Part shown: positions 1 through 32,000 of the stretch, piece after piece
Layout of the letters: each line of letters starts with the position of its first letter
Position numbering within the stretch: position 1 is the stretch's first letter
DNA from: Candidatus Iainarchaeum sp.
Lineage (GTDB): Archaea > Iainarchaeota > Iainarchaeia > Iainarchaeales > CSSED10-239
Direction of reading: 5' to 3'
Length of the DNA stretch: 32,000 nucleotides
NCBI GenBank assembly: GCA_037441475.1
Contig: JBBISB010000001.1
Span: forward strand, 366,418-398,417
Notes under the pieces: model-generated
Told to the model about the DNA's origin: nothing
The model's input: only the letters and a program-made list of their open reading frames with translations
Databases searched by the model: none
Position numbers and translations under genes: made by a program

Positions 1-913
1 TTTTATTTTGTTTTAGTAAATAATTATTTTTATTTTGCCTTTTTAGAAATCTTTTAACATTTGATTTTTTTAATCTTATGTTTGAAGGAAATACCTTATA
101 ACCTAAAAAATCAACACCTTTGCTTACTAAGTTAATATAAATTTTATTCTTTGGAACATCTAATAATAGTTCTTTACTTAAAAATAATTTAATTTTTCTT
201 CTAAAAACCTTTAAATCTTTTTTAGAGTTTGAAAATATTAAAAAATCATCAACATATCTATAATAAAGTTTAATTTTCAAAGTATGCTTAACATATTGAT
301 CTAATTGATTTAGATAAATATTTGCAAACAACTGAGAAGTTAAATTACCTATAGGAATTCCTTTTTCAGTATTATTTACATTAAAAGAATAACTATCAAT
401 TATTTGATATATTAGAGAAAGTAACCTTTCATCCTTAATTCTTTTTTTGATTATTCTTTTTAAAGTGGGTTTATGAACAGAAGGAAAGTATTTTTTAACA
501 TCTTGGTTTAAATAATATTTTGGAGGATTAGTGGTTTGAATGACATTTTTAATTTCAAAAAGGCCTTTATGTGTGCCTTTTCCTTTTCTGCAAGCAAAGG
601 AATTATTTATAAAAGTTTTATCAAAAATAGGTTCTATGATATTAATTATTGAATGTTGAACAACTACATCTCTAAAAGTTGGAGCACTAATAATTCTTTA
701 TTTAGGTTCATAAACTTTAAAACTTCTGTAAGGAGAAAATTGAAAATTTTCTGAAATTAATTGATCTTGTAATAAAAATAGCTCCTTTTCTAAATTTGTT
801 GTAAATTGCAAGACATATTTTTTATTAGGTGTTGATTTTTTTGCTTTTTTATAAGCATTAAAAAGATTTTTAAAAGAAGTAAACTCTTTCCAAAGGTTAT
901 TGTATGATTTCAT
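1..913 (-). CDS. DGR-type reverse transcriptase; 3' end cut by the window edge; one in-frame TAA at 698..700
   Basis: The minus-strand frame is open from the ATG (911..913) to base 2, apart from TAA at 698..700: ...FKVYEPK*RIISAPTFRDVVVQHSIINIIEPIFDKTF... The part after the stop has no Met, so the ORF track lists only 698..913. RT motifs read by hand: SFACRKGKGTHKG; GIPIGNLTSQLFANIYL (IGNLTSQ at 332..352, the [I/L]GxxxSQ signature of DGR RTs versus QGxxxSP in group II intron RTs); YRYVDDFLIF (YVDD at 245..256); VDFLGYKV. Confidence 0.8.
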
Positions 914-1150
914 TTTTAAAAAAACTTATTTAAAGTTAAAAGTTATTACAGATTTCTTTTTACAGACTATAAAAATACTAAATGTAATAACTTATCTTTA
1001 TATTTGATTTTTTAACATAAAAACAATAAAGTTTTTATGGCATACATCATATGCAATCAGGAAACATTTTACAGATGTAGTTTTTTAAAATATTCGCTTT
1101 ATATGTTTTTTTAAAAAAAACAAAAATATAACATATAAACTCTGATAAAA

Positions 1151-1172
1151 CCTTATTTCTTTAAAAATAAGG
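1151..1172 (-). other. Inverted repeat (8-bp stem, 6-nt loop) 5 nt downstream of the VR/stop codon
   Basis: The plus strand reads ccttattt-ctttaa-aaataagg, and the arms are perfect complements. It could be a DGR target-recognition hairpin or simply a terminator-like structure. Confidence 0.45.
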
Positions 1173-1177
1173 AGAAA

Positions 1178-2545
1178 CTACTGAACGCAGCGCAAGCCGA
1201 AGAAGTCGGTCCGGCTTGTAGGAATGTTGGTCAAGTTCAGGGACAAGACACCGGCACTAGAGTCATTGAGCCAGCGACCACCGCGCAAAAAAGCGTATAC
1301 AGTCTTACTTGTGTCATTTATATTACTATAAGTATAAAGCCTACCAACACCATTATTCGCATTATAACTATTACTTGTAAGTAAAAATAAATCTTTATAC
1401 TTTAAAGTAGTGTTACCTAAATTATCAGAATAAATATATTGGTTTCCTCCACCACCTTTTGAATAATCAAAAAAATTAAAGCCAGAAGTATAATTACTAT
1501 CATCAGAATTATTAAATCCATCAGGCTGGTCTTTTATTTGGATAGTATCACTAGTCCATTGCCAAACATTACCTGCTAAATCCCAAATTACCTCTCCATT
1601 AGTTAAAGTTAAAGTTCTTTTTGTAATTCCTGAAAGCTCGTCAAAACCGTCCATGGCCCTAGAGGATGATGAATTTCCTCTTGGAAGGTATCCTGAACCA
1701 ACTTCTCCACCAGACCAGTTGGAGGGAACTTGTTCAATATTTCTTACAATTGTCATCCATTCGTTATTAGTTATTAAATGACCACCGATAGCTTCACAAG
1801 CGGCTATTGCTTCGGTTTGGGTAATTCTTACTATTGGAGAGCCTTCTGGAGTGGACACTAAGGTTCCTGGTGTTGGACATAATTCATAATTATAAGTATT
1901 AGATGTTAAAGAACCAGTATTACAATTAGGATAATCAGCTACAAGATTTCCTTTGCCATCACCATTTACATCCATTTTCATCTGATATTTTGAAACACAA
2001 AAACCCCCTCTTTCATTCATTGTACCATAAAGGTGGTTTCCAGGAACAGGAATAAATCCTTCTGGACAAGAAGATGGATATTTAATATTTTGACGAAGAG
2101 AGGTTTTGGTTATCATTCTATCATTATCAAGGTAAAAAACAATATTTAAGTTGTCTTCTAAAATACCATGATCAATTACTGCTGTCTGGTTTGCAGTAAT
2201 TGTTACTGGTGGGTCTAATGGATTAATATTAGTATTTCCGTGCAAGGAATAACCAGTTATGGTTAAAGAGGTGAAAGGAGAACCATAAGGAGGATTATAC
2301 TCTAAAATAGTTCTGCCATTTATGGAATCTTTTACTTGCAAATAAAAAGAAGTTTCTGATTCTGTGTAAATATCAAGACTTGAGGTTTTACCTAAGGAAT
2401 CATTGGTAAAACCTTTTCCCCAAGAAACAATTATTGCAATAATAGCAACAGCAACAACTATTAAAAGAATGGTTGCAATTAATGGAGAAATTCCTTTCCT
2501 TTTTTTATTTTCCATTTGAAAAAAAATATTTGTATCTATACTCAT
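1178..2545 (-). CDS. DGR variable (target) protein: archaeal type IV pilin-like N-terminus plus FGE-sulfatase / C-type-lectin-fold domain with a C-terminal variable region
   Basis: The N-terminus KRKGISPLIATILLIVVAVAIIAIIVSWG matches the pilins at 29439..30950. The likely true start is ATG 2513..2515 (MENKKRKGISP). The C-terminal half has FGE-sulfatase landmarks: GFIPVPG...FCVSKYQM, ITQTEAIAACEAIGGHLITNNEWM, GNVWQWTSD, FLRGGRW and FGLRCVQ-stop. This is the usual scaffold that carries DGR variable regions. Confidence 0.85.
   Translation of the reverse strand: MSIDTNIFFQMENKKRKGISPLIATILLIVVAVAIIAIIVSWGKGFTNDSLGKTSSLDIYTESETSFYLQVKDSINGRTILEYNPPYGSPFTSLTITGYSLHGNTNINPLDPPVTITANQTAVIDHGILEDNLNIVFYLDNDRMITKTSLRQNIKYPSSCPEGFIPVPGNHLYGTMNERGGFCVSKYQMKMDVNGDGKGNLVADYPNCNTGSLTSNTYNYELCPTPGTLVSTPEGSPIVRITQTEAIAACEAIGGHLITNNEWMTIVRNIEQVPSNWSGGEVGSGYLPRGNSSSSRAMDGFDELSGITKRTLTLTNGEVIWDLAGNVWQWTSDTIQIKDQPDGFNNSDDSNYTSGFNFFDYSKGGGGNQYIYSDNLGNTTLKYKDLFLLTSNSYNANNGVGRLYTYSNINDTSKTVYAFLRGGRWLNDSSAGVLSLNLTNIPTSRTDFFGLRCVQ
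1181..1300 (-). other. Putative DGR variable region (VR); boundaries approximate
   Basis: These are the last ~40 codons of the target gene (YAFLRGGRWLNDSSAGVLSLNLTNIPTSRTDFFGLRCVQ). By hand count, 1181..1297 is about 55% GC with coding-strand A about 15%. The next 100 nt of the same gene (1301..1400) are about 25% GC with coding-strand A about 39%. The 3' end is GC-rich (ggcttgcgctgcgttcag), resembling an IMH element. Confidence 0.7.
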
Positions 2546-2555
2546 AAATGATCTA

Positions 2556-2600
2556 ACATAATATATATAAACATAATATATATAAACATAATATATATAA
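2556..2600. repeat. Three tandem copies of the 15-bp unit cataatatatataaa, plus a degenerate fourth copy to ~2618, upstream of the DGR target gene
   Basis: Unit starts are at 2556, 2571 and 2586 with an exact 15-nt period. On the minus strand each unit reads tttatatatattatg, which has a TTTATATA archaeal TATA-box-like core. Confidence 0.8.
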
Positions 2601-2682
2601 ACAAATTATATATATATAAGAAGATAATATTTATAAAGATATCTAAAGTAAATAAAACTAATAAGTTAAAAAAAAATAAAAA

Positions 2683-2886
2683 TTACTTAGTAATTTTTAC
2701 AAAATAATAAATATCTTTTCCGATACTTGAAAAATCAACCTTAACATTATTTACAGCCATTTTATCTAAAAAATCCTTATATGAAATACCAGCAATGTCT
2801 GCTACCTCTGATAAAGAAATACTTCTTATTTGATATGCTTTAAAAACTAACTTTAGATTTTTAGAGAATTTATTATTTATATCCAT
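2683..2886 (-). CDS. Small UPF0175-like HTH protein (antitoxin-like)
   Basis: 67 aa. SLSEVADIAGISYKDFLDKMAVNNVKV resembles the UPF0175 C-terminal helix-turn-helix. No obvious partner toxin is adjacent. Confidence 0.4.
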   Translation of the reverse strand: MDINNKFSKNLKLVFKAYQIRSISLSEVADIAGISYKDFLDKMAVNNVKVDFSSIGKDIYYFVKITK

Positions 2887-2996
2887 AAATATATTATTTA
2901 TAATAATCTTTTTAAAAGTGAGTAATTAATAAAAAGAAGTATTATATTATCTTCTCTATAATAGTATATAGAAAGAAATAATAAAAAAAGAAAAAC

Positions 2997-5111
2997 ATGT
3001 ATTCAAAAGAAGAAATTACAAAGAAGATACTTGACATTAACAAATACGAAAAACTAAACCCTATGCAAAACTTAGCAAAAGAACATATAGGGACAAACAC
3101 ACTTATCACAACACCAACAGCTTCTGGAAAAACAACAGTCTTTGAAATGTACATGCTTGACTGTTTATTAAACAAGAAAAAAAAAGCAATTTACATCTCT
3201 CCCTTAAAAGCATTAACAACAGAACATTATTTAGAAACTAAAAGAAAGTTTTCAAAAGAATTTAACCTAAAAATAGGACTTTCAACTGGAGACCTGGATT
3301 CAAGTAACAAATATCTTGAAAGTTATGATGTTTTATTTTTAACATATGAAAAATTTGATTCAATTCTAAGACATAAACCTTCATGGTTAAAAAATATTGG
3401 ACTTTTAACAATTGATGAAATTCATGAGCTTGGATCAAATAGAGGTTCAACCTTAGAAGTTATAATTACACAACTAAAACATAGCTATAGAGAAATTACT
3501 CTTCTAGGGTTATCTGCAACCATTAAAAACTCAAAAGAAATATCTGATTGGCTTTCTGCAAAACTAGTTTTAAGTAACTACCGACCAGTTCCTCTTGAAA
3601 CTGGAGTTTTTTATAATGATTCTATTTACTTTGAAGATAGAAAAGAAGACTTAACTTCTCTTACTGTTAAAAACATTAATTTAGGATCAATCATTAAAGA
3701 CACTTTAAAGAAAGAAAAACAAGCAATTGTTTTTTGTGCATCTAGAAAAAATGCAATGTCGTTTGCAAAAAAATATGGAAAAATAATCTCTGGAAGTTTA
3801 AAAGATGAAGAATACCAAAAACTTAGAAAAGCCTCTCAAGAGGTTTTAGAAGCTTTAGAACACCCAACAAAACAATGTGAAAAACTTTCTCTTTCTCTTT
3901 TAATGGGTTCAGCATTTCATCATGCAGGACTGGTCTATAAACAAAGAGAAGTGGTTGAAGAAAATTTTAAGAAAGGAAACATCAAAGTTATTTTTGCAAC
4001 ACCAACTCTTGCAGCTGGAATTAACCTACCAGCCTTTAGGGTGATTATAAACAGTGTTTTTAGATTTTCAGAAGGATCAATGGTTCCAATACCAGTTAAT
4101 GAATTTCAACAAATGGCAGGAAGAGCAGGAAGACCAAGGTATGATAAAAAAGGAGAGGCAATCTGTGTGGTTAACAAAGAAGGAGATATACCTAAGATAT
4201 ATAACACATATATAATATCTGGACCTTCAAACATAGACTCACAACTATCTAAAATAAACATCCTAAGAGGACATCTTTTATCAATGATTCTCATAAACAA
4301 CCTTAGGTCTTTAGAAGAAGTAATCTCTTATATTTCTAAAACATTTTATTATTTTGTTTATGGAAACACAAGTGAGATTAGAAAAAACATACAAGAGATT
4401 ATTTCTGAGTTTATTGGGTATGGTTTTTTAGAAAAGAAAGAAACTGGTTTTGAGATTACCTCTTTAGGTAAGAAAGTGTGTTATCTTTATATTGATCCTC
4501 TTTCAGCAAACAACATCTTAAAAGATTTAGACTTAAAGAAAGAGAAAGATACTAAGGTTTATGAAAAAATATTTACAGTTGTTAATACCTCTGAAATGGC
4601 GCCTTATCTTGTATACAAGCAAGAGAAAGAAAATGATTTGTTTGTTTTTTTTGAAGAGATTAGAAAGAACATTTATTTTGAATATGAGGATATTTATCTT
4701 TTACAAAAACTATATATGACAAAAATTATTCATGAGTGGATTGAAGAAAGAGAAGAAAATTCTTTACTTGAAGAATATAACACAACACCTGGACAGATTA
4801 GAGATATTATTTCAAGAGCAAAATGGATATGCCACTCTACAGTTGAGCTTTTAAAACATAGTAAAGCAAGCTTGATACCTATTAAAGAATATTCAAACCT
4901 TCTTTTAAGGATAAAGTATGGTATAAGAGAAGAGCTTGTTAATTTAGTTGAGATTAAAAATATTGGTAGGGTAAGGGCTAGAAGACTTTATAATAATGGT
5001 ATAAAGAGTGTAAATGATATTAAAAATAATCCAGATAGATTTATTACCTTGGTTGGAAAAATCGGTCTTGAGAGTTTAAAGGAACTTAAGATTGATTATG
5101 AGGAAAAATAA
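2997..5111 (+). CDS. hel308: Ski2-like DNA helicase Hel308
   Basis: 704 aa. Motif I TPTASGKT, motif II DEIH, LSATI, FHHAGL, ATPTLAAGINLPA and QMAGRAGRP are present. There is a C-terminal helix-hairpin-helix region, IKNIGRVRARRLYNNGIKSVNDI. Confidence 0.9.
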   Translation: MYSKEEITKKILDINKYEKLNPMQNLAKEHIGTNTLITTPTASGKTTVFEMYMLDCLLNKKKKAIYISPLKALTTEHYLETKRKFSKEFNLKIGLSTGDLDSSNKYLESYDVLFLTYEKFDSILRHKPSWLKNIGLLTIDEIHELGSNRGSTLEVIITQLKHSYREITLLGLSATIKNSKEISDWLSAKLVLSNYRPVPLETGVFYNDSIYFEDRKEDLTSLTVKNINLGSIIKDTLKKEKQAIVFCASRKNAMSFAKKYGKIISGSLKDEEYQKLRKASQEVLEALEHPTKQCEKLSLSLLMGSAFHHAGLVYKQREVVEENFKKGNIKVIFATPTLAAGINLPAFRVIINSVFRFSEGSMVPIPVNEFQQMAGRAGRPRYDKKGEAICVVNKEGDIPKIYNTYIISGPSNIDSQLSKINILRGHLLSMILINNLRSLEEVISYISKTFYYFVYGNTSEIRKNIQEIISEFIGYGFLEKKETGFEITSLGKKVCYLYIDPLSANNILKDLDLKKEKDTKVYEKIFTVVNTSEMAPYLVYKQEKENDLFVFFEEIRKNIYFEYEDIYLLQKLYMTKIIHEWIEEREENSLLEEYNTTPGQIRDIISRAKWICHSTVELLKHSKASLIPIKEYSNLLLRIKYGIREELVNLVEIKNIGRVRARRLYNNGIKSVNDIKNNPDRFITLVGKIGLESLKELKIDYEEK

Positions 5112-5151
5112 ATGATAAAATAAAAAAAGAAAAATAAATCTTAAAAAAGAT

Positions 5152-5430
5152 TTATTTTCTAACAACTTTTTTTGTAACCTTGCTTGCTGAATCTACAACC
5201 TTGTCTGTTAAAGTGGTTGCTTTTTCAGTAAATGTTGCCATTCTCATTGTTACCCATACAACTACAATTGTAACTATTATAGCATATAAAAACATAGCTA
5301 TCAATGTACCTGCAGTCCCAAATAAAGCCACAAATAAAGCTTTTATAGCGTCATTCCATGCAAGCGCAGCAACTAAACCAAAGGCAGTGGTTAAAAGTAC
5401 TGATACTCTTTCAAAAACTTCTTTTTTCAT
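5152..5430 (-). CDS. Small membrane protein (DUF5654-like)
   Basis: 92 aa with two hydrophobic helices and the motif LAWNDAIKALF. The antisense ORF 5180..5530 is a shadow of this gene. Confidence 0.5.
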   Translation of the reverse strand: MKKEVFERVSVLLTTAFGLVAALAWNDAIKALFVALFGTAGTLIAMFLYAIIVTIVVVWVTMRMATFTEKATTLTDKVVDSASKVTKKVVRK

Positions 5431-5462
5431 ATTTTTTCACAATCTCCTTTTATTTTTAATAA

Positions 5463-5804
5463 TTATTTTTTATAACCATGAAGTTTATTATACTCTTTGT
5501 GATCAATTATTTTTAATACCAACAAAATAATTTCTATTTCATTTCCTTGAATAGTATAAAGCAATCTCCAAAAATTAGATAATTCTAGTCTATATAAATT
5601 ATCAATATTATATTCATAAATTAATTTAGATGGGATTAATTTTTTAGGGCATGGTTTTCCTAGCATAGGATTTTCTTTTAATAAAGCAATATTGTGCTCA
5701 ATAGATTTTAAAATTGTTTTTGAAAAAGGATCTTTAGATTTTTTTAATAACAAATAACTATCTTTAGCATCTCCTTTTAAAAGCACAGAAATTTTTCTAG
5801 ACAT
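5463..5804 (-). CDS. RelE/ParE-superfamily toxin-like protein
   Basis: 113 aa. The C-terminal pattern LYRLELSNFWRLLYTIQGNEIEIILLVLKIIDHKEYNKL matches the RelE-type yRlrvgdyRliY...i.il.i.hRk.aY signature. Confidence 0.6.
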   Translation of the reverse strand: MSRKISVLLKGDAKDSYLLLKKSKDPFSKTILKSIEHNIALLKENPMLGKPCPKKLIPSKLIYEYNIDNLYRLELSNFWRLLYTIQGNEIEIILLVLKIIDHKEYNKLHGYKK

Positions 5805-5813
5805 ACCATTTAT

Positions 5814-6104
5814 TTAAATCTCCAAAGTATCTTTTTTTATATCTTTTAAGTAAGAGGGTACTTTATAGACCCATTGAATCCCTCTAGGTCCATAGATAAT
5901 CTTACCACTTATGAATAAATATTCTAAAACTAATTTTAATGTAGAATGCATAACTTTCTTTGGTAAACTTTCTTTTAACTTAGATATCTTTATAGGCATA
6001 TCAGAGTTTTTCTTAAGATAAGTTTCAACCATTAAAACAGTAGAAAAATTAGGGTACCTTGTTTCGAAAGATTTTTTAGAAGAAACGTTTTTTTTAGAAA
6101 CCAT
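5814..6104 (-). CDS. Hypothetical small protein, possible cognate antitoxin / winged-helix protein
   Basis: 96 aa. It ends 9 nt upstream of the RelE-like ORF on the same strand, which is the position expected for an antitoxin. I recognise no diagnostic motif. Confidence 0.35.
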   Translation of the reverse strand: MVSKKNVSSKKSFETRYPNFSTVLMVETYLKKNSDMPIKISKLKESLPKKVMHSTLKLVLEYLFISGKIIYGPRGIQWVYKVPSYLKDIKKDTLEI

Positions 6105-6174
6105 GTAATCACTTTAAAGTATCAACATATACTTTATAAGTAGAAATAAATATAAATATATTCTTTTTTAAAAC

Positions 6175-7434
6175 CTAACCAATATTTTCAAGCTTTATTA
6201 TTTCCCTTATCAAAACTGTGGCGTACTGTCCCTTATCTAAAACAAAAGAAACAGTGGCCTTCATTTGTCCAAGATTTAAATCATCTTCTTCTACTGAAAT
6301 TAACTTTAAGTCTTTTGGGAAAGTGATAAGAGGCCTAAAATCCCCCTTGCAAGAAAGAACAGAGTAATCTCTATTAAAAAAATGCTTAAAATCTATTCTT
6401 TCTTTTTTAAAAATCTCTTTTTCAACCTCTCCAGCCTTTCCTTCTAAAAACTTAGAATCATGACCAAACAACTGTAGGTTTATTTTACCATCAATTATTT
6501 TATCTCCCTCTATTTCCTGAGTAGAATATCCCTTATCTATTCTTAAGTTAATAATTTCATTAAATAAAAAAGATTGATAGGCATGTAAAAATAAATACTG
6601 CATTGACTTTGATAATGCCTTAAAAGCACCTAAGTAATCATCAGGGTTATTTGCTAAGTGGTTTAACATGGTAACTTCAAAGCCACTTTTTGAAGGAAAA
6701 GAAGATGACCATTTTTTAAAATCCTTTGTATCTAAAATATCTTTTCTTGCAAAAATCATTTCCTCTGACTCATACTCTGAAGGGGATGTTAAATAAAGAA
6801 GAACAGCTTCTTTGTAATTTTTATATAAAAGCGCTTTACCAACCTTTGCTGTAATCTCTCTTGCACCACCAAACCTTTGCTCTCCAAAATAATTAATTAA
6901 GCCTTTTTGATTAATTTCAAGAATTGCTTTTTCAATAATATCAATAATTTCTTGTTTTGTAAAAGAAGTTATCTGTCTTATAGTTATTGTAAACTTATTA
7001 ACTTCTAAATCTCCAATATCTATTTTTTGAGAAGACCAAGAAGGGTTATAAGTTTTAATATCTTTAAAATAAAATTTTGAAAGTCTTTCAATTGCAGGGT
7101 CATAAAGAGATATTCTTTGAGAGGAGATTGATCTTTTGTCCTTTAAACCTGCATAACCAAATCTTGATTTTGAAAGTCTTAAAAATCTAGACATCTCACT
7201 TATCGCATGCATGGTTGAAAGATTATGTTTTTCCATATCAAGAATTAAATAATCCTCTCCTTGTTTTCTTTTTTCAAAAACATCTTTCCACTCAATGGTT
7301 TCTATTTTTTTATCAGGTAAATATTTTACAGAAGTAGTGTAGTTTAAACCAGACTCTTCAACTATGAAGTCTTGAGGAAGTTGTTTTATTCTTCCGCCTA
7401 AGCCTTTTGTTGTTGTAATGTATCTATAATCCAT
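6175..7434 (-). CDS. truD: tRNA pseudouridine synthase TruD/Pus7 family
   Basis: 419 aa. The N-terminal GLGGRIKQLPQDFIVEE and the catalytic region FGYAGLKDKRSISSQ are TruD hallmarks. Confidence 0.92.
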   Translation of the reverse strand: MDYRYITTTKGLGGRIKQLPQDFIVEESGLNYTTSVKYLPDKKIETIEWKDVFEKRKQGEDYLILDMEKHNLSTMHAISEMSRFLRLSKSRFGYAGLKDKRSISSQRISLYDPAIERLSKFYFKDIKTYNPSWSSQKIDIGDLEVNKFTITIRQITSFTKQEIIDIIEKAILEINQKGLINYFGEQRFGGAREITAKVGKALLYKNYKEAVLLYLTSPSEYESEEMIFARKDILDTKDFKKWSSSFPSKSGFEVTMLNHLANNPDDYLGAFKALSKSMQYLFLHAYQSFLFNEIINLRIDKGYSTQEIEGDKIIDGKINLQLFGHDSKFLEGKAGEVEKEIFKKERIDFKHFFNRDYSVLSCKGDFRPLITFPKDLKLISVEEDDLNLGQMKATVSFVLDKGQYATVLIREIIKLENIG

Positions 7435-7437
7435 GGT

Positions 7438-7689
7438 TTAAAGTTCCTTAACATATATTGGAAGAGTATTCTTATCAAGAGGAATAGCAACTTCTTTCTT
7501 TAAAGCAGTATTTTCTAAAAATAAATAAACTATGTTTCCAGAAAAATTAGGACCTTCAAAAAATCTTTGTTTTAAACCAGTTATTTTATAACCTGGATAT
7601 TTTTCTTTTATTAAGTTAATTTTTTTATCACTACCCTTAACAAGCTTAAAGCCTAATCTTTCTGAAAAACCTTTAGTTTCGCTAAACAC
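7438..7689 (-). CDS. Hypothetical protein; probably the C-terminal part of a frameshifted gene (weakly GNAT-like)
   Basis: GTG start in the ORF track. The same frame stays open upstream to 7773 (FRTIKKIYSELLSVAKDKKLKNIYTSSWVFSETKGFSERLGFKLV...). Confidence 0.4.
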   Translation of the reverse strand: MFSETKGFSERLGFKLVKGSDKKINLIKEKYPGYKITGLKQRFFEGPNFSGNIVYLFLENTALKKEVAIPLDKNTLPIYVKEL

Positions 7690-7712
7690 CCATGATGAGG
7701 TATATATATTTT

Positions 7713-7943
7713 TTAGTTTCTTATCTTTTGCAACAGATAAAAGCTCAGAATATATTTTTTTAATTGTCCTAAATTAGATTCTGCATTTGCTTTTAGAAAA
7801 TCAATGACTAAAGATTTTCCTTTAACTGTGTAGGTAAGAGAATAATTTTTATTTTCCAAGCTTCTTTTACGTAAATCTATGATTCCACATTTAGTTCCAA
7901 GAGTGGTTTTAGTAAGATTTCTTGCTTTTAATGTTTTTATCAA
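7713..7943 (-). CDS. Hypothetical protein; probably the N-terminal part of the same frameshifted gene
   Basis: 76 aa. Its frame and that of 7438..7689 overlap across a T7 run (7755..7761). A 1-nt change there would fuse them into about 165 aa. Confidence 0.4.
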   Translation of the reverse strand: MIKTLKARNLTKTTLGTKCGIIDLRKRSLENKNYSLTYTVKGKSLVIDFLKANAESNLGQLKKYILSFYLLQKIRN

Positions 7944-7957
7944 ATCAAATCACCTTT

Positions 7958-10507
7958 CTACCTATATCTTAAGAAAGCTCCAATTCCACCAAAGGTTTCA
8001 AAAAATTGTTTACCTTCTAAGGTTTCAACAGAGATTAGTTCAACCTTTGCATTTGTACTTTGAGAAACTTCTAAAAAATAATTATAAAGATCTACTTCTT
8101 CTACAAGCTCTGCCTTTACACCCTCACAATCTGAATTGGAATTTTCAAACTTTGAAATTGCATCTTCAACTTCATGTTTGTTTTTTACAACCTTTATAAA
8201 CCTTGATTTATCTGAAAGACATTTAAACTTTAAAATTGTCCAATCTAGGCCTTCTGAAACAATTATTGTAGATATTTTACCAATAGCTAAAGCATCCATA
8301 ACATCTTGAAAACCATAGGTTGCTAAGGAGTTTTTTGCAAGGTCTTCAAAAAATTTTGCAATTATTTTTCTTTCTTGAACTAAACCGGTTTCTCTTAAAA
8401 TTTCTTCGGATTTATCTAGAACTTCTTTAATACCTGATTCATCTGTGTAAGAGGTGTCAACTGTTCCTAAGATCTTATCCTTTAACCTGTGATCAAGATC
8501 ACCAATTTCTAAAAATTCATGTTTAGTAAGACCAGGACCGCCAACAATAATTCCCTTAAAATTATCAATACCTACAAAAGCAGTATTTACTTTTTCACCT
8601 ATTCTTTTATAAAATTCCTCTTCATACTTATCTCTTAGTCTTTCAAAACGATGTGCTGAATTATGGACAATTAAACCATTAGCTATAAAAGATTTATTTA
8701 TAACTGAAATATCAGTCATTGTAGTTTTCTTTTTTTCAATAGTTATAGAGTTTATTTTAGCACATAAGTAAGGAAGAGTATAAGATTTAGTTAATTCTTT
8801 TAAAAGAGATTTATCTTTAACATACTCTAGAATAGAACCTTTAAAACAAGACTTACTCATCATTCTATTATTATTAAAAAAATTACTAACCTTTGGAAAC
8901 ATTTCAAGATTATAACCTTTTCTTTCGATTACTTCTCTAACCTTTCTGCCATAAACAGGCAAGGTTCTTGAAAAACTCATTTCTGTTTTGCTTAATAATA
9001 TTTTTTTAATTTTGTTTTGTTTTTCTAAAGAAGTAAAATTAATATTCTTTTCAAAAGAAAAAATAGATTCTTTATCTGAAATAGAAATTACAAAACGATG
9101 ATTTTTTGTATAAGGATTTTTATTGTTATCATACTCTTGAAGAGAAGAAACTATTGCAAATCTAAATAAAGTTAATTGAAGTTGTTGTGCAAGCCTTTTA
9201 TTATTTATTCCAAGATCTATTGATTTTCTAGAAGCGTTAACATACCCTTCAGCATCGTATAGTCCTTTTAAAAAAGAAGCTAAAATCTTATTAGAAGAGG
9301 TTAATATCTTAGAAGGTATTAAAGAATCTCTTGCTTTTTTAATCTCTTTAAACTCCTCTTTAATTAACCTTACAAGAGCAGTTGAAGTAACTCTTAATTG
9401 ATAATAGTTTTTAGAACTTCTAAAAGTTAGAGAGGAATTGACATTAAAATATTTATCAAATAACTTTTTATACTCTAAAATAACCTCTTCTCTTGATTCA
9501 AAAAAAGTAACTCTATCTTTTTCAAGAGAACCATCTCCTAAAAGATAACCTATAAACTGAGAAAAAGTAGTATCAAGCTTTGAAGGTATTTTTATAGACG
9601 GTTTATTTAGTTTAGAAATATACTTTTTAGTTTCAAAAAAAGAATCTTTTGTTTTATAAGAAAGTTTTTCTGGAAATAATAAATAATCTTCTTTAGTAAG
9701 TTCTTTAGATGTTTTTTCAATAACTCCAGAAGGGGTTAATACAAAGAAGATATGGTCTTCACTTGCTTTAATTTCCATTCCAGGCGCTTTTGTTTTTATT
9801 GTATAGGTGGAATTTTTAATAACATCCCATTTTTTAATAACCTTAGAATCAATAAATTTATTATTTTTAAAATCCATGGAAGACAGGTTTGTTTTTGTAG
9901 AAATTTCATTAATATCTAATAAATCACCATTAGATAAAGAAACAAAGGAATCTTTTAAACATTGTCCCCCAGCCTTTGTCTTACCAGGAACATTTGAAGT
10001 TTCTGTAAAAATAATTTGTTTTGATTTACCTCTTAAGATAGCGACTGTAGCTTCTCGTTTATCCATAACAATTAAACCATACACATCATCTGTTTGAGCC
10101 ATATCCTCTAAAGGGTCTATATGGAAAGTTGAATCACACCAATAAAGCTTTGTGGTTAATCTGTTTGGTGGAACAATAATTAATAAAACAACATCTGATT
10201 TTGAAGGGTTTGTTGAAACATCTCCTGCAAATAAAACTAAACCAGTTGCAGGAAGTTTAAAATCAATTTGTTTTAAATAATTAATAATTCTTTTTAAAGC
10301 AGCTTGAACATTTTTTCTGGTCTGTGCACTCTTAATGTTTGCTGATTGACTCATTTCGTCTGTTAATTGTTTTATAGCTGTACTTCTGTCTGCGTCAGGT
10401 GGAAGATAAAGACTTATAAGCTGAGTTCCTTGCCCTTTATAGGTCTTTATGACTTTTACTTTTTTTTTTAAAAGCATTAAATTAGCATCATCCATAAAAA
10501 AACACAT
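7958..10507 (-). CDS. prf1: Peptide chain release factor aRF1, interrupted by an intein
   Basis: The N-extein contains KGQGTQLISLYLPP ... PGKTKAGGQ. The C-extein starts SAHRFERLRDKYEEEF and runs through typical aRF1 domain 3. The likely start is the ATG at 10493..10495 (MDDANL...). Confidence 0.95.
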   Translation of the reverse strand: MCFFMDDANLMLLKKKVKVIKTYKGQGTQLISLYLPPDADRSTAIKQLTDEMSQSANIKSAQTRKNVQAALKRIINYLKQIDFKLPATGLVLFAGDVSTNPSKSDVVLLIIVPPNRLTTKLYWCDSTFHIDPLEDMAQTDDVYGLIVMDKREATVAILRGKSKQIIFTETSNVPGKTKAGGQCLKDSFVSLSNGDLLDINEISTKTNLSSMDFKNNKFIDSKVIKKWDVIKNSTYTIKTKAPGMEIKASEDHIFFVLTPSGVIEKTSKELTKEDYLLFPEKLSYKTKDSFFETKKYISKLNKPSIKIPSKLDTTFSQFIGYLLGDGSLEKDRVTFFESREEVILEYKKLFDKYFNVNSSLTFRSSKNYYQLRVTSTALVRLIKEEFKEIKKARDSLIPSKILTSSNKILASFLKGLYDAEGYVNASRKSIDLGINNKRLAQQLQLTLFRFAIVSSLQEYDNNKNPYTKNHRFVISISDKESIFSFEKNINFTSLEKQNKIKKILLSKTEMSFSRTLPVYGRKVREVIERKGYNLEMFPKVSNFFNNNRMMSKSCFKGSILEYVKDKSLLKELTKSYTLPYLCAKINSITIEKKKTTMTDISVINKSFIANGLIVHNSAHRFERLRDKYEEEFYKRIGEKVNTAFVGIDNFKGIIVGGPGLTKHEFLEIGDLDHRLKDKILGTVDTSYTDESGIKEVLDKSEEILRETGLVQERKIIAKFFEDLAKNSLATYGFQDVMDALAIGKISTIIVSEGLDWTILKFKCLSDKSRFIKVVKNKHEVEDAISKFENSNSDCEGVKAELVEEVDLYNYFLEVSQSTNAKVELISVETLEGKQFFETFGGIGAFLRYR
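8660..9961 (-). mobile_element. Intein (434 aa) with a LAGLIDADG homing-endonuclease domain, inserted between GGQ and S of aRF1
   Basis: It starts with Cys (CLKDSFVSLSNGDLL, codon 9959..9961). Block B is SEDH. LAGLIDADG motifs are FIGYLLGDGSL and FLKGLYDAEGYV. It ends ...NGLIVHN (Asn codon 8660..8662), followed by the +1 Ser. Confidence 0.9.
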
Positions 10508-11007
10508 TATTTGTCTATATACTCAATATTCCATATACTTTTAATTTTTTCATTTTCAACATTGTAAACTATGATGTAATCCATATACTCTAAGATAACA
10601 TCCCCAATAACTGTTGGGAAAAAACCATAAGCGTCTATTAAAGAATCATTAAATGCAAAACCATAAGTGCTTTTTAAAGAATCTATATTTTCTTCTAAAA
10701 CAACTATTTCGTTTACAAGTTCACTTTCTTTAAGAGAAACCTCATTTAAGTTTATTTCAAAATAATTTAAAGGCTCTTCAATAGTTACATTAAAGTTTGC
10801 ATCAGTAATATTGGTTTCTTTTATTATTTCATCCTTAAGATAATTGCTTTTTGAAACAAGATTAACTGTGGTTAAAATAACTAAGACTAAAGTTAAACAA
10901 ATTAAGATTATTAAAAGAATATTTGTTAAGTTATTTTTATAAATTACTTTTGGTTTTACTAAACTGCTTTTTGAAACAGTTTTTTTAGTAGTTACTTTTT
11001 TATTCAT
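10507..11007 (-). CDS. Hypothetical membrane-anchored protein
   Basis: 166 aa with a Lys-rich N-terminus and a single TM helix, NILLIILICLTLVLVILTTVNLV. Its stop overlaps the annotated aRF1 start (TAATG). Confidence 0.5.
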   Translation of the reverse strand: MNKKVTTKKTVSKSSLVKPKVIYKNNLTNILLIILICLTLVLVILTTVNLVSKSNYLKDEIIKETNITDANFNVTIEEPLNYFEINLNEVSLKESELVNEIVVLEENIDSLKSTYGFAFNDSLIDAYGFFPTVIGDVILEYMDYIIVYNVENEKIKSIWNIEYIDK

Positions 11008-11011
11008 AAAT

Positions 11012-11479
11012 CTACTCCTCGCTATATTTTAAATTTTCATTAATGTTTATTTCTTGATAAGGAAAGACAATGGTGAGCATATCTTTTACCTCACTTATAT
11101 AATAATCAGGTTTAAACTTTGTTTTATTTGTTTTATAAAAAATACATGCTTGCGAAATTGATTTTATTTTCGGATAGTTTTTATTAAGCTTTACAATTAT
11201 TTCTTTTGAAGCGTCATCAAAGACATCATCAACTAAAAGAACCTCGCCTTCAATATCATAAATGGTGGAAACATAATTATCAACATGGTATTTACCATCA
11301 ACATGCTTTGCTGCAATAACACCCATTGGAAGCTCTAGCATTGAAGATAAAAGCCTTGCAAGTAAAAGGCCTCCACGACTAACCCCGATTACTGCTGTGT
11401 ACGATTTATTATCATCAATTATTTTTTTAGCTAAATCAATGGCTAAAGACTCAAACTCGTTCCAGGATACCTTGTACAT
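11012..11479 (-). CDS. Phosphoribosyltransferase-family protein (purine PRTase-like)
   Basis: 155 aa. It has AVIGVSRGGLLLARLLS and the PRPP-binding acidic loop VLLVDDVFDDASKE. Confidence 0.7.
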   Translation of the reverse strand: MYKVSWNEFESLAIDLAKKIIDDNKSYTAVIGVSRGGLLLARLLSSMLELPMGVIAAKHVDGKYHVDNYVSTIYDIEGEVLLVDDVFDDASKEIIVKLNKNYPKIKSISQACIFYKTNKTKFKPDYYISEVKDMLTIVFPYQEININENLKYSEE

Positions 11480-11573
11480 ATAATATATTATAGTTGTAAA
11501 ATATATTTAAATATATGGTTAAAATAAGTTATTAAAAACCTTTCTTTTAAAAATACCCACTAAAATAATGCTC

Positions 11574-12587
11574 CTACTCTATAAGAGTAAAAGTAGCATA
11601 TACGTTTTTGGCAGTTGTCATATTATTAATAAAACACCACTCATCTGATACACTACTACAATCTCAGGACCAGGCTGTAAAAACACTACCAGGATTAGCA
11701 GTTGCCTTTATTGAGAAGGTAGATCCACATTGCATGTAAAATGTACAAGAACTATTATTACAACCAATCCACGGATAATTGTTAGATAAATTTCCCTGTC
11801 CACTACCAATAATATATGTTGTAAGAAGATAAGTTCTTACTCCAACTCTTAAATTAACAGTTTTATTACTATCCATTATAAGATTACAGGGGTTATTACC
11901 AGAACAAGCTCCACCCCAATTAGGAGTAAGTAAATAATAACAACCAGACGCGCTTCCAATTAAAGTTACGGTTGTATTTTCATTATAACTAATACATCCA
12001 GAACCGCAACTAGTTCCTGGAATACTACTATTTATGCCTATAGCCGCAGAATAATTAGAACTATAGTTTAAATTATATACTACATTGATTATGTAAGTTC
12101 TAGTTAATAAACCACTATCTTGATAATTATTTTTAAAAGCTTTAGCTCTTATTGTATAAGTTCCATTTGAAGATAAAGGTATAGGCGTACCATTATAAAC
12201 AGTACCAGTTGTAGACGTTGGATCAGAACCATTAATAGTATATCTTATTTCTGCACCAGATGTAGTTGTAGATAAAGTTACATTTTGATAAGAAGTATAA
12301 GTTCCGGCAGTAGGAGAACTTGTAAGAGTTGCAACAATAAAATTAAAAGTATTTAAGGTTATAACCACACTTGATTGATAACCAAATCTATAAGCTATGG
12401 CTTTTATTACTGTATTGTTAGTGTTTAAAATAATCGCAGTGCCTGGAGATATTTCTGTACCAATTGTTTCTGTTGGAGTAGTTCCATCTAAAGTATAACG
12501 TATCATTGAACTTGGAGTTGTTGTGTTTAAAGTTACAGATTGATCATTATTATAATTTCCGCCATTTAAACTAAAGGTTGGAAACAA
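11574..12587 (-). CDS. C-terminal segment of a large pilin-anchored adhesin; contains an in-frame TGA at 11664..11666
   Basis: It has two CHB_HEX_C/Fn3-associated-type repeats (…IRYTLDGTTPT…, …IRYTINGSDPT…) followed by two Cys-rich InlB-B-repeat-like modules. After TGA the frame continues DCSSVSDEWCFINNMTTAKNVYATFTLIE to TAG at 11574..11576, which completes the second module. Confidence 0.65.
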
Positions 12588-14298
12588 TTAAATTAATATT
12601 AAATAATTTTTCAATAACTGGGCTTATGGAATAACCAGGTGCATAACAAACAGCATTAATCGTTGTGGTGGTTATTAAATTTAAAACAGAAGAATAAATA
12701 TTACCAACATCTCTTGTTGGAATGGATCCATCTGTTGTGTACCTTATGGTGCTTGATGGAGTTGAACAACTTAAAGTAACAGAAACACTGTTAGTATGTA
12801 TTCCACCATTTGGTGAAAATAAAGGGATTACTGCAGGATCACTAATATTAAAGTTACCTTCAGCAACTGGGCTTGAAGACCAACCAGTTTTATAGACCCT
12901 TGCTTTTAAAGTTAAATTGTTTGAAACAAAAACACCTGAACCAGTATAAAGATTACTTGTTTCATTAGGATCAGTTCCATCAGTAGTATATCTTATAGTG
13001 TAAGGAGAGGGTGTGATTGTGTTAAGTAAAATAGATTGATTATTATAAGTTCCTGGAACCGGACTAAAGGTTGGATCTAATGCAGGAAGGGTAATGTTAT
13101 AATCTGCTTGAGAAACTATACTTGAAAAAGAACCAACATATGCTATTGTCTTTATAGTTTTACTTGAAGAAACATTAATTGGTCCAGAATAGATTGGACT
13201 TGTTTCTGTTGGATCAATACCAGTTGTTGTGTATCTTATGGTTGCACCTGCGTTACTGTTACTTAAAATTACATTCTGTATAGAGGTGTAAGTTCCACCT
13301 GGAGGAGTTATCGCCACAGGGTCTAATGGAACAAAGAAAGTATATGTAAATGTTGAAACTGAACTTGGAAGATAATTTAGTTTACAAGCAATTGCTTTAA
13401 TTGTAGTATCATTTAAAACTGTTATTGGAGAGGTGTACTCTGTAAAAACACCTGAACAATCAGGAGAGGAAGAATCTATAGTATAATAAATAACTGCATC
13501 TTGAGTTGTAGTTGACAAAGAAATATCAATTGGGTTTATTAAATTTATTTGATTTTCTAAACTTGACTCTACAGATGATACTGTGTAATAAGAAGAATTA
13601 TATGTACCTGATGAAAGGTTAGAAAAAAGAGAACCGGTAAAAGAAATAGCATTAATAGTTGTGCCAGCAGTAATTGATAAAGGAGAAATATATATGTTTG
13701 AAGATAAATTAGGATTACTTCCATCTAAAGTATAATAAATATTAAGAACAGGATCGGCAGAAGTTAAAGAAACTAACATAGGAAATTCAGATACATTATA
13801 TGTACCTGCAGGCGGGTCAAAAATTGGTCTCGAAACAATTGAAGTTTTTGGACCACTATCACTCCAATTAAAAGAATATCTAGAAGATCTTTTTACTTGA
13901 TTATTTTTAGATACTTCTATAGATAAGTAATAAGTATCTCCACAAAATAATTTGCCTAAATTTATACCAGATGCTATTAATCCAATTGTATTATTTGGAT
14001 TTAAATTATTCATATCCTGTAATTCAGTATTAGCAGTAACAATATAATCTAGATTTCCAACAACCTTATTACTGGAATCTTCTATTATTAAACTAAAAGT
14101 ACCTTCTTTAGATAATGGCTTCCAAGAAAAGGTTAAAAGCCCTTCTCTTATACCAGGAGGATCTATATATTCACAATTAAAATAATTTGCAGTTACTGAA
14201 ACGATAATAGGAGGTAAAGGTCCATCTGTAGAAGAAGCAATTTGATTCCCTTGAGTAGAAGCATTATCTCTTCCTTGCCCCCCGACCCCCCATTGATA
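12571..14298 (-). CDS. Middle segment of the same adhesin (five CHB_HEX_C-like beta-sandwich repeats)
   Basis: The ORF track starts at Met 14013, but the frame is open upstream to 14298 (YQWGVGGQGRDNASTQGNQIASSTDGPLPP...). It contains a repeated P.FSP.GGTY...V.L....IRYTTDG.DP signature. Confidence 0.7.
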   Translation of the reverse strand, partial: YQWGVGGQGRDNASTQGNQIASSTDGPLPPIIVSVTANYFNCEYIDPPGIREGLLTFSWKPLSKEGTFSLIIEDSSNKVVGNLDYIVTANTELQDMNNLNPNNTIGLIASGINLGKLFCGDTYYLSIEVSKNNQVKRSSRYSFNWSDSGPKTSIVSRPIFDPPAGTYNVSEFPMLVSLTSADPVLNIYYTLDGSNPNLSSNIYISPLSITAGTTINAISFTGSLFSNLSSGTYNSSYYTVSSVESSLENQINLINPIDISLSTTTQDAVIYYTIDSSSPDCSGVFTEYTSPITVLNDTTIKAIACKLNYLPSSVSTFTYTFFVPLDPVAITPPGGTYTSIQNVILSNSNAGATIRYTTTGIDPTETSPIYSGPINVSSSKTIKTIAYVGSFSSIVSQADYNITLPALDPTFSPVPGTYNNQSILLNTITPSPYTIRYTTDGTDPNETSNLYTGSGVFVSNNLTLKARVYKTGWSSSPVAEGNFNISDPAVIPLFSPNGGIHTNSVSVTLSCSTPSSTIRYTTDGSIPTRDVGNIYSSVLNLITTTTINAVCYAPGYSISPVIEKLFNINLIVSNL

Positions 14299-14401
14299 TT
14301 AAAATTGTAATAATAACTACAGCAATAAGCACTGCTCCACCAACCAATATCAAAGACTCTAGATTCCCTTGCCCCTTTGTTTTTTTAATCATATAATCCA
14401 T
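14264..14401 (-). CDS. N-terminal fragment of the adhesin: class III (type IV pilin-like) signal peptide
   Basis: 45 codons, below the ORF-track cutoff: MDYMIKKTKGQGNLESLILVGGAVLIAVVIITILISMGG... The frame is lost at the G-runs. Confidence 0.55.
   Translation of the reverse strand: MDYMIKKTKGQGNLESLILVGGAVLIAVVIITILISMGGRGARKR
14278..14291. repeat. C6-GA-C6 (G6-TC-G6 on the coding strand) homopolymer pair at the adhesin frameshift site
   Basis: The plus strand reads ccccccgacccccc. Removing one G would join the signal-peptide frame to the long adhesin frame. Confidence 0.8.
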
Positions 14402-14596
14402 GATAAATATAAAAATAAGTTACCGTAAACTATTTAATAGTTTCGAAAAATAAAATGTAAAGAGAAAGGTAGAAATTTAATCAAATATAAAAATTAATCC
14501 AAATATTAACATTTGCTCTTGTTTAAAATAAATTAAAATCAGTTACTTCTAAAAAAATATAATAGGTTTAAGATAGGTAGATAGTTTCTAAAAAAA

Positions 14597-16180
14597 TTAT
14601 AAAAAAGCATCAATATCCTTGTTTTTATCTTCTGCCTTTGAATAAAAATTCTTAGCAAGACCTGAAAGAGAGACATCTAAATGAGAATCTTTTGAATATT
14701 TTTTTCTAACCTTGAAAAAAACAGGGTATGAAGAGGCTTCACCAACAACCAAAGCCTCGCCTACTCTTAAGGAAGTTATCATCTCAACAGACTTAGAGTC
14801 AAGACCTTCTGAAGACTCACCTATATGTTTTAAATCATAGGGGTTTGTTATTCTTAGGATAATGTGAGTATTTGCTTGAGAGAGAATAGTTGTTGAAAGC
14901 TTTACTGGTCTTTGAGAGATTAGACAAAGACAAGAACCAAATTTTCTACCCTCTCTTGCTATTGTCTCTAAAATTGATTTTGCAAGAGCCTTATCTCTAG
15001 TTGCACTTTCAGGAGCAAACTGATGCGCTTCTTCAACAACTAAAAGGAAAGGAGGGACTTGATTTGTTCCTGCTGTTCTTGCGTAGAAAAGTTTATGTGC
15101 AAAGTAATAAAGTATTAATTGTTTTTTCTTTAAGTTAATCTCTCTTGAAAGATCAATAATGGTAAGCTTACCAGGCTTTACAATATCAAAGATTGAAGGA
15201 GAATCTATTTTTGAAAAAAAATTATAATCTAAAAGCTCTCCTAGGGCATTTACTAAAGGCTTTAAGATAGCCTCCTTAATATCTTGTTTTTCAAGCTCCT
15301 TTATAACATCCTTTAAATCAAAGGGACCTAAACCATTTTTCTTATCTTCATTTAATTTCTTTAAGATAGAACCTAGTTCGCGTTTTTGAGCTGAACTTAA
15401 GGAAGGGAGAAGAGAGGAAAAGAAATTAAGAGAGAGTGTTGAAACACCAATCTTTATTTCAAAAGAATTAATCTTCATTGTCTTTGAAGAATAGTCCTTA
15501 AAACCCTTATCTTGTTCTTTTAGGTTTTCAGAAAAATGAGAATATTCTCCATGAACATCAAAAAGTAAAACAGCAACTTGACCATCTTCTTTTTTTCTAT
15601 CTAATATCTCCTCTAACATAACAGAGGTTAAATAACTTTTACCAGAACCTGACTGTGCTAAAATAGCTAAGTGTTTTTGAAGTAAACGATCCATACAAAA
15701 AGTGACAGGAAGCTGTGGAAAGTCAATTTGTCCAAGAAATAAACCATTTTCTTTCAAATGTAAAAACTTAAACAAAACCTTTTCTTCACACATTAATACC
15801 TTTGAGCCTGGAGAAACTGGAAGAGTAGATCTTACAAAAAAACCATCTGTTGATAAAACCCCTAAAGGCTTTATGTTTCCTTGTAAAAACTCCCAATCGC
15901 TTGTTGGAAACTGTTCATTAATATCATAATCTGAGTTTTCAAACTCCTTAACAGACTCATTGTTTTCATAATACCTGTTTTGAGAAGAAACATCAGTTAC
16001 AAGACCAATTAATTTTCCTTGAGAATAATCTATTTGAACATACTGTCCCTTATAGACCTTTTTATTAGTGCACACAAAAGTGATCTTTGAAGTTGAGGGA
16101 GAATCTAGGCTTGAAATTACAATACCAAGCTCGTTTTCTTTAAAGACCATTTTCTTATAACACCTTTTTTTTATATACAA
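14597..16180 (-). CDS. herA: HerA-type (DUF87) hexameric ATPase/helicase
   Basis: 527 aa. Walker A is AILAQSGSGKSY and Walker B is FLLVVEEAHQFAP. The likely start is Met 11 (MVFKENELG, about 16150). Confidence 0.85.
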   Translation of the reverse strand: MYIKKRCYKKMVFKENELGIVISSLDSPSTSKITFVCTNKKVYKGQYVQIDYSQGKLIGLVTDVSSQNRYYENNESVKEFENSDYDINEQFPTSDWEFLQGNIKPLGVLSTDGFFVRSTLPVSPGSKVLMCEEKVLFKFLHLKENGLFLGQIDFPQLPVTFCMDRLLQKHLAILAQSGSGKSYLTSVMLEEILDRKKEDGQVAVLLFDVHGEYSHFSENLKEQDKGFKDYSSKTMKINSFEIKIGVSTLSLNFFSSLLPSLSSAQKRELGSILKKLNEDKKNGLGPFDLKDVIKELEKQDIKEAILKPLVNALGELLDYNFFSKIDSPSIFDIVKPGKLTIIDLSREINLKKKQLILYYFAHKLFYARTAGTNQVPPFLLVVEEAHQFAPESATRDKALAKSILETIAREGRKFGSCLCLISQRPVKLSTTILSQANTHIILRITNPYDLKHIGESSEGLDSKSVEMITSLRVGEALVVGEASSYPVFFKVRKKYSKDSHLDVSLSGLAKNFYSKAEDKNKDIDAFL

Positions 16181-16201
16181 AAATTATTTTAAATATACAA
16201 A

Positions 16202-17008
16202 TCATCTAATATAGTTTGAAGGAGCGGAAGGAGCATCTTGCTTTTGAGAAAGTTCTTCTAAGTTTTTAGAAATTTCACTAAAGGACTGTTCTATCTTCTT
16301 TGCACTCTCATCTATTTTTTTAAGATTAACATTTAATTTAAAAATATTTATTAAAACCTCTATAAGTTGTTTAGCAGAAGATGGATCTCCATAAGTAAGC
16401 TTACTGTTAGTTTCTCCCATTAAACAAATACCAGGTATTTTGTGGTGTGTAAAGGAAACACCTAAAAGAAGACCAGCAACTCCTGATATTAAAGCATCTT
16501 GACCTTTATCTTGGAAGAAAAGATTATTTACTTTTTTCTTTTCTAAAGCTTGTTTTGTTTTAATATCTGTTGCAACAGAAATTACTCTTGGTTTAGAAGT
16601 TATTCTTTTATCTCCTATATTAAGACCTGCAAAGGTATATATTTCCTTAACCTTATGTTTCTTTGCAAAAGAAGCTATGCTTTCTGAAAACTCATAATGT
16701 TGGTTACTGTTTAAGATATTACCTAGGGCAGGTTGAACTGGTCCTGCTACGAATAAAAAATCTTGCTTTGCTGTCTTGTATAAGTAAATCTCATCATAGA
16801 TAAGCTCTAGAACTGAGTTTTTTTCATGAACTGCAGGTGGGAAGGAATCAGAATAGATTTTTCCAACTAAAACTGGTTTTGGAGTTAGTTCTTTAATCAA
16901 GTAATCAACAGTTATTTTTCCAACCAAGCCAATACCAGGAAGCCCTACAAAAAGAACAGGATTTTTTAAAGTTTTTAAAGGTTTTATAATCTCAATAGTT
17001 GTAACCAT
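16202..17008 (-). CDS. PAC2-family (proteasome assembly chaperone-like) protein
   Basis: 268 aa. The N-terminal LFVGLPGIGLVGKITVDYLI loop and overall layout resemble PAC2/COG1938 proteins. It ends with TGA. Confidence 0.6.
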   Translation of the reverse strand: MVTTIEIIKPLKTLKNPVLFVGLPGIGLVGKITVDYLIKELTPKPVLVGKIYSDSFPPAVHEKNSVLELIYDEIYLYKTAKQDFLFVAGPVQPALGNILNSNQHYEFSESIASFAKKHKVKEIYTFAGLNIGDKRITSKPRVISVATDIKTKQALEKKKVNNLFFQDKGQDALISGVAGLLLGVSFTHHKIPGICLMGETNSKLTYGDPSSAKQLIEVLINIFKLNVNLKKIDESAKKIEQSFSEISKNLEELSQKQDAPSAPSNYIR

Positions 17009-17039
17009 ATTTATTTCACCATCTTTATTTTAATAAAAT

Positions 17040-17804
17040 TTATTTTTCTTCCTTCTTTAAAACCTCAAAATGTGCCTTCTTCTTTAAGGCTTTTGAGATG
17101 CTTGCTGTTATTTCATCAAATTTTTTTGCAGATTGTTTAAATTCCTTAGAGGTTACTTTAAGTTCATATTTTCCTGGACCAAAGTAAGTTATCTTTGAAT
17201 CTGGGTTTTTATCTTGAACATCAACTAATACTTTTTTAATACTTTCAAAACCACCGGACTCATCTGAAGTTATTGTCATTATGCCTACAATATCCTTGTC
17301 TTTAATAGTTATGTTTTTATCTAAAATTTCAAATAAAAGTTTATGATATTTTTTATCAATCTCAGGATAGTAATCTCCACCGTGCTTTAAAATGTTTAAA
17401 AAACCCTTATAAAGAGAGTTTTCTCTTTCAATGATTGGATTTGCAACATCCTCCCATATCTTATCAGGTGTAACATCTATTTCTTTTGCAATAACTGTTA
17501 AAAGACTTTGAGCTCTTAAAAATAACCTATATTCAGAAATTTTTCTTTTCTCATCTGCATCAGTTATTCTACTAAAAGAAATGTCAATATGTTTCTTTTC
17601 TTCATCAACCTTTAAGACCTTTGCTGCTCTTATCTGGTTTTGTTTAACATGGTTGTGGATGTTTTTAATCCAGGTAGAGGATATCTGGGAGATGTGTACA
17701 AAACCCTCCATGTTATCATACTCTAAAAGTTCTACAAAAACACCAAAATCAGTTATTTTTGAAACCTTACAAATTACTACATCATTTATGTTTGGAAAAT
17801 CCAT
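17040..17804 (-). CDS. eif2a: Translation initiation factor aIF2 alpha subunit
   Basis: 254 aa. The N-terminal S1 domain is VICKVSKITDFGVFVELLEYDNMEGFVHISQIS, followed by helical and alpha-beta domains of typical size. Confidence 0.9.
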   Translation of the reverse strand: MDFPNINDVVICKVSKITDFGVFVELLEYDNMEGFVHISQISSTWIKNIHNHVKQNQIRAAKVLKVDEEKKHIDISFSRITDADEKRKISEYRLFLRAQSLLTVIAKEIDVTPDKIWEDVANPIIERENSLYKGFLNILKHGGDYYPEIDKKYHKLLFEILDKNITIKDKDIVGIMTITSDESGGFESIKKVLVDVQDKNPDSKITYFGPGKYELKVTSKEFKQSAKKFDEITASISKALKKKAHFEVLKKEEK

Positions 17805-17823
17805 TAATTATCAACTCTTTTCT

Positions 17824-18390
17824 TTAATCTATTTTTTTAATAAGATTTTTAGACTCTAATATCTTTATCATGTCTTCAGGAATCTCACACACTTGTTCTT
17901 TTTCAAAAGGCCCATACTCTTTTAAATCAGCACCTATGAAAGCTGGGATGCTCTCTATAAATTTAACCTTTGCCATTACAAGGTTATCTGCTTTTTTATT
18001 TTTTTTAGAAACTCCAAAAATATTTAAGGAGTGTTCGTTTTGTTTATCTATAAGCTTAATAATTCCTTTTGCAAAATCTACTTCAAAGTCAATTAAGCCT
18101 TCCTCTTCAAAGTCATTTGTTCTACTGTACATTAAACAGAGGTTAAGACATTTCTTTGTTCTAATCTCTCTTATCTTTTCAATCATTTTTTTTAAAGTTT
18201 CAAACTTTTTTATAGATGTAGGAGAAAAAGACTCTTCCATTTCCTCAGTATATCTTTTTCTTTCATCAAGTAAAAACTTTTTAAGTTCTTTATAAAAATC
18301 AGGATTTAATTTTGTTAATTTTGGAGACTTTACTTCAAGCCTATATATCTTTCTTAATTCATCGTAATCTAAACTGTAATCGTCATTCAA
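17824..18390 (-). CDS. GINS-family replication protein (Gins51/Gins15-like)
   Basis: 188 aa helical protein (ELRKIYRLE..., DFYKELKKFL). It lies immediately downstream of, and overlaps, priS. GINS-priS linkage is known in archaea. Confidence 0.55.
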   Translation of the reverse strand: MNDDYSLDYDELRKIYRLEVKSPKLTKLNPDFYKELKKFLLDERKRYTEEMEESFSPTSIKKFETLKKMIEKIREIRTKKCLNLCLMYSRTNDFEEEGLIDFEVDFAKGIIKLIDKQNEHSLNIFGVSKKNKKADNLVMAKVKFIESIPAFIGADLKEYGPFEKEQVCEIPEDMIKILESKNLIKKID

Positions 18391-19636
18391 AGTTAGCCAC
18401 CCCTTTAAGCACTAAAAATATTGTAACTGTTTCAGGAAGATTTAAGACTTCGTTCTTGTTAAAAGGACCATAAAAGTCATCTAAGAGTCTGAAACGTGGT
18501 ATTGGTTTAATTAATTTTATTTTTTTAAAAGAATCTCCCCTTAAAACAACTGGAGTTTTAAATGGATCAAAACTTTTTAAATCATCTTTATTTTTAATAT
18601 ATGTTGAAAGAAAACCAGTCCCTCCATGAATGGTGTCTGGAACCCTCATTATCTTAAAAATATCACTTGAGGACTGAGGGTCTATTTTAAGCCTTGTTTG
18701 ACTTATGACATGGTTTATAGCATCCTCAAAAAACTTATCACTTGAGGTAAAATCAACTGATAGTATATTATTATGGTACATCTTATTTAAAATATCTTCT
18801 TTTGTGTTAATTATTAGCTTTGCTTTCTTTGAAGAAAGGTTAAAAATTGAAGAAAGTTTATTTTCATCATAGAAAGTTATTATGTTTACAAGACCGGTTA
18901 GTATTTTTTTTGCCCAACCAGAGGACTCTTTTATAGAGGGTATTTTCCAAACCTTTTTTTCTTTTATAAAACCTAATTTTGATAGCTCTAAGTCGTTTGC
19001 TAAGATGTAGTTCATCATCTGTAGTCTTGCACTCTTTGATAAAGAGATTATTGTTTTATCAGTTATTCTTACATGATACCCTTTTGCTCCTGAAAAGCTA
19101 ATTATGAAGGTTTTTACATCTAGCTTAAACTCAGATTCTAGAAAATCAATTAACCTTAAGGTATCTTCCTTTGCTTTACCTAAACACTCATCACAAGTCC
19201 ATTCTGTTATTTGTATTGGAGAAGAGCATTTAGGGCATTGTTTTAAGTTGCCATAACCCCATTCCTTACAATTTTCATCCTTACACTCCCATGTATTATG
19301 CCTATCATGGCATGGAAGAGTATAATCATCTGAATCAAACTCATAAACAATGTCTGAGCCTTCCCATTTTTTATTCTCCATTGGTCTTCTATCTGGAAAA
19401 GTAAAATAACTTGTTGAGTAGGAGATGTAGAAGGGAGGGGTTTGTTTTAAATAGTTATTAAAATCATTAACTGTTGTAAAGGAGAGATGTCTTTGACTTA
19501 TCTTTGAGTACATGGTTCCAATACCAAACTCTCTTTTTGAAACCTCTATTATACAGGAAACATAGTTATTATTGTAGTATTCTTTAAACTTGTCTGTGAA
19601 ATACTTTAGTTTTATGTTATCCTCTTGATAAGACAT
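18383..19636 (-). CDS. priS: DNA primase small (catalytic) subunit PriS
   Basis: 417 aa. Catalytic acidic motif VYEFDSDD, SFSGAKGYHV and MRVPDTIHGGTGF are present. Zn-knuckle cysteines are CPKCSSP...CDEC. It ends with TGA. Confidence 0.9.
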   Translation of the reverse strand: MSYQEDNIKLKYFTDKFKEYYNNNYVSCIIEVSKREFGIGTMYSKISQRHLSFTTVNDFNNYLKQTPPFYISYSTSYFTFPDRRPMENKKWEGSDIVYEFDSDDYTLPCHDRHNTWECKDENCKEWGYGNLKQCPKCSSPIQITEWTCDECLGKAKEDTLRLIDFLESEFKLDVKTFIISFSGAKGYHVRITDKTIISLSKSARLQMMNYILANDLELSKLGFIKEKKVWKIPSIKESSGWAKKILTGLVNIITFYDENKLSSIFNLSSKKAKLIINTKEDILNKMYHNNILSVDFTSSDKFFEDAINHVISQTRLKIDPQSSSDIFKIMRVPDTIHGGTGFLSTYIKNKDDLKSFDPFKTPVVLRGDSFKKIKLIKPIPRFRLLDDFYGPFNKNEVLNLPETVTIFLVLKGVANFE

Positions 19637-19697
19637 AAATATATATTATTCAAAATATATAAAAAGTATGTTATTTTAGTAAAGAAGAAGGTATTTA

Positions 19698-19796
19698 TAT
19701 AAATTCTTTCCCTTAATAAAGAGTTCTCGCTATAAACTCTTTCTTCTAAAAAAGAATAATTAGTATAAACCCTTTCCTTTAGGAAAGAGTTTTTTT
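19698..19796. repeat. Three tandem imperfect 33-bp repeats between the rad50 stop and the priS start
   Basis: Units start at 19698, 19731 and 19764: tataaattctttcccttaataaagag.., tataaactctttcttctaaaaaagaa.., tataaaccctttcctttaggaaagag.. The shared core is TATAAA-nn-CTTTC-n(7)-AAAGA, and copy 3 contains the dyad ctttcc/ggaaag. Confidence 0.75.
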
Positions 19797-19815
19797 AAAC
19801 AACTTTATAAAAACC

Positions 19816-22110
19816 TTAAAAAAGTATTTTTGAAGCAGAATCGTTTTCTTTATCTCTCTCAATTATAAACTTTGTAGCATTTATTGTTTCAAGAAGCTTG
19901 TTATCATGAGTTACAATAAAGATTTGATCAACTAAGTCAGGAAGCTCTTCTTCTAAGATATTTGATAAGGCCTCAACTGATTTTTCATCTAAATTATGTG
20001 TAGGTTCATCAAGGATTAAAAGACCTAGTTTTTTAGTTAAGATTAAAGAGATTGCCATCCTTATTGAAAGAGAAGCACAAGCCCTTTCTCCTCCACTTAA
20101 TAAACCCTCAACCCTTATCCAGTCGTTTTTCAAAGTTAAAACCTCTAAGATATAATCATTGTCTGCATTTAATCTTGCTGAAAGATAGTCCTTGTAAGGG
20201 TATACTTTTGGCCAAATTATGGTTAAAGCTTGGTTTATGTTATCTATTAAAACTTTTCTTAACTGAAGTTGACTATTATCTATTGCTTTTAAAAAATAAG
20301 AAAGATCTTGTTTTTTAGTTGAAATGTTTTTTAAAGAAGAAGAAACTTCTTCTTTTTGTTTATCCAAACTTTCAAGAGAAGAGATTTGTTTGTTTAAAGA
20401 GTCTAGGGATTTTAAAGAAGTGTTTAAAGAATCTTTTAAAGAAATAAAGTTAACTTCTATGTTTTTATTTTCAGCAAGAAGGTTTAGGTAATCCTCTTCC
20501 TTGTAAGAGATGTTTGAAAGAGAGGTTTTTAGAGAAGATACTTTTTCTTCAAACTCTTTTTTCTTAGAGATTAATTTTAAATATTCTTCTTTTGTTTTTA
20601 AGTCATCTTTTTTAAGAAGAATTTCTTTTTCAAGAGAAGAAAGGTCTTCTAAAGAAGGAAGGGCTTTAGTTTCTTCTAAAACACTTTCTTGTAAAGATTT
20701 ATTTTCTATTAATTGTTTTTCAATCTCTTGTAGTTGAGATTCTAAGAGATTGTTTTTTTCTATTATTTTTTCTTTTTTGTTTATATCTTCTAAAGATTTT
20801 TCTTTTAAAGAAAGTTTGTCTAGGAGAATAGTTATTTCTTTTGAAATGTTTTCTTTTTCTGTTCTTACATGATTAATAGTTTCTTCTAGATGTTCTTTTG
20901 TGAAAGGAGTTTGGCAAACAGGACAGTTTGAAAAGCCTTTTGAAAGTTCTTGAGAGGATTTTTCTAAGTCCTTTTGCTTTGAGAGAAGAGAGAGTTTTGA
21001 AATGTTTAAAGAATTAATTTCTTCTAGAACCTCTTTCTTTAAAGAAGAAAGAACATGAGAAGTAAAGTCAACCTCTGTTAAAGAAGATTTAATTTGGGTT
21101 ATTTTTCCTTCAATTTCTAAAAGATTGTTTCTATAGAAGGCATATTTGTTTTCTAAGGATTTTTTTAAAATTTCTGTCTCTTTGTTTTTGTTTTGTTTTT
21201 CTAGAAAATCTTTTTCAAGAGAAGATAGAATTTTCTTTTCATCCTCTAAAAAAGATAGAGTTGTATCTGGATCTATTTTAGTTGAAAGGGTTTCAATTTC
21301 TTTTAAAGTATCTTCAAGCCTTGAGAGGTAAAGGGTATATTGTGAAGAAAGAGAGTCGTGTTTTTCTTTAATCTCTTTCTTTTCTTTTAAAGAAGTTTCT
21401 AAACTTCTTTTTTTATTTTCATTTTCAAGTAGTTCTTTTTCTAGAAGGTTTATTTTTTCTTTAAGTTTAGTTTCTTCTTCTCTTAAAGAAGATAAGTTAT
21501 AAGAAGATATTTGAGAAGAGATTTGTTTTAAAAGAAGTTCATTTTTATCTTGTTCATGTAAAAGTAAACGATCAATCTCTCTTGTTGATATTTTTATGTT
21601 TTCAAAATGAGATATTCCAAAAAGATCATCAAACTGTTCTTTTCTTTTAGAAGGTGCTATTTTTAAAAAATAATCAATTTCATTTTGCTGGGAGTATACA
21701 ACTTTTATAAAAAGATTATAATCAATGCCTAAAAGTTTTGAAACAAAATCATCCACATCGCTTTTTTTAGGTCCAGCTAAAAGCTTACCTTCAAGGTATA
21801 TTTTTGCAGAGTTTGCTTTGTTTCCTGAAAAAAACTCTCTTTCTATTAAATAGGTTTTTTCATCTTGCTCAAGCTCTAAAATTACTTTAAAATAATCTTT
21901 TTTTGAAGGTTTAAACATTATAGTTTCATCTAAAGTAACCTTTCTGTTTGAAAGAGTAGGAAAGGTGCCGTAAAGAGCATAACAAATACCATCAACTACA
22001 CTTGATTTTCCAGAACCAATAACACCTAAGAGTATATTAGTTCCTTTTTGAAAGGAAAGCTTAGTATCTAGGTGGGTTTTCCAGTTTTCAAGATATATTG
22101 ATTTTATCAT
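19816..22110 (-). CDS. rad50: Rad50 (SMC-like DNA double-strand-break repair ATPase)
   Basis: Walker A is GVIGSGKSS. There are long coiled coils with the zinc hook CPVCQ. The signature motif is LSGGE and Walker B is LLILDEPT. The ORF-track start (22137) is TTG, but the ATG at 22108..22110 (MIKSIYLENW) is more plausible. Confidence 0.9.
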   Translation of the reverse strand: MIKSIYLENWKTHLDTKLSFQKGTNILLGVIGSGKSSVVDGICYALYGTFPTLSNRKVTLDETIMFKPSKKDYFKVILELEQDEKTYLIEREFFSGNKANSAKIYLEGKLLAGPKKSDVDDFVSKLLGIDYNLFIKVVYSQQNEIDYFLKIAPSKRKEQFDDLFGISHFENIKISTREIDRLLLHEQDKNELLLKQISSQISSYNLSSLREEETKLKEKINLLEKELLENENKKRSLETSLKEKKEIKEKHDSLSSQYTLYLSRLEDTLKEIETLSTKIDPDTTLSFLEDEKKILSSLEKDFLEKQNKNKETEILKKSLENKYAFYRNNLLEIEGKITQIKSSLTEVDFTSHVLSSLKKEVLEEINSLNISKLSLLSKQKDLEKSSQELSKGFSNCPVCQTPFTKEHLEETINHVRTEKENISKEITILLDKLSLKEKSLEDINKKEKIIEKNNLLESQLQEIEKQLIENKSLQESVLEETKALPSLEDLSSLEKEILLKKDDLKTKEEYLKLISKKKEFEEKVSSLKTSLSNISYKEEDYLNLLAENKNIEVNFISLKDSLNTSLKSLDSLNKQISSLESLDKQKEEVSSSLKNISTKKQDLSYFLKAIDNSQLQLRKVLIDNINQALTIIWPKVYPYKDYLSARLNADNDYILEVLTLKNDWIRVEGLLSGGERACASLSIRMAISLILTKKLGLLILDEPTHNLDEKSVEALSNILEEELPDLVDQIFIVTHDNKLLETINATKFIIERDKENDSASKILF

Positions 22111-22152
22111 AAGTATATATTTAATATATAAAAACAAATAAAAATAGAAAGA

Positions 22153-22908
22153 TTAACCATTCATCTCTTTAAGCCATTTCTCTTTTAATTTCTCAAAGTC
22201 CTTATAGTAACCTTCATGATAATCAGGAGAATTATTGTATAAATCAACCTCTGTGTAATTTTCCTTTAAATAAGAAATTAATGGAACAGATCTTTGGACA
22301 ATCTCTTCAGGAGAAAGCCAAAAGGAAGTGTCTGCAAAAGGCCTTGTTTTGTGTTAATTAAAGGTATTTACACTGCTTAAGTTTAGAAACAATGCTTGAA
22401 TATTCTTTTCAAAAGTAGAAACACCTCTCATATCCTCTCTTAATATTAATTTTGATTTACTGTAAAAATTCCACCAAGGAACATTATAAGCATCATTTAA
22501 AGAGCCAAAACAAGCAAGCTTTATTAAAATATTTTTATCTTTTCTTAAATTTAATAAAGGCAAAACAATATTGTGAAAACTATCAAGATTAGATTTTAAA
22601 ACCTCATCATCAATATCATGCTCTAGGCTTTTAACTTCAGGAACTCCATTTTTTTCAAATTTAAATCTACCAACAGGATGAATTAAAACTACCTCTAAAA
22701 CACCATCTAGAGATATTTTCTTAATCTCTTGTTCAGTATCTTTTGATTTCTCCAAATCACATAAAAGATAATCAACATTCTTTAAAGGATTTTCTTCCTC
22801 TCTTCTTGAAATAGCATTAACCAAACAATCTTTTTCTTTTGAATAATGCTTAACATAAGCTTTCCTTAAGTCCACGGTTGCTCCAGAGACAATAATTACT
22901 TTCTGCAT
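22153..22908 (-). CDS. Short-chain dehydrogenase/reductase (SDR) with an in-frame TAA at 22354..22356
   Basis: It has N-terminal VIIVSGATVDL and the catalytic YSKSK (YxxxK). After the TAA the same frame continues for 66 codons, HKTRPFADTSFWLSPEEIVQRSVPLISYLKE...EMNG, to TAA 22153..22155. The total is 251 codons, a normal SDR length. Confidence 0.75.
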
Positions 22909-22996
22909 GATAATCTTTTTGTGTTTTTTTATAGTAATAAAATACTAGACCAAAAGGTTTAAATAAACTTAGAATCAATAAGTTATTTGATTAGAT

Positions 22997-23185
22997 ATGC
23001 ATAAAATAAAGAAACTTATGGCTGATCAAAGAGCACAGATATCTGCTGAAATGATCATATTAATAGCTGCAATAATTGCAATTGTTTTAGTAGTTGTAAC
23101 ACAACTTCAAAAAACAACTACAAAAGCAAATAAGGCTGTTGATAAGAAAGCAGATGATGTCTTTAAGCAAATAGATAAGATATAA
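22997..23185 (+). CDS. Small class III signal peptide (type IV pilin-like) protein
   Basis: 62 aa. DQRAQISAEMIILIAAIIAIVLVVV fits the archaeal class III signal ([KR][GA]Q then a hydrophobic helix). Confidence 0.65.
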   Translation: MHKIKKLMADQRAQISAEMIILIAAIIAIVLVVVTQLQKTTTKANKAVDKKADDVFKQIDKI

Positions 23186-23209
23186 AAAAGGAAATAAAAA
23201 AGATTAACT

Positions 23210-23605
23210 GTGAACCAAAAAGCACAAGTTAGTTTAGAGTATATCTTAATTACGCTTGCAATTGTAGTTGTGCTTTCCTTAATTGTTATTCAAGCAACCT
23301 CTCTTTATTCTAGAAACATAAAAGCAATTGATAATAGAGCTATTAAAGAAGCTTATGAAAAGATACAAGGAAATATTGATATCTCTGAAATTTTAGAAAA
23401 CTACACAGAAGAGATTATTTTAATGCCAGAAAGAGAATGGAATTTTGAAAAAATAAAAAATAACAAGTATAAGATATATAATGAAGATAAAGAGTATATA
23501 CTTGAAAGTATTAATGAGATTAATTTTTATTTTAAAAATATTAAAGAAGAAACAACCATTGTTTTTAAAAAAGAAAATAATAAAATAACTATTGAGAAGA
23601 AATAA
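23210..23605 (+). CDS. Class III signal peptide (type IV pilin-like) protein
   Basis: 131 aa with a GTG start: NQKAQVSLEYILITLAIVVVLSLIVI. Confidence 0.65.
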   Translation: MNQKAQVSLEYILITLAIVVVLSLIVIQATSLYSRNIKAIDNRAIKEAYEKIQGNIDISEILENYTEEIILMPEREWNFEKIKNNKYKIYNEDKEYILESINEINFYFKNIKEETTIVFKKENNKITIEKK

Positions 23606-23608
23606 TTT

Positions 23609-24127
23609 ATGAACCTTAACACCTTTATTTCCAAACTTTTGTTTATTGGAATAACTATTCATGAACTTGCACATGTTTTTGCTTGCTTGATATTAGGTGT
23701 GAGGATAAGAAAGGTTAAACTTTTTAGTTTTTCTGATGGTTATGTTGTGCATGATGAATCTAGGGCCTATAAAAATATAGTAATCTCTATTTTCCCTTTC
23801 TTTTTTAATATTGGAGTCGTTATCTTAGGTATTTTACTTTTAAAAAAAGAAATGTTATTGATATATAAGATAGTTATCATATGGATATCTATTTCTGCTC
23901 TTTTCTTTTCCATACCCTCAAGACAAGATGCAAACAATATCTTTGATGCTATTAAGAAAAGCTATAGGTTAAACCAATCTTTGTTTAAATGGCTTTATAA
24001 GATAATTCTTTTACCTTTAACCATAGTGATATTAATACTATCTTGGGTATTTAAGCTTCTTGACCAGTCCTTTTTAATAAGGCTTGTGCTTATCTTAGCC
24101 TGGGTTTATGTATTAATGGTTGTTTAA
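23609..24127 (+). CDS. Polytopic membrane protein with an HExxH motif (M50/S2P-like or DUF3267-like zinc peptidase)
   Basis: 172 aa. GITIHELAHVFACLILGVRIRKV lies in the first TM helix and several further TM helices follow. Its ATG is 3 nt after the preceding stop. Confidence 0.5.
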   Translation: MNLNTFISKLLFIGITIHELAHVFACLILGVRIRKVKLFSFSDGYVVHDESRAYKNIVISIFPFFFNIGVVILGILLLKKEMLLIYKIVIIWISISALFFSIPSRQDANNIFDAIKKSYRLNQSLFKWLYKIILLPLTIVILILSWVFKLLDQSFLIRLVLILAWVYVLMVV

Positions 24128-24191
24128 CCAAATAATTAGTATTTTAATATTATCGCTTATATAATATATTAGCTAAGGGGGAGATTTAACC

Positions 24192-24944
24192 ATGATAAAA
24201 TTAATTATAAAAGATGTAAAAGAATTCCAAAAGAGTATGGATGCTATTGGTGTATTAATAAACGAAGGTTTGTTTACTATAGATAGCGAAAAGATGTTTT
24301 TAAGAGCAACAGACCCTGGGCAAATAAGTTTAGTGGATTTTGTAATGCCAAAAGATTCTTTTGAAGAATTTTTAGTAGATATTAAAAACGGAGAAAAGAA
24401 CGTAGCTTTTGGAATAAACATAAATAATTTCTTACAGATCTTAGCACACTCTTCAAGTGATGATAAACTAAGTTTAGAGATTAAGGATGATAAGTCATTT
24501 ATCTTAATAGAGCTTATTGGAAAATCAAAGAGAAGCTTTCATATCCCTTTAATAGATGTTTCTGAACAAGAACAACCCCTTCCAAAAATACAGTTTAATG
24601 TAACTGTTCAAATCTCCTCTGATCAATTACTTGCTGGTATTAAGGACGCTAGTCTTTTTAGCTCACATATAACTTTAAGAGTTGAAAATAACAAGTTGTT
24701 TTTAGAAACACAAAGTAGTAAGGGTAAATTTAAACAAGAAATTGAAGCTGGAGCAAACAACCTTTTAATATCTGGAAGTAAGGCAAAGGCAATGTATACT
24801 TTAGACTACTTACAAAACATGATAAAAAATGCAAAAAGTATAATCACTTTAAAGCTTAAAGATGATATGCCACTTGAAATTAACTACACAATAGGCTCTT
24901 CTGCTATTAGATATTTCTTAGCACCTAGAGTTGATAACGAATAG
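24192..24944 (+). CDS. pcn: DNA polymerase sliding clamp PCNA
   Basis: 250 aa with a two-domain clamp pattern, e.g. MFLRATDPGQISLVDFVMPKDSFEEF. It is preceded by a strong SD-like sequence, aagggggag. Confidence 0.9.
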   Translation: MIKLIIKDVKEFQKSMDAIGVLINEGLFTIDSEKMFLRATDPGQISLVDFVMPKDSFEEFLVDIKNGEKNVAFGININNFLQILAHSSSDDKLSLEIKDDKSFILIELIGKSKRSFHIPLIDVSEQEQPLPKIQFNVTVQISSDQLLAGIKDASLFSSHITLRVENNKLFLETQSSKGKFKQEIEAGANNLLISGSKAKAMYTLDYLQNMIKNAKSIITLKLKDDMPLEINYTIGSSAIRYFLAPRVDNE

Positions 24945-24969
24945 TTTTTCTTTTTTAAAAAAGAAAAAC
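24944..24969. terminator. Perfect 26-bp palindrome between the convergent pcn and cdc6 genes
   Basis: gtttttcttttttaaaaaagaaaaac is exactly self-complementary and T-rich on both strands. It is a plausible bidirectional terminator. Confidence 0.5.
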
Positions 24970-25003
24970 TTTTTACTTTTTCTTATTTTTTTTAAAAAAA
25001 TAG

Positions 25004-26095
25004 TTATAATAACTCTTTATTAAACTTTAAAGTTATTTTTCTATGGCTTCCTTTTCCTTCCTTTAAAAGAGAAAGAGAGATAAAACCTAATTTTTCAAAT
25101 TTTAAAAGATACCTACTCTTTGTTCTTTCAGCAATATCTTTCATAGAAGAATAAGCCTCAGTTGTCGTCTGATCATCCTTTAAAGAAGAAAGAAACTTAA
25201 ACTCTTCCTTAGAAAGAGAAGATATCTTTTCATTTACCTTAATGGAATCTATGAGGTTTGAAGAGCTTAATAAAACCTCTTTAGAGATGCTTAAATTACC
25301 CTCTCTTTCAGACTGCTTTGCTGCTTTGTACAGCAGATCTATTGCAATTCTGGCATCTCCCCCTCTAACAGCAGCATAACCTGCAATATACCCTATCAAG
25401 TCCTCTGTTATAGCTTTCTCTATAAGTCCATACTTAACTCTTTCTTTTAAAATTATTTTTAGGTCTTGAGAGGAGTATTTCTTAAACTCAAGGTCTTTTA
25501 GAAACAATGAACTTCGTGTTCTTGTATCCAGATCTAAGACAAAAGATTTATTATTGGTTATTAAAAGTAAAGTGAAATATTTGTTATTTGAAGAAAATCT
25601 TGAAAGATCATATAAAAGAACAGAAAGATCTTCTTTTCTAAGTTTATCAAACTCATCTAAGATGATTACTGGAGAGAAAGAAGCTTTTGTAAAAAGTTCT
25701 TTTATTCTTTGCCAAAGCTCATCAACAGCAAGCCCTCTTCTTGGCATTATTCCTCCAAAGAAAGCAACTATTTTAGAAAGGACAGCAAATCTTGTATTGT
25801 CCTGTATACAGTTTATATATATTGATTTTACTTTTAAAGAGTAGTTTGTAAGTTCTTTTAAAACAAAGTTTGAAACTAAGGTCTTTCCTGTTCCTGGTGG
25901 ACCATGTATTAAGAAGTTACTTGCTTTTTTGTTTATGGTTAATTGTTTTAATGGAAAGGAAAGTTCTTTTATCTCAGAGTCTCTTGAAAAGATGTTTTCT
26001 GGAGAGAAGTCTGGATAGAAGATTTGTTCATCTAAAAAGATGGATCTTTCTATGTTTTTAATATCTGAGAAGATGTTTTTTTTTGAAACTGACAT
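25004..26095 (-). CDS. cdc6: Orc1/Cdc6 replication initiator
   Basis: 363 aa. Walker A is HGPPGTGKT and Walker B is VIILDEFD. The lid region is GDARIAIDLL and there is a C-terminal winged helix. Confidence 0.92.
   Translation of the reverse strand: MSVSKKNIFSDIKNIERSIFLDEQIFYPDFSPENIFSRDSEIKELSFPLKQLTINKKASNFLIHGPPGTGKTLVSNFVLKELTNYSLKVKSIYINCIQDNTRFAVLSKIVAFFGGIMPRRGLAVDELWQRIKELFTKASFSPVIILDEFDKLRKEDLSVLLYDLSRFSSNNKYFTLLLITNNKSFVLDLDTRTRSSLFLKDLEFKKYSSQDLKIILKERVKYGLIEKAITEDLIGYIAGYAAVRGGDARIAIDLLYKAAKQSEREGNLSISKEVLLSSSNLIDSIKVNEKISSLSKEEFKFLSSLKDDQTTTEAYSSMKDIAERTKSRYLLKFEKLGFISLSLLKEGKGSHRKITLKFNKELL

Positions 26096-32000: not shown

What the first reader, a model, noticed from the sequence alone, without database searches (positions are those of the whole stretch)
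1..2545. Diversity-generating retroelement aimed at a pilin-anchored lectin-fold surface protein in an archaeal genome
Two co-oriented minus-strand genes form a DGR-like pair. The first is an RT with the DGR-specific motif IGNLTSQ plus YVDD. The second is a target ORF whose C-terminus has the canonical VR scaffold of FGE-sulfatase/C-type-lectin-fold DGR targets (GNVWQWTSD ... FLRGGRW ... FGLRCVQ-stop). The target N-terminus is an archaeal type IV pilin signal/anchor (KGISPLIATILLIVVAV). The hypervariable ligand-binding domain would therefore be displayed on, or built into, a pilus-like fibre. DGRs have been reported from metagenomic DPANN/nanoarchaeal genomes. However, a pilin-fused target, no Avd-like ORF and no TR between target and RT depart from the canonical target-avd-TR-RT layout.
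Basis: partly seen in the sequence, partly recalled or inferred. Interest (0 to 1): 0.85.

Follow-up and report, generated by a model that had tools for sequence, protein, structure and literature searches.

The report
Collapsed, dead archaeal diversity-generating retroelement
This is the remnant of a diversity-generating retroelement in a small DPANN archaeon: recombination between its two repeats removed the template and a helper gene, and the reverse transcriptase has a stop codon, so the pilin-like lectin-fold surface protein it once diversified now carries a frozen variable tip.

Summary
The RT is a DGR-type enzyme: its best solved relative is the Bordetella phage bRT (E 2.9e-52). The 455-aa target has an archaeal type IV pilin N-terminus, a beta-sandwich, and a C-type-lectin/FGE-fold domain that best matches the DGR variable proteins TaqVP and Mtd.

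However, the element is not a working DGR. In syntenic relatives (Ca. Forterrea multitransposorum and allies) the order is target(VR), 128-aa ORF, Avd, TR, 262-nt spacer, RT. Those VR/TR pairs differ almost only at TR adenines, and population variants differ only in the VR.

In the window, the single repeat has VR-type codons at the adenine-derived variable sites. It is followed directly by the flank and spacer that follow the TR in relatives. This indicates a ~1.2-kb VR×TR recombination that deleted Avd, the 128-aa ORF and one repeat.

The RT also has a GAA→TAA nonsense codon (window 698-700), confirmed in an independent assembly.

No TR or Avd lies within ~54 kb, and no Avd of this family was found on the contig.

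Verdict: an ordinary, decayed member of a known system. The pilin-fused target family is the more interesting by-product.

The parts
1..913 (-). DGR-type reverse transcriptase pseudogene. The window holds the first 304 codons; the frame ends 98 nt beyond the window edge, 336 codons in all.
   Evidence: Best PDB match is Bordetella phage bRT 8ub7_A, E 2.9e-52 over residues 2-330, against 2e-23 for group II intron RTs. IGNLTSQ is at 332-352 and YVDD at 245-256. It is 87.5% identical to the intact 338-aa RT of the Ca. Forterrea cassette.
698..700 (-). In-frame TAA nonsense codon in the RT (codon 72). It aligns with the P of YEPKPR in bRT and with GAA (Glu) in relatives.
   Evidence: The same 71-aa truncated product is encoded on an independent Logan contig, SRR11582163_21764, which is 100% identical over 2,710 bp.
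914..1177 (-). 264-nt spacer of the kind that lies between TR and RT in intact relatives (DGR RNA spacer region). It begins with the hairpin CTCCTTATTTTTAAAGAAATAAGG.
   Evidence: It is colinear with the TR-to-RT spacers of L003 and L006, with 90% mean column identity, and with seven distinct spacers. It folds with z = -4.1. One hairpin shows a compensatory change among relatives.
1178..1295 (-). Single hybrid repeat. It has VR-type (mutated) bases at 16-17 of the 30-31 positions that are adenines in relatives' TRs. Its 5' side is the target ORF and its 3' side is the TR-type flank.
   Evidence: L001 9945-11371 aligns to the L003 target+VR, and L001 11251-12657 aligns to L003 TR+spacer+RT. The two alignments overlap exactly on this repeat. 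The repeat reaches 59% GC in a ~28% GC genome.
1178..2545 (-). Former DGR target gene (455 aa): pilin-like N-terminus, beta-sandwich, and CLec/FGE-fold domain with the VR at the C-terminus.
   Evidence: AlphaFold model: pLDDT 88.7, pTM 0.84. Foldseek top hits are TaqVP 5vf4 (E 7.7e-9) and Mtd 1yu4 (E 2.7e-6). dN/dS against L003, excluding the VR, is 0.16.
2408..2500 (-). Archaeal type IV pilin / class III signal N-terminal domain of the target (residues 16-46).
   Evidence: TIGR02537, E 7e-6, above its cutoff. Pyrobaculum type IV pilus subunit 8fk7_A matches by sequence (E 0.0036) and by fold (E 1.1e-4). The N-terminus is near-identical to that of the short pilin gene at 29973-30455.
1181..2068 (-). 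CLec/FGE-sulfatase-fold domain (residues ~160-455).
   Evidence: PF03781, 40.8 bits against a cutoff of 23.3. Fold matches to DGR variable proteins and to FGEs.
1..4842 (.). The part of a perfect 6,351-bp tandem duplication that lies in the window. The second, identical copy of target+RT lies to the left of the window.
   Evidence: 0 mismatches; junction. The Logan contig ends exactly at the duplication junction.
29439..30950 (-). Three tandem short pilin genes (147, 160 and 153 aa). Their N-terminal domains are paralogous to the target's. Context only; not part of the retroelement.
   Evidence: (family D1: 61%, 65% and 83% nt identity of the three copies over 99 nt).

Best explanation
The locus is a collapsed, inactive diversity-generating retroelement in a Forterrea-like DPANN archaeon.

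Inferred ancestral state, as still seen at the syntenic locus of relatives: target gene ending in the VR; a VR 3' flank carrying a conserved GC-rich element; a 128-aa ORF; Avd; the TR; a ~262-nt structured spacer; the RT. In that state, adenine-mutagenic reverse transcription of TR RNA rewrote the ligand-binding tip of a pilin-anchored C-type-lectin-fold surface protein.

In the window's lineage, homologous recombination between the two ~120-nt direct repeats removed about 1.2 kb. The crossover fell in the last ~26 nt, which are identical in VR and TR. The lost segment held the VR 3' flank, the 128-aa ORF, Avd and one repeat. What remains is one hybrid repeat with VR-type codons, joined to the TR's downstream spacer and the RT. 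With no template and no Avd, the VR is frozen.

The RT then, or independently, acquired a GAA-to-TAA nonsense codon. The target gene itself is intact and under purifying selection, so it presumably still works as a surface or pilus adhesin with a fixed specificity.

Shown directly: the anatomy, the colinearity with relatives, the adenine-specific imprint and the nonsense codon. Inferred: the recombination mechanism, the order of events and the pilus display.
For: 1. DGR identity.
- The RT's best solved relative is BPP-1 bRT.
- The target model best matches the DGR variable proteins TaqVP and Mtd.

2. Intact orthologous cassettes. L003/L008 (Ca. Forterrea CP045477.1, same gene neighbourhood), L015, L006, L011 and L016 all have target, 128/131-aa ORF, bAvd, TR, RT.
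- Their VR/TR mismatches fall at TR adenines: 12-20 at A sites against 0-1 at non-A sites.
- Within-population protein variants differ only in the VR.

3. Collapse.
- Every VR in an intact cassette is followed by TTTTTGAAAAAATG... or TTTTTAGAAAAAAT.... Every TR is followed by TTTCTCCTTATT...AATAAGG plus the spacer.
- The window repeat has VR-type bases at 16-17 of 30-31 A sites, yet it carries the TR-type flank and spacer.
- Blastn shows the two alignment blocks overlapping on the repeat.
- The distance from target stop to RT start is 264 nt, against ~1,490 nt in L003.
- The conserved post-VR element GAGACGGCAAGACGG is absent from the window.

4. Missing components.
- No TR-like repeat or GC island other than the repeat itself, other stretches of the target gene, weak (≤49% GC) blips and tRNAs in window + L001 + L002, ~54 kb in all.
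- No Avd or 128-aa ORF by tblastn.
- No Avd-family member on the 671,531-bp contig in the 10 closest Avd clusters.
- No second close RT or target from that contig.

5. RT nonsense codon: confirmed independently.

6. Drift in the repeat. It differs from all relatives' TRs at 8 TR-invariant non-adenine sites, mostly GC-to-AT changes. VRs of intact cassettes differ at 0-1 such sites.
Against: - The whole 671-kb genome could not be scanned for a TR. The genome is not in the searchable genome collection.
- RT dN/dS against L003 is 0.18, no higher than for intact pairs. RT inactivation must therefore be recent. This sits awkwardly with 8 non-adenine changes in the repeat, unless the lost TR of this lineage already differed at those sites.
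- Short-read assemblers can create the same VR-to-TR-flank join. Contig L022 from assembly NPIE01 shows the join, while a separate 962-bp contig from the same assembly carries a 131-aa ORF plus avd. L009 is a ~5x-coverage mosaic contig.
- The sequencing technology behind GCA_964526055.1 is unknown to me.
- The independent Logan contig starts exactly after the last variable position. This implies population heterogeneity upstream of that point, which a single old clonal collapse does not predict.
Confidence: 0.8

Rival explanations
1. Assembly artefact. The real genome holds an intact cassette (target-VR, 128-aa ORF, Avd, TR, spacer, RT). The assembler jumped from VR to the TR flank through their identical 3' block and dropped ~1.2 kb.
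For: VR and TR share a 26-27-nt identical 3' block. The same join appears in a 2.4-kb contig of a fragmented assembly that also holds a separate 962-bp contig carrying a 131-aa ORF plus avd. It also appears in a low-coverage mosaic contig.
Against: - The window comes from a 671,531-bp contig that resolves a perfect 6,351-bp tandem duplication, with the collapsed structure in both copies. That points to long-read support, and long reads would span 1.2 kb.
- No avd of this family was recovered from this assembly or from SRR11582163 among the clusters checked.
- Logan contigs of intact cassettes run straight through the TR (L025, L029). The Logan contig of this organism instead breaks at the repeat's last variable position, as contigs do at a VR.
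- The RT nonsense codon is independent of the join.
Confidence: 0.12
2. One reading: a working DGR with a non-canonical layout. Its TR and Avd lie elsewhere in the genome and diversify this pilin-fused target in trans.
For: Relatives carry two DGR loci per genome with nearly identical TRs, so action in trans is conceivable in this family. The full genome was not scanned for a TR. The heterogeneity implied at the repeat in the Logan assembly could reflect ongoing variation.
Against: - The local RT is truncated at codon 72.
- The VR has lost its own 3' flank and the conserved post-VR element found in all intact cassettes.
- No other close RT, Avd or target paralogue from the 671,531-bp contig appears in the protein searches.
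- The repeat carries 8 non-adenine differences from the family TR.
Confidence: 0.05
3. Self-templating single-repeat DGR. After the fusion, the VR is co-transcribed with the spacer and serves as its own template, so diversification continues without a master copy.
For: The fused repeat sits exactly where the TR sits relative to the conserved, structured spacer and the RT. The Logan contig breaks right after the last variable position, as expected if the repeat is still heterogeneous in the population. RT dN/dS is not relaxed.
Against: - The RT has a nonsense codon and Avd is absent. In the reconstituted BPP-1 system, inactivating bRT, Avd or TR reduces retrohoming readout to ~1e-9 (PMC12875486).
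- Adenines at the variable sites are not depleted: about 45% are retained, within the 35-60% range seen in VRs of intact cassettes.
- The two duplicated copies are identical.
Confidence: 0.03

Closest known systems
The DGR at the syntenic locus of Candidatus Forterrea multitransposorum (CP045477.1; loci L003/L008), and sister cassettes L015, L006 and L016
   Same: Same gene neighbourhood: eRF1 with intein, TruD, Hel308-like helicase and UPF0175 upstream; FKBP and proteasome downstream. The target is 81% identical and the RT 87.5% identical. The spacer and the VR scaffold are the same.
   Different: The Forterrea cassette is complete: 128-aa ORF, Avd (named 'diversity-generating retroelement protein Avd' by NCBI), a TR with 12 adenine-specific mismatches, and an intact 338-aa RT. 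The window lacks the ~1.2 kb between VR and TR and has a nonsense codon in the RT.
Bordetella phage BPP-1 DGR (Mtd, Avd, TR, bRT)
   Same: The RT is the closest solved homologue (8ub7, E 2.9e-52). The target shares Mtd's CLec/FGE-type fold with the VR at the C-terminus. Relatives show the same adenine-specific TR-to-VR pattern.
   Different: The host is a cellular archaeon. The target is pilin-anchored rather than a phage tail-fibre protein. Intact relatives carry an extra 128-131-aa ORF between target and avd. The window copy has no TR or Avd and a broken RT.
DPANN and nanoarchaeal DGRs with CLec-fold variable proteins (Paul et al. 2015 and 2017; AvpA, Handa et al. 2016, PMC5006420)
   Same: [quoted passage not shown]
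   Different: I found no mention of an archaeal type IV pilin N-terminal domain on a DGR target in the papers I could search or read. Paul et al. 2017 was not available to me. The window copy is a decayed remnant.
DGR-diversified type V pilus adhesins of Bacteroides (bioRxiv 10.1101/2024.11.15.621889)
   Same: A hypervariable DGR target that forms part of a pilus or fibre.
   Different: The pilus system, domain of life and anchoring module are all unrelated: type V pili in that case, an archaeal type IV pilin-like N-terminus here. I cite that paper only from its abstract.
Thermus aquaticus variable protein TaqVP (PDB 5vf4)
   Same: Best structural match to the predicted target model (Foldseek E 7.7e-9).
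   Different: Sequence identity is 16-19%. It has no pilin N-terminus. The global TM-score is low (0.33-0.39) because the domain arrangements differ.

Membership tests
Diversity-generating retroelement (functional cassette) | Reverse transcriptase of the DGR clade, with the [I/V/L]GxxxSQ motif and YxDD | tested here: met
   IGNLTSQ at 332-352 and YVDD at 245-256. Best PDB hit is BPP-1 bRT, 181 bits, against 86 bits for group II RTs. The closest homologues sit in cassettes with TR/VR pairs.
Diversity-generating retroelement (functional cassette) | Intact RT open reading frame | tested here: not met
   TAA at 698-700 where relatives have GAA. The same truncation is present in an independent Logan contig. 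The 120 closest homologues listed are nearly all full-length, ~320-380 aa, apart from a few fragments on short contigs.
Diversity-generating retroelement (functional cassette) | A TR/VR pair of near-identical repeats whose mismatches are at TR adenines | tested here: not met
   There is only one repeat in the window plus about 22 kb beyond it. The feature is met in relatives. The rest of the 671-kb contig could not be scanned.
Diversity-generating retroelement (functional cassette) | Accessory protein Avd (or an equivalent) | tested here: not met
   tblastn with two Avd proteins found only a weak hit (E 0.006). It lies inside a TP_methylase ORF at 28311-28634 and I dismissed it. No member of the 10 closest Avd clusters lies on the 671,531-bp contig.
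Diversity-generating retroelement (functional cassette) | VR with its own 3' cis elements (IMH-type flank) | tested here: not met
   The VR-type 3' flank and the conserved GAGACGGCAAGACGG element of intact cassettes have been replaced by the TR-type flank.
Diversity-generating retroelement (functional cassette) | VR located in the C-terminal CLec-fold domain of the target, with variable codons of AAY type in the TR | tested here: met
   PF03781 hit. The model matches TaqVP and Mtd. The window repeat differs from relatives' TRs at 16-17 of 30-31 adenine sites, in the same AAC/AAT codons.
Archaeal type IV pilin-like proteins (class III signal peptide) | N-terminal K/R-G/A cleavage motif followed by a hydrophobic helix | tested here: met
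   TIGR02537, 25.4 bits against a cutoff of 20. PF07790 scored only 19 bits against a cutoff of 25.2. The model has a helix at residues 21-53. 8fk7_A matches by sequence and by fold. The N-terminus is near-identical to that of a short pilin paralogue in the window.
Archaeal type IV pilin-like proteins (class III signal peptide) | Processing by a prepilin peptidase and incorporation into a filament | not testable with these tools
I did not look for a pilus assembly ATPase or peptidase in the genome.
FGE-sulfatase / C-type-lectin fold | Domain match above the curated threshold, and a matching fold | tested here: met
   PF03781, 40.8 bits against a cutoff of 23.3, covering a partial profile (positions 87-195 of 255). 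Foldseek hits to many FGE structures at E ~1e-4.

The most novel reading that the evidence does not exclude
The VR-TR fusion might not be a dead end. The fused repeat sits exactly where the TR sits, upstream of the conserved spacer and the RT. It could act as its own template, giving a 'master-less' DGR that random-walks its own adenines. The RT function would have to come from read-through or from a non-mutant subpopulation. The apparent heterogeneity of the repeat in an independent assembly (the Logan contig breaks right after the last variable base) would then be its trace.
Probability: 0.03. Interest if true: 0.8.

Novelty: new member of a known kind. Interest (0 to 1): 0.35.

Why it matters
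As a DGR, the locus is ordinary and no longer works. Two by-products have some value.

1. It gives a clean, sequence-level example of how a DGR can die. Recombination between VR and TR excises Avd and one repeat, and fixes whatever variant the target carried at that moment. I did not find this route described in the papers I could search.

2. It exposes a large family of proteins (more than 900 database hits) that combine an archaeal type IV pilin N-terminus with a DGR-type CLec domain. Some relatives carry a bacterial pilin N_methyl motif instead. In relatives with intact cassettes the tip is actively diversified. This makes a concrete hypothesis testable: ultra-small episymbiotic archaea may display hypervariable adhesins on pilus-like fibres for host attachment.

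Tried and rejected
- **TR search in the window.** I scanned the window with an adenine-tolerant ungapped scan and with the repeat finder. Only self-matches came back.
- **GC-rich islands as TR candidates.** Apart from the repeat itself, the islands found were other stretches of the target gene, a few weak (≤49% GC) blips, and three tRNA-Ser genes in L002.
- **Genome-wide TR scan.** It found the Forterrea cassettes, but the window's genome is not in that collection, so the test could not be completed.
- **Weak Avd hit.** tblastn with Avd hit window 28311-28634 at E 0.006. The hit lies in frame inside a TP_methylase (diphthine-synthase-like) ORF, so I rejected it.
- **Rfam on 1-3000.** Nothing meaningful.
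- **Independent recurrence of the collapse.** I first took L009 and L022 as independent biological repeats of the collapse. I downgraded both. L022's assembly also holds a separate contig carrying a 131-aa ORF plus avd. L009 is a ~5x-coverage mosaic contig.
- **Stop-codon reassignment.** I rejected this as an explanation for the TAA. The other genes in the window read normally under the standard code.
- **Retron, group II intron or DRT identity for the RT.** I rejected these. All such models score far below their cutoffs and far below the bRT match.
- **Literature.** Searches for pilin-fused archaeal DGR targets and for VR/TR recombination found nothing specific. Paul et al. 2017 was not available.
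Full report
**1. What is in the sequence**

Window 1-2545 holds two minus-strand genes.

- The RT frame starts at 913 and leaves the window at base 1. In the source contig it ends 98 nt further on, for 336 codons in all.
Gene callers therefore report a 71-aa and a 142-aa fragment.
- The 264 nt between the target stop and the RT start are AT-rich and contain no ORF and no repeat of the VR.

**2. Identity of the two proteins**

RT:
- PF00078, E 1.4e-22.
- The best solved relative is the Bordetella phage BPP-1 DGR RT (8ub7_A, E 2.9e-52, residues 2-330). Group II intron RTs score 2e-23 or worse.
- Retron, DRT and group II models all fall far below their cutoffs.
- The nonsense codon aligns with the P of YEPKPR in bRT.

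Target:
- PF03781 FGE-sulfatase, above cutoff.
- TIGR02537 archaellin/type IV pilin N-terminal domain, above cutoff.
- An AlphaFold model built from 74 homologues is confident: pLDDT 88.7, pTM 0.84. It shows an N-terminal helix (21-53), a beta-sandwich (about 60-155) and a large C-terminal domain.
- Foldseek ranks the DGR variable proteins TaqVP (5vf4, E 7.7e-9) and Mtd (1yu4, E 2.7e-6) first. Next comes the Pyrobaculum archaeal type IV pilus subunit 8fk7 for the N-terminus, then many formylglycine-generating enzymes.
- The N-terminal 40 residues are almost the same as those of a 160-aa pilin gene at 29973-30455. That gene is one of three tandem short pilins in the window.

**3. Source and relatives**

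An exact protein look-up places the window on NCBI GCA_964526055.1, contig CAZGHU010000001.1 (671,531 bp). The gene content is archaeal: eRF1 with an intein, PCNA, GINS, primase, proteasome, tRNA-intron endonuclease. The closest named relative is Candidatus Forterrea multitransposorum (Iainarchaeota, DPANN).

Target homologues number more than 900. Contexts of the closest ones were fetched.
- At the syntenic locus of Forterrea (L003) and of GCA_015657875.1 (L015), and at a second locus (L006, L016), the order is: target, a conserved 128-131-aa ORF, bAvd (109 aa), about 450 nt of non-coding DNA, then an intact RT of 336-343 aa.
- The non-coding stretch contains a TR. Across five cassettes, 12-20 mismatches to the VR fall at TR adenines and 0-1 elsewhere.
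- Proteins of one 90% cluster, taken from different samples, differ only in the VR.

These relatives therefore carry working, canonical DGRs. NCBI already names their Avd 'diversity-generating retroelement protein Avd'.

**4. What happened in the window**

In every intact cassette the two repeats have distinct 3' flanks.
- The VR is followed by TTTTTGAAAAAATG... or TTTTTAGAAAAAAT..., and then a conserved GAGACGGCAAGACGG element.
- The TR is followed by TTTCTCCTTATT...AATAAGGTTTTATCAGAG and a 260-276-nt spacer that runs to the RT start.

The window's single repeat (1178-1295) combines features of both.
- It has mutated, VR-type bases at 16-17 of the 30-31 TR-adenine positions, within the range of ordinary VRs.
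- It is followed by the TR-type flank and spacer. This stretch is colinear with the relatives' spacers all the way to the RT ATG (90% mean column identity).
- Blastn against L003 gives two blocks: target+VR, and TR+spacer+RT. Both cover the window's one repeat.
- The post-VR element is absent.
- tblastn finds no Avd or 128-aa ORF in the window or in the 22 kb beyond it.

The simplest reading is a ~1.2-kb deletion by recombination between the direct repeats VR and TR. The crossover would lie in the last ~26 nt, because every variable codon up to TTC-TTC is VR-type.

**5. More signs of decay**

- The RT stop is a single change, GAA to TAA, relative to the three closest cassettes.
- The same truncated product is encoded on an independent Logan contig (SRR11582163_21764), which is 100% identical over 2,710 bp.
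- The repeat differs from all relatives' TRs at 8 TR-invariant non-adenine sites, mostly GC-to-AT changes. VRs of intact cassettes differ at 0-1 such sites. This fits a VR that is no longer refreshed from a TR.
- Downstream of the RT, an 86-aa ORF is the C-terminal remnant of a DUF4143 ATPase that is full-length in Forterrea.
- The target itself looks functional: dN/dS is 0.16 against L003 outside the VR.

**6. Is there a TR or Avd elsewhere?**

About 54 kb around the locus (window, L001, L002) has none. The single genome-collection scan showed that this genome is not in that collection, so the rest of the contig could not be searched at the DNA level.

At the protein level:
- The 10 closest Avd clusters have no member on the 671,531-bp contig.
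- The closest RT clusters contain only the 71-aa fragment from it.
- No second target paralogue from it appears.

I therefore rate a trans-acting partner as unlikely, but not excluded.

**7. Caveats**

- *Assembly artefact.* The same VR-to-TR-flank join occurs in two other contigs, L009 and L022. L022's assembly also holds a 962-bp contig carrying a 131-aa ORF plus avd. L009 is a ~5x-coverage mosaic contig. Short-read assemblers can evidently produce this join, so I do not count these two as independent biological events.
- *Why I think the window's join is real.* The contig resolves a perfect 6,351-bp tandem duplication, with the collapsed structure in both copies, which suggests long-read support. 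Logan contigs of intact cassettes run through the TR, whereas this organism's Logan contig breaks exactly after the last variable base, as contigs do at a VR. No avd was found from this sample among the clusters checked. I give the artefact reading about 0.12.
- *Timing.* RT dN/dS is 0.18, not elevated, so the RT died recently. This fits poorly with 8 drift-like changes in the repeat, unless the lost TR of this lineage already differed at those sites.
- *Heterogeneity.* The break point of the Logan contig implies at least two sequence variants just upstream of the TR-type flank in that sample. I cannot explain this without the reads.

**8. Comparison with what is known, and novelty**

DGRs with CLec-fold targets are well documented in DPANN archaea (PMC5006420, PMC5758913, PMC6349945, PMC8144416). 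The window adds a decayed member.

I found no description of a VR×TR collapse, or of an archaeal pilin N-terminus on a DGR target, in the literature I could search. The key survey, Paul et al. 2017, was not available to me. Database annotators already label homologues 'flagellin-like' or 'type IV pilin N-terminal domain-containing'. Pilus-associated DGR targets are known for Bacteroides type V pili.

**9. Verdict**

- Observation: confirmed.
- Interpretation: partly supported. This is a DGR-derived locus with a pilin-fused CLec target in a DPANN archaeon. It is a collapsed, inactive remnant, not a working element with a novel layout.
- Interest: modest, 0.35.
- Novelty: a new member of a known kind.

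Noticed in passing
window 1-4842 and beyond the left edge (L001 7704-14054 = 14055-20405): A perfect 6,351-bp tandem duplication. It covers the 3' part of the helicase gene, UPF0175, the target, the RT pseudogene, the ATPase remnant, FKBP and the first ~60 nt of the proteasome gene. The junction has essentially no microhomology. An independent Logan contig ends exactly at the junction, so the junction seems to exist in reads. A circular 6.35-kb form would produce the same junction.
   Followed up: partly
L019 (Logan SRR11582163_21764) = L001 11346-14055, i.e. window 1200 leftwards: The independent contig starts at the base immediately after the last adenine-derived variable position of the repeat. 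This implies sequence heterogeneity upstream of the TR-type flank in that sample. The cause could be different VR alleles, or a mixture of collapsed and intact alleles.
   Followed up: partly
window 29439-29882, 29973-30455, 30489-30950 (minus strand): Three tandem short pilin genes (147, 160 and 153 aa). Their N-terminal ~35 residues closely match the target's N-terminus (the three copies are 61%, 65% and 83% identical at nucleotide level over 99 nt). They are possible major pilins of the fibre that the target might join.
   Followed up: partly
window 7958-10507 (minus strand): The eRF1 gene is interrupted by an intein with a LAGLIDADG homing-endonuclease domain. The same arrangement is present in Ca. 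Forterrea.
   Followed up: no
window 11664-12587 and 12571-14013 (minus strand): Two overlapping ORFs (307 and 480 aa) full of CHB_HEX_C_1/Fn3_assoc repeats with a ~250-nt period. They may be one surface-protein gene split by a frameshift.
   Followed up: no
window 2555-2614: A 15-nt tandem repeat, AACATAATATATATA, in three copies directly upstream of the target start codon. It may be part of the promoter region. In Forterrea, an IS element sits upstream of the orthologous target.
   Followed up: no
L003 7681-8067, L006 7627-8022, L015 6679-7065, L016 6591-6986: A conserved 128-131-aa ORF with no Pfam match lies between target and avd in every intact cassette of this family (80-85% identity between cassettes). 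It may be an extra DGR accessory gene. It is deleted in the window.
   Followed up: no
L003 7423-7437, L006 7406-7420, L015 6439-6453 and others: A conserved GC-rich element, GAGACGGCAAGACGG, made of repeated AGACGG units, lies ~45 nt downstream of the VR in intact cassettes. It is a candidate target-recognition (IMH-associated) element. It is absent from the window.
   Followed up: partly
window 914-1177 and the TR-RT spacers of L003, L006, L009, L010, L015, L023: The 260-276-nt spacer between TR and RT is more conserved than the flanking genes. It folds well (z = -4.1). One hairpin shows a compensatory change (GCAUAU...AUGUAUGC against GCACAU...AUGUGUGC). It is probably the structured spacer region of the DGR RNA.
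   Followed up: partly
proteins P0110, P0113-P0116: Some homologues of the target's CLec domain carry the bacterial type IV pilin N_methyl motif (PF07963) in place of the archaeal pilin N-terminus. Pilin-fused CLec proteins may therefore also exist in bacteria, possibly CPR.
   Followed up: no
L033 5001-5329 (JGI Ga0100378_1000002, 663 kb): In a sister genome the avd gene is split by a 1-nt deletion in an A-run and is otherwise identical to L006 avd. This is either another decay event or a homopolymer sequencing error.
   Followed up: partly
L001 12817-13077 (left of the window): An 86-aa ORF downstream of the RT is the C-terminal remnant of a DUF4143 AAA ATPase (40% identity to residues 339-421). 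That ATPase is full-length (421 aa) at the Forterrea locus, where a HicAB pair also follows. Both are missing here.
   Followed up: partly

What the first reader, a model, noticed from the sequence alone, without database searches (positions are those of the whole stretch)
1181..1300. Composition jump at the target gene's 3' end is consistent with adenine-directed mutagenesis
By hand count, 1181..1297 is about 55% GC with only about 15% A on the coding strand. The adjacent 100 nt of the same gene are about 25% GC with about 39% coding-strand A. A GC-rich, A-depleted block confined to the last ~40 codons of a gene in a very AT-rich genome is what a VR copied from a TR with A-to-N substitutions would look like. 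The final 18 nt (ggcttgcgctgcgttcag) form a GC-rich block in the position of an IMH.
Basis: seen in the sequence. Interest (0 to 1): 0.7.

Follow-up and report, generated by a model that had tools for sequence, protein, structure and literature searches.

The report
Frozen variable region of a collapsed DGR
The GC-rich tail of this archaeal surface-protein gene is a real hypermutation cassette (a DGR variable region), but the machinery that rewrote it appears broken here: the template copy and helper gene seem to have been deleted by recombination, and the reverse transcriptase carries a stop codon.

Summary
Window 1181-1297 is 55.6% GC with 14.5% coding-strand A. The next 100 nt are 25% GC and 38% A. 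This is the most GC-rich 117-mer in the 32 kb window.

The DGR reading also holds. The gene (1178-2545, minus strand; pilin-like N-terminus plus an FGE/C-type-lectin-like domain) is the orthologue of DGR target genes in Ca. Forterrea-like DPANN archaea. In those relatives, VR/TR mismatches fall at TR adenines. Against the closest available TR, our block differs at 17 of 32 adenines and at 7 of 79 other bases.

The twist is that this genome shows no TR. The DNA after the stop codon (window 1177-914) is 92% identical to the relatives' TR-downstream spacer RNA, not to their VR-downstream flank. The 128-aa ORF, Avd, the TR and a (GACGG)x4 element are missing. This is the product expected from VR-TR recombination in the shared 26-nt 3' end.

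The adjacent reverse transcriptase carries GAA->TAA at conserved Glu72. The relatives' second DGR site is empty in this organism. A second genome (L012) shows the same collapse, and it arose independently.

Most likely this is a relic, frozen VR. Misassembly across the shared 3' end is not excluded. Read mapping would decide.

The parts
1178..2545 (-). DGR target gene, 455 aa. It has an archaeal type IV pilin/archaellin-like N-terminal signal followed by an FGE-sulfatase/C-type-lectin-like domain, and the VR forms the last ~39 codons.
   Evidence: ORF. Pfam FGE-sulfatase E=2.6e-10. NCBIfam TIGR02537 scores 25.4 against a cut-off of 20. It is 76-81% identical to the DGR target genes of relatives.
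1181..1296 (-). VR-type block: the stretch homologous to the template repeats (TR) of related genomes. This is the GC-rich, A-poor segment of the finding.
   Evidence: Against the closest TR, 17/32 TR-adenine positions are changed versus 7/79 other positions.
1201..1276 (-). Span containing all the substituted TR-adenine sites (AAC/AAT codons of the template). It also holds four private non-adenine substitutions at 1263, 1224, 1219 and 1218.
   Evidence: Site list. The private substitutions (G26A, C65T, G70A, G71C) are invariant in all 8 TRs examined. They change conserved scaffold residues, G->D and TPG->IPT.
1175..1200 (-). Invariant 3' segment (TCGGCTTGCGCTGCGTTCAG + TAG + TTT). It is shared by VR and TR in relatives, sits in the IMH position, and is the inferred crossover interval of the VR-TR deletion.
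   Evidence: The last VR-type (mutated A) site is 1201. Spacer-type sequence starts at 1174.
914..1177 (-). Spacer homologous to the relatives' TR-downstream region (the DGR RNA 'spacer'), now directly abutting the target gene's stop codon. It is a conserved structured RNA.
   Evidence: It is 92% identical to the L005 TR-downstream region and 60% (noise level) to the L005/L010 VR-downstream region. The alignment and consensus fold give 59 pairs, 7 with compensatory changes. No Rfam match.
1151..1172 (-). First hairpin of the spacer (CCTTATTT-loop-AAATAAGG), immediately after the stop codon.
   Evidence: One pair covaries in L016.
1..913 (-). DGR-type reverse transcriptase pseudogene. The first 304 of 336 codons lie in the window; the rest runs off the window start. 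It carries the YVDD and IGNLTSQ motifs.
   Evidence: Translation. It is 87% identical to the RT of the intact DGR in L005 and 91% identical to the RT of L032. RVT_1 hit.
698..700 (-). In-frame TAA replacing the GAA (Glu72) that is conserved in all five related RTs.
   Evidence: The same stop is present in the independent Logan contig L026, seen in two sequencing runs.
1..4842 (.). The part of a perfect 6,352-bp tandem duplication unit that lies in the window. The unit carries the whole relic locus. Its left edge is at window 4842, inside the helicase gene.
   Evidence: Both copies, including both VRs, are 100% identical.

Best explanation
Window 1181-1296 is the variable region (VR) of a diversity-generating retroelement that has collapsed and stopped working.

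Shown: in the ancestral arrangement, still intact in Ca. Forterrea multitransposorum and other relatives, the order is target gene with VR, a (GACGG)x4 element, a 128-aa ORF, Avd, TR, a structured spacer, then RT.

Inferred: VR and TR are about 120-nt direct repeats roughly 1.2 kb apart, and their 3' ends are identical for 26 nt. Homologous recombination or replication slippage in that stretch deleted everything between them. The result is one hybrid repeat, VR-type through its last adenine site (window 1201) and joined to the TR's downstream spacer and the RT gene.

Consequence: with no separate TR and no Avd, mutagenic retrohoming cannot proceed as it does in known DGRs. The RT then acquired, or already had, a GAA->TAA nonsense mutation. 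The downstream ATPase is reduced to an 86-aa remnant, and the organism has no second DGR at the site where relatives carry one.

The GC-rich, A-poor composition is therefore a fossil. The GC richness comes from the template's scaffold codons. The A depletion comes from past A-to-N reverse transcription. The gene itself still looks intact and probably encodes a surface pilin-like binding protein with a now fixed specificity.
For: 1. Orthology and synteny with intact DGR loci (helicase-UPF0175-target-...-RT-FKBP-proteasome).
2. VR/TR pairs in relatives show adenine-only mismatches. One strain (L005 versus L013/L033) differs at 18 positions in the 1374-nt gene, all of them in the last 100 nt.
3. 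Our block against orthologous TRs: 16-19 adenine sites changed versus 7-12 non-A sites, Fisher p from 1e-6 to 4e-5.
4. No TR-like copy in the window, L001 or L002 under an A-tolerant scan.
5. The post-stop DNA is 92% identical to the TR-downstream spacer and only about 60% to the VR-downstream flank. The (GACGG)x4 element, present after the VR in all 12 intact loci, is absent from the window and from L001, L002 and L012.
6. RT nonsense codon at conserved Glu72, reproduced in Logan contig L026 from two runs.
7. No Avd, 128/131-aa ORF, intact RT or paralogous target from the 671,531-bp contig was found in the protein searches or cluster listings.
8. The second DGR site is empty in this organism (L027).
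9. The same collapsed architecture occurs in L012, whose housekeeping genes nest it among genomes with intact loci (89-98% aa identity) while ours lies outside that group (76-87%). This implies independent events.
10. Four private non-adenine substitutions hit conserved scaffold residues; intact VRs show 0-1.
11. The two tandem copies have identical VRs.
12. Logan contig L026 starts exactly one base after the last adenine site. With k=31 and only 26 nt shared, this needs at least two alleles joined to the spacer at that site, so a VR-type junction is probably present in the reads.
Against: 1. The VR-to-spacer join crosses a 26-nt exact repeat, and it was not verified with reads. L026 covers only the part of the junction that a TR-spacer junction would also have.
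2. A short contig, L022, shows a VR-spacer join in a protein that looks like an assembly chimera of two paralogues. Such joins can therefore be artefacts.
3. All spacer RNA stems are intact in our copy, so either the collapse is recent or the RNA is still under selection.
4. The full target protein is absent from the Logan assemblies, and L026's start hints at VR heterogeneity in the sample. That is unexpected if the element has long been dead.
5. The four 'private' substitutions could simply reflect a diverged, now lost TR.
6. Other contigs of this MAG could not be inspected for a distant TR.
Confidence: 0.68

Rival explanations
1. Assembly artefact. The real genome has an intact DGR (VR, downstream element, 128-aa ORF, Avd, TR, spacer, RT). 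The assembler jumped from the VR into the TR's downstream spacer through the 26-nt sequence shared by the VR and TR 3' ends, and so skipped about 1.2 kb.
For: VR and TR share TCGG...CAGTAGTTT exactly in relatives. L022 (NPIE01025101.1) shows a VR-spacer join in a contig whose protein is a mosaic of the two paralogous targets of one genome; its VR is identical to one that sits in an intact locus in the sister assembly. The same contig carries a suspicious perfect 6.35-kb tandem duplication.
Against: 26 nt is shorter than the final k-mers of usual assemblers. With k=31, an intact locus would give no branch where Logan contig L026 starts, yet the contig starts there in two runs. No Avd or 128-aa ORF from this organism surfaced in any protein cluster. 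The RT nonsense codon, the ATPase remnant, the empty second locus and the scaffold substitutions all fit a truly decayed element. The same architecture appears in an unrelated assembly, L012.
Confidence: 0.18
2. The VR is still being diversified. One route is in trans, by a complete DGR elsewhere in the genome, since cross-locus templating occurs in relatives. The other is a self-templating mode in which the target mRNA 3' end plus the fused spacer RNA acts as its own template.
For: In L013/L033 the locus-1 VR carries three mismatches to its own TR that match A/T states of the locus-2 TR on the same contig, so trans templating happens in this family. The fused transcript would have the same VR/TR-plus-spacer layout as a DGR RNA, with all stems intact. 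The collapse recurs in L012 with an intact RT. L026's start and the absence of the full target protein from Logan suggest VR heterogeneity in the sample.
Against: The only RT found in this organism has a stop at codon 72. Avd is absent. The syntenic second locus is empty. The two tandem VR copies are identical. L012's VR shows 6 non-adenine mismatches to its genome's surviving locus-2 TR, so trans service is not evident there either.
Confidence: 0.07
3. Not DGR-related. The block is a conserved GC-rich C-terminal motif, or a horizontally acquired GC-rich patch, kept by ordinary selection.
For: The scaffold codons (GCGCGGTGG, GGCYTGCGCTG) are conserved and GC-rich in all homologues, including in TRs.
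Against: Homologues with this C-terminus sit next to Avd, TR and RT. Differences from TRs concentrate on adenines. Between-strain differences are confined to the VR. A DGR-type RT lies 264 nt downstream in our window.
Confidence: 0.02

Closest known systems
Intact DGR of Candidatus Forterrea multitransposorum (CP045477.1, locus L005) and sister metagenomic loci (L009-L011, L013-L015, L033, L034)
   Same: Same syntenic position. The target gene is 76-81% identical, the RT 75-87% identical and the spacer 83-92% identical. The VR scaffold and 3' invariant block are the same.
   Different: The relatives keep the (GACGG)x4 element, the 128/131-aa ORF, Avd (NF033474 above cut-off), a separate TR and an uninterrupted RT. 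Ours has none of these, and its RT has a stop codon.
DGRs of DPANN archaea and CPR bacteria, as surveyed in the literature (groundwater set summarised in Wu et al. 2018, PMC5758913; Roux et al. 2021, PMC8144416)
   Same: An archaeal DGR with a C-type-lectin/FGE-like target and A-to-N mutagenesis, in an ultra-small AT-rich genome.
   Different: Those surveys define DGRs by an RT plus a TR/VR pair. This locus would fail such detection because no TR exists.
Bordetella phage BPP-1 DGR (prototype; from established knowledge, and 10.1101/2025.08.18.670894 for component requirements)
   Same: The relatives have the same order, target(VR)-avd-TR-RT. The VR sits at the 3' end of a CLec-fold gene, followed by a GC-rich invariant 3' block, and a spacer RNA lies downstream of the TR.
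   Different: In BPP-1, IMH and IMH* differ at several positions, and bRT, Avd and TR are each essential. Here the VR and TR 3' ends are identical for 26 nt. That identity is what makes the collapse possible, and two of the three essential parts are missing.
Degenerate DGR loci of Thiohalocapsa PB-PSB1 (PMC10907252)
   Same: Loci in which key machinery is missing or pseudogenised while the VR-bearing target persists.
   Different: There the decay is linked to transposons and MITE-like repeats, and each class keeps one complete locus that can serve the others. Here the decay route is a VR-TR fusion, and no complete locus was found in the organism.

Membership tests
Diversity-generating retroelement (DGR) | Reverse transcriptase of the DGR clade next to the target | tested here: met
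   The RT starts 264 nt downstream of the target. It has YVDD and IGNLTSQ (the DGR-type [I/L]GxxxSQ motif, from established knowledge). It is 87-91% identical to RTs of loci with Avd+TR+VR. It carries an in-frame TAA at codon 72, so it is a pseudogene.
Diversity-generating retroelement (DGR) | A TR/VR repeat pair in the same genome, differing at TR adenines | tested here: not met
   No second copy was found in the 32-kb window, in 10 kb beyond it, or in the tandem copy. The second syntenic DGR site is empty. The rest of the 671-kb contig could not be read directly.
Diversity-generating retroelement (DGR) | VR differences from the template concentrated at adenines | tested here: met
   Orthologous TRs served as proxy: 17/32 A sites versus 7/79 non-A sites against L032 (p=1.3e-6), with similar results for seven other TRs.
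Diversity-generating retroelement (DGR) | VR at the 3' end of a target gene with a C-type-lectin/FGE-like fold | tested here: met
   Pfam FGE-sulfatase at residues 232-342, E=2.6e-10. The best PDB sequence matches are SUMF2/FGE. The VR is the last ~39 codons.
Diversity-generating retroelement (DGR) | Accessory protein (Avd) | tested here: not met
   No ORF lies between the target and the RT (264 nt). Relatives encode Avd there (NF033474, 92.4 bits against a cut-off of 80). No Avd cluster member comes from the 671,531-bp contig.
Diversity-generating retroelement (DGR) | IMH-type invariant block at the VR 3' end that directs homing | tested here: inconclusive
   The position and invariance are as expected (26 nt identical between VR and TR in relatives). 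Function was not tested, and no IMH/IMH* difference exists within the repeat.
Diversity-generating retroelement (DGR) | Population-level hypervariability confined to VR adenine-templated sites | not testable with these tools
   Reads cannot be mapped here. Indirect hints: Logan contig L026 begins one base after the last A site in two runs, and the full target protein is absent from Logan. Guessed truncated products were not on record. In the relative strain L005/L013 the feature is met.
Degenerate / relic DGR locus | A recognisable VR-bearing target with core machinery missing or pseudogenised | tested here: met
   TR and Avd are absent, the RT has a nonsense codon, and the downstream ATPase is reduced to an 86-aa C-terminal remnant.

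The most novel reading that the evidence does not exclude
The compact 'target-VR / spacer RNA / RT' arrangement, seen independently in two lineages, might be more than debris. It could be a minimal, self-templating DGR. In that mode the 3' end of the target mRNA, now fused to the structured spacer, serves as its own template, so that cDNA made from the VR rewrites the VR without a separate TR or Avd. The apparent VR heterogeneity in the read sets would be its trace.
Probability: 0.05. Interest if true: 0.85.

Novelty: new member of a known kind. Interest (0 to 1): 0.4.

Why it matters
DGRs in DPANN archaea are known, and degenerate DGR loci have been described, so the VR itself is not new. The locus adds three things.

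1. It gives a concrete, sequence-resolved decay route. The VR and TR are direct repeats with an identical 3' end, and a crossover there removes the TR, Avd and the VR-downstream element in one step. The result is a target gene with a frozen specificity. The collapse appears in two independent lineages of one family.
2. Detectors that require an RT plus a TR/VR pair will miss such relics. Composition alone (a GC-rich, A-poor tail in an AT-rich genome) can flag them.
3. The comparison yielded by-products that can be tested in the intact relatives: a structured spacer RNA with covariation, a (GACGG)x4 element after every VR, and evidence that one locus's TR can rewrite the other locus's VR.

Tried and rejected
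- TR search inside the window, L001 and L002, by repeat finding and by an ungapped scan that treats template adenines as wildcards: only self-matches.
- Exact scan of GTDB representative genomes for the 21-nt 3' block: two hits, in a Ramlibacter and an Acidobacteria MAG. The Ramlibacter hit, the one read, lies in ordinary GC-rich coding sequence with no AAC-rich repeat and is a chance match. This genome is not in that collection.
- Scan of viral contigs for the conserved spacer core: nothing.
- Rfam search of window 600-1500 at a permissive threshold: nothing.
- Metagenome scan with an RT alignment: only 11 loci, too few for a real census of collapsed versus intact architectures.
- Look-up of guessed truncated target proteins, which would exist if a Logan contig ended at the first variable site: none on record, so VR heterogeneity stays unproven.
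- The idea that L012's fused VR is served in trans by its surviving locus-2 DGR: 6 non-adenine mismatches to that TR, so not supported.
- Using 8 non-adenine differences as a 'decay clock': reduced to 4 once a closer TR (L032) and all TR variants were considered, so this is only weak evidence.
- A repeat finder on L003/L004 failed on a strand argument and was not repeated.

Full report
**1. Observation**

- Window 1181-1297 is 55.6% GC, with 14.5% A on the coding (minus) strand.
- The neighbouring 100 nt of the same gene are 25.0% GC with 38% A.
- The window as a whole is 28.4% GC. Sliding 117-nt windows have a mean of 28.4% and sd of 5.5%.
- The block contains the single most GC-rich 117-mer in 32 kb (56.4%). 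The runner-up, at 46%, is in the same gene.

The block is the last ~39 codons of ORF 1178-2545(-), 455 aa. The 18-nt 3' string occurs once.

**2. What the gene and its neighbours are**

- The protein has an archaellin/type IV pilin N-terminal signal (TIGR02537, above cut-off) and an FGE-sulfatase/C-type-lectin-like domain (Pfam E=2.6e-10). Its nearest solved sequences are SUMF2/FGE.
- A reverse transcriptase starts 264 nt downstream on the same strand and runs off the window start. Its full sequence was recovered from the source contig, GCA_964526055.1 CAZGHU010000001.1 (671,531 bp).
- That RT is 336 codons with YVDD and IGNLTSQ, but has an in-frame TAA at codon 72.
- All five related RTs have GAA (Glu) at that position, so the stop is a single G->T nonsense change.

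**3. No template repeat**

Repeat searches and an adenine-tolerant scan found no second copy of the block in the window or in about 10 kb beyond it.

**4. Relatives with intact elements**

The target protein has close homologues at 70-81% identity. Their C-termini follow FLRGGxWxxGTxAGVLxLxLxxTPGxRxxxxGLRCV, with the x positions hypervariable.

Syntenic loci were retrieved from Ca. Forterrea multitransposorum CP045477 (L005; name from PMC10833476) and from other assemblies (L009, L010, L011). They show this order: target, 128/131-aa ORF, Avd, a 120-nt TR, a spacer of about 260 nt, then RT. Avd passes the NCBIfam DGR-Avd model.

Within the repeat, VR versus own-TR mismatches are as follows:

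| Locus | Mismatches at adenines | Mismatches elsewhere |
|---|---|---|
| L009 | 21 | 0 |
| L010 | 17 | 0 |
| L011 | 18 | 0 |
| L005 | 14 | 1 |

Two samples of one strain (identical RT DNA) differ at 18 positions of the 1374-nt target gene, all in the last 100 nt. This DGR family is therefore canonical and active.

**5. Our block is a VR of that family**

Against eight TRs, our block differs at 16-19 of 30-33 adenines and at 7-12 of 78-81 other bases. Against the closest TR (L032, whose RT is 91% identical to ours) the figures are 17/32 versus 7/79, Fisher p=1.3e-6.

The TRs are themselves 49-52% GC and 25-26% A, while VRs are 55-64% GC and 10-16% A. So the GC jump is mainly the template's scaffold, and the A depletion is the mutagenesis signature.

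**6. The twist: VR fused to the TR's 3' flank**

- In relatives the VR is followed by '...TAGTTTTTAGAAAAAA...' and, 37-45 nt on, a (GACGG-N3-4)x4 element. This element is present in all 12 intact loci.
- In relatives the TR is followed by '...TAGTTTCTCCTTATT...', the start of the spacer.
- In our window the stop codon is followed by the spacer type. Window 1177-914 is 92% identical to the L005 TR-downstream region and about 60% (background) to VR-downstream regions.
- The (GACGG)x4 element is absent from the window.
- The block is VR-type through its last adenine site (ATC->TTC, window 1201). The switch must therefore lie in the 26 nt (window 1200-1175) that VR and TR share exactly.

This is the product expected from unequal homologous recombination or slippage between the two direct repeats. 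It deletes the (GACGG)x4 element, the 128-aa ORF, Avd and the separate TR.

**7. Other signs of decay**

- The ORF after the RT is an 86-aa C-terminal remnant of the AAA_14/DUF4143 ATPase that follows the RT in L005.
- Relatives carry a second DGR between a Lactamase_B gene and PheRS-alpha (L009, L011, L014, L034).
- In our organism that site is empty. L027, which carries the PheRS-alpha found on the 671,531-bp contig, has 125 nt between the Lactamase_B gene and the 264-aa ORF.
- No Avd, 128/131-aa ORF, intact RT or paralogous target from the 671,531-bp contig appeared in the searches or cluster listings.
- Four substitutions in our VR are at positions that are non-adenine and invariant in all TRs (window 1263, 1224, 1219, 1218). 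They change conserved scaffold residues (G->D, TPG->IPT). Intact VRs show 0-1 such differences and L012 shows none.

**8. Recurrence**

L012 (GCA_028700905.1) has the same target-VR-spacer-RT architecture, but with an uninterrupted 336-aa RT.

Its housekeeping genes are 89-98% identical to those of L005 and L010, both of which have intact loci. Ours are 76-87% identical to all three. The two collapses are therefore independent.

L012's genome still has a complete locus-2 DGR (L034). However, its fused VR has six non-adenine mismatches to that TR, so trans service is not evident.

**9. Is the join real?**

It crosses a 26-nt exact repeat and could be a misassembly. L022, a 2.4-kb contig, shows such a join in what looks like a chimera of two paralogues.

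Four points argue against an artefact in our case:
- Logan assemblies of SRR11582162/3 reproduce L001 11346-14055 exactly, including the RT stop.
- The Logan contig begins one base after the last adenine site.
- With k=31, an intact locus would not branch there, so at least two alleles joined to the spacer are implied.
- The independent decay features in section 7 fit a real loss.

I put the artefact at about 0.18. Read mapping would settle it.

**10. Activity**

Known DGRs require RT, Avd and TR (10.1101/2025.08.18.670894 for BPP-1). Here two of the three are absent and the RT is truncated.

The locus lies in a perfect 6,352-bp tandem duplication whose two VRs are identical. I therefore regard the VR as frozen.

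Two observations keep a small door open for residual or unconventional diversification (about 0.07 in total). All spacer RNA stems are intact. The Logan contig boundaries also hint at VR heterogeneity.

**11. Comparison and novelty**

DGRs in DPANN archaea and degenerate DGR loci are both documented (PMC5758913, PMC8144416, PMC10907252). I found no description of VR-TR collapse as a decay route in the papers searched. The Forterrea genome paper does not mention its DGRs.

This is a new member of a known kind, with a modestly informative decay mechanism and some testable by-products.

Noticed in passing
window 1-4842 and beyond the window start (L001 7704-14055 = 14055-20406): A perfect (100% identical) 6,352-bp tandem duplication covers most of the helicase gene (all but its 3' end), UPF0175, the target gene, the RT pseudogene, the ATPase remnant, FKBP and the first ~60 nt of the proteasome gene, with 1-nt junction microhomology. 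Logan contigs L026 and L031, each seen in two runs, end exactly at the two unit boundaries, so the junction seems to exist in the reads.
   Followed up: partly
window 914-1177 (-); alignment A3 of nine loci: The TR-downstream spacer is a conserved structured RNA with 59 predicted pairs, 7 of them with compensatory changes. It includes an invariant long-range helix between the end of the repeat (GTAGTTT, window 1181-1175) and AAACTAC (window 1083-1077). No Rfam family matches.
   Followed up: partly
L005 7416-7445, and the same position in 11 other intact loci; absent from the window: A (GACGG-N3-4)x4 element lies 37-45 nt downstream of the VR stop codon in every intact DGR locus examined. It may be a target-side recognition or structural element. 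The collapse removes it.
   Followed up: partly
L013/L033 VR (e.g. L013 2404-2514) versus TRs of L013 and L014 (same contig Ga0210034_1000002): The locus-1 VR has three mismatches to its own TR at C positions. These are A, A and T in the locus-2 TR of the same genome. This suggests that the second locus's TR templated the first locus's VR (cross-locus retrohoming).
   Followed up: partly
L022 (NPIE01025101.1, 2,391 bp; protein P0008): The contig's target protein has the N-terminal half of one paralogue (P0007) and the C-terminal half plus VR of the other (P0006). It then runs straight into the spacer and RT. It is probably an assembly chimera, and it warns that VR-spacer joins can be artefacts.
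   Followed up: partly
window 7958-10507 (-): The aRF1 (peptide chain release factor) gene of 849 aa is interrupted by an intein with a LAGLIDADG homing endonuclease domain. The intein is conserved in relatives (L005, L010).
   Followed up: no
window 2555-2621: A 15-nt tandem repeat (AACATAATATATATA, about 4 copies) lies in the AT-rich region just upstream of the target gene's start. Logan contig L031 ends just beyond this repeat (about window 2574). In L005 a DDE transposase is inserted between UPF0175 and the target gene.
   Followed up: no
window 2399-2497, 29778-29876, 30345-30443, 30840-30938: Four genes share the same pilin/archaellin-like N-terminal signal segment (61-83% nt identity). 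The DGR target is therefore one member of a family of surface pilin-like proteins in this genome.
   Followed up: no
window 12143-13740 (-): A large gene has an internal periodicity of about 245-255 nt (repeat families D2, D3, D5). It is annotated in the source with CHB_HEX_C_1/Fn3_assoc domains and is probably a repetitive surface protein.
   Followed up: no
L001 12817-13077 (just outside the window start): An 86-aa ORF is 40% identical to residues 339-422 of the 421-aa AAA_14/DUF4143 ATPase that follows the RT in L005. It is a gene remnant. The HicAB pair present in L005 is also missing here.
   Followed up: yes

What the first reader, a model, noticed from the sequence alone, without database searches (positions are those of the whole stretch)
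8660..9961. LAGLIDADG intein inserted exactly after the catalytic GGQ of release factor aRF1
The host protein reads ...PGKTKAGGQ | CLKDSF...(434 aa)...GLIVHN | SAHRFERLR... The intein has canonical splice junctions (Cys1, terminal HN, +1 Ser), a block B SEDH and two LAGLIDADG motifs (LLGDGSL, LYDAEGYV). It therefore looks splicing-competent and homing-competent. It splits the universally conserved peptidyl-tRNA hydrolysis motif, so no termination activity is possible until splicing occurs. Inteins favour active sites. I do not recall aRF1 among the classical intein hosts, but I cannot check a database here.
Basis: partly seen in the sequence, partly recalled or inferred. Interest (0 to 1): 0.65.

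Follow-up and report, generated by a model that had tools for sequence, protein, structure and literature searches.

The report
Mobile intein splitting archaeal release factor
The only gene for the stop-codon release factor (aRF1) in this tiny DPANN archaeon is interrupted, right after its catalytic Gly-Gly-Gln, by an intact self-splicing intein with a homing endonuclease; the element is real and has moved recently between lineages, but it is common in public metagenomes and works in the ordinary way.

Summary
ORF 7958..10507 (-) is an aRF1 carrying a 434-aa insert at 8660..9961 (-), between Gln182 of GGQ and Ser617. The insert has every sequence hallmark of a class-1 intein: Cys1, a block B reading SxxH, a block F Asp, a terminal His-Asn and Ser+1. 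It also has two LAGLIDADG motifs with their acidic residues intact. The AlphaFold model matches solved aRF1 and the TliVMA and PI-PfuI inteins.

It is the genome's only aRF1, so splicing must work. This is inferred, not shown.

The allele is not rare. At least 418 intein-sized aRF1 clusters sit in public data, all at the same site. About 37 of 151 genomes in the same order carry it, including 4 of 7 in the genus.

Most alleles have an extra HTH module. This one belongs to a clade that lost it.

The new result here is a mosaic contig. It matches genome G002 in its flanks (100% upstream of the gene) but carries an intein 95% identical to this window's. The breakpoints lie within about 50 nt of both junctions. 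That indicates recent lateral transfer.

I found no paper describing aRF1 inteins. This scan has noted the same element many times on other DNA. Verdict: a new member of a known kind.

The parts
7958..10495 (-). aRF1 precursor gene (845 aa from the ATG at 10495; an alternative ATG lies at 10507; the stop is TAG at 7958..7960)
   Evidence: ORF list. TIGR03676 scores 420 bits, and Pfam finds eRF1_1, eRF1_2 and eRF1_3. The start is inferred from homologues. The stop codon was read directly. It is the only aRF1 in the 769-kb genome.
9962..10495 (-). N-extein (178 aa): aRF1 domain 1 with NIKS and YxCxxxF, plus the first part of domain 2, ending in GGQ (9962..9970)
   Evidence: The Pfam eRF1_1 match covers aa 22-136.
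8660..9961 (-). Intein, 434 aa, class 1, with a LAGLIDADG endonuclease
   Evidence: AlphaFold model with pLDDT above 90 over most of the intein. Foldseek hits to 7qss (TM 0.77), 1dq3, 2cw7 and PI-SceI.
9632..9961 (-). N-terminal splicing half (intein aa 1-110). Block A is CLKDSFVSLSNGD (9923..9961). Block B is GMEIKASEDHIFFV (9740..9781), with Ser67 and His70.
   Evidence: Cys183, Ser249 and His252 are invariant in 59 aligned alleles. Coordinates.
9032..9595 (-). LAGLIDADG endonuclease core (intein aa 123-310). Motif 1 is FIGYLLGDGSL, with catalytic Asp143 at 9533..9535. Motif 2 is FLKGLYDAEGYV, with catalytic Glu238 at 9248..9250.
   Evidence: Pfam LAGLIDADG_3 with two matched stretches. The acidic residues align with those of the TliVMA intein. 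dN/dS is 0.20-0.23.
8777..9031 (-). Helical accessory region after the endonuclease core (intein aa 311-395)
   Evidence: Five helices in the model, at H494-506 to H566-576. The region is conserved across alleles. A DNA-contact role is inferred by analogy with the accessory domains of PI-PfuI and the VMA inteins (PMC8966425).
8660..8776 (-). C-terminal splicing half (intein aa 396-434). Block F is TTMTDISV (Asp417 at 8711..8713). Block G is FIANGLIVHN (His433, and Asn434 at 8660..8662).
   Evidence: Asp599, His615 and Asn616 are invariant. Coordinates.
7961..8659 (-). C-extein (233 aa). It begins with Ser+1 (8657..8659) of the native GGQS loop, then the rest of domain 2 and all of domain 3.
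   Evidence: Intein-free orthologues read GGQ|S..RF at the same point.

Best explanation
This is a canonical class-1 intein with a two-motif LAGLIDADG homing endonuclease. It sits in frame between Gln182 and Ser617 of the GGQS peptidyl-tRNA-hydrolysis loop of the organism's only aRF1.

The gene is translated as an 845-aa precursor. In that precursor the intein is inserted in the GGQ loop, so the precursor should be inactive in peptide release (inferred).

The intein then removes itself by the standard four steps:
- An N-S acyl shift at Cys1.
- Trans-esterification to the native Ser+1.
- Cyclisation of Asn434, helped by His433 and the block F Asp.
- An O-N shift that restores the GGQ-S peptide bond.

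This gives a normal 411-aa aRF1. Its Gln can then be methylated by the Mtq2-like enzyme encoded about 2 kb beyond the window.

The freed intein is a site-specific DNA endonuclease. It is expected to cut intein-free aRF1 alleles at the GGQ|S codons, so that repair copies the intein in (homing).

What is shown: the sequence anatomy, the predicted fold, single copy, purifying selection, patchy distribution and a recent intein-sized lateral exchange. What is inferred: splicing chemistry, endonuclease activity and inactivity of the precursor.
For: Anatomy and junctions:
- Coordinates and junction residues are exact.
- Pfam and NCBIfam find intein, LAGLIDADG and aRF1 models, with the aRF1 match split at profile position 174.
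- The intein is homologous by sequence to the VMA inteins and PI-PfuI (E = 1e-11 to 3e-10).
- The AF2 model has mean pLDDT 86. Foldseek hits 4af1 (aRF1), 7qss (TliVMA intein, TM 0.77), 1dq3, 2cw7 and PI-SceI.

Conservation and selection:
- C1, block B Ser and His, block F Asp, His-Asn and Ser+1 are invariant in 59 alleles.
- It is the only aRF1 in an 89.5%-complete, 769-kb genome; the only other hit, a much weaker partial match, I took to be Pelota without checking it.
- Across G000, G002 and G132, intein dN/dS is 0.19-0.26 and the endonuclease core is 0.20-0.23. Intein dS is about equal to extein dS.

Distribution:
- The site GGQ|C...HN|S is the same in 116 of the 120 listed homologues; my pattern did not match in the other 4.
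- About 37 of 151 genomes in the order, and 4 of 7 in the genus, carry the intein.
- The nearest extein relative, P0121/L037 (95% aa identity), has no intein.

Mobility:
- Contig L032 is 100% (upstream), 96% (N-extein) and 95% (C-extein) identical to G002. Its intein is only 82% identical to G002's but 95.0% identical to the window's.
- At informative sites, L032 matches the window at 202 and G002 at 32 inside the intein. The same counts are 0 and 290 upstream, 10 and 64 in the N-extein, and 15 and 113 in the C-extein (Fisher p = 2.5e-105).
- The breakpoints lie at 9947-9941 and 8681-8650, against junctions at 9961 and 8660.
- The mosaic allele was assembled independently in four JGI samples.

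An Mtq2-like methylase is present.
Against:
- This clade lost the HTH_3 module that most aRF1 inteins carry. That could have weakened target binding.
- Intein dS is about equal to extein dS within G000, G002 and G132. This fits vertical inheritance there, so homing is not needed to explain this genome's copy.
- Replacing one intein variant by another at an occupied site cannot happen by direct endonuclease cleavage. It needs an intein-free intermediate or ordinary homologous recombination.
- Other short window-like tracts occur downstream in L032 (73 of 341 informative sites). General recombination between these lineages therefore happens.
- NG86 estimates in a genome of about 28% GC, with dS of 0.4-0.7, are rough.
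Confidence: 0.85

Rival explanations
1. The intein still splices, but its endonuclease no longer homes. The element is effectively fixed and inherited vertically. The intein-sized exchange seen in L032 would then come from ordinary homologous recombination, with crossovers in the conserved sequences at the intein ends, and not from endonuclease-driven homing.
For: - The HTH accessory module has been lost in this clade.
- Intein dS is about equal to extein dS in G000, G002 and G132.
- Other window-like patches occur downstream in L032.
- Homologous recombination is reported to shape populations of the related Ca. Forterrea (PMC5905446, title and abstract).
- Some sister alleles clearly have dead active sites: P0018 and P0019 have Asp replaced by Val, P0018 also has Glu replaced by Lys, as does P0011, and P0023 has lost most of the endonuclease.
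Against: - The catalytic Asp143 and Glu238 are retained.
- The endonuclease core has dN/dS of about 0.2, as constrained as the splicing halves. That is hard to explain for a useless domain.
- Both breakpoints of the exchanged block fall within about 50 nt of the junctions.
- The intein comes and goes among close relatives, including an intein-free allele at 95% extein identity.
Confidence: 0.25
2. The intein has been co-opted as a post-translational switch (conditional protein splicing). Release-factor activity would then be gated by an environmental cue such as redox state or temperature.
For: - The position in the catalytic loop means activity depends strictly on splicing.
- Conditional splicing is known for other archaeal inteins, for example RadA, cited in PMC4760082.
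- The intein persists in a single-copy essential gene.
Against: - No conserved second cysteine exists to form a regulatory disulfide. Cys372 and Cys400 are not conserved.
- Close relatives do without the intein.
- The distribution and the mosaic pattern are those of a selfish element.
- Nothing here tests conditionality.
Confidence: 0.07
3. The insert is an artefact or marks a dead gene. Either it is an assembly chimera, or it is an aRF1 pseudogene whose insert cannot splice.
For: The genome is a metagenome-type assembly of two contigs, about 90% complete. A second aRF1 could lie in the missing part.
Against: - The reading frame is intact and all catalytic residues are present.
- The exteins are under strong purifying selection, with dN/dS of 0.07-0.14.
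- The same architecture occurs in more than 400 independent public clusters and in many complete or near-complete genomes.
- The window's intein is 95% identical to its nearest neighbour, not 100%, so it was not stitched in from another population.
Confidence: 0.02

Closest known systems
Homing-endonuclease-associated VMA inteins of Thermococcales (TliVMA and PhoVMA; PDB 7qss, 7qsu, 7qst; Beyer and Iwai 2022, PMC8966425)
   Same: Both are class-1 inteins with a Hint splicing domain, a two-motif LAGLIDADG endonuclease and accessory region(s). They are the best hits by sequence (E = 1.4e-11) and the best intein hits by fold (TM 0.77 on the target). The LAGLIDADG acidic residues align.
   Different: The host protein and site differ: V-ATPase subunit A there, the aRF1 GGQ|S loop here. 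Sequence identity is only about 15-19%. The aRF1 family ancestrally carries an XRE-type HTH_3 module between the splicing and endonuclease domains; I did not look for it in the VMA inteins. This window's intein has lost that module.
PI-PfuI (Pyrococcus furiosus RIR1 intein, PDB 1dq3), PI-TkoII (2cw7) and PI-SceI (1vde, 1lws)
   Same: The overall architecture is the same: an intein plus a LAGLIDADG endonuclease with extra DNA-contact regions. Foldseek gives E = 2.5e-21 to 3e-12, and the phmmer hit to 1dq3 has E = 2.8e-10.
   Different: The hosts and insertion sites are different. Those enzymes have demonstrated splicing and cleavage activity. Nothing is demonstrated here.
The long, HTH-bearing aRF1 inteins of DPANN archaea (for example P0010, P0011, P0036; G108, G051 and G138 in the same genus or family)
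   Same: The insertion site (GGQ|C...HN|S) is the same and the sequences are homologous along the whole length, at 52-56% aa identity. They form one family on the intein tree.
   Different: They carry a module of about 70 aa matching HTH_3 (PF01381, 34 bits in P0010) that is absent here. The HTH-less forms fall in at least four separate well-supported clades, which indicates repeated loss.
Other archaeal inteins in translation proteins (aIF2/IF-2, listed in Novikova et al. 2015, PMC4760082)
   Same: Both are inteins in a core translation factor of archaea. The NCBIfam model for intein-containing IF-2 matches this intein (52.8 bits).
   Different: That survey's main text lists no release factor. 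It states that core transcription and translation components contain few inteins. aRF1 is therefore a host not covered there.

Membership tests
Class-1 intein (Hint-domain protein-splicing element) | Nucleophilic Cys or Ser as the first residue | tested here: met
   Cys183 (intein residue 1) follows GGQ directly. It is invariant in 59 alleles.
Class-1 intein (Hint-domain protein-splicing element) | Block B TxxH motif | tested here: met
   The motif reads S-E-D-H (Ser67, His70), a conservative Ser-for-Thr variant. Both residues are invariant across alleles.
Class-1 intein (Hint-domain protein-splicing element) | Block F Asp, and block G ending in His-Asn | tested here: met
   TTMTDISV...FIANGLIVHN. 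Asp599, His615 and Asn616 are invariant.
Class-1 intein (Hint-domain protein-splicing element) | Ser, Thr or Cys as the first C-extein residue | tested here: met
   Ser617 is the native Ser of GGQS. It is also present in all intein-free orthologues.
Class-1 intein (Hint-domain protein-splicing element) | Hint fold, and a profile match above the curated threshold | tested here: met
   PF14890 scores 64 bits against a cut-off of 35.8. The AF2 model has pLDDT above 90 in the intein, and Foldseek hits solved inteins. The fold is predicted, not solved.
Class-1 intein (Hint-domain protein-splicing element) | In-frame insertion at a conserved host site, with uninterrupted orthologues elsewhere | tested here: met
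   About 105 of 151 genomes in the order have an uninterrupted aRF1. Removing the insert restores GGQ|SAHRFERL exactly as in relatives.
Class-1 intein (Hint-domain protein-splicing element) | Demonstrated protein splicing | not testable with these tools
   This needs expression and detection of the ligated exteins. It is inferred only from single copy and sequence constraint.
LAGLIDADG homing endonuclease (two-motif, intein-borne) | Two LAGLIDADG motifs, each with its catalytic acidic residue | tested here: met
   GYLLGDGSL (Asp143) and GLYDAEGYV (Glu238). PF14528 scores 63.8-65.9 bits with two matched stretches. Both align with the acidic residues of TliVMA.
LAGLIDADG homing endonuclease (two-motif, intein-borne) | Site-specific cleavage of the intein-free allele | not testable with these tools
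   Candidate target sequences were collected. No assay was possible.
LAGLIDADG homing endonuclease (two-motif, intein-borne) | Evidence of mobility: patchy distribution, and intein history differing from host-gene history | tested here: met
   Four of 7 genomes in the genus carry it. In the mosaic allele L032 the breakpoints fall at the intein ends, p = 2.5e-105. The exteins of P0001 and P0006 are 99% identical while their inteins are 79% identical. Homologous recombination is not excluded as the vehicle.
aRF1 (TIGR03676, class-I release factor of archaea) | Three eRF1 domains, and a score above the curated cut-off | tested here: met
   420 bits against a cut-off of 234.7, and Pfam eRF1_1, eRF1_2 and eRF1_3 are all found. 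Foldseek hits 4af1 at E = 2.6e-25.
aRF1 (TIGR03676, class-I release factor of archaea) | NIKS, YxCxxxF and GGQ motifs | tested here: met
   ANIKSA, YWCDSTF and canonical GGQ (codon CAA) are all present. This genome is not one of the GGW or GGM variants noted elsewhere in the scan.
HTH-bearing aRF1 intein subfamily | An XRE-type HTH_3 module between the N-splicing half and the endonuclease | tested here: not met
   No HTH match appears even at E up to 1. The alignment shows a clean gap of about 70 aa. The window's intein is a derived HTH-less form within that family.

The most novel reading that the evidence does not exclude
The aRF1 intein is more than a passenger. Because it sits in the catalytic loop of the sole release factor, its splicing rate would set how much termination capacity the cell has. 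Splicing may respond to conditions, making it a post-translational gate on termination in genome-reduced DPANN cells. Different intein variants, with or without the HTH module, would then compete for the same site by repeated loss and re-invasion. That would make this a natural system for watching a full homing cycle in an essential translation gene.
Probability: 0.08. Interest if true: 0.65.

Novelty: new member of a known kind. Interest (0 to 1): 0.35.

Why it matters
Inteins are mostly known from replication and repair proteins. A survey of bacterial and archaeal inteins states that core translation components contain few of them (PMC4760082).

An intein family that sits in the GGQ loop of the release factor, is common across DPANN archaea and still moves extends the host range to translation termination. 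It also gives three practical things:
- A correct annotation. NCBI labels several of these genes only as 'LAGLIDADG family homing endonuclease' or 'helix-turn-helix domain-containing protein'.
- A natural set of endonuclease variants, with and without an HTH accessory domain, all aimed at one very conserved DNA site.
- A documented case of intein turnover within one subsurface population.

Mechanistically it is a textbook intein, so it does not change how we think inteins or release factors work.

Tried and rejected
- Literature: seven searches gave no paper on a natural aRF1/eRF1 intein. The terms were intein with aRF1, eRF1, 'peptide chain release factor', GGQ, DPANN, and 'release factor' plus archaea, and the Novikova survey title. 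The one apparent hit, Bodo saltans virus, mentions eRF1 and inteins separately. The supplements of Novikova 2015 are not held.
- Idea that intein-free alleles escape by switching the Ser+1 codon to AGY: it looked promising on 27 alleles but did not hold on 66, with AGY in 9 of 32 intein-bearing and 15 of 34 intein-free alleles. What remains is an excess of CAA over CAG at Gln-1 in intein-bearing alleles (28 of 32 against 16 of 33). Relatedness and GC content confound this, so I report it only as a hint.
- A degenerate HTH hidden in the window's intein: rejected. There is no Pfam HTH match at E up to 1, and the alignment shows a clean gap.
- A conserved second cysteine for redox control of splicing: not found.
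- A second, uninterrupted aRF1 in the genome: not found. The only other TIGR03676 hit is weak and partial; I took it for Pelota without checking it.
No atomic distances at the active site were examined.
Full report
**1. The observation**

- Window 7958..10507 (-) is one open frame of 849 aa.
- GGQ is at aa 180-182. The next residue is Cys183 (codon 9959..9961).
- The sequence ...GLIVHN ends at Asn616 (codon 8660..8662) and is followed by SAHRFERLR.
- Homologues begin at MDDANL, so the real start is probably the ATG at 10495, giving 845 aa. The stop is TAG.

**2. What it is**

Profile searches:
- Pfam finds eRF1_1, eRF1_2 and eRF1_3, with Intein_splicing (64 bits against a cut-off of 35.8) and LAGLIDADG_3 (63.8 against 22.5) nested in eRF1_2.
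- The aRF1 equivalog TIGR03676 scores 420 bits. The match is broken at profile position 174.
- By sequence, the insert matches the solved TliVMA and PhoVMA inteins and PI-PfuI (E = 1.4e-11 to 2.8e-10).

Structure:
- I aligned the precursor with 58 homologues (A1) and modelled it. Mean pLDDT is 86, and most of the intein is above 90.
- Foldseek against the PDB returns aRF1 and eRF1 structures (4af1, E = 2.6e-25) for the exteins.
- For the insert it returns TliVMA (7qss, TM 0.77 on the target), PI-PfuI (1dq3), PI-TkoII (2cw7) and PI-SceI.

Catalytic residues:
- All class-1 intein hallmarks are present and invariant across the 59 alleles: Cys1, block B Ser67-x-x-His70, block F Asp417, His433-Asn434 and Ser+1.
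- Both LAGLIDADG motifs keep their acidic residue (Asp143 in GYLLGDGSL, Glu238 in GLYDAEGYV). These align with the acidic residues of the TliVMA enzyme.
- That paper's abstract describes one of its two VMA inteins as having an active endonuclease. Its section headings identify PhoVMA as the degenerated one (PMC8966425).
- A helical region of about 85 aa follows the endonuclease core. It probably corresponds to the accessory DNA-contact domains discussed in that paper. This is an inference.

**3. Context in the genome**

- The window lies in a 769-kb, two-contig genome that is 89.5% complete. Earlier notes of this scan describe it as a DPANN archaeon related to Ca. Forterrea. I did not check that.
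- This is the only aRF1. The only other TIGR03676 hit, a much weaker partial match, I took to be Pelota without checking it.
- Two further LAGLIDADG inteins exist in the genome. One is in the P-loop of a HerA/DUF87-type ATPase. The other is in a TPP-binding enzyme; that it is the beta subunit of a 2-oxoacid:ferredoxin oxidoreductase is my own untested reading.
- An Mtq2-type methylase scores above its cut-off (TIGR00537, 107.6 bits). It lies about 2 kb beyond the window's end. That fits the canonical GGQ seen here.

**4. How common it is**

- A search restricted by length to intein-sized proteins found 418 clusters. This is a lower bound, because only 8000 candidates were scored.
- In 116 of the 120 listed, the junctions read GGQ|C ... 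HN|S..RF, which is the same insertion site; my pattern did not match in the other 4.
- Source names include Diapherotrites, 'ainarchaeum', Woesearchaeota and Nanoarchaeota. JGI already labels several 'eRF1/intein/homing endonuclease'. NCBI often names the whole protein only 'LAGLIDADG family homing endonuclease' or 'helix-turn-helix domain-containing protein'.
- In a sample of 151 genomes of the same order, about 37 have aRF1 split at position 174 and about 105 have it uninterrupted.
- In the window's genus, G000, G002, G108 and G132 carry the intein. G034, G093 and G075 do not.
- The closest relative of the window's spliced extein in the large protein collection is intein-free: P0121, 411 aa, 95% aa identity, with 90% and 87% nucleotide identity in the N- and C-exteins.

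**5. The HTH module**

- Most aRF1 inteins are about 500 aa long. They carry an XRE-type HTH_3 module of about 70 aa between the N-terminal splicing half and the endonuclease (PF01381, 34 bits in P0010).
- The window's intein lacks it completely.
- On an intein tree of 116 alleles, the HTH-less forms fall in at least four separate well-supported clades. Two of these are nested among long forms.
- The long form therefore looks ancestral, and the HTH looks to have been lost repeatedly.
- The window belongs to a ten-member HTH-less clade with support 100.
- Some other alleles show decay: Asp to Val (P0018, P0019) or Glu to Lys (P0018, P0011) in the motifs, and a 271-aa remnant in P0023. The window's clade shows none.

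**6. Constraint**

- I compared G000, G002 and G132 by the Nei-Gojobori method.
- Extein dN/dS is 0.07-0.14. Intein dN/dS is 0.19-0.26. The endonuclease core alone is 0.20-0.23.
- Intein dS (0.46-0.69) is close to extein dS (0.40-0.71).
- Within this trio the intein has therefore largely co-diverged with its host gene, and its endonuclease has stayed under purifying selection.
- These estimates are rough at such AT-rich, fairly diverged sites.

**7. Recent lateral movement (the main addition here)**

Protein comparisons first showed a mismatch between intein and extein histories:
- P0001 and P0006 have 99% identical exteins but only 79% identical inteins.
- The window's intein is 95.6% identical to P0001's, although their C-exteins are only 82% identical.

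At the DNA level, the P0001 contig (L032) compares with G002 and the window as follows:

| Segment | L032 vs G002 | L032 vs window |
|---|---|---|
| Upstream of aRF1 | 100% | 68% |
| N-extein | 96.1% | 86% |
| Intein | 82.0% | 95.0% |
| C-extein | 95.0% | 81% |
| Downstream | 89.8% | 78% |

I then treated L032 as the child and G002 and the window as parents. The counts below are informative sites at which L032 matches one parent or the other:

| Segment | Matches window | Matches G002 |
|---|---|---|
| Upstream | 0 | 290 |
| N-extein | 10 | 64 |
| Intein | 202 | 32 |
| C-extein | 15 | 113 |
| Downstream | 73 | 268 |

- Comparing the intein with the rest gives Fisher p = 2.5e-105.
- The switch points are 9947-9941 and 8681-8650. 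The junctions are at 9961 and 8660.
- The mosaic allele is not an assembly artefact. It was assembled in four different JGI samples at 99.1-100% identity over 6-9 kb.
- The G002-type allele also recurs independently (L036, 99.94%).
- The window's intein differs from G002's by about as much as their flanks do (81% against 78-86%). The simplest reading is that the intein is native to the window's lineage, and that a close relative of it replaced the resident intein in the G002-type population.

Whether the vehicle was homing into a transient intein-free allele or plain homologous recombination cannot be decided. Shorter window-like tracts further downstream in L032 show that general recombination also occurs. 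Recombination is also reported for the related Ca. Forterrea (PMC5905446).

**8. Target site**

- The 48 bp around the insertion point are strongly conserved at non-synonymous positions in 32 intein-bearing and 34 intein-free alleles.
- Intein-bearing alleles use CAA for the GGQ glutamine in 28 of 32 cases. Intein-free alleles do so in 16 of 33.
- The Ser+1 codon family does not differ convincingly: AGY in 9 of 32 against 15 of 34.
- Relatedness and GC content confound this comparison. It is a hint for a cleavage assay and nothing more.

**9. Mechanism, and what is inferred**

- Shown here: the anatomy, the predicted fold, single copy, sequence constraint, the distribution and the intein-sized exchange.
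- Inferred from established intein chemistry: the four-step splicing reaction using Cys1, Ser+1 and Asn434; inactivity of the precursor in peptide release, because the intein is inserted in the GGQ loop; and cleavage of empty sites by the freed endonuclease.
- Nothing suggests conditional splicing. There is no conserved second cysteine.

**10. Novelty**

- I found no paper describing a natural intein in aRF1 or eRF1.
- The 2015 survey lists aIF2 but no release factor. It notes that core translation components contain few inteins.
- The library searched does not hold everything, and InBase could not be consulted.
- Within this scan, the same element has been noted many times on other DNA: 69 notes in at least 62 genomes. 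Earlier follow-ups reached the same verdict, including 'still moving'.
- It is therefore a new host and site for a known kind of element. It is abundant but unremarked, and mechanistically ordinary.
- Interest is modest (0.35). The HTH gain and loss series and the observed variant replacement are the parts a specialist might use.

Noticed in passing
Genomes G031, G048, G062, G073, G082, G099 (one family of the same order); also G015, G097, G010, G025, G102, G127: The aRF1 matches in these genomes each contain one in-frame stop codon. It is TAA in all six genomes of family f31. Elsewhere single TGA, TAG or TAA stops occur. This could be read-through or autoregulation of the release-factor gene, a code change, or an artefact of how the match was drawn.
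   Followed up: no
L064 (G037:C11:176162-177352): This intein-free aRF1 in the same order reads GG-TGG (Gly-Gly-Trp) where GGQ is expected. It matches the GGW variants that earlier notes of this scan report in other DPANN lineages.
   Followed up: no
Own genome G000:C1:187902-189107 (+) and G000:C1:554349-555443 (-) (loci L005, L006): The genome holds two more LAGLIDADG inteins. One sits in the Walker A loop (GKRGGGK|C) of a HerA/DUF87-type ATPase. The other sits in a TPP-binding enzyme, at ...GYQN|C...VVHN|TGAQ; I read it as the beta subunit of a 2-oxoacid:ferredoxin oxidoreductase but did not test that.
   Followed up: partly
window 7438..7943 (-): Relatives have one 168-aa gene of unknown function between aRF1 and truD (L032, L036, L038). 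In the window this stretch yields only an 83-aa ORF at 7438..7689 plus a separate upstream piece. The gene therefore looks frameshifted here, in line with an earlier first-reader note.
   Followed up: partly
window 11012..14401 compared with L032 and L038: There is a synteny break. In relatives, an intein-free DUF87/HerA gene of 515 aa lies just upstream of the phosphoribosyltransferase gene. In the window that position holds the broken adhesin ORFs. This genome's intein-bearing HerA-like gene lies about 190 kb away.
   Followed up: no
G000:C1:400402-400932 (-), about 2 kb beyond the window's end: An Mtq2/HemK-related methylase (TIGR00537, 107.6 bits, above its cut-off) is encoded close to aRF1. 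That fits a canonical, methylatable GGQ.
   Followed up: partly
L032 downstream of aRF1 (corresponding to window about 6200..7300): Short runs of window-like informative sites occur in an otherwise G002-like contig. They suggest further recombination tracts between these two lineages outside the intein.
   Followed up: no
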